From NCBI GenBank assembly GCA_051294905.1, contig CM119372.1, positions 2,110,001-2,174,000 on the forward strand: a stretch of 64,000 nt of DNA, given 5' to 3'. This document shows positions 1 through 64,000 of the stretch, one piece after another (positions within the stretch are counted from its first letter, which is position 1; each line of letters begins with the position of its first letter). Source of the stretch: Botryllus schlosseri (lineage: Eukaryota). The notes beneath the pieces are model-generated. The model was not told the DNA's origin. It searched no databases and saw only the letters and a list, made by a program, of their open reading frames with translations. Made by a program: the position numbers and the translations under genes.

Positions 1-293
1 TCGACAGATTGCTATTTGCAGGTGGAGGGGCGGATAGTGTAATAGTCACGAGCCAGCTAGCTATACACGGTATTCAGAGTGCAGACTGCGCCCAAGTGTA
101 ATGAAACTCGCACAGATGGTATGCATTCGCACGGATGGTCTACACGTCTTCATTAAGGGGTTGTTAATACGTACAATATGAGTGTATACCCCTGTATTAC
201 TACCGTATTACTACTGTATTATTCATTTTTAGACTTATTTGACCAGCGATGTGCATATGCGTGTATAGTCATTTGTGATTTGTGATTACTGTA

Positions 294-3200
294 ATGAAGG
301 AAGAACAGACGAACGGTAGCCACGAATCGACAAATGTAAACCACAGGAAAGCCCATGCTAACGATCGACCGAAGCTAAAAACTGAAAAAATATACAAAAG
401 TCTCGTGTGTCCCGAGGATAACGGAATAGCAGAGAACTGCACTACGGGAGCCGACACAAGCGCCAACTGCAACCACTGCAGTAACTGTAATGGTTCATGC
501 TGCGAGAATGGTGTATGTGAACAGTCGCGACGGACCAAATCAACGCGATGCGACACTGAGAAAGTGCCATCAGATGCTTGCTGTGCGGATAAAAAGAAGA
601 AGAATATATTGTTTAGAAAATCAACAAATTTATTCGTGTCGGGGATATGCATGCTTGCCGTGACGGGCGTATCTATTGCGGATATTGCGACGGATGTCTT
701 AACGGCTCGTAAGTATCTTAGTACTATCTGGACAGTGTGCGTGGACTTGGTCAACTAGATAATTCTAGTGGTATAATTATACAAATTAGAGCGAAATAAC
801 GGTAGTCTAATTCTAATCTAATTTGTGAAATCGTTCTATGCTCAAATGTTAATTTCTAAATCATGGTTTTCCTGGAAATTATACAAGAGAGAGAGAGAGA
901 GCCGTGAAGTGCGAAACGAGCCCAAGCTTGGTGTATGGGCAATTGGGCATTTGTCATATTCAAATTCTATGTTTCCGTAAATCCGGTGATTTTAATTCTA
1001 ATCAAATTTCAAAAAAAAATGTGTTCCTATAATTCTAATTCTGATTCTCAAATTCGATGTTGTCGCGACTTCAGTGATTCTAATTCTAATGTAATTTGGA
1101 AAAAAACTGTGTAGCTCGCTAGCTCCTATATCATTCTAATTCTAATCCAAGTTAGAAATGCTGAAAATATATATGTATAAAATATATATAAAATTTATAA
1201 ATATGCATGTCAATTGACCAAGCATTCGGTATTGATATGCCCCGTCGTCGAAATGGCCGGCACCGAATAGTCCCGTTCTTGCAATCTGAGCCCCGCTGTA
1301 AAAATGCGACACGCAGAGCAGAATTGTGCACACCAATTTGAAATCGAGTGGATCACACAGAACTGCGTTGGGTACAATTGGCTGCCCGCGCGTTCTCTAT
1401 TTCATACATGCCCGTAATATCATCATCAGCATCATTGGTTTATTAGCTATTCTATCAGTTCAATACACCACAAAATGCGATACAATGAAAAGATAGGAAG
1501 GTGTCGAAACGACTTGGAGTAGTCTATGGACTCAGACACCCGTAGCATAACGTAATAACGTAGCATACTAAGATCAAATTGCATTCACTTCGATTTGTGA
1601 CGCTTGTGTTGCGAGATGCTAATGAAAATTAGATTTAGGTCGCGGTCTAAAACAAGACTGCTATATAATGATGCTTTCAAGTTTCAAGTAGAATCCAGTC
1701 ACGGACCGGATGATGTGGGTGGAGGAATATTGATGCCTAATCGTCAGATTTTGGGGCACTCCATTAACGATTGTCACGCTCCTCATGGTCGCTATTGTGA
1801 CGTAGGATCAATTAACGACAATACACTGTTGTTGGCTCGCTACACCCACTTAACCGAATAAATCGCTTTCACAGTTTTAATCCGCGACAATCAAGTGCGG
1901 GAAGAGGTGCCGTCGCTATGGTTTCGTGTTCACTTATCATCATTGAAATTGGTGCGAAACGAAGCATGTAGCACGTTTTTGTGTAACATTGTATGCTCAA
2001 TGCTCAATGTTCGTAATAAATTTAAGAACCCAACTCAGAATTATATCGCGGGTTGTAGATCCTACGCGCATTCGCGCATACATGCATATCTTCCTACGTG
2101 CATGCATGTTTCGGATTATAATGCTGTACTCGTTTTATACCGCGGTATAAATCTGAGGTGGGTTCTGGTTTCGTGTGCCATGTGTTTCGATATTCACACC
2201 CGTATATCAGGGGTGGTACACGGGTGGAAACACACCGTCTTTTCGATAAGAGTGAAGCTGTAGGGCAGTGGTTCTTAACCGGGGAATGCGAAGCAATTTC
2301 GGGGGGAGGGGGGGTCCGCGAAACCTCCAAATTTGCAAAATGTTCGATAATTTAATTACTATTTTTGTTTAATTAGAGAAATCACGAAGTAGTTTCGCTT
2401 CATAACTGCTAAAACTCACGTAAACAGAATGGCCGTGCGAGATGAAGTATTCTACCGTGCAAACTCATTTTAATCGCCCAATTGCCAAACTGATGCAAAC
2501 ATATTGCTCTGTTTAGAGATGTTTTGTTAGGGTTTCGGAATCAATTCGCTTGCAAAAAAATCCATTCTCTCCTGTGATATACTATATACCAGTGGACGGG
2601 AACCTATGGCTCGCGAGCCATATGTGGATTGAGTATAAGATATGGCTCTTTAAAAAATTTTGAATTTTGTACTCAATTTATCAGTATTGCAGCAACTTGT
2701 TAATAGATTTTCATGACAGGGAGAAAAATCATGCTCGTGTCAGCATAAACATGTCTTCTATGGGTTAAGACAGTGGGGTATCCAGGGGCTCGTACAGCCC
2801 TCTTTTCAAAATCCCTGAATTTAAGTTGCTGTCGCACCGGCAACTAACACCACTCGCGAATCCGATCTAACCACCATCGCGCGCCTAGAAATCTTGAATT
2901 TAACGATACCTTGATTGACGAAGAGAACAGCAGACATGCCGACCCTTGTAGGACAATGCAATTTTCAAATACACATTGTCCTCCTCATCTACGCCGAGAA
3001 ATAAAATGCCTTGGAAGTGACATTCACAATTACAAGTTCAAATTAAAAACAGCACCATAGCTATTCATTTTCTCGATTGATTAGCAGTTTTCTAGCACCG
3101 CCGTAAAAATGCAGGGGTGTAACGCAACATTAGGTTACGCCGAATATCTTCGAAGTCGATCAATACTTATAGATTTTCAGAATCAGCGCGACAGTTACAT

Positions 3201-6200
3201 TTGATTAATATCATCGATCATAAATTCTAAGAAGCTATTTACGATGAGTTGCACTGTCACGGGTGAGGCTTGGCTCGTCTGTGCCTCATCTGAGCCTTAC
3301 CTCTCCTTGCGCGCTTTATTTCCGAACAATAAATATGAAAACTCCGTGATTTTGGGAATAAAAATGTCCAAAATCTAGTGACTAGTCGTTAATAAACATT
3401 GATAGAAAATACCAATAAATATTGAAGGGCTCACAATTTTCCTTCACTCATCCCTGATGACATCTGAGGCACTACCTCCCTGGCTCCCCTAACCCCACGT
3501 CACTCACGTATCACACGCTGGGTATGTACTGATGTAGTGACCATGTTCGGCTCCACCGTTACACCTACCCGCGTGGCAAGAAAAAATATGGCGCACACTA
3601 CGAATCTCATATATTAGTGCTACCAATACGTCGCGGATGTTCAATTGTGACGTAATAGTTGATTGACATGGATGGCTCATTGGGAGTTACAATTGAAAAT
3701 ATTGGGCCGATATGGCTCTTCGGTCGAAAAAGGTTCCCGACCACTGCTATATACTAACCTCAAGATGAGCTGCTACTTAGAAATGACTAGGCTGGACGTT
3801 ATATTAATACAATGATGATGATGATATTGGTGCCATGTATGTTGCGATCAAGCCCAAAGGTGTCGTTGGAAGCGTTACGCGTTATTATTACATTCGCCAC
3901 CACACCACCTATCTTTGTGGATTTTCGGCACTCGTTCATGTCAAATCGACGGCGTGGGTTTTCGAGACACGACAGCGTATTGCAAGAAATCCAGCCACAG
4001 AATTAGCTTTGAACTAATAAACATTTTTCCAATTTCTACATAAATAGTATGATGTTCATTTTAAGAAATGGTCATTTTTTGCTTTTTATCACTAGCATTC
4101 AGGTAATATTTGCGCAAGACATGACGGTTGCACGGTAATAGAGCTAAATTTGAACTAAAACTTGGGTTAGGTCCGTGACGGTCCAAAGGGATCCGCGAAG
4201 ACAAAAAGGTCAAGACGCACTCCCTTATACTTATGATTGGTGATGAAGGGCCCGTCTTGGCCGGCATCGATCTCAGATAATAGTTATGCCCGGTCGGATT
4301 GTTACTGGATATTGCGGGTACTGTGCAATGTGCATGGTAGATTTTTGTTTTTAGGACTAGCGTAATTTGAACTTCGTCGTAGGCTTGCGGAATAGCGGAC
4401 CGCTGTACTAACTGAATGGTTAGCTGGTAGCTATTGTTCACGTTGGAGACATTGCACCATGCATTCACTGACCGAAGTTACGGTCACAATATCATCACCA
4501 TCATCCTCTTTGACGAATCATCTTTAAGTGGCTACTAAGCGGTATTCAGCGACTTTGCTAGTGTTTTAACGTTACTTTGTGAAACTTCCATTCGACACAA
4601 ATTACGTTAAAATGAAACGGTTACGTGTTACTACTTATTATTAGGGCTGGGCAAAATGATTCGAGTACTCGAATCTGAATCGAGTAGTAATTTTAATGAT
4701 TCGAGTCGAGTAGTAAAAGACGATTTTTTCGAGCACTGAAATTATACGGTCCTCGCAACTGAAAGTTAATTTACTGACGAGAATTATAGTTTTGATACTA
4801 TTTTCCACTGAGGAAGCCGTGAAACCTTGAATGGCCGTGTTTGAGCATACCAGGCACAGTTTAAAGCTACGAACGTTACTGGAAATAACACATTTCCGAA
4901 GTCATTATCATCCAACAAAATTGTTAAGAAGTGCAATGAAATCGGTATGGTCGAAAAAATACCAAAGTATCTTTAATGTGATAGATAACAGGCATTACGT
5001 TCTTTGTGGTGGCATAAAAGGTTCATATTTGGACTTCGACATAGTACATCCTGTTGTGACGTCATAATGAGTGATACTCGATTACTCGACTCGACTCGAA
5101 GCATATTACGTGATTCAGAATCGAATCCCTCAGGTACTCGATTTTGCCCAGCCCTACTTATTATACGATGTACATTGTACATCGTAGGCTACAATGTACG
5201 TACACGAAGCATTGTTACGCGGAATATAAGGGAATGCGTAACTGCCATTTTGCGTCAGTGTTCTAACGAATGACGCAATTGTGTTACTGCGGCGAGAATA
5301 TCATTCGAGGCTTCGGCATCAGCGCGAGCACTTGGCAAATTTCGATTCATACATTATTGACGATGTTTTCAGATACGGGATGAGTGGTATTTATTGTGTC
5401 GCCGCCTTGTCGGGCTACCGATGGGCTGTGCAGCAAGTGCCATGCAGTTAACTTGTCTTAAAACACATTTACGAATCACTCGACCTCAATTTTTGTAAAT
5501 ACTAACACATGCTAACCGGTAACCTGGGCTTTGAGACAACCCGACTGCCCGCCATACTGTGGTCACTGGTCAGTGTAAAAATATCCATTCGTAGTTTTCT
5601 GTTATAGTCTGTTACGCTATAGTGGGCAACATATGACCCGGGATTATTCCCAGTTTCTTTCTCGAACTATGTTATCAGATGTGTTCGATACGTCATAATT
5701 GATCTGTGACATTATGTCGTTATTTCAAAAATCGAAGCATTACTTTTCGTTCACGCGTACCGAGCAACAATGTTTCGGCATAGATACGTCATAGAATTTC
5801 CCACCATAAACACTGTTTTAACCAATCCAGAATTTCTACACCAAGAACTATGACTCCACGCTGGAATTTAGCGAAATTTTGATGCATCGTTTTCCAAGGC
5901 AACCTATCAATTTCATGGGGTAGCCAGTGAAATTTGAAAAATTATATAGATATTTTTGAAATGTTAATATGCTCTAAATTCAATCCCTGTTTTACCGTAA
6001 ATGCTACAGGAGACCTGTCTAGTTCGAAACGAGCTGAGCTCGCTGTACAGACGTTTGCCATCCTCGTGCTCACAAGAATGGACCATGATACGACACAAAC
6101 TTGATTCGATATCCAAGTTTTCTCGAATTCAGTAATTATGATTATAATCTAATTTGAAAAAAAAACTGTGTGGCTATAGTTCAAATTTTATTCAAATTTG

Positions 6201-9200
6201 GAAATAGCTGTATAGTTATAATTCTTATTCTACTCTAATTTGAATAAATCGTTGTTGATGTAATTCTAATTCTACTCTGATTTAGAAAAGCTGAAAGTTT
6301 TCTATTAGTCCAACGCTGGTCATTAATACGAAAACACTGCTCTATTAGAGAGTTCTTTCCTTTTCAGGTGAATATTATAAGAGCGAGCGATATACTGCGT
6401 TCTCCTTATCTCTGGTATTTCTTATCGTGCCGCCGATTCTACTGACCGCCGGCATTATTCGTCGTCGCGATGACACTGTCCGTAACACCTCAACCAAGAC
6501 AATATCCTGCTGCGGAAAGGTAATTGTAAAGTTGATGTGCAATTTCAGGATTTTTCTACGCAATTAAGGGCTTGTATAACTGTAATGTGTTGTGATCTCG
6601 TTGTATTCGGCGTGATTAGTTCCCGCGTTGTAATCCGCATTCCAAGAGTAGGCTACCTGAGTAATTGTATCGCGAACGAGTGTTTGTGACGACACATTTC
6701 GATGTCATACCAGTATGTATGATGTGAAAGTTGAAATATGTACCGGTACGTTTTATGCGACCACAAAGAAAACAATGCCAGCTCCAGTGGTGGCTTTTGG
6801 GGTGGGCGAGGTGGGCGGTCGCCCGGGCCGCCCCTGATCGAAGGCCCCCCCCCCTATTTGGATTCTGCGCTTTTTTCAAGGATAATGACGAATAAACACG
6901 TCTCTGCATGCGGTAGAATTACCTAGTTTTGATGTAGTCTATCCTTGCACACATGCAAAATAGGCATGGCCGAATCCAGCACCTGGGCAAACCTTTGCGG
7001 TGGTGAAAGATAGATGGTAATAACCGCTGCGAAAGGATAGATACTTATAGGGCCCCCCGGTAAGTCTCGCCCAGCCCCCCCCCCCCCCAGTTCGTAGGGC
7101 CACCACTGGCCAGCTCTACATCACATTTAAGATATAATACAATTTCCAAGCTTTTCCGAATTTCGTAATTCCAATTCCAAACGAATTTGGGAGGGCTGAC
7201 CATTTTGTGATTGTCCAACTCTGCATGATCACATGAAGAATCCGTTCTAGCAAATCGAGTCGAAATATATTTTGCAATCACGCGCGTCGCATGTTTGATG
7301 CTCATCATCGTACGATGACACCCATGCCCCATTTTTCTTTCAGTTTATCATTTTCATCTTGAACGTGCCACTGAAACTGTATATGATCTGGCTGCAGTTA
7401 GTATTTGCGTACAGATGTTTCAAAAGATTTCACAAATGGAGGTAAGATATGTTGCGTCGAAAGGAGTAGGCCGTTGTATTCGACATTTCATTGTCGTATG
7501 GCGCTGCCGACTATATGTCAGTTGCGTAATCTGTTGGTGGTTTCTTCAAGACATATCGTAATCGTGTGCGAGCCCTAGGTCAAAGCTACCTTTTGAAACT
7601 GCTTACTTGAGTATTTTCCAAATCTTATCCTCTGCTTACATTTGAAGTACTTTTGAAGTGTATTGGGAATCTCTACTTCTACTTGTAATTGAGAAGAAGT
7701 TTACGTCGTTACTTTCACTTCTACTTGAGGGTTGTAATGACTCGAGTAATGACTCGACTCAACTTGACTCGAGTCATTTTCTCAAAATGCTGAAAATGAC
7801 TCGACTCGACTAGGTCAATCTGTGCACTCTGTATGACCTGTACTCGAGTCATTGCGCATGGCAAGAACCAAGTCATATGACTCGGGGCTCGGACGGCCAA
7901 GCCCGACATTTCATTGTAATTTCGAACAATAGTAAAGTCACCACGCTGTCGGTATGTCGTCCACTAGCACGTGTACTTGAAAATTTGCCCCGAATCTGTT
8001 AAAAGTGAGGAAAATTTGTATATGATCGCGACGAATTCGATATCGCCAAGCAGAGATCTAAAATGTGAGTTTAGCTATGGACTTTACCTCGAAACTGAAC
8101 CGTCAACGCGATGACTTAGACTCGTACTTGAGTCATAACACCGTGACTCGGACTCGACCCTCTGCTCACCGACTTGAACACGGACTTGACTCGGTGTTGA
8201 ATTGAAAATGACTCGACTTGACTCGAGTCAAAACTATGGAAGTGTGACTGACTTGTGACTCGGTAACCACCCTGCTTCTACTTGACTACCCACCAGGGTT
8301 GTAATGACTCTAGTCGGACTGGAGTCGCAAATTTCCTTTACTCGACTCGAGTAACTTTGTGTATTGACTCGACTTGTGCTCGAGTCATGACTCGATCTAA
8401 TGATAGTCAACTCGTGGCATTTTATGTGACTTTATTCGTGTCTCGTGTATCAGGACCGATACTTGGGAAATACTCTGACCATCTCTGAATAACAATATGC
8501 TCGGCAATCATATTTGCAGGAATCAAGCGGTTACGCACTAAAGATTTGACGCCAAACTTTTGCCGCATTTTTTGCAGGAAGTCACGCTGTATTTCTCAGG
8601 AAGAGAATTTGATGGAAGGGTCGCTGTCACATTTCATTACAGAGCTGACACTGTACAAGTTGTGGAATAGCATTTTCGAATCGATGCCACAGGTGAGATC
8701 GAATCGTGTTTTGACCACTGCTTATGGGACACTCGGACGCGGTCGCCCAGTATGTCTGTTCGCCTCCATTATTCCATTTTGATGTCATTGTCGTAATATT
8801 TGGCGTCATATCAGATTGTTGATATGCAATGTTCCATACTTGGTCAACTATTGGAAATTTTCAGCATTCCCAAATTAGCTTAGAATTAGATTACTGGCAT
8901 TTCGATCTAATTTAGTGAAATTAGACAACTAGAATTACCTAGCTGTCCAAGTCTGCAATATTTTTTTCAAATTTTCTACAATACTTGCTAACGATTATCA
9001 CTGAAGAGTGTCAGCCGAGAATATTCGGTTTTATTTCAGTAGCAATACCTGTATATTATTCTATTCTAATCCTATTAATAGATAATCTCAGTATCTTATC
9101 GCTATGTGAATTGGGACTGAGGAACTACTACCAAAAGACTTGCCAACATTACTAATCTGACTTGCAAGATAAATGCCTAGTAAAAGGTAGCAGTCTCGAT

Positions 9201-12200
9201 ATGGGTTGCTATGGATCAATTTATTGCCGATTTATCAGCGTCGGCGAACACTCATTTGGAATTGAGGCAAACTTAGTGCGCTGCGTTTTTCTATGTGGCC
9301 TAACAATTTAATCTGCGAGTCCCTGGAATCCGAAAAAAAAAAGTTATTTTTGAACAACCCCATGTGTAGCCATAATTCCAATCTCCATCTTATTTCATGG
9401 CTGGCTGGCTGTAAGACACTTCAGCTTATCGTAGGTTAAAAATTCTGTGTCGTTTTCAGCTTCTTCTCACCATCCACGTTATCATGACCGAGACGGATTT
9501 CAGAACAAGCAAAATGTATCTTCTCGTCTTATCGTCCACGTTTTCGTTCGTGTCCCTCTGCGTGGGTATCATTTACTACGCCCTCAAGGCGAAGGAGGCC
9601 GAGTCCAAATCGAGGAACAAAACGAAGCCGCACGCACAGCAGCAGTTACGGGCGAAGTCCACTGTTCTCGGAATACCGCAAATTACGTTGATTTCTGTAA
9701 GTGAGCCGGTGATACTCTTGGAGGTGTGGAACTTCAGTATACACTATAAGCGAAAATTGTACAAAACACCCGTGGTATACAGGTGTGGATATACACCCGT
9801 TGTACTCGAAACCAGTATCTACCTCAGACTTACACAAAGGTATAAATCAAACTCGGCATTATAATCCAAATGATCCTTGCACGTAGGGACGTGGAAGATA
9901 CACACGTGTGAACGTAGGATTTATAACTTCCGAGTAAGGTTCTGTTATCGTGTACCACCTTTAGGGTGTGAATACACACATTTTAGTGTCAGAGGGTGTG
10001 TATCGGATTTACACCCTTACAAAACGAGTCGAATACAAGAATCCTTATGGAGATACATTGGTTATGTTTACGTGCACTACCCTAAGATATCCCAAAATAT
10101 GATACACGAAATCAGAACTACACCCCTGGGATATATCTCCATAAGAATTGGTGTGTTTGACTCATTGCCACCTATTCGGTGGGGAAGCCGAAGGGTGTGA
10201 AAGTACAATTTTGTTACTCGAGAGTGTCGCTGACCTGATTTACACCTCTCGCTATGGTGGAATCTGACGAATACGCCTTTGTTCCACCGTTGAATTTACT
10301 GTGTACAATTGAATAGTATATTCATATTGAAATAAACTGGAATCTTTTCGACTGAGATTCGCCACGGGTAATCGTCAGCAACTATTGTAGAGGGTTGGGA
10401 AGAAGATACGATTGTTGATATACAAAGTTCTATAGTTGCTGACGATTGCCCGTGACGAATACCAGACGAAAATAGTCGGGTTTATTTCAATATCAATATA
10501 TTATTCAATTGCAAGTAATCTGTAGTCGGTTGCTAGACTCGCATGCCTTGATGTTAGGGTATTGGAGCGCGTGAAATTGAATGGTTTTCCGGTTCATTCA
10601 CAATGTTTTCGAGCCGCTTATTATTAATAAAGCCAACCACTAATAGGGATTGCATAGGATTCGAAGTCATGCAAGCGAGTAATCCCACGTCATTATTAAC
10701 AATTTAAAACGGTAATCATGTGAAAGCAGCATCTGAATTCAGCGGTCACACACTTCATTTATCTTATCGCCGCCTTGCGTGTGCGCATTATACACAATCT
10801 TTACGCTAAGAATGATAGATGTACCTTTGCCATTGATTTCACGGCCAGCAATGGCTTCAAAGCTGTTAAAGTAAATGCTCTGATGTTTTGGAAACCCTCC
10901 TCAACATTGAAGCTGTATTTTTTTTAAATATAGGCTGAATATATCGGGGATATCGGTGAAGGTCCTACAAATCGGCTTTATCGGCATCGGCTCAACAATA
11001 CGATATCGGTCGGGTTTTACTTATTTTGCCTACGAGGCGCTTTGTGAGATTGCAGTTAATGATAAACTGATCCTTATAGCGAGATTGAGCTATCTGAATT
11101 TCCCTTTATCGCAATTTTGTGGTATTTAAATCGATGGAATTATCAAGAAACTGAACTGATATCGTTTTTGATTGTGCAGATATACACAGTCTGTTTTATG
11201 GGCTCCCGGACGCTGTCTTTGAGCTATTTCATCCTGTTCTACCACTGGTACGCGATCATCGTTCCCGGACTTCACTGGGTCGCGGTTTTCGTGTTTTTCG
11301 CTTATCGAAGATACGTCAATCAGAAGAATGTAAGTATGAATCCAGTTGGAGTGTGACTCGTGACGCCAAAACACTGTGAATGTTGCGGAAAGTTCACATA
11401 TATACCTTTTATGCGACCGCAATGGCTATGCCAGTTCTGCATCACATTAAAGATACTATGGTATTTTTGAACCCTACCTATAGTACCTACTTCATTGCAC
11501 TTTGTGAAAATGCCGTGGGCTGATCATAACTTCACTTCTATCTCATTTCAACTAGCTTACGTACTACGTCTTTCGTATATATGCTGTAATATGACTGGGG
11601 TTGCATTTAAAACAAACGGTGTTTTAAAACACTTTATTTAAAACATGTTTTAAACAGTGTTTAAAAAAAGCCATATTTAAAAAAAAAAATTTTTTTCAAG
11701 TTGTAAAATTGTGCCGTAATTGTGTAAATACTTCACAAAACACATTTTGTATGAGCCTACAAACAATTACCACCCGATATAGCCGACGTATATCGATATG
11801 GGATGGTCTGTTCAACAGCAATAGTACACATATTTCGTTAAATGAGCTATTTTTATCCTATATTTTCAATTACCAATGTCAATCCACTATGACGTCACAA
11901 TTGAATATTCGTGACGTCATGGATTGGAAAACACATAAAAAACATGTTTCAAATTAGGGCCTTATTATTTTAAACATGTTTGTTTTAAATTGTTTTTTGT
12001 TTGAAATGCAACCCTAGATATGACCAATAGTGTCTCAAGACTTCCATATAGCGGACTATACTATCGGAACTATATAATGTTCGTTGATATATTATCTCTC
12101 AGTGGCAAGGGTCGTATAATTTCAGTCTCGGAAAATTCATTTCCCGCTATACTCGAATCGAATCGTCAGAATCAAAACATATTGCACTGTCATACTAAAT

Positions 12201-14612
12201 AAGAGACGCCTGGCTTTTCTGTACGTTGGCGCGATAGTGTTTTAACTAAAAAGACTCGAATAATTGATGCGGCGCATTTAACATCCGTTTACATCCACAC
12301 ATCCGTTCTCTTTCACAGACAATGCAACATTACCGCGTGCAAACCTACACCCGACGCAGCTCAAGCTTCGTGTTCGTTTTCGTGCACAGCGTCATGAGCG
12401 TGTTCGTCCACATCAAGCCCGAGGTCGAGGAGGTGCTGGACCAGCCCAGATATTACAAAATCATTTTCTATTTTTTCTACACCCTCGAGAATTGCGTCAT
12501 GATGCTGCTGCCGTTGTTACTGAAGGAGCTGGCGATCGCTTTTCCCGCGATTCAGGTCAGTGAAGAGTTTAGCTGTTATTCCACGGAGTGCACGGAAGAG
12601 CGATTGTGACAAGGGCCACAGGTGGTCGAAACATCCAGCGTTGGTCCTCGAGTAGAGGTTCAAGCGACGTAAATTTATACTCGGATAGAAGTAGAAGTAG
12701 CGATTTCCAAGTAAGTTGTGAAGTCAGTGTTCTGGTCTTAGTTTTGCGCCTGGAAGCTGAAAACCTTGAAGCAGAAGTAGAAGTAGTCTGAAACATAACT
12801 TGGTACTTATAGCAGTGTGACATAAATTTCTGTGAAGAGTGAAGTTGAAATGGTCTAGAACTCGGTACTCGATCAGAAGTACAAGTTCGACATGAATTTC
12901 TATTTCTAACCACCTAAGTAAACTTTCTCTGATACTTTTAAAGTAGAATTACTTCGTTATGGATTAGTAGAGTGAGACAACAATAGAAAGTTTTCAATTT
13001 TTTCAAATTATAACGCTGAATTTTGCAAAAAACTCGGAAATCTATTTGCATTCCCAATTAGAAAGACATACCCAACAAAATCAAGTCTAGTTTATGATAT
13101 CATATGAGTTTTTTCTCACATGCACGAAAATAGCAAATGTCTGTACACCGAGCTTGGCTCGTTTCGCACTATGCACTTCTGTAGCATTTTTAGTAAATGG
13201 CAGAAATTATATTATCTTAATGAGAGTTCTTTATTTCAGGACAAAGTGATACTGGTGTCGTCCGGCGACCTTTCGAAATACCAATACTTTTTGTCTTTGT
13301 ATACCGTGCTCGGGGCTCTCGCCCTAGGCTGTTTCGCTTGTGCTATATACCATTTCATGGTTCACAAATCTGCGTCGTACACGAGGGAGCAGGTATTCGG
13401 ACCTTGCTGTAAATGCTGCTTTGGTCCCGGAGGGTTCCTGTGTTGGTCCTGCTCGTGTTGTTGCTGTTGCCGGGACCCGGATGAAGCCAAGGTATGATAT
13501 ATAGCTTGTACTCTGTTACTATCTTACAACTGCGTTAATGGGAATGTTCCTGCCAACGAATTTTGGCCTATAAAAGTGGTCCTTAACCGGGGTTGATATA
13601 AACCCCAGGCGTTCCCTGGATGCCAGGTCTAACACCCGACTCATACAGCGGAAGTCGCACTGATTTGCTGTAAATAGTCTTTATAATATTTTCGTTTTGT
13701 GGGAAAATCATATTTTAGCGGTTTTTCTCTTTTAACACTGTTGCTGATGCACAGTTTATTTTGAGCACCCATTTATCTGTTAGATAGATCGTTAGGTGTG
13801 TCCTGTGGGCGATTTTTGTCTTGTAACTAGGCGAAAATTTGGGTTTTGTCGAAGGCTTGCTGGCTAGCGTAACGGTCCGCCAGGTTATTAGAAGTTGGAT
13901 GTAATCGCGTCTTGTGAAATTGGCTGTGTGTGGTTTAAAAGAGTTGATATTAAGCTCGCTGATAGAGTCTCTTATAGAAGGGGTTGTCCGAATCGGCCAA
14001 CCTTTCCTTTGCTTGGGATATTGTTTTAACGATGACATCAAGATATAGGGGTAACCAACTATTTCGACCTGACATAAGAAGATAACGCCTTACTGAACAG
14101 TGAACATTGACGACCGCTAGATAACGTCTTGCTGAACATCGACAACCGCTGCTCAGTATACCCATTAGCTCATACGTTGTTTCCTTGTTTCTTGTGCGAT
14201 CAGTGATCACACTCGGTTTAGTATACATACAAACAATTTGATCATTAGCCTTCCTCCGTTGCAGATTTTCGTCACCTGTAAGAACATCCAGACTCACGAA
14301 ATCCACAGGACGTCCCTGAAAGACATCAAAATCTGGAAGGAGACGACAGAGAGCAAGCTCTTAAACCAGAAACCTCTGCGGTCGTGGAAGGTTTTGCAGA
14401 ACGAATACAGAGGATCGAGCGCAAAGGCCGCAGAGGCCGAACAAAGCGACCAGTCCGGCGAGGGCGTCGGCGACAGAACCGTGTCGCAAGGATCCGATTG
14501 TCCATACACCATGCGTCGTTCGGGATTGAACATATTGTCCGATCCGAAAGGACGGTTGTTTTACGCCCCCGTGGCCGATCTAAAGACCAAAACCATACCT
14601 GTGACCTATTAA
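294..14612 (+). CDS. XK-related (XKR family) multi-pass membrane protein, putative lipid scramblase; 9 coding exons, about 667 aa
   Basis: Exons 294-708, 6368-6519, 7344-7441, 8578-8692, 9460-9696, 11180-11329, 12319-12555, 13240-13491 and 14265-14612 all have GT-AG introns with matching phases (1,0,2,0,0,0,0,0) and total 2004 nt. The protein has XK-family motifs in order: ADIATDVLTAREYY..FSLSLVFLIVP, FESMPQLLL, FMGSR, LHW, YTLENCVM, IYHFMVH. An acceptor at 231-232 precedes the ATG. The subfamily cannot be resolved. Confidence 0.88.
1418..1543 (-). mobile_element. Isolated LINE 3' tail fragment
   Basis: Closely similar to 44031-44150 (catcattggtttatt..atcagttcaatacaccacaaaa..ggagtagtctatgga). 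Confidence 0.8.
2590..3746. mobile_element. hAT-type non-autonomous element
   Basis: TIRs CAGTGG.CGGGAACC / GGTTCCCGACCACTG with perfect TSD ctatatac. Confidence 0.85.
4642..5156. mobile_element. hAT-type MITE (TAGGGCTGGGCA family; decayed copies near 14740-15370, 27470, 31130 and 33650-34035)
   Basis: TIRs TAGGGCTGGGCAAAAT / ATTTTGCCCAGCCCTA with perfect TSD cttattat. Confidence 0.88.
6785..7108. mobile_element. hAT-type MITE nested in an older repeat
   Basis: TIRs CAGTGGTGGC / GCCACCACTG with perfect TSD gccagctc. Confidence 0.85.
7727..8420. repeat. GACTCGA-repeat MITE copies (family also at 37147-37483 and about 61220-61320)
   Basis: Termini AGGGTTGTAATGACTC with dense GACTCGA/GACTTGA subterminal repeats. 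Boundaries are approximate. Confidence 0.65.
11596..12016. mobile_element. hAT-type MITE (GGGTTGCATTT family)
   Basis: TIRs TGGGGTTGCATTT / AAATGCAACCCTA with TSD aatatgac / gatatgac; homologous to 40312-40707. Confidence 0.8.
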
Positions 14613-16987
14613 CTGCAAAATATTTTCTGATCATCACCATTGTTTTTACAGTCTTGCACGTTGCATTGAATATAAAAATGGGCGGGAATGTTTGTGTGCA
14701 TCAGTTCAATCGTGGTAACGTCACGCCACTCGATGTTAAGGGGCTGGGCAAAATCATGAACCAGATGAGTGATTCATTCAGACTTGTATTGACTACTGTA
14801 TGTTCGAAATGCTACACTATAGAATTTCTCAGTTTTCAAAACTCGCAACTAGAACTAGAACTATAGTTTCTGAAAGTCTGGGGTGATTCGATTCCTAATA
14901 AAAAGTTGGGCGTCGACTCCAGTATCATTCGATACCTTGACAATTATCCACCTTTTGTGCGACCACAAAGAAAAAAACGCCAGTTCTATACCGAATCGAA
15001 GAAAATAAGGTATTTTTTCGACCAATACAATGTCATTGCCATTCGTGACAATGCTGTTGGTTAATTACGACTTGACAAAAATGTCATTTCCACTAGCCTA
15101 CGTAGCTTTGTACCGCACGTTTTCGATGATGTGATACGACAAATCGTGGTTTCAAGACTTAAGCCTAAACGGCGAGAAAATAGTGTCGAAAATATGAGTC
15201 TCGTTGAAAATATAACTCTTACAGTAAAAAGGGGCGTATAATTTCAGTACTAACAAAACTCATCTCACGCTATTCGACTTGAATAATTATAATTAATACT
15301 CAATTCGGGTTGGGGTAGCCTACTCGGGCACTGGGTACTACTGTGCCGTGTTCCCACTACCCAGCCCTACTCAATAACACAAGATTTAGAAGTATACGCG
15401 GCAGACCTCTGCAGTAAACCATGATAGGTACTAGGTAGCCTACGCTACCGCTCCGCACCAAATCGCTACCCTCCAAAATGATGTCGTCTGACTTCGTTAT
15501 ATGTTCTTGTTCGTGCGCCCGATTAGAGTGTCGCGGACGTGAGATGACAAACAAATAGCAATCACGCAGCGTCAATGTAAGCACTACCTACGTGCAGAAA
15601 TAAGAATGCATGGCGACAGTCTGGCTGGAACTCTAAGAAGAAGGGATATTGCAATTACCGAAACTAATACGCATCATGTCAAAAATGAATGCACAGACGC
15701 AGAGGCTGGATTATCGCGTCTGATTCACGAAACCGGATTAAGTATAACCCAATCAGGAACTGCAGTCGTTCGCGAAGCCAGATAATTTAGATTTTAGATA
15801 CTGAACTGCGAATGCCGCAGCTTGTCTCCGTTAACCCTTTTCTTCGGCCGTATCGTTTTTCGAGCGAGAGTACAGGTCTTGGGTACACCACTGTATGATC
15901 GGCATAAACGCTTAACTGATTGTAAACTACAATATTTGCAAACATTCAGATTGATGCGTTGGAAATATATAGTTCTAAAATACTACGTAAACTTGAATTG
16001 GTTGGCTGCGAACCCGAAGGTAAGGTATCCATAAAAAATCCGGAATTTCCAGCTCTACGGCGAAGGTAAGGCGAGAGAGAGAGGGAATTCTTTTATTCGT
16101 CAACCATGAAATATAGTACATGCAATGTCCACAAACTTTCACGTCCAATAGTATACATTTTTAAAAATATTTTCCTAGCTATATTTTACACGGTATAGAC
16201 TGGGAGACCCGATATGACCGAAGTCTTCTAGGCCGGAGTCACCCGGAGTAGATTGGAAAAAGGAAAAATTCGTCGACATAATTTGTTTGATATCACTCAT
16301 GGAATATTTCATTTACAGAGAGTGGTTCGACTTCTATGGCACTTTTATATCAAATTGCCGGCCCACAATGCATTCGCTATAATTTCTTTGCCCGCAATTT
16401 TGCAAAAATTAATTTGGGCGGTTGGCGAATGCAAAATTCTCTCTTTGTCATGATCATTAGTTCTAAATACCACATGATTGCAATGAAAAGATAGGAAAGA
16501 GCCGCAAATAATCTGACACGCTTGTGTATATAAATCAGGCACCCACCAACCGGCCTACAGAAAGTATTAAAACGTAGAAACATTGCTTTTCTAAGGGACT
16601 AACGGCTATGTTAAAATAAGACACATTCGTAATACATATACTGCTCACGGAGCAAGTTCCCAGGCGGGCCAAAATGGACATAACGAGCGATCCATGAATC
16701 ATCCTTGGGACGCCAATCTAAATATACAGCGATATTGCTTCATTTGTTCTTGTCAGATGCTATCAGATTTTCTAATTCTTGCTAAGACACATAATAATAG
16801 ATCGAGGAGCGCACAAGAAAGCAAACCGAACGGCACAGAAAATTACCGTAGTTGGCGCATCGGCGTCAGCTGGACTAGACATCCGATAGTCTCGAAGCAG
16901 TATTATTCTCGGATAGCTATCAGGCATTATAACATTATTGTTTTGCTAACTAGTAGGTAGCAGCGATACTACTGTAGTTGGTATGGT

Positions 16988-17006
16988 ATGGTCGCGTTGA
17001 TTCTAG
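16988..17006 (+). CDS. ACVR2: Tentative first coding exon of ACVR2 (signal peptide start)
   Basis: ATG GTC GCG TTG ATT CTA G|gtcggc spliced in phase 1 to 19258 gives the signal-like [20 protein letters not shown]. The donor is weak and other first exons are possible. Confidence 0.45.
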
Positions 17007-20000
17007 GTCGGCGGGTTAACGTTACAAGTTCTTTATTATCCTTCGGTATTGTGCGGACTTGAGTTGATGGCGTCAAAGTAAAAAACATGAAATTATCAGA
17101 ATACTCATGAAAGTGGTACCGGTACATATAGTACAGAGTCTATTGTACTAATGTATCGTAGACGTGACGTGACATGCCAGACAGACATGACCTTTTGATA
17201 TTTTATTACGCGTACGCGTAAGGCAGTGTGAGGAATGAAGAAATATTCCTAGTGGCTCTTATTTTTATATCACAAATTCTATCAGCATAGGACTATACTA
17301 TTAACTATTTTGAGCCAACTGCAAAGGTTGTGATTTGCTGATTTGATCAGATTTCAAGGGTTCGTATTAGAATTTTTTCTACTCGTTGCAAATAATTGTG
17401 CCAATAATAGGTTGTGAGCTTATGCTGACTAACTAAGGAAAAATAAAGAGATTTTTGTCACTATAATTGGAATCAGTACGGTAGGCACTGTAATTTCACA
17501 ATTATTAACCGTACATTTGTGTGAATGATATATCGAAATAAAGAACAATGAAACAGTATGGAATCAACGATGATACAATTTTGCCAGATCTAAAAATTTG
17601 ATTGCCCTTATAAGGGTTGCTACAAGGCCGGATAGTCAAGTTTTCATTATATATTGGCCACACTGATGCTGATTTTATGTACACATTTGCGCTTTATTGC
17701 AGATTCGATAGTTCAAGAATAGGACCACAGTGAGCCATCTTAACATACAGAATACGATCAGTCGCAAAATGCACAACGGGAATATGGATGATCGACAGTA
17801 CCCCCCTAAAATCCAAACTCAAATTCTGGACTTGTTTCTTTTCGTTACTCCAACATCCAAACTTCGAATCCTCATTCAATCCCGTATCCTATATATATTT
17901 GCTGCCATTCTGGTATCCAAATAAAAACTTGAAATCAGAATCCTAATTTTTTTTCTCGCCATCCTGATATTCTATCGCATATATTTGCGGCTGCACTCGC
18001 GTTTAATCAGTGCAGAAACGTTTATTCAGGTCGGAAACGTTAAAACACAAAATTCTGGCCATGAAATATGAAGGTCCCTATCATCATGGGGCTCAATCAG
18101 ATCTGCCATTCCTGAAATCTTCCCATTATGTGCGTTGTGGAAAAGGCACCGAGATACAACCAGACACAAAGTCAAGTACTGGCATTTATCGCAATTATCC
18201 ATTTTATAGGATAGCAACAATTAGGCAAGAGGGGATACTTCCGTTTTCTAAGATTAACTGTTTAATCGTGGTTGTGAAATCCTTTGATCAATTTGAGCGC
18301 TCTCTATTACTATATCTCTATTACATAATTTGTGATATGATTGTTTATATAGAATGTTGCTGACGAGTGTCAGCCAAGAATATTTGGGTTTATTTCAATA
18401 TGAATATACTATCTAATTGTTTATTGAAGTTCTGTACCTTGAAGATGCTTTCCTTTGATTTCGGTTTGTTAAGCTAGGAATATAGCAGATTCCTTATTGC
18501 TATAATATTATTATACTTAGCAGGGTAAATCATTAAGTCTATTAGTGTTTGATATTGAACAAGAACTGAAATGTGAATTTGGTCACCTACACACTGCACG
18601 ATGATGTCGACTATACAAGGTTTGATTTTTTTATTTCTTACTATATCAATTCATTTTACTGTTCTATTTCTCATCACTCAAAGTTCCTAGACAGTGATGT
18701 ACTTTGAATCTCAGCTGTGTTACATGCCCTGCAGTCAAACAGTTATTGTGTGTTTTACATCAACCTTGCATAATTACACTTTGATAATTAGTGAAGCATT
18801 GTGCAAGTTGTTTCCAGCCGTTTATGGTCGCGACCCAGTTTCCGAATTTAAAATGTTCCCTGGGACTCACCTCTAAACACCAAGAGGTACTTGTGCAGGG
18901 TCGCAAATGAATTCTATGTCATTCTTAGCGGAGAATCATAAGTTAGAATAATTTGAAAGAAATTTCTTTTGATACTATTAATTTAAACTTAACCATTGCC
19001 ACTTGTGCGCATGTTTGATTTTGGCGTATACTCATGGGAAATATTAACATGCGAATCTTGGCGTCTAGACGTAATCAATACCTTGACCTATGGCGACAGT
19101 CTAGAAATTGTGTATTGTGCAGAATGAATGCATAACAATATTGATTAGGCTTATTGGTTTCAGAGAGAAGAAAATATCTCCACCTGTCATATTCTTGCAT
19201 ATTTATTCTCCTGTATCTATCAAGACGTATGAAATTTACTCCATGGTTGCTTTTCAGTCCTGCTGCCCGCTATGGTATGGTTCCTGACTGTGCATGGAAG
19301 TGTTATAAATGAAAGGGCAGATGTAAACACGAATGAGACTGGAGTCTTCCATCAATGCGAAACTTTCAAAGCATGTAATGCTTCAGAAGTGAGTATCTTT
19401 ACACTTGGAAAGTTTATGAATGGTTGAATACTATGATGCACGCAGGAAATAATGCTTCAATTTATTTAGTTGCTAGTATAATAATACTGAACAATGGTAA
19501 TTATGACCGAAGGAATTTGGGAGTAGAGAAATATATCTTATCTTTTTGTAAACTTCACCAACAATTGAAACTGATTAAAATGACAATATCTGGTCCCAGT
19601 TTGCAAAACTGTGTATGAGGCTGTTGGATGCTTTCTATTACATCTGAATTAAATGTAGATTGGCTTCAATGGAGTTGGAAAACGTAACTCTTATTGCATG
19701 GTTTGGCTAGGATACTTCACAATTAATTGGAGCGAATGGTGCCCTCACCGATTGTTCATCATGCTCTAATAAAAAGCAGAATTAAAGATGCTATTAAATA
19801 GGTTTACTACCAGTATTGATAAAACTTTACTGAAATTGTATAAAATCTGTATTTTTGTTAGACCATTGTGTGTATGCCGGAAATGAGAATTGGATTAAAA
19901 TTGGAGCACAGAAACATTAAACAGATGATATTAGAAATAAATGACCAGCATTTTGATCTGGTTGTCCAGTTATTCAAGTCTGCTGGTCATATCCTGGTTA

Positions 20001-23000
20001 GAGCCAGTAGCCGACGGCATTTTGAAAATACAGCTCGATTGTTTGAACCCGGCATACGATCGCTGTTGTATTACGCAGAGCTACGGGGGAAACAACACCT
20101 GTAACGAGATCGGCTATTGCGGTGAGGACCATTGTTTTGTGGCCTGGCGAAATGTTTCCGGCTTTATCGCAATTGAGAAAAGCGGCTGTTGGATGAAGAA
20201 TGGCGGTTGCGAGGATGTGTAAGTCGAAATTCAACCTTAACTAGTGTTACTTTTTCAGAATTTTCAGTCTTGCAAAACCGGAGGTAAATCCTGAAAAAAT
20301 AGGAAATTTTTCCCAATTCATAGCCGGTTGACTGAAAAACAAATAATCAGCTCTCTCACACAGTGCCCAAAATAGGTTTTTCCTTCACATTATCAGGTGG
20401 TTGACTAAATTAGAAAAAAAAGGTCAGCTTTGCGGCTCAGCTCCCGAAATACCTGCCTGAGCGTTACTTCGGTGCTGATTTACCGCATACCAGTCGAATT
20501 TAACCGTATGATAGACCAAAATTCTCAAGAAAGAGGACAAACCAGTGTTCCCTGTAAGCTGCGCACAAAATCTCCGAAGTGACGACCTTTTTTTTTATCG
20601 TTTCCGCACTGTCGTCCGAGGGTATGCACAGTGAGTCGGTGAGTGTGCGCAGACTCGTCGAAAATTGAACGGAACATTGATGGTCACCCCACCTTGACTA
20701 TCTTGAAACAGCTGCTTTCCTGTAGTAGCCTGGCTAGCCTCAAATTACAGTGCTTTGACGTAGTGACGTAACATGATAATGTAGAGTTATATTTTCAACC
20801 AGAATTGTAGTTTCAATGCTTTTTCCCGACATAAAAGCCCTGTGCCGTACTGCGGCATCCGATACAGTAGCACGAAGAACCCCCAAATTTTCTCTGCGGT
20901 GTAAACCCGGTGTTGTTTTCTTTCATATAATCGATTACGATTGTATTTCTCCCATAATGCACAAATTCCGAGATCTCTTTTCGCGCAGAACTCAATGCGT
21001 AGCAAGGAACGACTCTAAAGCGGCGCACGGTGTGTTATTTTGTTGCTGCCACGGCAACTTATGTTCCTCTTCTTTCCGTATCGCTCCTCCGTTACCGGAA
21101 GAACCCGAGGTTACAGATACCGGTGAGATTATCGGAAATTTCATGCCTGTGACGTCGTATTTGGTGATACTGTTACTGATACACAATGTTCTTTCCAAAT
21201 CTCTACCCTTCACGACTACCCCTGTCGAGTGTCACCCGTAAATATTCGGGTTTATTTCAATATGAATATTAGAGGTCTTCAAAAATGACTCTTTTTCTCA
21301 AACCGTGCTGGCTACTTGATAAAATTGTAAGGTTACCTAATTCAAGCCTACACACCTAGTTCGGTTCAATTCCAACCAGTGGAAGCGGGGTTATTGCCGT
21401 CGAAAAATTTGGATTTGAATAAAATAGTATCTACGGTGGGCACCACTGTAATAAATAATTAAAGAATTGGTCACCGTAAATACTATTTTATTCATATCCA
21501 AATTTTTCAAGGGCAATAACTCCGCTTCCACTGGTTGGAATTGAACCCAATTTGGTGTGTAGGCTTGAATTAGGTAACCTTACAATTTTATCAAGTAGCC
21601 AGCACGGTTTGAGAAAAAGAGTCATTTTTGAAGACCCCTAATGAATACATTTTCCAATTGCGTATTCAAGTTATGTTCGCTCAAGAAGCTCTTTGACCAA
21701 TTATTGCAAATATAGTGGTTGGTGGTTCATGCTTCCCGTTCAAGATAATAATGCTTAACGTTAGTTTAGAAGAATGTTGTGTCTGTAGAATTACTGTTAC
21801 TGTGAGTTTCTTCTCAAAATTCTCTCATATTTTTTAGCAAAAATCTGACAGCCTAATTTGTGCCAATGGAAGGAGTTTTTGCGCCATCTAAAATAGTATA
21901 TTTGGCTTAAAGGGGCACTGCACTCTAAAAATGATGTGGTCCGACTTTATATAGTTGTCAGCCGATGTTATGAAGGAAATATGTCGTACACGCTCCATTA
22001 CGGCTGGGCGTTTTGAAGAAACCGGCTGCGCGTTTTGAAGAAAACGGCTTGTTCTTTCCAATTCTCTACTAGTTGCTGACGATTACCCCTGACGAGTGTC
22101 AGCCGAAAATATTCGGGTTCATTTCGATATCAATATACTATTCAATTGTATAGGGAAGTTTGGTACCTCCATAAAGCTTTGGTATGAGTTGAGTTTATAG
22201 GGAGGTCTTGCCTTAGATCATATCTTGTGAAATGACCACAGTGTGTGCCACAGGGATTTGTTAATTGTCAAAAGCACAAATTCTTTTCATTATCGAAATC
22301 GACTATCGAATGCTTTAGATTCGGAAGATCGCGCCTTGCCCGCGGCGACTCTCATTTCTGTTCTTGCCGTCAGTATGCTTCTGTTGGTTGCCGTTATATG
22401 CTGCGGCTATTACGTTTATCGCAAAAGGAAGATGCATGCTGCGGAAATGGATGCCGTCAGCGTGGTATGTGGATTGTTATTGATTGTAATTCTTATAGTA
22501 CATGTGTCAGCATTTTCGAGTAGGGGAGAGTAGGCCAAGATGAGACACTTTTCGGATAATTCAACGCCACTCATAGAGTGATGCATTCTGAGGATTAATT
22601 TTGGTACCAATGGAAACCCTGTGATCTGTACTATTTACGGCTACGCCTCGAGTTATATTGAACTACGTACTTACAGATTTTTTACCCCGCAAAAATCCTT
22701 GCTCAAATGTCACAACTTACCCCCCCTATGATGAATCAACTTCCTGTCTTTTCATTGTGTCGCATTTTTGCGGTGTATTGAACCGATAAAAATTGCTAAC
22801 AAACCAATGATGATGATGAACTAGTAATATCATGAATAAAATATAACAATCGTGAAATAATTCACATTTACAAAAGTGTTTGCACATCATACGCGAATTT
22901 GAACGGTTTAAACAGTCTTTTTCCAAATTATATTAGAGTTAGAATCGCTGAATTGAAAAATTACTTGGAAATTGAATTCGGTTTCAAATGATAAAGAAAT

Positions 23001-26000
23001 AGGTACAACAGTGAAATTCGGTTCAAATCAAACCAGAGCTCATACTCGTAAGTATGAAAATGGCGAGAATGTCTGTACACTGAACTTTTTAGGCAGTGTA
23101 CACTGTACAGCTCTCCTGTAGCATTTTCATGTAAACCAGAAATTAGACTATAGTCAAAATTGGGGCATAGAAACATTGTAAATTTAGATTAGAATTAGAT
23201 AACCTGAATTTTACTCTAATTAGTCTAATTGGAGTAAGTGTGAACCCGGTTAAGAACCAACGAGTTAAATTATAAAACACTGAATTCGAGACGACTTTTT
23301 CTTAAGAACACTCCTGCTACCGGCACGACGGGCTGCACCGTTTCCTCTTTTCCCATGAATATGGAATCGCCCAGTCCGCATCTGCTCGCGGTAAAAGCCC
23401 GGGGACGCTTTGGGAAAGTGTGGCGCGCCCAGCTAGAGGATCAAATCGTAGCTGTGAAGACGTTCAATCTCAGCGTGAGTGTGCTATTGTGAAATCTCGT
23501 AGTTTTGAATCGTAGCCGATATCGGTCAAACCTATAACAAGCACCATCACCGATAACAAGGGCCGGGCAAAATGATGAGCTGTGTGATTTGATTCGCAAA
23601 AAAAGTCGAAATTTTGTCAAAATTGTAGCGTTAGGTCAAAAAAATGTCTAAAATTATTACAAAGTCAAAATTTTTTTGCAACCCCCATTTTGTTTGTATC
23701 GTAGATTTTGCCCTGTCGGTGAACTTATCATTTGACATTTTACTGCTTGCAGCCTGCTTTGTAGGCCTACCGTTGTAGACGGCCCATTGCCTGCTCATCG
23801 TGAAGCATAAACATTCGAATGAAACAAATAGGTTGACATGGTGTTATGCTCATTTCTCAACGTACCGCAATATCCCAACGGAAGCAAGACTGCGTGGGTA
23901 TTGCATTGTTCTTATATCAAGAAGCGCACGATGAAAAATTGTGATGTAGACACCGTGGTCAGAATCAGGGCTGTTGAGTCGGAGTCGGAGTCGGTGGAGT
24001 CGGAGTCGGGGTAATTTTCACTTGATGGAGTCGGAGTCGGAGTCGTAAAATCTATAATAGCTGGAGTCGGAGTCGGTGGGAAAATACTGACTGGAGTCGG
24101 AGTCGGAGTTTGTGAGAATGACTATGACTTCGACTCCGACTCCGACTCCAACTTCTCTATCACGAAAACATTTGCTTTCAAAGAATTTTCAATAGAATTT
24201 TTATGTATCACCAATCACTGTTATTATTAACCATGCAGATCAGGTGCGGCCAGCCCGTGGCACGCAGGCCAAATTTGGCACACGAGAAGGTTAGGTGTGG
24301 CCTGCGAGGTAATTCACGAAATTATTTATGTCATCAGGTACAATTGCAAGGCCAACCAAAATTTGATTAGCATGACCGCGAAATTTGATGATGACTAAAA
24401 CAACAGTTCTGACGCATTGACGTATCCAGGGGTCAGCCACATTTATCCCAGATCTTCGTATATGACCAATGACCATGAAGTAGAATATTTCCTAGCAGAT
24501 TTATTTGAATTTAAATTTTTCTCGGTACTTCGCATGATTCATTGTCACTAGATTTCTTGCATTCAGTATTTGAGCCCCCTTCTGAAAATTATAAATACAT
24601 ATTATTCACAGAATTGAGTCTAACTATATTCGCAATTAGGAGATACGGCTTCGCTTGTGCACTCGCAGCGAGATCGTCGACAAAACATTTGCACAAAATG
24701 ATGGAGGCATGTTCACTGATACCATCGATCTTGCTATGTCTAAAGGTCGAATAATCCTGTCCTTGCCAAATGAGCCCAGTGGTATACAGATGCGACCCCC
24801 AATGTATGTTAGCGACGTATTTATTGATATAGCTATAGCCTAATTCAGTCGTTATATTGCCAAAAAAATTCGCGCTTCGCGCGACCAGGGCCTGATTGCG
24901 CACTGCACAGTTGCATGACATATTGCTATCAATTTTAGAGCGTATTGATATAAGTCTTGTTTGCAATGTTACCTAATTCGGTTCGCTCCTATCGACGACT
25001 AAAAAAAAAGGTTATCAACATTCCAGTTGCCCGCGCAATGGTTCGTAAATCTCAGGTGTCCCTTTAGCCGAAAAAGTTGCCCACCCCTGATATAGATAAA
25101 ATTAGACATTACTTGCAAATTACAACTCAGTTGCAGAGGGGAAGAAAATCGCAAGATGCGTTTTCGCGATGCAGTCAAAATCGATGCAATTTTTGGAATT
25201 ATACCATGATACTGTGACAGAGAAAATGCATCGGCTGGTTTTGTAAAATTGTAAAAAGGATGTAAATATGACCAAACGATGCTTCCCACTTGACAAAATT
25301 AAAAATATTTGTACTGTAGCTTAGCTGTTTGGGTCGAACAAATGATTAAGAAAGACTGCAAGTCCCAATCCGTGAATACTTGATTAAGTACATGCAGACT
25401 AGACATAGGCTATGGTCTTTGACTACTTAACTAAATTCCATTTATGACCAATATCTAATATTAGTAGTAAGAGTGTGTGTGCTTGTAATCAGGATAGTGT
25501 GCAATGACAAAATTAGTATTGAATAGTATATTCATATTAAAATGAACCCGAATATTTTCGGCTGACACTCGTCAGGGGTAATCGTCAGCAACTAGTAGAG
25601 AATTCGAAAGAACAGCGTATATCAACAATCGTAACACAAAATATGACGTCACCAGCACGAAATGTCGAATACGAGAGCGTTCAATGTACTAATTTTAGAT
25701 GATACACGAACTCTTTTTGTTGACACAGCCTTGGCTGGTGTATTTTGATAAAAGTCGACTCCAAGGCGCACAAATGAAAGTGTGAGCGACCCTTTCCGAG
25801 TATGCGAATCAAAATACACCAGCCAAGGCTGTGTCAACAAAAAGAGTTCGTGTATCATCTAAAAATAGTACATTGAACGCTCTCGTATTCGACATTTCGT
25901 GCTGGTGACGTCATATTTTGTGTTACGATTGTTGATATACGCTGTTCTTTTGAATTCTCTACTAGTTGCTGACGATTACCCCTGACGAGTGTCAGCCGAA

Positions 26001-29000
26001 AATATTCGGGTTCATTTTAATATGAATATACTATTCAATTGTATATTTAAGTTCTGTACCTCAAAGAAGCTGGACAAAATTAGTAAGTTCAATTTCTTTA
26101 TTAGTTGCCGAGTCATACACAAGAGCTACACTTGGATTTTTTATCTACATTTTTATTATACAGGATTGGATATCTGCCATATTTGAGTGATTCATACATT
26201 TCAGGATATTAGAGAGTCCATGTTATAAAAACTTGAATAAGGAAGGATATTTAGCAAATCTTTATTTCATGTTAATTACATAGGGGATAATTCGAGCTGT
26301 GCCACAATGAAACAATTTAGCATGCCACAGTTAATCATATGTCTGCATAGCATATGTTTAATGGTTGTATGATAGTCATTCAACCGACAATGTGGCATAT
26401 AATTTTCGAAGTAAATTGGTAATAATGCTGGAGTCGGAGTCGGGAGTCGGAGTCGGTACGTTTAAAGACCCAGGAGTCGGAGTCGGAGTCGGTACATTTA
26501 AAGACTCAGGAGTCGGAGTCGGTATATTGAAAATGTGTGGAGGCGGAGTCGGTGGTAAAATTTACCGACTCCACAGCCCTGGTCAGAATGAAGCAACACG
26601 GTGTGTCACCAGCAGTGTACGCACAACTTCAGCATTCTCAACCAATAACTTCTGCTGTTGAACGTTCCTTCTCCATTCTTGGCAAGCTGCTTAGTAAGGA
26701 CAGACATTTTCTACCCGAGAATGTAGGAAAGCATCTTTCGTTGCGCTAGAGCAAATTTTTAATTATTTCTACCATATGCGTGATGTAACTGCTGGAACTC
26801 TTCTTAGGGACAGCTTTCGTTAAAATGAAGTTTTTTCGTGTAATAATTTGTCAGTTTTTGAGTCGAAAAAGTTTTTTCAGGCCAAACTACTTCGTAAGGA
26901 CAGACAGTTCCAGCTAAAAATGAAGATAAGTAGTACAATTCTAACGTTATGCGGGATAACATCTAATTTGCATATGTTAGGTCAAAATTAAGGCAGCGGT
27001 TTGTTCAAGACTTAACAGATATGTCATTTTCACTAACATGCGTATGGCGTTGCTTTGTAATACACGTTTCGGGTCCTGTGATACGACCAATCGGGGTTTC
27101 AAAGGCCGCCACGGTGGAAAATGGATTGAAAACACCGTTTATTTGCCATCGCAGGAAAAATCCTCTTGGCAGAACGAGCAAGATATCTTCTGCACTCCCA
27201 TGATGAACACGCATCCGAACATCCTCAAGTTCCTCACAGCGTCAAGTCGTGGGGAGGGCGTCAACTCGGAGCTGTGGCTCATCACAGAGTTTTACGATCG
27301 GGTAAGACCTGCTAAATATTGCTGTAATGTAGAGGGCGGTTCCAGAAAACTGTTGGCCCGCTGCTGCGGTAACATATTCAATATCTGTGACAGGTAATCT
27401 GTCCTGTGGCTCTTCCATCATTAGCTATTTAAAAGCTTGTTCGCTAGAAGATAACTGTGTGTAATAAGCAGGGCTGGGCAGAATCGAATATTAGGCTTCA
27501 AGTTCAAGTATCTAATAGAATCACATATGTAAATTTTATGAGACCACAAGGATTATAGGCTCAAAGCCAGTTTAACTTCATATTAGAGATTACGGTATTT
27601 CATATATTTTCGCGTACCCATTGCATTGCACTTTGTAACAATGCTGTGGGCTGACCGCGACTTCACAGATGTGTCGGTTCAGTGCTGAATACTCGAATCA
27701 TTGCAACTAAAATACTCAATTTGGATTGAGTACTCAAGCCATTGTGCCTTCCCTAGTGATGGCAAAGAAGTTATTGCGACTTTTACCTCGCCGTTATCTT
27801 GTTTGCGTCCATGTGTTCTGCGATTATGCATTTGCGAATTGCATGTGTGCACTAACGCGGGCTTACTCAAATCATGTTTTCGAGTCGCATCCGCTGCTCA
27901 GGCGCCGTGCCAATTTGTTTGTTCCTACGATCGTTAATTATTTTGCAAAACAATGTAGTTCAAAGTCCTTTTCTGTCCACAGTGGCAGCCATGGCATGTT
28001 CATTTGCAAATCCTCTGATCAGCGCACTGTCACGTGTTGACCATGTTCAGAGTCAAAATAAACAAGTTCACAGCAAACTCTATGCTGCAGCTTGGAGATG
28101 AGCAAATATGACTTTATCAATTCAACTTTATGTGTCGTGATTTTAAAACATGATGTTCAAAGTAATTCACAGGGTTTGTTGTTGATTATTATCGATGCAC
28201 TCCGTTGCTTATGCTATAATGTATTATCTGCCTCGCAACTTGTAAAATTCTTCGATCAATATGCAATTGAATCATATATTAATATTCATTCATCAGCTAA
28301 CGATCGTCAGAGAGGTTATCTTCAATGGCTGGTGGGGAATTGAATGTTGGATGTTCTCTATATTATTCAATTGTATGTTGAAGTTATGTACCTCCAAGAA
28401 GCACTTCAAATTCACATATTACCTGTTGAATATCATGCTTGGCCGCAACTAGGTCGTCGTGAAATCGTATTTGTCTGAATGAGATTTTGGAAAGAGTAAC
28501 CTAAACTGGGTGCTATCATCAAAGAGGAACCTTTTCCAATGGTGTTCTCTTACTGATGTTGACCCATTTTGGTTTTTGGTTGGTGGGTTCATAAGAAATT
28601 GTTGTGGTCTCTGCAGTGGGTCAAGGATGCACGGAATTCAATATCTTCAATATCGATAGTGATTGGGAGCCTATTTAGAAAATGACATTTTGGCAATGAT
28701 TGAATACATTTCAGAAATGATCTTTCCCCTATTATGTTACACGCAAAACTATTTTCCATCATGTATCATAGCCAGTGTATGTGAAATAACTAAACTAAAT
28801 TCCGTATTTGATAACAAGGGTAGTTTGAGTGATTACCAGTGGCATTGGGATTGAACACGCAGTAACTATTTTCATTATGAATGCGATTCATCAATTGTCA
28901 ATACTGTTTTAATTCTTTCGAAAATGGATGTTTTCCTGAATATGAGCTTCAATTGTGATATATGGCACTTGGTCAATTTGGCGATATAACTGTAATGACT

Positions 29001-32000
29001 AGGCTAATGTGAAATAGATACATCGATATTGTATTAATTGCTTAGAAAATGAAGAGCTTCTAGGAGGTATAGAACTTTGATATACAATTTAATAATAACT
29101 GATATTGAAATAATCACAAAAATTTTCGGCTGACACTCGTCAGGGGTAATTGTCAGCGATTAGCAGAGAATTGGAAAGAACATTGTATATCAACAATCGT
29201 ATCACCCAGTACGAAGTCACCGAAATGAAATTTTGAATAAGAGAGGTCAAGTGATCGCTTTAGCTCAATGCACTACATCTTAATTCAGAATTGAGAGGAA
29301 TATTATATCCCAATAATCGTATCACAGGTGATGTCATTGTCATATCTAGTGATACCGTTGTTGATATACAGTGCAATGTTCCGCTGAATTCTTGACTAGT
29401 TGCTGATGATTACGCTTCACAAGCGTCAGCTCAATATTTGGGTTTATTTCAATGTGACTATATTACTCTTGCTGTTTGTCAATTGACCCCTTGAAAACTT
29501 GCCCGGGGTGTGGTGGATTTCAATCTAGACATATGTATTGTTTAACCAACCTATTCAAATGTAACTCTGAGTCATATCTCCATCCAGGGATCGCTGACGG
29601 ATTACCTGCGAGCCAACACGGTCACCATGGACGAATGTCTTCGAATGGTACAGACCATGGCGTGCGGAATGTCCTTCCTTCACGAAGATATTCAAAAGCC
29701 AGGCACGGAAGCCAAGCCCGCAATAGCGCACAGAGACTTTAAAAGCAAAAATGTACTCCTCGATCACAATCTGAACGCGGTTATCGCCGATTTCGGTTTA
29801 GCTGTGAAATTCTTGCCGGGAGAGAGTCCAGGCGAGAGCCATGGCCAGGTGCGTGTTACTTTTACAATCTGATTGAGGCTTGGATCTCTTAGAATCGGGT
29901 CGGTTTTTCTGAGTATATGTAGGCGTTGCCTGTTGTTATGGTTTGGTGTGTGTGGTGTTATCGGGATTCGGGAGGCTAGCTTTGGGAATGTTTTGGAGGA
30001 GTGTTTTGGAATCAAACTCAGACGTTGAAATGTACCGAATAAGGCGTTCAAACTTGGACTACTTGATAGTTCTAGTTGAACTAAGCTAATTAAAGCGGTA
30101 ATCCCGGTAATTCTAATCTAATTTCTGGTTTTCCTGAAAATACTATAGGATAATCGTACTGTGCGAATCGTTCCAAGCTGGGTTTAGGCTACAACCATTC
30201 GCCATTATCATGCTTATGAGAACGGACTCCTGATTTGATATGGATTGATCTCGATTTTTGGTGTGTTTCTTTCTAGTTTGGAGTTTGATTGAATTTCCAC
30301 GTTTTTGTGAATTCAGTAATTCTGATTCTAATCCAATTTGGATAAAAAAAAACTTTGTAGCGGTAGATATAAATCAAATATTAGTCTAATTTATGAATTA
30401 CTGTTGTGTGCTAATTTTAAATGTAATCTAATTTCTGGCTTTCCTGATCATGCAACAGGATAAATTTATCGTGCGACTTGCTGTACGTACATACGTTTGC
30501 CATTCTAATGCTCATGATAATGAACAATGATTTGATATGAATTGAAACTGATTGTTTGTGTTTCTTTGTAATTCGGTACTTGATTCAATTTCCAATTTTT
30601 TTAAATTCAGTAATTCTGATCTAATTTAGAGAAAATTGTGTGGCTGTAATTCAAATTCTAGTCTGATTGAAAATTTATGAATTATTTCCATGCTCTAACT
30701 TTAATTCGAATCGTAAAAAATACTATAAGGAAATGTATAGTACGAAACGAAGCAGGTTTGGTGTTCAAATATTTGCCATTTTCTTGCATATGAGACGAGA
30801 ATGAACTCTGTGACTTGATATGAACTGAACGTTTTTTTTTGTCCATCTGTTTGATTCTGAACCTGATTCAAGTTCCAAGTTTTTGAGTGTTCAGTAATTC
30901 TGATTGTAATCTGATTTGGAAAACTGTGTAGCTATGTATGTATGCGTGTGTCTGCAGGTGGGCACGCTGCGTTATATGGCTCCCGAAGTGTTGGAAGGCG
31001 CGATCAACTTTCAAAAAGACGCATTTCTACGCATCGACATGTACGCTTTTGGCCTTGTTATGTGGGAAGTCATGACGAGATGCACGGCATATGCAGGTAC
31101 AGTTGCATACTTCCGTCAGGGTTGAAATGACTAGGGCTGGGCTGACGGAATTCATCTGGAATTGAGTATAAAGCTTTGAGTATCACTAATTATTCCGTCA
31201 CGGCAGTATGAAAGATGTACGTAGTTCAAATATGTACTTTTTATGCGACCACAAAGAATATCACGCCACTTCCACATCGCAATTTTGTGATTTTTCGACC
31301 ATACCGATTTCATTGTACTTTATGGCAATGCTGTGGGTCTATCACAATTTCACAGATAAGTTATATTCTGGGACATGTCTAGATTTGTGCTCCTAATCAA
31401 TATTATTAAAATAAGATTGACTCTAACCTTGTGACTTGGTTACCGGTACTAGGGTAGGGTGGGCTGAAGAAACGAAAAATTTGAATTTCAAAAAGTGCCT
31501 TCGATATTTGGTCCCAAATTCGAATGAATTACTTCTATCATCATTTCAGGTTCCTGCACCCTCTAGTGGCCGTGCAATTTCACCGAGGGAGCCGACAATA
31601 GCTAATTTTGCCATGTCTTGATACTCGCTTATGCTAGAAAGCTAGTTTTGGGGTTAAAAGCTGCGGAAGCAACATGTTTCTATCTCACTGTCTTGAAAAT
31701 GTACAAAAAAGAAGTTGCAAGCAAATTGTTAAATTTTAGACTGCCATGAAAATGTCGGCTGGTTTTACGAAGTTTGCAATGCCAATTTGCATGTTACGAT
31801 TTGTTGTACTGCTGCTTTAACAACAAAGTCTTGTTTGGCGGACCTACGAGTTGATTAATAAATCAACCTAGCATAATTTTGATGGGAAAGAGAGAATGAT
31901 TGAACTTTCATCATATTACATCACGACAAAGCCTTATGATATGAACTTGGTGAAAAGGGTATCTTCTGTTCAACTCTACAACATACGACAGGCCTAGCCT

Positions 32001-35000
32001 GAATTGTTAAAAAATTGAATCAGTTACAGGTAATCAGCGATATAATTTCTATATACCTCATACCTGTATGCCGTCAGACCAACGCGTAACAGTCAAACAT
32101 TTTCGCAGAGTGTGGTGAATTCAAAATGCCTTTCGAAGCAGAATTGGGGCCTAACCCGTCCATGGACTTCATGCAGGAACACGTGGTGGAAAAGAAACTG
32201 CGTCCCGCTATCAGAGATGGGTGGAAGTCAAATAGGGTGAGTCGAAACTGTCTTCTTCGCTTGGAATACTGCAATTTGTCTTGGCACAGTAGGCCTACAT
32301 GGAAATGAAAGTTTGGAATAGCTGTATGCAGGATTCTGCGGTTGGTTGTGGTATGTTAGCAGAGTGATTGGTACTACGAAAGAAGAAATAACATATTTCT
32401 AGTCTAACAGAATGGTTCTCGACCTTTTTGACCTCGCGGACCTGTGAAACTTGAACAAAAAAAGGATTGTTGGCGTCCAACGTCTTTTGTTTTGGAATTG
32501 AGATAGAAAAAAATTCTAATATATTTGTCGGCGGACAACTTGCAACAGCGGTTGAGAACCACTGGTGTAACGCAAGTAGCATTGCATGACGCTAGCAGCT
32601 TGTAGATTTTCTTAACTGATATTAGCAAGTTTGTAACAATTTGATCTCAGATATTGCGCGTGTCACCGTTCTATGACTTCCTTGACATCCGTTTGTCAAG
32701 TCAACTTGAACGAATTCACGGCCCGAGAGCTCTCTTCCTATCTTTTGTCATGAGTTGTTCTGTATGATGGTGTTAGGAACCTTTGGGTGAGCGTATAATG
32801 CGTAATGATTTGGGAAAAAATAACTTGTGGCATTATCTACTTCTCTCTCGGGTGGAACGCATGTTTATAACCTTTTTTGACAAAAATTATTAAAAGATTT
32901 TCATCCTGGAGGTACAGAACTTCAATATACAATTGAATACTATATCCATATTGAAATGATCTCAAATATTTTTGGCTCAACTTGTCGGGGGTAATCGTCA
33001 GCAACTAATTTTAAAGGACATTGCATATCAACACTCGTATCATCGAATGTGAAGTCACTGCCATAGAAAAAAACTGTCTGCCTGGAATATTTCAATTTTT
33101 GATTCATATTGAAATGAACCCGAATATTTTCAGCTGACACTCGTCACTAACTGGTAGAGAATTGGAAATCACATTCAATATTGAATTCTCTACTAGTTGC
33201 TGACGATTACCGCTGACATGTGCCAAAATATTTGTGTTATGTCAAAACACATTTATTATTCAATTGTATATTGAAGTTATTTACCTCCATGAAGCTCGCA
33301 CGCCATAATTTCTCGAGTAATCCCCCCTTTCTTTCACATTCCAAGACTTAAACGGTTAGTAGCACATTAAACAATTGTAAAACCAGGATCGGTTCTCTGC
33401 ACACAAATTTAATTTGGTTTCGAACACACCAGGATGACGTGAATCTTTGCGAGACTATGGAGGAATGCTGGGATCACGACGCGGAAGCCAGGCTCTCGGC
33501 AGGATGCGTGGAGCAGAGAATCATCGGCCTGCGGAGGAACAGAAGAGACCAAGTCATGTCGCCTCCTCTCATTGTGGACATGCAGTCTCCGACGAGCTAC
33601 GCGGATACGTCTGCTATGGTAAGTCTTTAGTAGTTAGGAGCGTAAAAGTTCAGTACTCGAACACATCGGCTCTCCCTACTCAATTAGATAGTGCTGAAAT
33701 TATACATTTCTTCTCAAAATTTATCAATGAGAATTATAGTTTTGATATCATTTTCCACTGCTGTAAACCTCAATTGGTTGTATACGAAACATGTAGCACG
33801 AAACTATGCACGTTACCGGAAATGACATACCCGTGAAGTCATGATCAATCCACGTCATTGTCACAAGGTGTAATGTAAGAGGTATGGTCGGAAAATATCA
33901 AATAATCTTTAATGAGATGTCATTGTATTTTTTGTGGTCGCATAAAAGGAAACTATTTGAACTTTCGACCTCGTGCAAACTGTCGCGACATTTATTGAGT
34001 GATATTTGAAGCCTAGTACTCAATTCTGCCCAGTCTTATTTGATTTGCCATTTTCTTTGGTGCATGACGGATTTTTGTTATTTTCAGAACCAGATTAACA
34101 TGCAGATGAGCGTTTTGAGGAGGGACGACGAATTCGATGATAAGCATAGGTATGAATGGATTTTTTTCCACAAGATTTTACAAGTGGTGATATTTAGCCA
34201 CATGTTCATGAATGTAATCAAAAGTCGGTCCGGTAGATGTAGTTGACCTTTGCAAATTGGATCTTCTTACCGGTGGTTGGCGAACCCCTAGTTACATGAA
34301 ACGATAATCTACAGCTTTAATCATCTAATACATTACTGTAGGATACTTGTGCACAGATCGAACCGTGCACCAACCACAGTGCTCAAAGTACAACACCATT
34401 AAAACGTGATTTTTATATGAATAGAAAAGATTATTTAATGAAAATTTAATGCAAATCAGTGTGACTTCTGCAGTATGGGTTGGTTGTATGTCTTGGTATC
34501 CAGCAAACCCTTGAGGTTTGTGTGAACCCCTGTTCTAGGCATTGTGGTGTCGGCTGTGTTGGCTACATCTGCATATACTCGCGATATGTCTAAATTACTA
34601 GAAAAGTTCACCGCCTTTTTTGCTGCATTTAGGTTATACCAGTGCGGTGTGTTCTGAGCGGTGTTTCTTCATTCTGCGGTACCTTGTACCCCTGCATTAA
34701 CAAATACAGATATTGCGTCATAAATTTATATGCATTTGGTTGGGATCAAGCAATTCAGCTCAGCATAATAATAAAATACTAAAGAAACTACAAATTTGGC
34801 CGGCTACTTATTTAGTTCTTGGGTACATTATCTGTTAATATTTAGAAAAGGCAGTCGTGTGTTTTGGCCGGTTACACGACTCTTTGAAAAAGAATTTGGA
34901 GGTACAGAACTCAGAATACTGTCGAATATTCATATTGAGATACACCGGAATATTTTTAGTACAGAATGCGAAAGAGTATTCCGGTTTAGTCTGATATGAA

Positions 35001-36213
35001 TACATTATTCGATTACGTAAGTCTCTTGTGTAGGAAGTCTTTGCTACCACGCCTTTGAACCGCCCGCCAGATAGATAGCAAGGTGCGATTGCTTATCGCC
35101 GTGTTTTCTTGTGATTTAGAATCGCTGATAGCGCCTCGAGTGGATCTGAAAACAGTGGGGACTTGAAGGTGAGATAAGGAATGGTGTTGTGTCGTGTTGG
35201 AAGTTGTTTAAACGCAATCATCTAACCGTAGATTGTGTTTCAGCAGAAACCCTGTCCTCTTGAGTTGGTTTTCATCTTGTGCAAATGAATAATATAATAT
35301 TCGTATTGAAATGTACCGGGATGGTTTCGGCGGACACTCTTCAGGGGTAATTGTCAGCAACTGGCAGAGAATTTTAAAAAAGATTGTATGTCAAAAAATG
35401 TATCACCAGATATGCTTTACGGAAATAACAGAACGGGAAATGTGGAGAATTCGAATATGCACCGTTTAGCAAATATAATGCCAATTCTACATCACATTTA
35501 CATCGTTTTGCATTTTTTTCGACTATGCCTGTTTCGTTGCACTTTGTGACGATGCCGTGGGACGATTATGATTTCACAACAACGTATTTTCTACTAACGT
35601 ATGTAGCTTAGTAGCCTGCCGCGTGGTGTGCTATATCATGGTTTTAGACTTACACGGGTAGAAAAAAGTATTGAAAGTGTGACTCTCGTAGCTCTTATAG
35701 CGGCGGTTCTCAATCTGTTCCACAAGATTTGCGAAGCGGTCCCTCTGAAGATTTTAGCCGACTCTTGGTCCCTTGTAAAATCAACGCAGAACAACACGCA
35801 GTAGTTTGCAGTGTGAATGCGACTTTACGTTGACCCAACGGTATAATTTTGGGACGCCTGCGAGTTTGGTTTGGGAAATAAGTGGCCTGAATTTTTTTTA
35901 AATGGTCTCGTGGACCCGAGTTTGAGAACCACCGCCTTGTAGGACCCGATTATGTAGTAGATAACTTTTATGGAGCGCCTTAATGTTCTGATATCGAGCA
36001 AATCGATTTCAGAAACGTAGCGAAAATTGCCAAGACGACGACCACGACTCCGGCACCTTCGCAAACGAAGACACTCTGTCGCACGATGGCGTTATGGAGC
36101 AGCTACTCACAAACAGCAATACAGAGAGCTCCCAGTCTGGCGCGGAAGACAACGACTCTGCGACTTCTCTCTTGTCCTCGGAAGAACCTCTCTTGTCATC
36201 AGAACAAAGCTGA
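16988..36213 (+). CDS. ACVR2: Activin receptor type II (TGF-beta family type II Ser/Thr kinase receptor); 14 coding exons, about 636 aa
   Basis: Exons are 16988-17006 (tentative), 19258-19388, 20079-20218, 20989-21122, 22319-22464, 23307-23474, 27155-27301, 29588-29848, 30958-31096, 32109-32236, 33433-33618, 34088-34149, 35120-35168 and 36013-36213, with consistent phases. Ectodomain: [23 protein letters not shown] segment: [23 protein letters not shown]. Kinase motifs: [76 protein letters not shown], typical of ActRII. There is no GS box. Confidence 0.95.
21270..21640. mobile_element. Palindromic hAT-type MITE in an ACVR2 intron
   Basis: Near-perfect hairpin with arms of about 175 bp and TSD atgaatat / atgaatac, inserted into another repeat. 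Confidence 0.85.
23966..26581. mobile_element. hAT-type element with (GGAGTC)n subterminal repeats and nested inserts
   Basis: TIRs CAGGGCTGT.GAGTCGG / CCGACTCCACAGCCCTG with perfect TSD gtcagaat; GGAGTC arrays at 23976-24150 and 26430-26570. Confidence 0.88.
25518..26039. repeat. Long inverted repeat (foldback element), 232-bp arms and 58-bp spacer
   Basis: 25518-25749 is a near-perfect reverse complement of 25808-26039. Decayed family members occur near 9000, 10310-10510, 18350, 21230, 22070, 29060-29460, 32905-33295, 35300 and 37960. Confidence 0.9.
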
Positions 36214-38681
36214 CTCAGCAGTGTGTCTCTGCCAGACTTGGATAACTAGATAATTGTAGTTGTCTGATTAAACTAATTACAGCGAACTGCCAGTGATCTA
36301 ATTCTAATCTCGTTTGTGAGATGCTTGTTTGCTCTAATTTTAATTCTAATCTAATTGTTGGTTTTCTTGAAATTGCTACAAGATAACAGTATAGCGCGAA
36401 GCCAAACTTGTTGTGCAGACTTTTTCCCCCCTCATGCTTATGGGAATGAACTGAGCTTGTTGAATTTCCCAGTTTTCGCGGATTCAGCAACTCAAATTCT
36501 AATCTATTAGGAAAAAACCGCAGCTATATTTCTAATTCTAATCTACAACAGAAAAGCTGAATGTTTTCTAGTTTTCCAAGTCTGGTTTCCGCATTCTTGC
36601 TCGTAATATGTTTACGTTGTTTCGGGGATTGGCAAATCAGATCGAATGTATCACGCCGGCGCTTCTAGCGTCGGGGATTAACTGCTGCTTGGGTGTCTAT
36701 GTAATTCGATTCCGAACTGAGTATTAGGCTCGAAGTGGAAGATGCGGAAAGTCGGAATTTGTACTTTTTTATGCGACCGCAAATAATATAGTGCCAGTTC
36801 AACTCCGCTTGTCTGTAATTTGGTCTTTTATTTCGGTCGAGCATACTTCATTGCTGTCTGCGACTGTGCTGTGGACTGATCGCGACTTCGCAGATATGTC
36901 ATTTGTATACTGCGATATGAGTAATCAAGGTTTACAATAGGGATGTTCAAAAAGAACTTTTTTTTCGGATACCAGGGGTTCACCGATTGAGTTTTTGGGT
37001 TGCCTAAAAAGACGCTGCACACCGCATTCGGCTCAATTCTAACCAGTATACGCCGACGCACATCCTATTGAAATTTTTGAATTTACCATAAAAACTTTTC
37101 AAAAATTTCAAATGTTACTGTCAACCCCATGAAATTGTATACACGGCAGGGTTATAATGACTCAAGTCATGACTCGACTCGAGTCACAATTTTCTGATGC
37201 CTCGACTCAACTCGAGTCATTGCGCATGACTCGAACCAAGTCATACGACTCGAGACTCATACGGCCGAGACCTACATTTATCTGTAATTTCGAAGAATAG
37301 CAAAGTACAACCACACTATTGGGATTTCGTCTGTTGGTACTATAACTTGAAAATGTGACGAAAATGACTCGGACTCGACCCTCTGCTCGTTAACTTGGAC
37401 TCGGTGGTGAATTGAAAACGACTCGATTTGACTCGAGTCAAAACTATAAAAGTGAGATTGACTTGTGACTCCGTTACAACCCAGAATTATGAATGAAAAA
37501 CTGAAATAACTCCGCTTGTACGGCAATTATATGGGATTGACAGTAAAATTGAATAAAATATTTACATTTTTTCATAATAAATTCGAAAGATTTCAATTGG
37601 CTCTGCATCGCCGTATACTGGTTGGAATTGAGCCAGATGTTGTGAGCAGCGTGTTTTTTTTTCAGGCAACCCAACAATTTAATCGGTGAATTCTCGGGAT
37701 AAGGAGAAAACAATTTCTGATCAACCCTAGTTTACAACCTTCTGCAGTGAAACTGTAATTCTCGATGATAAATTAACTCTTAGCGCCAAGGAAAGTATAA
37801 TTTCAGTTGCGCTGTAACCTTGAATTACTTCCTTTGTTATTCATACTTTCATCTATTTTCTCATTTATTGCACGTCGAGGCGGTCGGTCTAGTTGACAAG
37901 ATGTTGCATTCTGGTTAAGGTGTTCGCTCTACTTCGTATGTTATTTGTATATTTGGATATTCGGGTTCATTTCAATATGAATATACTATTTAATTGTATA
38001 TTTGGATTGGAAACGTTCAGTGGCTCTTGTGATCAGTCATGATAGTCATGTCGATTGTGGTTACGAAGCAGGACCTGTTTCACTTACGTTTGCAATTTAG
38101 TATGTTTTATAAATCCAACTTGACGCCAAATTGTTTTGTAAATCCAACTTGTAATATCATCTGATGTGGTCTTAGCATTCTCAACGGCTCGCATTCTTAT
38201 ATTAGTACATTCAACTGATGTTACTCCCGGTCTGCTACATTTATAAGACAACTATCTTGATACAGGAAGCCTTCATACCTGAGATCGGTGGAGTATGTCT
38301 ATCCAGTCGCAATAAATGTTGGAATGTGTATCGATTTTTTCGTTTGCATGGCATGAAATCTTCCGCGTAACACTGCGTACTTGAGTATCTCAATTCTGTA
38401 ACAACCGCTTTTGTATGGCGCTTATGAAATTTGACAGTTCAACAGACTTCTGATCAGTACAAGATGCTTTTGTGTTTTATTTTACCGTTACTACAGTTTT
38501 TGATATTGGAATTATGGATCACGTCTCCGAAAGCTGTCGTATGCCAAACGTATTTTTAAATTAATCGTCATTTCTTGTGGCTACTCTTTGTTTTTGCCTA
38601 TTTTCGTATTCTATGTCCACCTTTCTTGTCGATTTTTCAATGTATATATCGTTATCTTTTGAAGTATTTAACCACATGACG

Positions 38682-38687
38682 AATAAA
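38682..38687 (+). promoter_or_regulatory. Candidate polyadenylation signal of ACVR2
   Basis: AATAAA at the end of a T-rich, 3'UTR-like stretch downstream of the stop at 36213. A second AATAAA lies at 38311. Confidence 0.35.
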
Positions 38688-38789
38688 TTGTGCAAGCCGA
38701 AATGTACTGCTTTAATACTGCCTGTGGTGACGTAGGCCTACTACGCCGTATCATAGCTATGGTCTGGTTGTCTGTTCAAGTCGCAGCTC

Positions 38790-39310
38790 AAAAGATTCGG
38801 AAACTGGAAGTTCTCAAGTTTATGTGTCAGTTCCGCCGCAGTCTTTGCCCCGCATATTTCAATGACTTCTTTACCTCGTAATCAAAAGTGCGTAAGTACA
38901 GCACGCGCGTCCTGGTCCAACTATCATATGGTTGACCTAAACGATCATCGCTCTGTCAAATATGCCGAACCTGTAGTGTGGAACAGAACAGTATCCCGTC
39001 AGCTGTCAGGCAGTCAACGAGCGTGACAGCATTCAAATCGAAATACAAGCCGGCTCTATTGAATAAATACTTGTCGGAGCTTGAGATTGCTGGACCACAA
39101 TCTGATATATCGACCTCGCATTACGTCAGACGACACCTCATTGGTCTTTCTTTGTTATCTTCTACTACTTTCCATTCGGTGTGCATGACTCCTCTTTACT
39201 TGGCCCGGGTGGGTATCTGATTTCAACGACTACTCCAAGTCATTTCTCCGCCTTTCTATCTTTTCATTGTATCGCAATCATGTGGTGGATTGATTGGATA
39301 AAAGTTTAAC
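38790..39310 (+). mobile_element. Degenerate 3' fragment of the same LINE family
   Basis: RKLEVLKFMCQF..YFNDFFTS and SIPSAVRQSTSVTAFKSKYK match the ORF2 C-terminus, followed by a similar 3'UTR. Confidence 0.85.
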
Positions 39311-40311
39311 AAAAAACTGAAGTAAACTGCTAGGGCAGGGACGGGAAACATACAGACCCCAGGCGGGATTTTAAGCGGCCCCCGGACGGTTTTCGGTCCT
39401 ACCTGACAGTCTGCCGCAATCCCCCACTAATTGCTTATTACTTAATACCATGCGAGATAGATTTCGAAGACGGAGCAGTTGTATCAATGAGCTCCGGAGC
39501 TAATATTCGCGATAGAAGAAAGCACTGGAACAGTTTAAAATGTACGCCTGCTCCAAATCCCTATAATCAGTGCGCTACTGAGAGGCAGCTCGTAGTTTTA
39601 ATGCGACGTCACCGGAAACGTCTTGAAGGGAGTCACTCTGAATATTTACAAGTTCAAGACAAAAAGTAGCTACAATCCGCAGCTATTTGCGTGGGTCAAG
39701 GGGATATAATAGCGTGCTTAGCAATTACATGATGTAGGCGGACTTAGTCGTGTGTATGGCCGTGGAAATATTAACTTACCCTTGGGGTCAGTATTTAAAA
39801 CAAAAGTCTGGCAACGGGCGCATATCAATTTAGAGAACTACTTTGAAAAGGCAGTCGATTTTATGGAAATGTGCTGGATAATACAAACATTGGGTCGTGT
39901 GTTGGATCTTGGATGACATCGTCCTAACGCACCGAGCCTCAATAAATTCTACCGGGTACTAACAAAACTTCAAATGTTACCCCTGTCGGGTGGTAAGAGC
40001 GGGCAATTTCCTCGACACCACTAAGTATAGCTTTGCTGACTAGCAATGCTTTATAATCTGTTTATGCTCAGAATTCTGTATTGGCAAGCAGGAACAATGA
40101 CTCAGATATGCAATACTGCTCTACATATATATTGTTTTATGCATTTTTCTTTTTTACGTGCTTTTCACTTTGCCGTTGACTGGTGTTAAGACTCTGAAAA
40201 TGAGAAAATATGAGTGGTCAGTAAACCCATTGTTGACTGAATGTGGGCCTAGGCTACTATTTGCCCGCCCTAAGTATAAAGATTTATATCATGCGGTCCA
40301 TATGAGGTGGT

Positions 40312-40707
40312 CAGGGATGCATTTAAAACAAATGGTGTTTTAAAACAAAGGCCCTTAAAAACAAAATTGTGTTGTTTTTAAGTTGTAAAATTATGCCATA
40401 ATTCTGTAAATACTTTCCAAAAGACGTGTTGTATGAGCCTACGGACAATTACCACCCGATATAGCCGACTTATATCGATATGGGATGGTTGGAACCCTCA
40501 AAACAGTCGGTTCAACATTATTAGTACAGATATTTCGTCAAAGGAGTTATGTTTACCCTATTTTAAACTGTCAATATCAATCCACTATGACGTCACAACT
40601 AAATTAGTGACGTCATGGCTTAAACACAATATGAAATATGTCTGAAGTTAGGGCGTTGTTTTAAACATGTTTGTTTTAAATTGATTTTCGTTCTAAATGC
40701 AACCCTA
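40312..40707. mobile_element. hAT-type MITE (GGGTTGCATTT family)
   Basis: TSD gaggtggt / gaggtgga; absent from the paralogous segment near 62155. Confidence 0.8.
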
Positions 40708-42038
40708 GAGGTGGATATACTAGACTAGTGGTTATCAAACTTTTTAGGCGCGCCCCCTTTATGATGGTGAAAAATTTCGCGCCCCCTTGTCGTCATATCA
40801 CAGAATGGAACCAGAATGCTGGCAATCCCAACGGCTAGTTTAATGGCATGGAAGGTAATGAAAGTTGATGAGATAATTCTCAGATATGAAATTCGGACTA
40901 TAAACAGAGCAATAACCATGAAAATGCGGTTGACGTCAGCTTCGCGCCCTCCTTCAGATGCTCTCCAGCCCCCAAGCGGGCGCGACCCCCAGTTTGAGAA
41001 CCACTGTAGGCCTACTATACCTATGTTTGACTGGAATTTAAACTGCTAGAAGTGATGAATTTTCGGAACAGAATTGGATAGGAGCTTTAGCTGCAGGGGG
41101 CCGACCTTTTTGTCCAAAGGGCCACATGCAATTGAACCACTGCGCGGGCCACTAACAACGCGAGGCGCAAAATTTAAAAAAAAGTTAATATGTCAATAAT
41201 ATTGCTACTCGTGTATATCGCTGGGCTCCGATTGCAGGGACAGGACCATTCGGCTCCTGGAAATATCGATATCGAAAGCTTCGACCAAAATTCGTCAATC
41301 ATCTTTCCGCGAGCTCAAACGCAAAAGGTCGCATATATTGGACGACACTTTCTCTCGTAGTTGCGAATATAGTTAGACTTGATCTGGTACATCAGACGTT
41401 TTTTCTTCATTTTCAGGAGAGGCAACAATAGTTAAAAGCAAAAAATCGAGTGATAACATATATTGCGCGGAGCGTGAAGAAAATTGTTACGAAGATAAAT
41501 ATATCGCAAAACATTCTACTTATTCTACTTTATTGTCATGTACGAAGATCTACCAAAATGTGACTGGCCCATGCATCTGCCAATGCGTCGGAACTGATAT
41601 TTTACTCATCAACATCCCAAGTGTTGCGGCCAGACTAATCAAATTTATGGTTGGCCTTGCAAGTTCACAATCTGGGCAATCCATTTTTGATAATATAACT
41701 AATTTCGAAAATAGCCTCGCGGGCAACGGGTTGGCCGCCCATGAGCTAAACCCACAACCTTAGCGAAAATGGTGTGTAGGACTATTCACACCCAAAGGGT
41801 GGTACACGAAAACAGAACCTAATCAGAATCATATCACGGATGTTCTACATGCATACCGCGCTACGTCCTCACGTGCAAACATTGTTTGGATTAAAATGCT
41901 GCGTTTGATTTATACACTGGTGTAAGTCTGAGGTAGATTCTGAGCTCCTGCACCGCGGGTTCACAAGTATCTTCACATCGGTATATCACGGGTGGTAAAC
42001 GGGCGTGAACGCACACTTTTTTTGCCGAAAATGCACAC

Positions 42039-42550
42039 TAGGGCTCTTCAAAAATGACTTTTTTTCTCAAATCGTACTGGCTACTTGATAAAATTGTTAG
42101 GTTACCTAATTTAAGCTCACCAAATTTGGTTCAATTCCAACTAGTGGAAGCGGAGTTATTGCCGTCGAAAAATTTGGAATTGAAGAAAATAGTATTTACG
42201 GTGACCGATTCTTTGTTTAGTTATTATAGTGGTGATCACCGTAAATACTATTTTATTCAAATCCAAATTTTTCGACGGCAATAACTCCGCTTCCACTAGT
42301 TGGAATTGAACCAAATTTGGTGAGCATCGTTTCTATACACAGCCTAACACTTTCATGGGGTGAACAGAAAATTTTCAAATTTTTCATTATTTATTTTTAT
42401 ATAATAAATAGAAACTTTCTTCTCCTGTAGCAAAGCGGTTACGGGCTGGAATTGAACCAAATTTGGTGTGTAAGCTTAAATTAGGTAACCTAACAATTGT
42501 ATCAAGTGGCCAGTGCGATTTGAGAAAAAAGTCATTTTTGAAGAGCCCTA
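42039..42550. mobile_element. Second copy of the palindromic MITE family
   Basis: TIR TAGGGCTCTTCAAAAATGAC with perfect TSD atgcacac; homologous to 21270-21640. Confidence 0.85.
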
Positions 42551-44030
42551 ATGCACACTGCACCGTGTAAGAAAAGCGCAACTCCACCGGGACGGTGGGA
42601 AGTATGAATTCTAAGCTTAAATTATCTTTCATTACGCAAATCCACGAATGATCTGACGCCATTGTTTACGAAGATGCTGCTAAATCTCCATAAAATCATT
42701 TACTTATATATAGTGGATGGATGATCAAAAAATCCGATGCTTGCATGCTGTCTGCCAGAAACTTGTTTCGCATAGTTTAAGTAATTTACCCATTCCCTGT
42801 TCTGTAAGGTTTACCGGAAGATCAAATGCCTATTGACACTACACTGATTTCAGGCTATATGTCCATGGTCCAATAAGTAGGTGCATATATAGCAGGGGTG
42901 AGTAACTTCTCCAGTCGTCGGGGCTGATATGGGAAAATGAAGTATACATTAATCGCGTATATGCACCTGTGTAAGGTTTGTATCAAGGGGCGGGCAATAT
43001 GCGGCCCGCGGACCGGATCCGGCCTGCGACGGGATTTTGAGCGGCCAGCAGAGCTTTTCGACCCTGAAAGTGAATTTCTAATCTGAAAGTATCGAAAATT
43101 ATCACGCGTCACAGGATGGATACAAGTTTGCCAACCTGATAAAGACGTCAATGAAACTACCTGTTCTGTTCGGGTATACATACTAGCAAGCAAACATTAT
43201 CGACCATTAACATAAACAAGACAAGGCTCCGTTCCAAACTAACTGATATTCACGTGCAGTCTTTACTAAGGATTTCTACATCCAACATGCCGCCACAGTT
43301 CAAAAAACTTGTTGACAGCTTCGATTGACCGTAGGTGGTGGCGAACGTTATAATAACGACAGCACCTTTGGGTATGATAGCGACAAATATGGTACCAACA
43401 CTGACAAACGGAGTTTTTAATGAACTTATAGCGCCCAGCCTGGTCATTTCACTCTAACAGTACATCTTGAAGTCATTATGGAATAGCCGTTGGGTATGTC
43501 ACAGGAGAAAATGGATTTTACAAACATTTTGAAATCGCCGTGATTAACCTTACTTCTCCACCTTTTTCTTATTTATTTTCCACAATCCCTAACAAAACTT
43601 CTCGAAATTGCATAATGTTTGTAGCAGTAGGCTATTAGTAATTTTGCAGTTAAGATGAGTTTGCCCATAGTGTGATGTTTCCTTTCAGACGGCCATTCTG
43701 TTGATCTGCGTACTGGAGTTTTACCAGTTATGAAGCTAAACCGTCCTGTGATGTCCCTAATAAGACTATAAAAATTAGGTTATCAAACATATTGCAAATT
43801 TAGAGGTTCCACGGACACCCTGCAAATGCTTCGCGGACCCCCGGTTGATAACCACTGATTTAAATTGTTACTCCTGGATTTTCGGAACGAAATGGACAGC
43901 AGCCTTAGCCTGAGCCCACTCACTACAAAGAGTGTGTATTCACATCCTAAGGGCGGTACACGAAAACATAACATAATCAGATTTATAATAATAATATAAT
44001 AATTTATAGAGCGCCGAATATAACAATATA

Positions 44031-47012
44031 TCATCATCATCATTGGTTTATTTGCAATTTTATCAGTTCAATACACCACAAAAATGCGATACAATGAAAA
44101 GACAGGAAGATGTCGAAGCGACAAGGAGTAGTCTATGGAATCTGACACCCACCTTGGCCTAGGCGATGTAAAGAGGAGGCATGCACACTGAATGAAAGTA
44201 AAGAAGATAGTATAGAAGAAGAATGCGACAAGAAATAGGGCGGCATGTCATGGGAAGCGAGATCGATAGGTCAGTCGTGGTCCGGTAATCTTGAGGATGG
44301 ACTGTATTTATTTAGTAGTAATTGCTTGTATTTCGACTTGAATGTGGACATGCTCGTCGACTGTCGGATGGCCGGCGGGATACTGTTCCACACATCAGGT
44401 CCGGCATATTTGATGGAGCGATGATCTTTTCGGTCGATCATATGATATTTGGACGACGTGGACGCGCGTGTGTTGTACTTGTGCGCTTTTGATTCAGAGG
44501 TAAAGAAGTCATTGAAATATTCGGGGCAACGACCGCAGTGAAACTGATACATAAACTTGGCGATTTCTAGTTTCCGCATATCTTCTATGTTTAAGACGCC
44601 GAATCTCTTCAGCAGCGACTTATTGGATGGGCAGCCAGGCCCCTTTGGGGCCCTAGCTATGATTCGGAGCACTTTATGCTGTAGTTTCTGCAATGGCTTG
44701 AGTGCAGTTTTACTGGCAGCCCCCCAACAGAGGATGCCATAATGTAACTTCGATTGGATTAAGGATTTAAAGAGTATCAGAAGAACCCATGCTGGCATGA
44801 AGCGCCCAAGGCTGTAGAACAGGCCGCACTTCGGTGATAATTTAGTTTCTAGGGACTGAATATGACTCTTCCAGGACATGTTCGAGTCCAGTAAAACTCC
44901 GAGATCTTTGGCATTATCTGTGTTGGAAACGGGCTGACCGGCGATATTAACGGTCAGGTTATTTTTTGAATTAACTGTCAGCAATTGCGATTTCGAGGCG
45001 TTTATGCAAAGGTTGTTCTGGGCCGTCCACTCATGGACTTTGGGCATTTGGTCACCAGTCAGGGCATCCAGCTCTGCCGTCGAAGATGCGGAAGAGAGGA
45101 GGTGAGTATCATCAGCGAACAGTGTGGTGTTCAATGAGGAGGTTTCAAAAATGTCGTTGACATATAAGGTGAAAAGGACCGGTCCAAGTACTGAGCCCTG
45201 GGGCACACCACAGGTCACCGGGTGAGGAGAGGACAAGGTGTCTGAGATCGCAACCATTTGTTGGCGTCCAGTGAGGTAACTTTTCATGAGCTCAAGTTGT
45301 GGGCCCCGAAGTCCGTAACGCGCCAATTTCGAGATGAGAATTTTATGATCTACGCAGTCAAACGCTTTTTTTAGGTCGAGAAAAATGCTACATCCCACAT
45401 TTCGCTTCTCTGAGACATCATAGTACTGTTCGGCCACTGTTAGGAGGGCATGAGCGGTTTGGTGTTTGTTTCGGAAGCCAAATTGTTGAGGGGAAATGAC
45501 AGACATTTTGGCGAGGAATGAGGACAGGCGGGAGAGGAGCAACTTTTCGAATACAATACCGATGCATGGGAGAACGGATATCGGACGGTAGATGGTGACA
45601 TTAGTTCTATCCCCAGCTTTGTGTACAGGGACTACTCTGGCTTTTTTTAGATAGCTTGGGTAGACTCCATTTTCTATCATGAAGTTGAAAAAATGGGCCA
45701 TATATTGACCGATATGCAGGCTTATCATTTTTAAAAACCATGATGGGATTTGGTCATAGCCGTCGGCCTTGTGCGATTTCAGTTTGTGGATGGCTACTTC
45801 TACTTCGTATTTGGTCGTAGGTTCAAGCACAATTGACTGGGATATCGATCTCACCTCTGACCTGGCCGACACAGGTTTTGTAATAGAAGAAGCAATATTT
45901 GGGCCTACGTTACAAAAATATTCATTGAAGTGATTCGCGATGGCCGCCGGGTCTGAAAGTTTGTTTCCGGTATCCGAATTCACAATTTCCGAAACAGACT
46001 TATGCCCTTTTTTTCGATGTAGGAGAGAGTTAAGTCCTGACCATGTTTTTCGAGTGTCCTTTATGTGTCTGTTGAAAAATCTCTCGTTGTACTTTGCTTT
46101 TGCCTTGGAAATGAGATGCACGGTGCGATTCCTGAAACGTCGAAATCTTTCTCGTTCATGTTCTGGGCAGTTCTTGGTGTCTATTCGGTTATGCCACCGG
46201 TTACGTTTACGGATAAGTTGAATCAGCTTTGTGGTCATCCACGGATTTCGCTTCAATTTTCTTTGACTTCTTGAAAGGCGCTGTAGAGGTGCAAATTGTT
46301 CCAGCAGTGATTTGATAGCAGACATAAACTCTACAAATTTTTCGTCAAAGTTGTTTACCGAGATGTGGGGGATGGCTGATGTCTTAAATTGATTGAATGC
46401 GGCATCATCGAGTGCTTCTTCGTCCACTAACTCTCGTCGTCTGCAGAGGTGATATGTTTCGGGGGGTGACCTTTGTTGTTCTTGTGATAGAAAACCAATA
46501 TGGTTGTGGTCACTGATTTTTGCCGAAATGACAAATTGAATGATTTCCATGTCGCGCGAGTTGGTATATATGTGGTCGATCAAAGTCCTTGACTTTTCGG
46601 TTATGCGTGTAGGCTCGGTGATCATTTGGTAAAGACCGGCGGATTTGGCGGCGTTGGAGTATGCGTTGCCTTTGTGTTTTAGAAGGTTTATGTTAATATC
46701 TCCCGCAATGAAACACATCTTTTTGTCGCTGTTGACTTTGTGCAGTGAGCGCTCCAACGCTTTTGCGAATTGGTTCATGTTTTTCGTGGGATGACGGTAT
46801 AATACGGCCACAAGAAAAGATTTGTGAATTCCAATTGGGTGATCAACTTCCAGCCATAGCTCTTCGCAATCTTTGACATTCAGATCGTAGTCCGTGCAAA
46901 TTTCGTAAGGAATTTTTTCTTCAATGTAAAGACCAACACCTCCGTAAGATTTCTTTGACTTCGGTGCCGGAGTATACTCGAAGTTGTAGCCCGATATATC
47001 AACGTGTATCAT
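44031..47012 (-). mobile_element. 5'-truncated LINE with 3'UTR and (ATG)n tail
   Basis: ORF2 is followed by an approximately 240-nt 3'UTR ending AATAAAccaATGATGATGATGA. The same tail recurs near 1420-1540 and 63135-63210. Confidence 0.9.
44271..47012 (-). CDS. Non-LTR retrotransposon ORF2 (partial APE endonuclease plus reverse transcriptase), CR1/L2-type
   Basis: 913-aa ORF with APE motifs (GGVGLYI, VLYRHP, AGDININL, TLIDHIY, SDH) and RT motifs (YRPISVL, QFGFR, FLDLKKAFD, GVPQGSVLGPVLF, FADD). The N-terminal part of APE is missing. Confidence 0.95.
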   Translation of the reverse strand: MIHVDISGYNFEYTPAPKSKKSYGGVGLYIEEKIPYEICTDYDLNVKDCEELWLEVDHPIGIHKSFLVAVLYRHPTKNMNQFAKALERSLHKVNSDKKMCFIAGDININLLKHKGNAYSNAAKSAGLYQMITEPTRITEKSRTLIDHIYTNSRDMEIIQFVISAKISDHNHIGFLSQEQQRSPPETYHLCRRRELVDEEALDDAAFNQFKTSAIPHISVNNFDEKFVEFMSAIKSLLEQFAPLQRLSRSQRKLKRNPWMTTKLIQLIRKRNRWHNRIDTKNCPEHERERFRRFRNRTVHLISKAKAKYNERFFNRHIKDTRKTWSGLNSLLHRKKGHKSVSEIVNSDTGNKLSDPAAIANHFNEYFCNVGPNIASSITKPVSARSEVRSISQSIVLEPTTKYEVEVAIHKLKSHKADGYDQIPSWFLKMISLHIGQYMAHFFNFMIENGVYPSYLKKARVVPVHKAGDRTNVTIYRPISVLPCIGIVFEKLLLSRLSSFLAKMSVISPQQFGFRNKHQTAHALLTVAEQYYDVSEKRNVGCSIFLDLKKAFDCVDHKILISKLARYGLRGPQLELMKSYLTGRQQMVAISDTLSSPHPVTCGVPQGSVLGPVLFTLYVNDIFETSSLNTTLFADDTHLLSSASSTAELDALTGDQMPKVHEWTAQNNLCINASKSQLLTVNSKNNLTVNIAGQPVSNTDNAKDLGVLLDSNMSWKSHIQSLETKLSPKCGLFYSLGRFMPAWVLLILFKSLIQSKLHYGILCWGAASKTALKPLQKLQHKVLRIIARAPKGPGCPSNKSLLKRFGVLNIEDMRKLEIAKFMYQFHCGRCPEYFNDFFTSESKAHKYNTRASTSSKYHMIDRKDHRSIKYAGPDVWNSIPPAIRQSTSMSTFKSKYKQLLLNKYSPSSRLPDHD

Positions 47013-47286
47013 TACTACACTAGGGCGCTGTACATAAAAGGCAATAAAATAGCATCGAGTTGCGTAAGTCTAGTAGTTGCTCTCTATCTATCATTCTTTC
47101 AAGCTATCCTTTGACTATGCAGTTTGCTTGAATACTTATTTCGTCGGCGTGCAGCTAAAATAAAAGCGCTTCCGTGCAATGAAGTCTTGATTAGGCTCGG
47201 AGCTCCGCGATGGACGTCCGCACTGCTCAACGACTAATCACGACTATCACGGTTATAAATCCTACGTGCCTATACGACGTGCATAC

Positions 47287-48271
47287 TAGGGATGGTGTGA
47301 ACCTCTGAAAGGTTCGGGTTCGTGTGAACGCGAACCTTTTTGAAAGGTTCTGTGTGAACACGAACGTGAACCTCGTGACGTCATATTGCTAATTCCAACC
47401 CTATCTTTCAATGAAGTGATAGCCTATATTAATGTACACGATACCTAGCGAAGAATCGGGCCACCTAATGTCGCATTACTGAAGTAGGCTACATATTGGC
47501 GTTTTAAACGTCGCTAAATGTATCAACCGCGGTTATCAAAGGATATAATAATCTCATAAAATCAATACATTCCGTCGCTTTGCCAACAATTTCGACGAGG
47601 ACTTACCATGAAATATAAGCTTACGCCTCAATGGTCTTAGCCAGGCCTGACAATGTGTTCGGAGTCTGAGTATTGCTACATTGATGTTGAGCAGAGTGTA
47701 AGACGGGTTTCTATACTCGCTACTGATACCATAAACAACAAGTTATATAGCAGTAGCCAGCACCTTAATCGAACGAATTTGGTTTTAATGATGCAGTAAA
47801 GATATGAAGTCAAGATTGACCCTGTACGCCCGCTCGATATTTTACATCAGAAAACGATTTCAATGTCATTGATTGGTTGAATAAGCATCATTCGCTGACT
47901 ACGTATATCGCTCGTGATGTTGTGTGATTGCGGGTCAAGCTCACAGCGTAGAGTCACTAAATATTCAAAACGGAAAGCTGAATATTTCGAGAAATTTTTG
48001 GTAACAAAAAACAAGTAAAACTTTTAAGGTTGTCATCGTGCATGCTCGTTTAGTGTTGATTTTTTATGCTGCAAGCGCCATGCATAGAGTGACCCGCAGT
48101 TGAAATGCAATAAACTTGAATCAAAGATCTTATAATGAAGTGCAAATTACAATTTACCAAAAAGGTTCACAGTGCAGAACCTACCAAGGTTCTGTTGTGA
48201 ACGCGAACCTCTAAATTTCCGAGGTTCACACACAGAACACGAACGTGAACCTCACGTTCACACCATCCCTA
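47287..48271. mobile_element. hAT-type MITE
   Basis: TIRs TAGGGATGGTGTGAAC / GTTCACACCATCCCTA with perfect 8-bp TSD gtgcatac. Confidence 0.9.
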
Positions 48272-48954
48272 GTGCATACCTAATTCTACGTCCCTATGTG
48301 CAAGCAACATTTGGATTAAAATGTTTTGTTTGATTTATACCGTGGTACAAGACTGAGGTATAGGTTCTGATTTCGTGCACCACGGGTGTATAAGTAAGGT
48401 ATATAGGCTACACAGTTCCCGCCAGCATCCTGTCATGGGCGGTACGGGTGTGAACACGCACTCTTCGCTAAGAGAGCGCAGTGTAAGAAAAACTCAATTC
48501 TAGCAGGACCTGGGGCGGTGGGCAGTGTGTATTTCAAGCTTGGATTGAATGAAAACTTTAAGCTTGAAGCATGGAGACCAAAAACAGTATTCAATGAATT
48601 TATTTTCTTAATATACATCAATAACTGTTCAAGTCAATGAGACATCTCCGGTCAATCAAAGTTGTCAACAAGTTCTTCGAACTCTCGCCGCATGTCGGAC
48701 GTAGAAACACTTAGGAAAGACCGCACGTGCACATCAGTTAGATTGGAAGTTGCATCTCTGTCTTGGTAATGTTGGTAATGTAGCAAGCAAGCAATGGGTG
48801 ATTGCTACAGACTGCGGCCGCGGGTCACATTATCACGGAAGACCGGAAACTATCTGCGGGCCGTTTGCTGCCTGATATATATATCCTCATGTTCACTTCT
48901 GAAGTCGGTGGCAGGTGGTTCATAATTCCTCTTTCGTCAAAGAACAGGACTTAC

Positions 48955-49233
48955 TTAGTTCTCTTGATCGTAGTAACCTTTTGATTCGACTTCATCCATA
49001 CCGTAGTATCCTCTGGATTCGTCCTCATCGGCATCGTAATAGCCGCGTTTCGCGTCACCAGGCCACGCAGGCCACACAGGTCGCGACCTATGCACGCGGC
49101 TCACAAAACGCACCGTAGGCCTACCTAGGCTAGCTCTCCTTCGGCTGATCGTAACGCGACGGCGGCTCCAGGCGTCAGTGTGTAGGACGAGACCGCCGAC
49201 AACGAGAAGTATCAGTGCGGTTCTCAGCTGCAT
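48955..49233 (-). CDS. Secreted peptide precursor (92 aa): signal peptide, Arg/Trp-rich cationic core, acidic GYY-repeat tail; ascidian antimicrobial-peptide-like
   Basis: MQLRTALILLVVGGLVLHTDA|WSRRRVTISRRRASLGRPTVRFVSRVHRSRPVWPAWP-G|DAKRGYYDADEDESRGYYGMDEVESKGYYDQEN*. A strong acceptor (tctcatctctttttacgcag) lies 7 nt before the ATG. A donor gtaagt follows the TAA directly, with a 56-nt intron to 48899, and AATAAA lies at 48599-48604. A paralog is at 62975-63124. Confidence 0.85.
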   Translation of the reverse strand: MQLRTALILLVVGGLVLHTDAWSRRRVTISRRRASLGRPTVRFVSRVHRSRPVWPAWPGDAKRGYYDADEDESRGYYGMDEVESKGYYDQEN

Positions 49234-50020
49234 GATGAATCTGCGTAAAAAGAGATGAGATGTCAACATAGCACCTTGAACAACGTGCGTAATTCGCTAT
49301 CCAATCACACCTTGTGGTCGTTACAGTGCTATATAGTAGCCTAGCTCTCGATCGATGCTGTGCCGAAATGACTCGCTCTTTATGTAGTCATCGAGACGGA
49401 ATGATTTTCATCGAAAATTATATATACACTTAACGACGGGTCCATCCGGACTTGCTGCAACGCATTGTTATCTTTTGATATATGATGCAATTATGTCAAC
49501 AGAAGAATTTTCGATGATTATCATAACATACGTTCATTTTCAATTTCGAATTTACCCATCCGAATGGACGTGCATCTGGGTGGTATGATAGAGTGCTGGC
49601 ATGACTCGAGTCAGACCCGAATCAACTTTTTTGTATAAATTTACCGCAAACGAAATAATCATAGCTTACAGCCAAACTTGGACAACTAGAAAATTTTCAG
49701 CTTTTCCAAATTTGATTAGAATTAGAATGAAAGCTACACATTTTTTTCAAATTAGATTAGAATTAGAATTGGAGCTGCATAGGTTTTTCCGAATTAGATT
49801 AGAATTAGAATTACTGAATTCGCAAAAACTTGGAAATTGAATGAAATCGTGAATGAGAAAGTAAGACAGCACGCAAAAATCAAGTCCGGTTCATATCAAA
49901 TCACATTGCATTCCGATAAGCATGAGAATGGTTAACTTCTGTACACCAAACTAGGCTCGTTTTGTACTATACCAGGGGTCACCAACACGCGACCCGTTTA
50001 TGATCATGATATTTCTTGTT

Positions 50021-50309
50021 TTTTTTATTTGTTTGTTTGTTTGAGGTAGGCTATTCATGGTGTTTGTCGACTACTATGGTCATTTACGCCAGACCAATTT
50101 CTTCATTTTTATTCCGTAACTGCCGACTTGTAGCACGGCCCACTTCTAGGCTTTTATAAGACACCGCTTACACGGATAATATGGCGAGGAGGAGCCTAGA
50201 TACACCTCCAACACTTGGGTAGGAATTCTGAAGTCGACCTCGGTCATAGACTCGAACCCGCAACCTATTGATGTTGCAGCTGTGGATTATTCCACTCCGC
50301 TATCTCGCC
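50021..50309 (-). mobile_element. tRNA-derived SINE
   Basis: The minus strand starts GGCGAGATAGCGGAGTGG (A-box-like), contains GGTTCGAGTC (B-box-like) and ends in a (CAAA)n/A-rich tail. Confidence 0.7.
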
Positions 50310-50680
50310 ACGTATTTCTTGTTGTATTTGTACTTTTTAAATAAAATATATGACCGGATATATGGCTGGCGGCACTTTAATATTACTTCTCTTGTGGTAA
50401 CCATACCGATCGCCCACGCCCATGCCAGTGAGCACGGCGTTGTACGTAAAGTTTTATAACCGTGGTTGCTCAACTGTGTGGTCTATTTTGTCTCGATATT
50501 CTTCCGGCCCGCGGCCGCTATGAAATTTGAAAAGTTCCCTGCGAAGCGTTTCGACTTTCGAGTTGGCGACTTCTGCATTATACAGTTCTTCTGCGTGGCT
50601 GAAAGCCTTGTAATGAGGAAAACGATTTTCTCTTTTCCAGTAACTCAAATCATCACAGTCCAATGAGTCTATGCTCTCAC

Positions 50681-50946
50681 CATAGTGTCCTATATGGTGA
50701 GGACACAGAGAGAGAATATAAATTTTATTCGTTTCAGGACCATGAATAGTATAAAATTATTATATTTTCGTAATCAGTAGGCTATAACAGCAGATTTTCA
50801 TTGATACCCGTTTTATTGAATTTGGCGCTGGGCAAGCCGGTCAAAATTGGCCGTAAAGTTGCCTTTGGTCAAATGGAAAGTATGACGTAACCCAAATGCA
50901 GCGAGCCGTTCACTCTCGCTGTGTCCACACCATATAGGACACTATG
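50681..50946. mobile_element. MITE with 19-bp TIR and 7-bp TSD (P-like, inferred)
   Basis: TIRs CATAGTGTCCTATATGGTG / CACCATATAGGACACTATG with TSD ctctcac. Confidence 0.85.
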
Positions 50947-51289
50947 CTCTCACGCTCTATGCTGCGAAATATCTTTCCACTGCATCGTCGAATATTTTTC
51001 CTTTGGTTGGATCTGAAGCAATCATTCCCTTTTTCTTGATGTAGTTGAGGGCATGAAAGTGAACAAGCCTGTGATAACTATCTTTTTTTGCTGCTGTTCT
51101 GTTCGTGATCGAAACTAAAAGATTGTTCGCACACTACAAGCGACTATGCTAGCATGGCTTCGTCACAATAACTATTACGACTGTGCGGTAATGCGATGGC
51201 GGTTGGCACTGTATTTCCCTGCGCTAGAGGAATATTATTGTTAACTCGCTGCAAAAAGCCACGGACAAAGATATATTTTCTGGAAAACA

Positions 51290-51535
51290 ATAAATTACAT
51301 TAGAATTAAAATTAGAGTATAGAAACGTTTCACAAATTAAATTAGAATTAGAATTAGAGCATTGGAACATTTCACAAATTAGATTAGAATTAGAATTAGA
51401 GCATTGGAACATTTCACAAATTAGATTAGAAGTAGAATCAGAGCATTATTGAAACATTTCAAAAATTAGATTAGGATTATATCACTGGCATTTTGCTCCA
51501 ATTTAGTGAAATTAGATCTAGTTGTCCAAGTCGGC
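51290..51535. repeat. AATTAG-rich tandem array (about 42-bp unit) from a dispersed element family
   Basis: CAAATTAGATTAGAATTAGAATTAGAGCATTGGAACATTTCA repeated about 4 times. Related CTTGGACAACTAG / TTCTAATTCTAATC elements occur near 745-1160, 6000-6315, 22900-23230, 30055-30930, 36235-36585 and 49675-49970. Confidence 0.75.
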
Positions 51536-52157
51536 TTACATCATACGTCGTTTCACTAGTTGTATATTAATCTGATAACAATTTATCTCTGTTCCTCCGA
51601 CTGCTCAGTGCTGACATTGCGCAGTGCTCACCTTTAACAATCATATTGTATGACCTAAATTGAGCGAATATAGTTTCTGAGTTTATATTACTATCGTCAA
51701 CAGGAGCAGGCCTAAATTGTATCTCACGCAGTGGCGGCTCGTGACAATATCGGGTGGTGGGGCAAGGGCTGCGAGCGACTTTTATCAACATGACGTCACA
51801 ATGGCGTTTTCCAACGTAAAAAAGTAACTTTATGATGCTCACATGAATTTCCCGACAACAGTGATTTTAACGTAGGTGCCGCGAGAGGTTTGCCGGTGAG
51901 CCGTGACTTGAAGTGTGGTAACAAATGTTTTATTCATTTATTTTTTAACAAAGGATTATTTTACAAAATGTACGTGAACTAAGAATCGTCCCTATGCCAC
52001 GAATCAAGTATCAGGTCATCCTTAGTAGCATGCGTTATGATTTCATGGTATAGTTATAGATTACGCAAATCGATAGACCCTAATTTTTCTAAGCCCGTCC
52101 GAAAGTGTTTCGTACACGATCCTGGTGTGTTACGACCACTGAGCTGGTGGTTACGAC

Positions 52158-52431
52158 CAGAGATGGGCGGATTCCAAAATTTCGGGATCCGAATCTATCC
52201 GGATCCGGCTGGCAATTGGAAATTCATAGTCCAAAGAAATTCGGCTGGTGAATGTCCAGTTCGGAATCCGAAAAAATCCTGCCAGAACAATGCTAATTAA
52301 TCATATCACAGCAAAAAAATCCGGCTAAAATCCGACCGTCACCCCAAATTCAAAATCCGGATCCAGTCCGGCCAGGTAAAAAAACATTGAAATCCTGCTC
52401 CGGCTCCTGAACCGGACTGTGGCCATCTCTG
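52158..52431. mobile_element. hAT-type MITE (CAGAGATGG family)
   Basis: TIRs CAGAGATGG / CCATCTCTG with 8-bp TSD gttacgac. Confidence 0.85.
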
Positions 52432-53004
52432 GTTACGACCAGGTGATAATAGGCAACCAAAACGTAGGCACCCGGCGTACGATTGGATCAATAGACTGGA
52501 CAACTTCTAGACCTCTCATTTTCGCTCTAAAGACAACTGCGTAAACTACGTACGGAGCAAAGATTCAATACGATTCATGTTCGCACTTGACTTGACCTGA
52601 CTCATTCCAATGACTAGAACTCGAGAGATTGCGTAAGCCTAACTGGAAAGGTCAACGAGTTCGGACACATACGCAATTGTTATCTCATAGATTGGGCCTG
52701 TCATATTGAATCCAGAACATCAATTTGAATGGTCTTTGAAGAACTAAGGACAGCAGCCTCGGAACTTCGGTCTCGGAACATCATAGGACATTTTGGCCTT
52801 GAAACTGGAGACTGTGACACAACACATACGGCTTACAGTCTATAAGTCTGCTGCGAAATCGCCGTTGGAAAATATACTAATCAATAAATACATGAATAAA
52901 AGCCGTAACTTAGTATACTGTTACAAGAAATCATCGAGAAGTAGCATACGCAATCTCATAACCCATTCCGGTATGGTACACTGTCAAAATCAATACAAAC
53001 AGAC

Positions 53005-53910
53005 GAACACCGAACTTTGAGTAAAATAGATCGAGGAATAGGCTGATCGAATGATCAGCTGTTAGCCGACATCGAAAATGAAATAGCTATCGCATTTGAC
53101 AGGGGATTGTAAGCAAATGGTTTGAAGGCCACAATTTCACAGTGAAATGGACATTGGCGAACATAAAATTATGTGAATATTTGAATGCAAACCGAGAATC
53201 TTGGTCAGCTGTTTCATGCGATCATCGAGATATACCATTGGAAATATCATCACCGATCTCGTTATGGAACGCAGACTATAGATTAGCACAGACCGACACC
53301 GGCTATTGCGTGAGATCCGCAATGACGTAGGTAGGCTAAGTATCAGATCAGCGCGCATCTCTACCATACTCGACCTCGAAAACGAAATAACTGCCTCAAT
53401 CATTGAGTGTCAACTTTAAGACTTGGCACCGTGTTCGATACTAAAATCCAGACATACCGTGCGAAAGCTCATGACAGATCTAGGTATGGAACATCGTTGA
53501 AATCAATAGAGACCAATAACGGCTTTTGCGTAAATTTGTTGGCGATAAATGAAGAGTCAGCTCTTACTCGACTTTGGAAACGAAATTACCACCCACATAG
53601 TTCAGTGACAAACTTAAAACTTGTTACAGCGGTCGATACTAACACTTATCGTGCCAAATGTCATGACCGATCTCGGTATAGAACATCGTCAAAATCAATG
53701 GAGACCAATACCGGCTTTTGAGTAAAATCTGTTTGCATTACTATGTACATGATAGATCAGCACACACTGAACTTCGGAAACGGAATTACTACCATTATCT
53801 TTAAGTAGCAAGCCTGAAACTTGGAGCAGTGTTAAATACTACCTTCACGACATATCATACCAAGTTTCAAGAAATATCATGGTGCGAAACACCGTCAAAA
53901 TCGACCTATT
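53005..53910. repeat. Degenerate tandem repeat, units of about 190-250 bp
   Basis: Recurring gagaccaata.cggctttt..gtaaa and cg.aaacg.aatta motifs near 53290-53400, 53510-53600 and 53700-53800. Confidence 0.55.
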
Positions 53911-54416
53911 CCAGCAAAGGTCGACTCAACGCATATTACGGTAACCGAGTTCAGATATAGATACGATTGTTACATCACACCTTAGGGGCGAGCAAGCATA
54001 TTTGCCCCGGTTGCTCGGCCATTTTACGAATAGGAGAGACTAAATCACCGTTTCTTTACTGTGCGCGGCTTTGAGAGAATAGATAGTGAAAGCTTGTTAT
54101 GAGTAGAGCCCGACCGATTATCGGCTCGCCGATAATATCGAGTCGATATCACGCTTGGAGAGAAATATCGGTATCGGCCGTTGAAGGTAAAAAAATATCG
54201 GCCATTTTCGTGACGTCACAACATGGTGACAGGGAGTCAGAGAAGTCGATAGAAGACGTGAGGACGGTAAATTATAAAAAATAAATGACCATGCTGCACA
54301 TAGTGCATACTCCATACAGGCAGTAGGCGTGCCTATCTGAAAAATATCATGGATTACTAACCACCGTTATGCCCCACTGACTTTGTGGGAATCCCCCTGC
54401 AGTAATCGATCACAGT

Positions 54417-55683
54417 CAGAGATGGCCACAGTCCGGTTCAGGAGCCGGAGCCGGAGCAGGATTTTGATCAATTTTACTGCAGCCGGATCGGAGCCGGATT
54501 CTGAAACTGCCGTATGAGCCGGATTTAAACAGGATTTGATATTCATACCAAATATTGGGTGATAAAGGTTCAAGATATCTTATAGTCAATGAAAAAAGCG
54601 GCTTCGATATTACTTCCGTAGTTAAATGCATTCATTGCTATGGATCAAGCCCAGGCTGGTTCCGACAATAAGTGACAACGTTGAAACCGCTGACACCGGT
54701 CACGTAGTTGAAATGCGTAAGCAACATAAGTAAAGTTTCTGCAGTGATGAGATTACTGCTGGAAGAGATGAGGACGAAGGCCGGCTCCAGCAAGCGAGCT
54801 GCAGAAGTGTTTGTTTTCGAATGCAGTTGTTCCTCAGATATTGATTCTTATCCTTCCTGTTCATCAGCCATTAGGGTACTTGATATCAGTTGTCAGGATG
54901 ACAGAAAAGCGAGTTGTCGGTGTTGTTGCAGAGGTAACTGGTGGTTCTGATTTCTGATATCATTTGGAATGATTGTGTGGTGTGCTAATGCATGAATATA
55001 TGCTGGCATGGTCAATCGGTCATGTTTATAATTTCGGAAACACACTAGAACTGAAGTACCAGCGGTACTATCTGATTGATTGTGCACATCATCATGCTGA
55101 TTATATAATATTATATATATTTCCTATTCATTGCTGCTCTCAAGTGATCATATTGATTGATTCATCCATTTTGTTTGATACATGTCTGTTCTGTGACTAT
55201 GCCACTTCTTGTAAAAATTCAGTTCCATCTTCAGTAGTAGTATAGGCCTAGTTGTCTTGGCCAAGTCACAATGCACAATATCTGATTTTGTTGTTGGCAT
55301 CATGGCTTGCCTGGGTTACTATGTTTACCTCCTCCGCAAAGCAATTAATATTGCTTTCTCTGTTCTCACAGTCTTTTTAGCTCATTTCCCCTGCCTAGTT
55401 CCTACTACTTGCATTTATATTCAAGATATATACCGTACCTAACATTATTGATTTGAAATATGATATAAATGAACCCTTGTAAGGCATTACTTTATACTAA
55501 TTTGTTGATTATAATGTTCATATCTGTTTTGCAGGCTATATTTAATGTGAAATAGCACTAAAGCAATAGCAGGATTTTTTCGGATCCTAATTTTGTTGCT
55601 CAACTGTCGGACTCCGAAAACCTATTTGACTGTCGGATCAGGACGGATACGGATTCCCAAAATCTGGAATCCGCCCATCTCTG
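54417..55683. mobile_element. hAT-type non-autonomous element (CAGAGATGG family)
   Basis: TIRs CAGAGATGG / CCATCTCTG with 8-bp TSD atcacagt. Subterminal CCGG-rich repeats are shared with 52158-52431. Confidence 0.85.
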
Positions 55684-56259
55684 ATCACAGTATAGAGTAT
55701 GACTGGAGTGACGACTCGATTGTTCTCCCATTGTTAGCCGGCAGAATGGTCACGGTCAGATGGATGCACCCAAAACAGAATAGCTCAGTGCTTGTTTCAA
55801 TGGCGTTCAAGGCGATTCGTCGTGTATTTCTTGAAGTTGCTTCGGAATTAGTTAGACAGTTCAACATTTAGGTAGCGGTGGCGAGTCGTTATGACCAGTG
55901 AATAATACTGTGTAGCCTATGTTACATTTCTCACGAGATTGATGTGATATTGTGGCTTTGATCCTTTGTAGAGTTTGCTACATATATGAATATAATGACA
56001 AAAGGTATAGAATATCTGGTTCGTGTGCATTGGCTATTGTGAGATGAATTCATGGAAAGAAAGACTGAAGAATACTACAAAGTGAACAAGTGGAAAGATC
56101 TTGAACTATACCGATATGCAATTCACAATATCGTTGATTGAAAATATGTCCTATATTAACTGCAGAAACTCGAGTATAAATATAACAAACAATATTGCAA
56201 CTGTCTTGTAGTCTTATATAATGCCTGTCCGATAACCGCAGAAACTTGAGTATGACTAG

Positions 56260-57495
56260 CAGGACCGTAACTGCCGCACCCCAAACCCCCCAATTGGGGG
56301 GCGAGCTCGAAGGGGGGCCAAAATTATTTCGCGAATTAGCATAAATTATTGAGTATTTTTCAAAAATTTATGCAACTTTTTCAAAAATTTTTCGCGCTTC
56401 GTGCGATTTCAAGTTGCCAACTTTCTTAGTTATTTGGTAGCCTACTCTTCCCCAAGACAAAATACGCAAGATTTATCGAAATGGACATATCGGCGAGACA
56501 TTTAAAGTTTTAGAACATGTAACATGCGACTCCAAGAAGTGTGCCAGAACGATCTGGGCCAAAAAGGACTGCCCGCTTACGCTGACCGAAAACTTCGTTA
56601 TCTATGCAAAATGCATATAGGTTTAATTGTCCATGGGCGCCTAAATGACTGGCGCCGAATGTTCCTGTCTTGGCAATCTGAACCTCAGAAGACAAATACC
56701 ATTCCGCAGGGAAAAATAGTATGCCCGTAAAGAAATACCAATACGAAATCGTGTGCGTCGTTAAGTCTAGTACATTTGGGCGATTCTGTATTTTTTGATA
56801 TAACAGACAGGAGATCACGAAATGACATCATGAAACGAAGTCATACCAACGGGGCCGCCCGCCCGAATATGTTTAATTATTATTTACGGGCCCTACAGTT
56901 TCCAAGCCACCTCATTCAGCTCTACCGGTAATCTGACAACGTGAACAGAGAGAACAAGAAATTGATTGCAATATATATGCAATTCCCAATATCATTGACC
57001 GATTTTATCATGAATTATCGAATATTTTCGCGCCTCGCGCTGGCTCACTAAACTGTGGCCCTGATTTCGTGACAAAAGCGAACAACGTGATGGGGGGGGG
57101 GGCGGTTTATCGCCCTATGGGAGCCCAAGACCCAAGTTTTATTGGGGGGCCTGGCCAAGTGCTGTTTCGTTCCTGCGAACGGGTATACGCCCGAAGATGT
57201 TCAATTATTATTGAGGGGTCCTACCATTTCAAACACGCCTCACTCAGGTCTACCGTTAAATCTGATTACGTGGGCAGAGAGAGGATAAAAATTGATAACA
57301 ATATATATTCAATTCCTGATCATATTGATAATATGAAATTATAAATTTTGATATTTTTCGCGCGAACAACCAAAGCTGCCCCATTAAATGGACGGTGAGC
57401 ACAGATGATGAGTAGCAGTAAATAGCGTATAGCCAAAGGGGGGTCTATCACCAACGTTTTTTGGGGGGGGCTGACGAAGTGCTGTTACGGCTCTG
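56260..57495. mobile_element. hAT-type non-autonomous element (level 4 of the nest)
   Basis: Imperfect TIRs CAGGACCGTAAC / GTTACGGCTCTG with TSD atgactag / ataactag. Confidence 0.7.
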
Positions 57496-57831
57496 ATAAC
57501 TAGAACAAGAGCCTTGTGTAATGTTAATGTTCTGCTTGAGCTCGACTCACAATAGCCAGAGCTTACTCCTTGAAAGTGTGCAAAATCGCACTTGAAGGGA
57601 ACTCGTTGTCATTGCCAAGAACACAGGAAGACGTCTGCCGGTCGACATTAGTAGTAAGCCAATGCACCACGTCAAGGTTTCGACCAACGCATTGGTTTCC
57701 TTTTTTAGGTAGGGAATCTCAATGTGGATAGGCAGCATTTGCCACAGAGAGAAAAAACTACCATACTAACACTACCAAGAGGTTTGAAGGGACAGAAAAT
57801 GGTGGTAAAAGAGCATATTGTTCATTTTTTT

Positions 57832-58853
57832 TCAAGCCATCTCGCAAACTTTTGGAAAATTTGTGGAGGACTTTTTTTGCTTCTCATGCAATGCAAACTT
57901 TGCAAAATTGTGAGACAAGATGTTATTCAAGTGTCTCAATGCCTTGTCCATGACATCCTCAACCTCAATTAGGTCTGAGTCAGATTGAAGTGACACAGTA
58001 TGAATTAATTTGTTATAGAATGGATCACAGTGAATTGCGTCAAGTACCCTGAAAAACTTGATCTTTTTCAGGGGTTTTGCCATTTCTTTACTGAGGATAA
58101 CATAAAAGCGGAGAACCATGCCATGAAACTGTTCAGACAGGCTCTTCAATCCACCAACTTTCTTCTGCATCACTTTAATGAGGTTTCCCGATGGCGCTGC
58201 AGATGTTAGGCATGTGGCAATTGCTTCGTTAGCTTGCTTAGAAATGGCTCCCAAAAGCACTCCACCAATATATTCAAGTATATCTAAAAACATGTCAAAG
58301 TTTTTCCATGGAAAGGCAAAGTATCAAAGGCTATTTACTTACCAGATTCCTTGCTGTTGACTCCTCCAATCTTTGTGATTGGATCCTGTTCTTTACCGCA
58401 CACGAGAGAATCAAACATCTTCAAAAGTAATGCTGAAGCTGGCAGTTGCGGCAAACCCAGCAACTTGTTAGCTTGGTGACAGATATTAAAATAATGTTGA
58501 TGCAATCCGTCAACACCAAGTTTGCAATATTCAGAATGGAGTTGTTTCACCAATGGAACAGCTTTGGTCACGTCTAGTTCCTCGAATGATGGGGCGCATT
58601 CAAAGTATTTTTGCAATTTACACAAGCCCTCTTCAAAACAGCAATTACAGCATCCCTCAGATATATCCCGAGTACTGGTGGCAACTTCATGATTTTTGTA
58701 ATGTTTTTTCAGAGCTTTCACAGTCGGAAAGGATGCTTCGCATTCCTCACAAATCACACCTTTCCAGTTATCGAGTCCTTCGAAACATTCTTCAATTTCC
58801 ATTTCAGTTAGTCCCTCCCAGTCATCCCCAAGTGATGCAGCTGAATCAGTCAT
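57832..58853 (-). CDS. Transposon-borne two-exon protein (about 320 aa) with an N-terminal C2H2 zinc finger
   Basis: Exons 58853-58343 and 58283-57832 are joined by a 59-nt phase-1 gtaagt..tttttag intron. Zinc finger CEECEASFPTVKALKKHYKNH; later motif LEYIGGV...VGGLKSLS. Confidence 0.7.
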
Positions 58854-59145
58854 GATACCGATTTCTATCCGTGACGAAATATGATCTAAATCTGGCGAAA
58901 AATATAACAGAGGCTACACGGTATTATTCACTAGTCATAATGACTCGCCACCGCTACCTAAATGTTGAACTGTCTAACTAATTCCGACGCAACTTCAAGA
59001 AACACACGAAGAATCGCCTTGAACGCCATTGAAACAAGCACTGAGCTATTCTGTTTTGGGTGCATCCATCTGACCGTGACCATTCTGCCGGCTAACAATG
59101 GGAGAACAATCGAGTCGTCACTCCAGTCATACTCTATAATCACAG

Positions 59146-59722
59146 TATAGATAACTAACCTACGGATAGATATACAACACCCGTCGTCACGCTTGCTTGC
59201 CCGGAGGAAAATACTGCTCAACAATCTGAACGCAACGTAATTGCCCATCCCGTAGCTGACGACCCGAGCCCTCAAATTGAATAAAGTTGATCTTATCTGA
59301 AAGCTACTGTCGCACTGATTCCGAAAATATACATTAAAATCAGATCAGGACGATGGAACCGCCTCGAAATACACCGCAAAGTCTGAAAATCGGCATTGTT
59401 CTGAACAATCGCAACCACGCAAGGGGCATTGGTATGGCCATTGTGGTGTGTCGCTGCGATTGTTTAGAACAATGCCGATTTTCAGACTTTGAAGGCTATT
59501 TCGGGATGGTTCCATTGCCTTGATGAGACTGTAAAGTACATTTTCTGAATCAGTGCGACAGTAGCTTTCAAATAAGATTAAATTTATTTAATTTGAGCGT
59601 TTGGGTCGCAAGCTGTGGGATTGGCAATTACGTTGCGTTCAGATTGCTGAGCAGTATTTTCCTCCGGGCAAGCAAGCGTGACGACGGGTGTTGTATATCT
59701 ATCCGTAGGTTAGTTATCTATA
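59146..59722. mobile_element. Foldback MITE with 7-bp TSD (P-like, inferred)
   Basis: Almost wholly palindromic, with termini TATAGATAACTAACCTACGG and TSD atcacag (59139-59145 and 59723-59729). Confidence 0.85.
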
Positions 59723-62700
59723 ATCACAGAGAGCAGCTGGGTGGATTGGATAGTTGTCTGCAGAAGATTTCAATCAGTAAGAGAAATGAGAACATCAATC
59801 ATGTTGGACTGACCCTCGTCATGATAGAGAAAAGCGTCTCGTCGAAACATTTCTCGGAAGATAGTGCTATTGGTTCGGTACCAACAGAGCTACCAGTAAT
59901 GCATGAAGTCGTCTAGGACTGAGGCCTTCGGGGCCACCATGATAGGAAATATGCGAGCATAGAGGGCAAGAAAATCAAGCAAACGTGGAGTAAAGCCAAT
60001 AATTGATACGAAAATTTTTAATTCCATGATGACATAGGCCAATTCTGACAAAAGAGCGTAAAATATTGATCAATTGATTGTTTGAATGCTGGTCATGGTC
60101 AAGGCCCAAGGGGGATGGATGGGTGGAGCAATTGCAGACGTGGACAATTTCAGTTGTTTTGCACATTCCCTTCATCTATTTGTTAACGATGTGCTGAAGG
60201 CTCCAGGTGCACTGCCAGAAGAATATCAATAATAATATCAATATTTGGTGAAACCATTGAAGAAAAGATCCCCTGCAAGGGAGCGGTGGAACCCAAATGA
60301 AGAAAGATTTCCAATTCTTGCTGTGCCACTAACTATGGTACCAAGTGAAAGACTGCTCACTATGTTTAGTACTTTATACATTATTTATGGAAGACCACAG
60401 AAGTTCATTCCTTGGAGAAAGAGCCGAGAAATTGTGCTTCGTGAACTGTAATCTGCAACTGCTGGATTGGTGCTTTTGATATATTTTTATAGCCCCTAGA
60501 TCATTTATTTCATGTTCAAGCATATCAATGGCTGTAAAGTTGTTGAAATAAATGCTCTGAGTTGTTAAAATTGGGCCTTGAGCTAGATTCCATATCTTTT
60601 GAATATCGGCTGAATATATCGGGGTTATCGGTGGAGGTACTGGATATCGGTCTTATCGGTATCGGCTCAGAAATCCAATATCGGTCGGGCTCTAGTTATG
60701 AGCGCTACCGGGGCAAGCCCCGGCTAGGCATTCACAAAGCGAAAACACAGAAGAGAATTCGATTTTCGCAGAGACTTCGCTATGTATGGGCGTTTGCAAG
60801 CGAAAGCACAAGAAGAACGCGGGTTTCGCTGTGATCTCGGTATATATTGATTGCTGTGCGTCTATAAATGGTTAAATTGTTATTGAACAGAATTTTAGGT
60901 GGGGCAATGCCCCAGTTGCCCTATAGGACGAGCCGCCACTGATCTCACGGGTGTGTAGATGGGTAGTGTATTCACTCTTTGCATCTTCAATTTGTTCCAA
61001 CTTATCGAGGTTTCTTATTCGAGCCTCTACTTTGATTGAATTACAGACCGGGTCTATGTAGGCTAGCTACTCGCGCATTTTATTAGCAGTTCAAGGTAAG
61101 TGTGAGCGATACAACTCCTTTTTTTATGTATATTTAACTTTATATTCGGTATTTGATTGAGAATAAATGGCGAATCACTTTGTCTTTCAAACAGCTAGCA
61201 AAATATACTGACTTTGAATCACCTCGATACTTCGAAAATTCAATGAGACTTGAATTGTGACTTTGACTCGAGTCATCTCCACAAATCGAGTGACTTGACT
61301 TTACTCGAGTCAAAATGAGAAATGAATCGAAGGTATGATGGGATGTTGGCTGTCGAAAGTCATACAGAATATACAGAAAGATTCAAAACGAAGCGGTTCG
61401 TGATTGATATTTTAGTGGGAGCTGCTGCAGAAGCACGCGTGAAGCATGTTATTAGGCTACTATATCTTGCTTGTTATGATTCCCTTGATTACTAGCTTAT
61501 CTTTCCGTTGCCTTCAGTTCGGTGTCAGTGCATCTTGTAGAAACTAAATCTAAATTATGATATAGGTCTTCGAGCCATGTTGCCATCCTCTTAAAAATTC
61601 CCTCAATATATATACATAAATTACATATAGGGGTGGATTCATACCCACCATACCCCCACAATACTTTGCAAAGTCTCGTGCGGATTGGTGTCTATAGCTG
61701 TTCATGTTTAGGCCCTTCATTCTTTGCCACTGGGTTGGAACCTTTTCACATCCACGATCCACGTTTGCATCGACTGTATAAATTTCCCGTATTTACTTCT
61801 CTTTGTAACTTGTAAAGTCCTCTTTTTTCGGATCTTAAAATCTGGTAACCATATTCAAATGGTATGCCTGTCGAGCGGCAAGATCGAGCAATTTCCAGCT
61901 GACTAGCAGTGAAAACAATTTATCCTCAGGTTCCTATATTGGCATGTAGACACAATGACTCGGACATGCAATACTGCTCGAGATATCTTGTATTTTGACA
62001 CTTTTATTTTTGTAAGTGCTTCTCACTTTGCCGTTGACTTTGGTCTTAAGACTCTGAAAATGAGAAAATAGGAGTGGTCAGTAAATCCCGTGTTGATACT
62101 ACTCAATGTACTATTCACCCGACCCAAGGAAATATTTAAATCATGCGACCCATAAGAGGAGGGCATATTATAGGCCTATGACTGAAATTTAAACTGTTAA
62201 AAGTAACGGATTTTCGGAACGAAATGGATAACAGCTTTAGCTAAACCCACACTCTTACGAATAGAGTATGCATTCACACCCAAAGGGTGGTACTCGAAAA
62301 CGGAACCTAATCAGAATTATATCACGGTTACGGCCCCTACGTGCCCACTGCCCATACGTGCATACCTTCCTACGTCCCCATGTGCAAGCATCATCTGGAT
62401 TAAAATGATGTGTCTGATTTATAGCGTGGTGTAGGTCTGAGGTACGATTTGGTTTCGTATATGCATGTTCACAGTTCACACCCGTATATCGCTAAGAGTG
62501 CACGGTGTAAGACAAAACTCAATTCTACTGGGACGATGAGAAGTGTGGATTTCAAGCTTAATTTAAATGAAAACTTTAAGTTGAAAATAGCATAGAGACC
62601 AAAACAGTATTCAATGAATTTATTGACGTAATTTGCTTCAATAGCTGTTCAAGTCAACGAGACGTCTCTGGTCAATCAAAGTTGTCAACAAGCTCTTGAA

Positions 62701-62974
62701 ACTCTGGCTGCAAGTCGGACGTGGAAACCCTTAGTAAAGACTGCACGTGGACATCAGTTAGATTGGAACGCATAGCTTTAGCAGTGGGGATTGCGACAGA
62801 CTGCGGAGTGCGGACGCAGGTCTCATTACCATGCAATACCGGAAACTATCTGCGGGCCGCTCAAAATCCGTATGTTTCCCGCCACCAAAATATATCCTCA
62901 TGCTCACCACTGCAATCGGAGGCATCAGTGGTTTCATAATTCCTATATTGCCAAGGAACAAGACTTACCTAGTT

Positions 62975-63124
62975 CTATTGATCGTAGTAACCTTTTGATT
63001 CGACTTCATCCATACCGTAGTATCCTCTGGATTCGTCCTCGTCGGCTTCGTCGTAATAGCCGAGTTCCTCGTCACCGGGCCACGCACGCCTGCGACTCAA
63101 ACTCACTCTACGTCTGCGCCGTCT
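62975..63124 (-). pseudogene. Second copy of the Arg-rich/GYY peptide gene; 5' part replaced or displaced by a LINE insertion
   Basis: Reads RRRRRRVSLSRRRAWPGDEELGYYDEADEDESRGYYGMDEVESKGYYDQ*. It has the same post-stop intron (62968-62910), 3'UTR and AATAAA (62619-62624) as the first copy. No signal peptide is visible, and a LINE 3' tail begins immediately upstream at about 63135. Confidence 0.75.
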
Positions 63125-63134
63125 ATATAGTTCG

Positions 63135-64000
63135 GTTCGATTTATTAGCAATTTTTAACAGTTCAATACACCGCGAAAAATTGCCATACAATGAAAAAAA
63201 GGTGTCGACTAGTATTCATGTAGTAGAAATGGCTTGTATTTCGATTTGATTGTGGACACTCGGCATGCTCGTCGACTGTCGGATATCCGGCGGGATACTG
63301 CTCCACACGTCAGGTCCGGCGCATTTGATTAAGCGAGGATGTTTTTGATCGATAATATGAAAATGGGCGACATTGACGCGCGTGTGTCGTAGCGTACTTG
63401 TGCGCTATTGATTCCAAGGTAAAGAACTCATGGAAATATTCGGGGCAATCACCGCAGTGGAACTGATACATAAATTTGGCGATTTCTAGTTTCCGCATAT
63501 ATATTTTATGTTTAAGACAACGAATCTCTTCGGCAGTGGCTTGTTGGATGAACAACCAGGCCCCTTTGGGACCCTGTCTATGATACGGAGTACCTTGTGT
63601 TGTAGTTTTCGCAGTGGATCGAGTGAAGTTTTACTAGCAGCCCCTAACAAGGTATGCCATATTGTAACTTCGCTTGGACTAAGGATGTAAAGAGTATTAG
63701 AAGAACCCAGCCTGGCATGAAGCGTCTAAGGCCGTACAACAGGACACACTTCGGTGATAATTCAGCGTGCAGGGACTGAATATGACTCCTCCAAGACATG
63801 TCCGGGTCCAGTAAACCCCGAGGTATTTGGCATTTTTCGACTTGGAAATGGACTGACGGTTATTTGTTTTTATTTTACTTTCAACAATTGGGATTTCGAG
63901 GCGTTTATGCAAAGGTTATTTTGCGCCGTCCACTCATGCACTTTGGGCATTTGATCACCAGTGAGGGCATCCAACCGTGCCGTCGAGGATGCGGAAGAGA
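63135..64000 (-). mobile_element. Degenerate copy of the same LINE family (3' part, runs off the window)
   Basis: Colinear with about 44045-45095, with frameshifts and stops (fragments MRKLEIAKFMYQFHCG.. and NAKYLGV). Confidence 0.9.

What the first reader, a model, noticed from the sequence alone, without database searches (positions are those of the whole stretch)
48955..49053. Three basic-residue-preceded Gly-Tyr-Tyr cassettes: possible ribosomal precursor of tunichrome-like DOPA peptides
Seen: an 11-aa periodic tail KR-GYY-DADEDES-R-GYY-GMDEVES-K-GYY-DQEN. All three GYY are retained in the second copy, while the cationic core has diverged strongly. Known: tunichrome Mm-1 is Gly plus two dehydro-DOPA-derived units, formally a modified Gly-Tyr-Tyr. 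Ascidian blood-cell peptides such as plicatamide end in decarboxy-dehydro-DOPA. I know of no established tunichrome precursor gene. Inference: cleavage after K/R and before the spacer could release GYY for hydroxylation and oxidative decarboxylation, making this an animal RiPP-like polyprotein that yields an AMP plus catechol tripeptides. Alternatives are Tyr sulfation in an acidic context, or a DOPA metal-binding or cross-linking tail.
Basis: inference. Interest (0 to 1): 0.85.

Follow-up and report, generated by a model that had tools for sequence, protein, structure and literature searches.

The report
Tunicate peptide precursor with Gly-Tyr-Tyr tail
A sea-squirt gene encodes a small secreted precursor made of an arginine-rich, defence-peptide-like core and an acidic tail of repeated Gly-Tyr-Tyr units; it belongs to a large undescribed gene family and is a testable but unproven candidate source of tunichrome-like blood-cell compounds.

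Summary
Window 49233-48955 (minus strand) is one coding exon of an expressed gene for a 92-aa prepropeptide (P0001). It has a 21-aa signal peptide, a 40-aa Arg/Pro-rich core closed by Lys-Arg, and a 29-aa acidic tail of three basic-preceded Gly-Tyr-Tyr modules. The genome carries the tunicate cellulose-synthase architecture.

The gene belongs to a multigene family with a conserved signal peptide, a poly-Arg core and a variable acidic tail. A subfamily on three contigs uses GYY modules, up to 19 per protein. Across 14 genes or copies there are 99 GYY, and 98 of them follow K or R.

Between the two window copies the tail is the best-conserved part (84/87 identical), while the core has diverged beyond clean alignment. 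Four relatives from other sources keep the signal peptide and Arg core but have no GYY.

My best reading is a host-defence-like prepropeptide whose aromatic-acidic tail is the pro-region. The Tyr pairs are probably modified, to DOPA or sulfotyrosine. The tunichrome Mm-1 precursor idea matches formally (Gly-DeDopa-DeDopamine) and is not excluded. It has no chemical evidence, no recognisable cleavage site after YY, and no conservation outside this genome. I rate it a new variant of a known kind, of moderate to high interest.

The parts
49311..49360 (-). Exon 1 (5' UTR) of copy 1. The 3' end at 49311 is fixed by the splice joint. The 5' end is approximate.
   Evidence: RNA-seq depth of 1.6-9 in bins 49287-49380 and the joint 49240/49311. 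A TATA-like 'ctacataaag' lies about 49388-49379 (read; inferred).
49241..49310 (-). 70-nt intron in the 5' UTR, GT..AG on the minus strand.
   Evidence: 12 raw RNA reads of run X23 skip it. Its ends read CT..AC on the plus strand (table 5).
48955..49240 (-). Exon 2: 7 nt of 5' UTR, the whole 92-codon CDS (49233-48958) and the stop TAA (48957-48955), followed directly by a GTAAGT donor.
   Evidence: Reads and contigs of 4 runs from 4 studies cover it. Contigs match the copy-specific core with 0-2 differences (table 8).
49171..49233 (-). Signal peptide, 21 aa, ending Thr-Asp-Ala. The cleavage site is inferred.
   Evidence: A hydrophobic core after a basic N-terminus. It is the most conserved block of family alignment A1.
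49045..49170 (-). Cationic core: 40 aa rich in Arg and Pro, plus a terminal Lys-Arg dibasic site. Net charge is +12 including KR.
   Evidence: No Pfam family.
48958..49044 (-). Acidic tail of 29 aa, net charge -8. It has three modules starting with GYY: 49044-49012, 49011-48979 and 48978-48958.
   Evidence: It is 84/87 identical to copy 2, against 120/151 in the adjoining intron.
62975..63122 (-). Copy 2, second coding exon: an Arg-rich stretch plus a tail with three GYY, and the stop TAG at 62977-62975. The first GYY follows Leu.
   Evidence: The acceptor 'tatatag' is at 63130-63123. 203 RNA reads carry copy-2-specific letters (loose end at 49037, compared).
63141..64000 (-). 5'-truncated LINE fragment lying between the two coding parts of copy 2. 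It runs on to about 64736, beyond the window. The signal-peptide exon of copy 2 starts at window-equivalent 64923.
   Evidence: BLAST against the full LINE at 44271-47069 gives 83% identity over 1555 nt.
61985..62053 (-). 3' UTR exon of copy 2, holding AATAAA at about 62008-62003. Its 3' end is not mapped.
   Evidence: The loose-end consensus of reads leaving the stop codon matches 62024-62049 exactly.

Best explanation
The flagged stretch is the 3' end of the coding exon of an expressed tunicate gene for a 92-aa secreted prepropeptide. It has a signal peptide, a 40-aa Arg/Pro-rich cationic peptide closed by a Lys-Arg convertase site, and a 29-aa acidic tail of three diverged 11-residue modules. 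Each module starts with Gly-Tyr-Tyr and ends in a basic residue.

The gene is one member of a large, fast-diversifying family of Arg-rich secretory peptides. The family shares a conserved signal peptide, a hypervariable cationic core and an acidic C-terminal pro-region. That is the layout of invertebrate host-defence peptide precursors.

Shown here: the gene, its transcription and splicing, the family, and the selective conservation of the tail and of the [K/R]-GYY-[D/G/E] module.

Inferred: a proprotein convertase cuts after KR. The aromatic-acidic tail masks and condenses the Arg-rich peptide in secretory granules through charge and Tyr-Arg contacts. Its Tyr pairs are substrates for a tyrosine-modifying enzyme, giving DOPA or sulfotyrosine. 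In the paralogues with 18-19 modules the tail has become a product in its own right.
For: - ORF and architecture.
- Transcription: raw RNA reads (X23) and contigs of three further runs cover 48955-49240. Contigs match the copy-specific core with 0-2 differences. 12 reads define a GT..AG intron on the minus strand.
- Tunicate origin: a GH6 match lies 3.3 kb downstream, on the same strand, of one of the only two Glyco_trans_2_3 matches in the genome.
- Family: 35 matches to P0001 in its own genome at E<=10. 20 distinct ORFs were read from 30 loci and 7 more from 10 further loci. All share the signal peptide and a poly-Arg core. Non-GYY members have short acidic tails, and one has a Gly-Lys-Arg amidation and cleavage signal.
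- Relatives from other sources: 4 relatives, at most 58% and 53% identical to this genome for the two I checked, keep the signal peptide, Arg core and acidic tail.
- Conservation of the tail: copy 1 against copy 2 is 84/87 in the tail, 120/151 in the 3' intron (Fisher p=1.8e-4) and 210/253 in the 5' flank (p=8.6e-4). The core aligns at 82/103 with 73 gap columns.
- Conservation of the module: of 99 GYY, 84 follow K, 14 follow R and 1 follows L. They are followed by D (71), G (22) or E (6). All four Gly codons are used.
Against: - No antimicrobial, processing or cell-type data exist.
- There is no detectable homology to any named family.
- Copy 2 has no basic site between its core and its tail.
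- Tails of 59 aa and of 123-147 aa carry similar net charge, -13 against -9 to -16. Growth to 18-19 modules for one 19-aa core is therefore not explained by charge masking and points to a function of the array itself.
- The 3' UTR exon of copy 1 was not found.
- Most reads on the tail come from copy 2 or other paralogues: 272 of 321 reads at 49027 carry copy 2's letter.
Confidence: 0.6

Rival explanations
1. Catechol-peptide polyprecursor. The [K/R]-GYY modules are excised, hydroxylated to Gly-DOPA-DOPA, and oxidised by phenoloxidase. The internal DOPA becomes dehydroDOPA, and the C-terminal DOPA is oxidatively decarboxylated to dehydrodopamine. The product is Mm-1-type tunichrome, or longer tunichrome-like peptides such as modified GYYDGA or GYYDES hexapeptides if only the K sites are cut.
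For: - Mm-1 is Gly-DeDopa-DeDopamine (PMC3039461 Table 1).
[quoted passage not shown] - A 2023 review files tunichromes under unidentified pathways.
- The organism is a tunicate.
- Paralogues carry 18-19 GYY units, and a basic residue precedes 98 of 99 units.
- Array growth adds no net charge.
- Array paralogues are transcribed: 29 reads carry the ...ESK-GYY-DGAK... junction.
- Tyrosinase-domain genes are abundant, with 22 matches.
Against: - There is no chemical evidence, and it is unknown whether this species makes Mm-1.
- The sites before GYY are monobasic K in 84 of 99 units, not dibasic, and no protease motif follows YY.
- 9 modules of one paralogue are Trp-Tyr.
- 0 of 4 relatives from other sources have GYY, and no GYY array was found elsewhere.
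- No oxidase or protease gene turned up in the 40 kb sampled out of a roughly 120-kb cluster. No tyrosinase or haemocyanin match lies near any GYY cluster.
- The window gene itself would yield only 3 units per 92 residues.
Confidence: 0.12
2. DOPA-rich polymer. The tail stays polymeric, above all in the 18-19-module paralogues. Its Tyr pairs are hydroxylated to DOPA, and it serves as the stored polyphenol substrate of phenoloxidase, for cytotoxic quinone production or for cross-linking of tunic or clot material.
For: [quoted passage not shown]
- DOPA-rich peptides of 1.5-2 kDa, rich in Gly, Ser and Glx, exist in tunic cells of another ascidian, and that paper names no gene (PMC13079984).
- The Lys-Gly-Tyr-Tyr context resembles mussel adhesive proteins (recalled, not tested).
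- Tyr makes up 22-27% of the long tails.
- Short contigs over the shared tail segment reach word depth 1408 and 2097, against 116 and 20-41 for copy-1-specific contigs.
Against: - No DOPA evidence exists for these proteins.
- The tail is acidic, unlike basic mussel foot proteins.
- The family context is peptide-precursor-like.
- The window gene has only three modules.
Confidence: 0.2
3. Tyrosine-O-sulfated tail. TPST enzymes in the Golgi sulfate the Tyr pairs and turn the tail into a strong polyanion. This polyanion neutralises the Arg-rich core or acts as a sulfated ligand.
For: - The route is secretory.
- In the 11-residue modules each Tyr has about 4 acidic residues within 5 positions and a Gly beside it (read).
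- The genome has a canonical TPST and an unusual expansion of TPST paralogues, with 17 Sulfotransfer_3 matches. One paralogue keeps the PAPS-binding GGMPRSGTTLMR motif and lies between two members of the family's contig-4 cluster.
- The tunicate peptide cionin carries two adjacent sulfotyrosines (recalled, not checked here).
Against: - The commonest module, GYYDGAK (36 of about 105), has one acidic and two basic residues near the Tyr pair. That is a poor classical TPST context.
- The TPST paralogues sit beside the non-GYY subfamily, not beside the GYY clusters.
- By my rough estimate, adjacency of one TPST-like locus to a family member has a chance probability of about 0.01-0.03.
Confidence: 0.2
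4. Not a functional gene: a chance ORF or a decaying duplicate.
For: Copy 1 is expressed at a lower level than copy 2, and its 3' UTR exon was not found. Two pseudogene-like members exist on contig 3.
Against: The ORF is intact and has a conserved signal peptide. Spliced transcripts cover it, and contigs in four runs match the copy-specific core. The tail is conserved above its neighbouring non-coding DNA.
Confidence: 0.02

Closest known systems
Tunicate haemocyte antimicrobial prepropeptides (styelins, clavanins, botryllin)
   Same: They have a signal peptide, a cationic mature peptide and a further pro-region removed on maturation. They are stored in morula or granular haemocytes. Botryllin is a 158-aa pre-propeptide with a 23-aa signal peptide and a 37-aa mature peptide of charge +11 (PMC9966394 passages). 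Tyr-to-DOPA and other modifications in styelin D are recalled, not checked here.
   Different: No sequence similarity could be shown. The botryllin sequence exists only as a figure. Those mature peptides are helical and Lys/His-rich, whereas here the core is poly-Arg with Pro or Tyr. I know of no GYY-module tail in them (recalled).
Tunichrome Mm-1 (Gly-DeDopa-DeDopamine) and other tunichromes
   Same: The Gly-Tyr-Tyr skeleton is identical to the module head, and the source is tunicate blood cells (PMC3039461).
   Different: Tunichromes are free tri- to pentapeptides with a decarboxylated C-terminus. Their biosynthesis is unknown. Here GYY is embedded in a protein with no evident C-side cleavage site, and the species' chemistry is unknown.
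Fungal Kex2-processed repeat RiPP precursors (ustiloxin type; recalled, not checked here)
   Same: They have a signal peptide followed by many tandem copies of a short Tyr-containing core, with basic residues at the unit borders. A tyrosinase-type oxidase tailors them.
   Different: In those precursors each unit is flanked by dibasic KR and the oxidases are clustered with the precursor. Here 84 of 99 borders are a single K, and no oxidase lies near the clusters. No homology is expected, as fungi and animals are unrelated here.
DOPA-rich holdfast peptides of Halocynthia roretzi (PMC13079984)
   Same: These are tunicate peptides stored in granular cells, rich in modified Tyr, Gly, Ser and Glx.
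   Different: They have about 50 mol% catecholic residues, halogenated DOPA and a mass of 1.5-2 kDa. Their sequences appear only in a figure, and no gene is given. The tails here have 21-27% Tyr plus Asp, Lys and Ala.
Conserved-prepro, hypervariable-mature peptide families (frog skin peptides, conotoxins, mussel myticalins; recalled)
   Same: The signal and pro-region are conserved while the mature cationic part diverges quickly. The genes lie in tandem clusters.
   Different: The lineages are unrelated. In none that I recall is the pro-region an expandable Gly-Tyr-Tyr module array.

Membership tests
Invertebrate cationic host-defence prepropeptide (styelin/clavanin/botryllin type) | Signal peptide, cationic mature peptide and anionic pro-region, with a basic processing site between them | tested here: met
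   P0001 has a 21-aa signal peptide, a core of net charge +12 ending in KR, and a tail of net charge -8. The same layout holds across the family. Copy 2 lacks the basic site.
Invertebrate cationic host-defence prepropeptide (styelin/clavanin/botryllin type) | Sequence homology to a named member | tested here: inconclusive
   No Pfam family and no named hit in three protein searches or in the atlas. The botryllin sequence is not readable. No styelin sequences were to hand.
Invertebrate cationic host-defence prepropeptide (styelin/clavanin/botryllin type) | Expression in haemocytes and antimicrobial activity of the mature peptide | not testable with these tools
   Transcription is shown, but the tissue or cell type of the coded runs is unknown. 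No assay was possible.
Ribosomal precursor of tunichrome Mm-1 | Made by a tunicate and encoding the Gly-Tyr-Tyr skeleton | tested here: met
   GT2 plus GH6 cellulose-synthase architecture. There are 3 GYY in P0001 and 99 in 14 genes or copies.
Ribosomal precursor of tunichrome Mm-1 | Excision sites on both sides of each GYY | tested here: inconclusive
   On the N-side, K or R precedes 98 of 99 units, but it is monobasic. On the C-side the residue is D, G or E, with no known processing motif.
Ribosomal precursor of tunichrome Mm-1 | GYY module conserved in relatives from other species | tested here: not met
   0 of 4 relatives found have GYY. The search with a 19-module paralogue returned only one of those relatives. 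The databases may lack close relatives.
Ribosomal precursor of tunichrome Mm-1 | The species contains Mm-1-type compounds, with Tyr converted to DOPA, dehydroDOPA and dehydrodopamine | not testable with these tools
   This needs chemistry.
Kex2-type repeat RiPP precursor (ustiloxin type) | Dibasic site at every repeat border and a tailoring oxidase clustered with the precursor | tested here: not met
   Borders are K in 84, R in 14 and L in 1 of 99 units, and only the first junction of P0001 is KR. None of the tyrosinase or haemocyanin matches is near the GYY clusters. 32 ORFs from 40 kb of the contig-14 cluster gave only Bcl-2, Death and retroelement domains.
TPST (tyrosine sulfation) substrate | Secreted protein, Tyr in an acidic and turn-rich context, and TPST present | tested here: inconclusive
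   The context is good in the 11-residue modules and poor in GYYDGAK. A TPST and paralogues are present. The sulfate itself cannot be tested here.
Mussel-foot-protein-like DOPA adhesive | Basic, Lys- and Tyr-rich tandem repeats | tested here: not met
   The tails are net acidic, -8 to -16.

The most novel reading that the evidence does not exclude
The [K/R]-Gly-Tyr-Tyr modules, 3 in the window gene and 18-19 in contig-14 paralogues, are the long-sought ribosomal source of tunichrome-type catechol peptides. These could be Mm-1-like Gly-DOPA-DOPA derivatives, or slightly longer modified GYY-peptides. That would make this family the first animal polyprecursor for small redox-active catechol peptides, co-translated with an Arg-rich defence peptide.
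Probability: 0.12. Interest if true: 0.9.

Novelty: new variant of a known kind. Interest (0 to 1): 0.62.

Why it matters
The reviews I read still list how tunichromes are made as unknown. The identity of the polyphenol substrates that phenoloxidase uses in tunicate cytotoxic cells is also unsettled.

This family gives concrete, expressed gene candidates. From them one can predict exact masses for Gly-DOPA-DOPA products, for K-cut hexapeptides and for sulfated or hydroxylated tails. The ribosomal-origin hypothesis therefore becomes directly testable by mass spectrometry and by single-cell expression.

Even if that hypothesis fails, the finding has value. It is an undescribed, large, rapidly diversifying family of poly-Arg secreted peptides in a chordate relative of vertebrates. 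Its pro-region is an expandable aromatic-acidic module array. That is relevant to innate immunity, to granule storage of toxic peptides and to bio-inspired catechol materials.

Tried and rejected
Searches that found no named relative:
- Pfam on P0001: no family.
- Word-indexed search of 5.8 billion proteins with P0001: 7 candidates, none significant.
- Full HMMER scan of 1.84 billion representatives: 3 hits, all translated simple repeats, rejected as junk.
- Atlas look-ups: no usable hit for the 183-aa paralogue, and only sub-threshold hits (0.81 or lower) for P0001.

Matches rejected as non-genes:
- Own-genome matches on contigs 11 and 8 (20-28% identity) are a 21-bp satellite open in all six frames.

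Literature:
- Text searches for the motifs GYYD, RRRRYY, GYYDGAK, KGYYD and ARRRRY found nothing on tunicates.
- The botryllin supplement holds only a figure caption.
- Two key subscription papers are not held: Sugumaran and Robinson 2012, and Taylor, Ross and Waite 1995. Their proposals on biosynthesis, and their DOPA-polypeptide sequences from Molgula, could bear on the claim.

Expression and gene structure:
- The look-up of sequencing runs listed no holder on record as RNA. I laid the raw RNA run X23 instead.
- The 3' UTR exon of copy 1 was not found in the window.

Neighbourhood and earlier notes:
- Sampling 40 kb of the roughly 120-kb contig-14 cluster found no modifying enzyme. The full cluster could not be fetched.
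- Earlier-findings look-ups gave nothing relevant.

Not attempted:
- I did not run structure or complex prediction, because the protein is short, repetitive and probably disordered.
Full report
**1. The observation**

On the minus strand, window 49233-48958 is an uninterrupted 92-codon ORF (P0001), followed by TAA at 48957-48955.
- It starts with a typical secretory signal of 21 residues ending Thr-Asp-Ala.
- A 40-residue Arg/Pro-rich stretch follows, closed by Lys-Arg. The net charge is +12 counting KR.
- It ends in a 29-residue acidic tail of net charge -8.
After KR come two 11-residue modules and one 7-residue module, each beginning Gly-Tyr-Tyr, the first two ending in R and K. The GYY codons start at 49044, 49011 and 48978.

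This is not chance. In the six-frame translation of the window only 8 GYY occur outside the two gene copies. Three in 29 residues is expected about 1e-4 times per window.

The three modules are old at the DNA level. Tandem Repeats Finder reports no 33-nt repeat at score 30 or above. They use three Gly codons and both Tyr codons, so the pattern is held at the protein level.

**2. It is a real, spliced, transcribed gene**

I laid raw RNA-seq reads (X23) and contigs of three other runs, from four studies in all, on window 48300-49700.
- Depth is confined to 48955-49240 plus a small upstream exon.
- Twelve reads skip 49241-49310, a 70-nt GT..AG intron on the minus strand. This fixes the transcribed strand.
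- The copy-specific core (49052-49192) is covered at a depth of 8-24 per mate direction in X23, from about 6% of that run. Contigs with 0-2 differences also cover it in X1, X5 and X7.
- Reads that cross the stop codon leave the genome at 48955/48956, where a GTAAGT donor follows the stop. So the 3' UTR lies in another exon.
- 1020 of the 1026 laid reads fit only in part, and 713 are 95-99% alike. Many therefore come from paralogues, and I used that in section 3.

**3. The second copy**

Copy 2 (63122-62975, minus strand) keeps all three GYY.
- Its first GYY follows Leu, and it stops two codons earlier.
- It first looked 5'-truncated by the 3' end of a LINE. Fetching DNA beyond the window showed otherwise. 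The signal-peptide part lies 1.8 kb upstream, with its ATG at window-equivalent 64923.
- That upstream part ends in a usable AG|GTAGGA donor. The 'tatatag' acceptor at 63130-63123 joins it in frame to the second part. The 5'-truncated LINE (63141 to about 64736, 83% identical to the full element at 44271-47069) now sits in an intron. The junction itself was not verified by reads.
- Copy 2 is transcribed. 203 reads carry its specific letters upstream of the tail, and 211 carry its signal-peptide sequence. 272 of 321 reads at 49027 carry its letter (compared).
- Its 3' UTR exon is at 62053 downwards, with AATAAA. I could not find the matching exon for copy 1.

Identity between the two copies, segment by segment:

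| Segment | Identical / aligned |
|---|---|
| Tail | 84/87 |
| Signal peptide | 52/60 |
| 5' flank | 210/253 |
| 3' intron | 120/151 |
| Core | 82/103, with 73 gap columns |

The tail is significantly better kept than the flanking non-coding DNA, with Fisher p=1.8e-4 and 8.6e-4. A conserved pre- and pro-region around a hypervariable mature part is the pattern of fast-evolving secreted effector peptides.

**4. Organism**

The genome is 495.5 Mb in 219 contigs. The window is at contig 2, 2.11-2.17 Mb.
- The only two Glyco_trans_2_3 matches in the genome lie on contig 9. One is 3.3 kb upstream, on the same strand, of a GH6 match.
- A GT2 domain fused to GH6 is the animal cellulose synthase known only from tunicates. 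This is established knowledge that I recalled.
I did not try to name the species.

**5. The family**

P0001 finds 35 places in its own genome at E<=10. Reading the ORFs at 30 loci gave 20 distinct proteins (alignment A1). Ten further loci gave 7 more.
- All share the signal peptide (Met-Gln, a Thr, then a Leu/Val-rich core) and a poly-Arg core. The core often has the form Trp-Trp-Ala-Arg4-Tyr-Tyr-Ala-Arg4-Tyr, and elsewhere it is Arg/His-rich.
- The tails differ. The contig-4 and contig-9 members have short acidic tails without GYY. One ends its core with Gly-Lys-Arg, the classical amidation and cleavage signal.
- A subfamily uses GYY modules. It sits on contig 2 (the two window copies and one more), contig 3 (2.57-2.68 Mb) and contig 14 (19.16-19.27 Mb).
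- Four contig-14 proteins of 163-187 aa carry a 19-residue core followed by 18-19 modules.

**6. Census of the modules**

I counted 14 genes or copies, including one pseudogene-like member and leaving out a 32-aa truncated one.
- There are 99 GYY. They are preceded by K (84), R (14) or L (1, in copy 2).
- They are followed by D (71), G (22) or E (6).
- Gly codons are GGC 52, GGT 29, GGA 17 and GGG 1.

Cutting the tails of 11 genes after each K or R gave these unit types:

| Unit | Count |
|---|---|
| GYYDGAK | 36 |
| GYYDESK | 16 |
| GYYGMDEDESK | 8 |
| WYDGAK (all in one paralogue) | 8 |
| LFY, GHY, VYY or SYY heads | 1 each |

Net tail charge is -13 for the 59-aa tails and -9 to -16 for the 123-147-aa tails. 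Growth by the neutral GYYDGAK unit therefore adds aromatic pairs, not charge.

**7. Relatives elsewhere**
- A profile of the family found 4 unnamed proteins in the 5.8-billion-protein collection.
- The two I compared are at most 58% and 53% identical to anything in this genome, so they come from other organisms.
- All four keep the signal peptide, an Arg4-Tyr-type core and a short acidic tail. None has GYY.
- A search with a 19-module protein returned only one of these four.
- P0001 alone has no significant relatives, no Pfam family and no useful atlas hit.

**8. What it most likely is**

The architecture, the clustered and fast-diverging family, and the conserved signal and pro-region argue for a host-defence-type prepropeptide. 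The tail is the anionic pro-region. Cleavage at KR is inferred from the canonical dibasic site.

Why Gly-Tyr-Tyr? Three facts need explaining:
- Strict conservation of an aromatic pair. The one large departure is Trp-Tyr, which is still aromatic.
- A basic residue before the pair and an acidic residue after it.
- Expansion without charge gain.

One reading needs no chemistry beyond the sequence. Tyr/Trp pairs plus carboxylates bind and condense poly-Arg peptides for safe storage, since Arg-aromatic contacts are established drivers of condensation (recalled).

The same facts also fit a tail whose tyrosines are modified, and the genome supplies both kinds of enzyme:
- There are 22 tyrosinase-domain matches and 2 haemocyanin-type matches.
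- There is a canonical TPST plus an unusual set of TPST paralogues, with 17 Sulfotransfer_3 matches. One paralogue lies between two family members on contig 4.
- The 11-residue modules of the window gene are good classical sulfation contexts. The GYYDGAK units are not.
- DOPA formation in tunicate blood-cell peptides is well documented in the reviews I read.

I cannot decide between DOPA and sulfate from sequence alone.

**9. The tunichrome hypothesis**

For it:
- The formal match is exact. Mm-1 is Gly-DeDopa-DeDopamine (PMC3039461 Table 1).
- The idea that tunichromes are fragments of DOPA proteins is in print without a gene (PMC5465252).
- The 2010 review states that mechanisms and sites of synthesis are unexplored. 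A 2023 review lists tunichromes under unidentified pathways.
- The 18-19-module paralogues look more like a polyprecursor than the window gene does.

Against it:
- The borders are single Lys.
- Nothing marks a cut after Tyr-Tyr. The simplest products would be hexapeptides, not tripeptides.
- One paralogue uses Trp-Tyr modules.
- No GYY was found in relatives from other sources.
- No tailoring enzyme is clustered with the genes. In the 40 kb sampled out of about 120 kb of the contig-14 cluster I found only Bcl-2, Death-domain and retroelement ORFs.
- Nothing is known of this species' chemistry.

I put this reading at about 0.12. It is low but worth testing, because the test is cheap and the question is old.

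**10. Comparison and novelty**

The gene works like a tunicate or invertebrate antimicrobial prepropeptide, but homology to styelins, clavanins or botryllin could not be tested. It resembles fungal Kex2-processed repeat precursors in logic but fails their defining dibasic sites and clustering. It is not mussel-foot-protein-like, because the tail is acidic.

Within the held library I found no paper that prints these motifs or names a tunichrome precursor gene. Two relevant subscription papers could not be read.

I therefore rate it a new variant of a known kind: a defence-peptide-type precursor family whose pro-region is an expandable Gly-Tyr-Tyr module array.

Noticed in passing
window 63141-64000 and beyond (L062 to about 1940); window 44271-47069: A 5'-truncated LINE sits inside what was a single coding exon of copy 2 and now appears to be spliced out as an intron. 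Even so, copy 2 gives about five times more reads than copy 1: 272 of 321 reads at 49027 carry copy 2's letter. A full-length relative of the LINE, with a 932-aa open frame holding endonuclease and RT domains, lies downstream of copy 1.
   Followed up: partly
G000 contig 4, 12.52-12.57 Mb and 13.36-13.47 Mb (L067); contig 6, 10.616 Mb (L068): The genome has an expansion of tyrosylprotein-sulfotransferase-like genes, with 17 Sulfotransfer_3 matches. One paralogue is 40-57% identical to the canonical TPST over aligned exons and keeps the GGMPRSGTTLMR motif. It lies between two members of the Arg-rich peptide family's contig-4 cluster.
   Followed up: partly
L003:1501-1767 (+) = G000 contig 2, 2.0099 Mb: A paralogue with the same signal peptide replaces the poly-Arg core by three copies of a 15-residue Tyr/Pro/Gly-rich peptide. 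Each copy is preceded by an Arg-Ser-Arg-Arg furin-type site, and the protein ends in a single GYY-acidic module. It looks like a multi-copy bioactive-peptide precursor.
   Followed up: no
L008:1216-1704 (-) = G000 contig 14, 19.2355 Mb: One array paralogue has 9 modules that begin Trp-Tyr instead of Gly-Tyr-Tyr, as a 6-residue unit. A formal Trp-Tyr skeleton is that of the sponge compound clionamide (6-BrTrp-DeTopamine) listed in PMC3039461 Table 1. This is a curiosity only.
   Followed up: no
G000 contig 11, 8.906-8.914 Mb, and contig 8, 18.04 Mb (L059, L061): Long arrays of a 21-bp satellite are open in all six frames. One frame reads ...CRAYYAA... and mimics Tyr-Tyr repeat proteins in protein searches.
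   Followed up: yes
G000 contig 13, 10.86-11.13 Mb; contigs 7, 8 and 9; contig 2, 17.458 Mb: Tyrosinase-domain genes are numerous, with 22 matches. They include a cluster on contig 13 and one match of 138 bits inside a 695-aa open frame.
   Followed up: no
window 58335-58913 (-), 20780-21241 (+), 26981-27397 (+): One ORF has a C2H2 zinc finger. Two ORFs read to me like activin-receptor-type ectodomain and kinase exons, but Pfam gave no family at E<=0.01, so that reading is unsupported.
   Followed up: partly

Follow-up and report, generated by a model that had tools for sequence, protein, structure and literature searches.

A transcribed, multi-copy gene for a small, probable Arg-rich precursor protein with a Gly-Tyr-Tyr repeat tail in Botryllus schlosseri

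In this study we show that the window, a stretch of 64,000 nucleotides from Botryllus schlosseri (contig CM119372.1 of GCA_051294905.1), carries at 49233-48955 on the minus strand a real, transcribed gene for a small, putative Arg-rich precursor protein. This gene belongs to a multi-copy family, of which it is a minor member, and paralogues elsewhere dominate the RNA. It is apparently undescribed. By analogy with published ascidian precursors we read its product, with slightly more confidence than doubt, as a host-defence peptide precursor that would be cut before an Asp residue and amidated. At the least, the gene, which is expressed and unannotated, adds a candidate antimicrobial peptide to those known, from a family in which the core varies from copy to copy.

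The open reading frame runs from an ATG at 49233 to a TAA at 48955 and specifies 92 residues without Cys. The layout given in a preliminary description of this DNA agrees with our counts: a signal of 21 residues, a core of 37 residues with 11 Arg, three Trp and no Asp or Glu, and then Gly-Asp and a tail with 11 Asp/Glu, whose length of 33 residues includes the Asp of Gly-Asp. The signal has a best 11-residue hydropathy mean of 3.21 and small residues (Thr and Ala) at positions -3 and -1, and AlphaFold models its residues 1-20 from the single sequence as a helix with pLDDT 80-88. Modelled likewise without an alignment, the whole precursor reaches a mean pLDDT of 60 and a pTM of 0.24, with pLDDT 45-57 over the core. 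The core contains two Ser-Arg-Arg-Arg clusters and a Trp/Pro end, with four Pro, one Phe, one His and no Lys. The processing signals claimed earlier are also in place (Table 1): a pyrimidine-rich acceptor ends at 49241, GTAAGT stands at 48954 and AATAAA at 48604, and the latter is retained in a second family copy at 62624. Intron 1 contains an in-frame upstream ATG at 49269, and pyrimidine content suggests an acceptor candidate for intron 2 at ~48710. With a strict pattern, no kappa-B-like site was found in the 2.2 kb upstream of the gene.

Table 1. Features of the precursor gene and of the second family copy, in window coordinates
Feature	Position	Strand	Remarks
Likely 5'-UTR exon, 3' end	49311..49335	-	GT donor next at 49310
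Intron 1	49241..49310	-	70 nt, GT..AG, from sequence
Exon 2, entire coding sequence	48955..49240	-	Two X1 contigs match 48955-49192 at 100% identity
Predicted signal peptide, residues 1-21	49171..49233	-	From hydropathy; putative cleavage site
Arg-rich core, residues 22-58	49060..49170	-	4.5 kDa, +11
Gly-Asp junction	49054..49059	-	Kept in second copy; likely cut before Asp with Gly as amide donor, by analogy
Acidic tail, residues 60-92	48958..49056	-	Three units, 11-residue period
Splice donor GTAAGT	48949..48954	-	Directly after stop codon
AATAAA, likely polyadenylation signal of 3'-UTR exon	48599..48604	-	Only such hexamer in 48301-48954
Second family copy	62975..63124	-	tblastn E 2e-30
Retroelement fragment, where the second copy's signal exon would be	63206..64000	-	82% identity with 44300-45097 in the reverse-transcriptase ORF

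The tail had been described as balancing the charge of the core, and this holds in part: with two Lys and two Arg besides its acidic residues it has a net charge of -7 against +11 for the core, which leaves the propeptide at +4. To regard it as a mere charge balancer is an overstatement. The tail is built of three conserved Tyr-Tyr units of the pattern (K/R)-Gly-Tyr-Tyr-(D/G), which the preliminary description did not contain; GYY lies at residues 64-66, 75-77 and 86-88, each time preceded by Lys or Arg, and the six Tyr make up 18% of the tail (6/33). Each of these Tyr has three to four acidic neighbours. As a speculation, sulfation of all six would bring the tail to about -13, balancing the core.

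For a chance control the window was compared with 100 order-2 Markov windows, using a filter for signal-like ATG frames of 60-200 residues that was written after the precursor gene had been seen and shows only that the pattern is rare. Two frames of the real window had a signal-like ORF, one of them basic-then-acidic (the precursor gene), and two frames had at least three GYY (the precursor gene and the second copy). The Markov windows together yielded 41 signal-like frames, none of which was basic-then-acidic and none of which had three GYY.

Transcription was followed in four public runs aligned to 47900-51280, namely X21 (stranded single-cell RNA, ~3% read), X23 (bulk RNA, ~6% read), X1 (RNA by guess) and X15 (DNA-like). 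The run index recorded none of the runs found to contain this stretch as RNA. Over 49030-49142 the X21 depth was 146.5 on one strand versus 0.57 on the other, as expected for minus-strand RNA. At the copy-specific core sites 49070, 49076 and 49081 there were 159, 151 and 132 X21 reads, none with another letter, and two of these three sites were covered by 33 and 28 X23 reads, of which three reads had another letter. X1 depth was 10.5, 11 and 4.7 in three exon-2 bins and fell to 0 in both flanking bins, and an X1 contig matches 49069-48955 without difference and leaves exactly at the donor, its 54 further letters mapping elsewhere. The RNA-seq check suggested earlier thus speaks for transcription, with reads on one strand over the copy-specific core and a contig that ends at the post-stop donor; among the joints listed there was no junction-spanning read of the precursor gene. 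At 49235 a 286-read RNA loose-end consensus (agreement 0.71, mostly paralogues) fits the spliced 5' form ungapped, with 20 matches in 30 letters as counted by eye. A short 5'-UTR exon resembling 49311-49335 is present in family transcripts, and no other leader is visible in the consensus shown. In 48691-48803 the X21 depth was 16.5 versus 0.95 by strand, a depth to which a dispersed repeat may contribute. The core end differs at three positions in a contig of X1 and in one of X15, with a change of residue at two of them (codons 53 and 55); these contigs represent an allele or a close paralogue.

The second copy (Table 1) consists of a short Arg-rich head, Trp-Pro-Gly-Asp, three GYY units and a stop two codons earlier, and no signal-peptide exon for it was found within the 64-kb window; this part is either absent or situated on the far side of the retroelement fragment. 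Its region at 62339-63124 shows ~850 nt of 3' homology, 72% alike. This type of copy is transcribed as well: a 318-read X23 loose end equals window 63052-63081. In X23, transcripts of the second-copy type are commoner than those of the precursor gene. The X23 depth over the tail, ~1430, is roughly fifty times that over the copy-specific core, the excess coming from other family members. Paralogue loose ends, translated by eye, contain further Gly-Tyr-Tyr units (730 and 537 reads), and a paralogue core ending in four Arg followed by Tyr-Asp-Gln was read by eye at 49008 (955 X23 and 461 X21 reads); a loose end of 981 reads shows this core end too. An apparent third copy at 43209-43337 proved to be just a dispersed repeat common to the 3' region.

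Between the two window copies, 72 of the last 75 coding nucleotides are identical (96%) and 140 of 161 positions in the nearby 3' DNA are alike, the tail being better conserved (Fisher p 0.037). This comparison suggests that the tail is either constrained or recently homogenised. The head is alike at 19/33 bases (58%), yet 9/11 residues are kept, seven of these nine with different codons, in a register chosen on the protein, which favours the result. The basic head hence looks constrained as protein, because its residues are kept in spite of the differing bases.

Several other elements share the window. An open 932-codon frame with endonuclease and reverse-transcriptase domains at 44271-47069 (minus strand) is a young non-LTR retroelement, and decayed relatives of it lie at 38795-39076 and 63206-64000. 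A multi-exon activin type II receptor-like gene occupies ~19900-33600 on the plus strand, with a kinase exon at 29546-29872 and introns in which a foldback repeat occurs many times, and marks the DNA as that of a spliced animal genome. Two open frames at 57832-58913 (minus strand), of which one shows a C2H2 finger too weak for the Pfam cut-off (E 3.5e-05), are enclosed by a 261-nt, 94% inverted repeat with arms at 55691-55951 and 58878-59138, and a 276-nt foldback adjoins at 59146-59722; the flanked frames are possibly a DNA transposon. Exon-like frames at ~270-13500 (plus strand) belong to a membrane protein that includes a Cys-rich stretch; it looked XK-related by eye, but a Pfam search with two pieces of the frames gave no match.

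How might such a protein work? The 92-residue product is predicted to be secreted and would likely be stored in blood-cell granules as an inactive precursor. Its signal would be removed after residue 21, and the propeptide would then be stored, with the acidic tail of Tyr-Tyr repeats likely masking its core. Cleavage in front of Asp60, together with amidation at Gly59, would release a 37-residue Arg-rich amidated core that would likely bind and kill microbes; Trp, Arg and Tyr may be modified. Nineteen of the twenty 18-residue windows of the core lie within the limits for hydrophobicity, moment and charge given in the accessible text of PMC7387483. Counted against this role are the amphipathicity of the core, which does not exceed that of its shuffled versions (891 of 2000 reach its best 18-residue moment), its low pLDDT in the model and the lack of a kappa-B-like site by the strict pattern. 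A variable core beside a conserved propiece is the usual pattern of host-defence precursors, and we counted it in favour of this reading for that reason. It also counts against this reading that convertases could cut up the core, which has four Arg-Arg pairs and a single R-x-x-R site, and that the better conservation of the tail than of the 3' DNA may mean that the tail itself is the product.

It might be possible, although we regard it as unlikely, that catechol tripeptides, namely tunichrome Mm-1 or a relative, are cut in several copies from the tail, which would be compatible with a host-defence role of the core. Cleavage behind Lys/Arg and in front of Asp would release Gly-Tyr-Tyr from units 1 and 3, and hydroxylation, desaturation and oxidative decarboxylation of the tripeptide would lead to Mm-1 or a relative, a product that could serve as phenoloxidase substrate for killing and wound sealing. 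Mm-1, Gly-dehydrodopa-dehydrodopamine, is a modified Gly-Tyr-Tyr (PMC3039461, table 1), and Botryllus morula-cell granules contain polyphenols, phenoloxidase and furin according to excerpts of PMC9966394. Lys or Arg stands before all three GYY units and Asp after two of them, and paralogue reads show further such units, by eye. However, the middle unit runs into Gly-Met-Asp, and in the second copy a basic residue precedes two of the three units, the first being preceded by Leu. The conservation of the tail can also come from recent gene conversion, with head DNA 58% versus tail DNA 96% alike. Moreover, in the accessible part of PMC3039461, Mm-1 is reported from Molgula and not from botryllids; the tyrosine compounds listed for the latter are botryllamides. 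How tunichromes arise was called unexplored in excerpts of a 2010 review, and those of a 2017 review call them likely protein fragments; in the literature searched, mostly papers available without subscription, we found no description of a tunichrome precursor gene.

A further, more doubtful idea is that one precursor gives rise to an Arg-rich amidated antibiotic together with several tunichrome-type catechol tripeptides by a single rule: cleavage would take place before Asp, a freed Gly would become the amide and a freed Tyr the dehydrodopamine. If this were true, the gene from which tunichromes derive, long sought, would be identified in the dual-product precursor, and tunichromes would be host-encoded, ribosomally made natural products. 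The larger stake rests with the tail, and the GYY family gives exact peptide masses to seek.

Two other readings of the tail are weaker than the tunichrome one, the better of them being that the protein is a DOPA- or sulfotyrosine-bearing glue or granule-packing peptide, which we hold to be improbable. Its basic head and acidic tail would condense it, and oxidised Tyr would cross-link it into tunic, cuticle or extracellular traps. A block-charged, Cys-free chain that is modelled as mostly unstructured would suit such a role, as would the great abundance of the family in RNA (with 6% of X23 read, the tail reaches a depth of ~1430). In Halocynthia, the holdfast peptides (1.5-2 kDa) are rich in DOPA, Glu/Gln, Ser and Gly, but they contain ~50 mol% catechol (excerpts of PMC13079984), compared with 18% Tyr in the present tail, and the Gly-Asp junction, being conserved, points to cleavage at a definite site.

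We think it quite improbable that the gene is a decaying or silent duplicate with reads supplied by other family members. Such a view could appeal to the ~98 of 100 aligned X23 reads whose continuation is unlike the window, to the roughly fifty-fold excess of depth over the tail and to the retroelement 1.9 kb away; against this, the frame is open, the splice signals are intact, and 132-159 X21 reads at three copy-specific sites are without difference, with 28-33 X23 reads at two. The X1 contigs are 100% identical to the gene as well, although an identical copy elsewhere could give the same reads.

Least probable is a neuropeptide or hormone precursor whose basic sites would release cionin-like (CCK/gastrin) peptides with sulfated Tyr-Tyr, as the CCK end carries Trp and Phe, which no tail unit has, and as a bulk product accords better with the expression level and the variation between copies. 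Each unit does stand behind Lys-Arg or a single basic site, unit 2 reads Tyr-Tyr-Gly-Met-Asp, and cionin has two adjacent sulfated Tyr, but these lie 6 and 7 residues from its C-terminal amide (PMC8428848, in part), and no tail unit has a Gly amide donor at that distance.

The claim that the precursor belongs to an undescribed family stands only in part. In its favour there is no match in protein collections. A protein search gave seven candidates, none at E up to 1, and a search of longer proteins gave one candidate, none being scored; the exact precursor sequence is absent from the protein collection, and Pfam and PDB sequences returned 0 families and 0 entries. The best score in the ESM Atlas was 0.81, with no usable match once the signal was removed, and of 350 pattern matches in metagenome contigs none was confirmed. 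Three matches among 1.84 billion representatives were, on inspection, unrelated tandem-repeat translations. Such blank searches are weak evidence of novelty, because the collections are poor in spliced animal genes. No Arg-rich precursor with a Gly-Tyr-Tyr repeat was described in the literature searched, mostly papers available without subscription (the original styelin and clavanin cDNA papers thus fell outside), and text passages of the botryllid single-cell papers PMC13635237 and PMC12212465 mention no such gene. Against the claim, Arg-rich, weakly amphipathic ascidian peptides with acidic tails have already been published and assayed, namely KH.C7.94 and KH.C1.640 of Ciona.

The ascidian layout claimed earlier, a signal, a cationic peptide and an anionic extension with Gly-Asp between the latter two, is present, and the junction fits the published rule: styelins and clavanins are cut N-terminal to Asp, and the same has been proposed for Ciona precursors (excerpts of PMC7387483, which describe layout and Asp-side cut for most Ciona candidates, styelins and clavanins). 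The wide class defined in the accessible text of that paper comprises proteins of 50-100 residues with a signal, no Cys and a cationic segment within limits, all of which the precursor has at 92 residues; of the filters, size, signal, Cys, hydrophobicity, moment and charge were applied. The acidic residue that this class has at the boundary of core and proregion is found as Gly-Asp in both window copies.

According to the same excerpts (PMC7387483, Ohtsuka and Inagaki 2020), Ciona KH.C7.94 has repeated Ser/Ala-Arg-Arg-Arg clusters, a charge of +11 and Gly-Asp after the core, with an MIC of 6.25 uM and low salt resistance, and KH.C1.640 has a core that ends in four Arg and then Tyr-Asp-Gln, is LPS-induced and shows an MIC <3.125 uM. 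The Arg-rich Ciona segments KH.C1.365, KH.L63.9 and KH.S1007.2 had no or weak activity (PMC7387483, in part). Our precursor shares with KH.C7.94 and KH.C1.640 a signal, an Arg-rich Cys-free core with Ser-Arg-Arg-Arg clusters, low amphipathicity and an acidic C-terminal region; with KH.C7.94 it also shares the +11 charge and Gly-Asp at the core end, and the Tyr-Asp-Gln core end of KH.C1.640 is matched, by eye, by paralogues of the precursor gene. This likeness is one of low complexity, judged by eye and not by alignment, and the protein-collection searches returned neither Ciona peptide. Unlike both, the present core is longer, with four Pro and a Trp-Pro end, and the Gly-Tyr-Tyr repeat tail is absent from the anionic segments listed for Ciona in the accessible text of PMC7387483.

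The precursor had further been held distinct from the Lys/His helix families, and by sequence features it is indeed neither a styelin nor a clavanin, nor botryllin. Like styelins and botryllin it has a signal, a cationic peptide, an anionic C-terminal extension and a predicted cut near Gly/Asp, and like botryllin a predicted mature peptide of 37 residues with a charge of about +11 (excerpts of PMC9966394). Further marks of the styelin and botryllin family are production in morula cells, modified Trp, Arg and Tyr, and amidation. Botryllin was in fact our first suspicion; its precursor is described in those excerpts as having 158 residues, a 23-residue signal and a KHK motif. It was rejected on the length of the precursor, the missing KHK motif and three published epitopes that are absent here; three botryllin primers match the window at no better than 13/18, 14/20 and 14/19. 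The combination of a KHK motif and >30% mature identity to styelins that marks styelins and botryllin is not found in our core, which is without Lys. Styelins are Phe-rich and cecropin-like in excerpts of PMC10608444 and PMC9966394, whereas the present core has one Phe and no Lys. In place of a Phe-rich amphipathic helix of 31-37 residues of the styelin type we found one Phe, four Pro, a moment within that of shuffles and a low-confidence model. Clavanins and clavaspirin are His-rich helices of 23 residues, amidated and cut before Asp from a secreted precursor (PMC10608444 and PMC2866484, in part); our peptide is likewise predicted to be amidated and cut before Asp, but its core has 37 residues and one His.

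With regard to the tail, Mm-1 of the Mm-1/plicatamide group has Gly-Tyr-Tyr as its backbone before modification (excerpts of PMC3039461 and PMC10531651), and the Tyr before Asp would become the C-terminal residue, which tunichromes carry as dehydrodopamine. Unlike Mm-1, a compound which like Mm-2 comes from Molgula manhattensis, the tail is known here as sequence. In conclusion, this precursor has an ordinary ascidian layout and an Arg-rich core of a kind already known; what sets it apart is the GYY tail.
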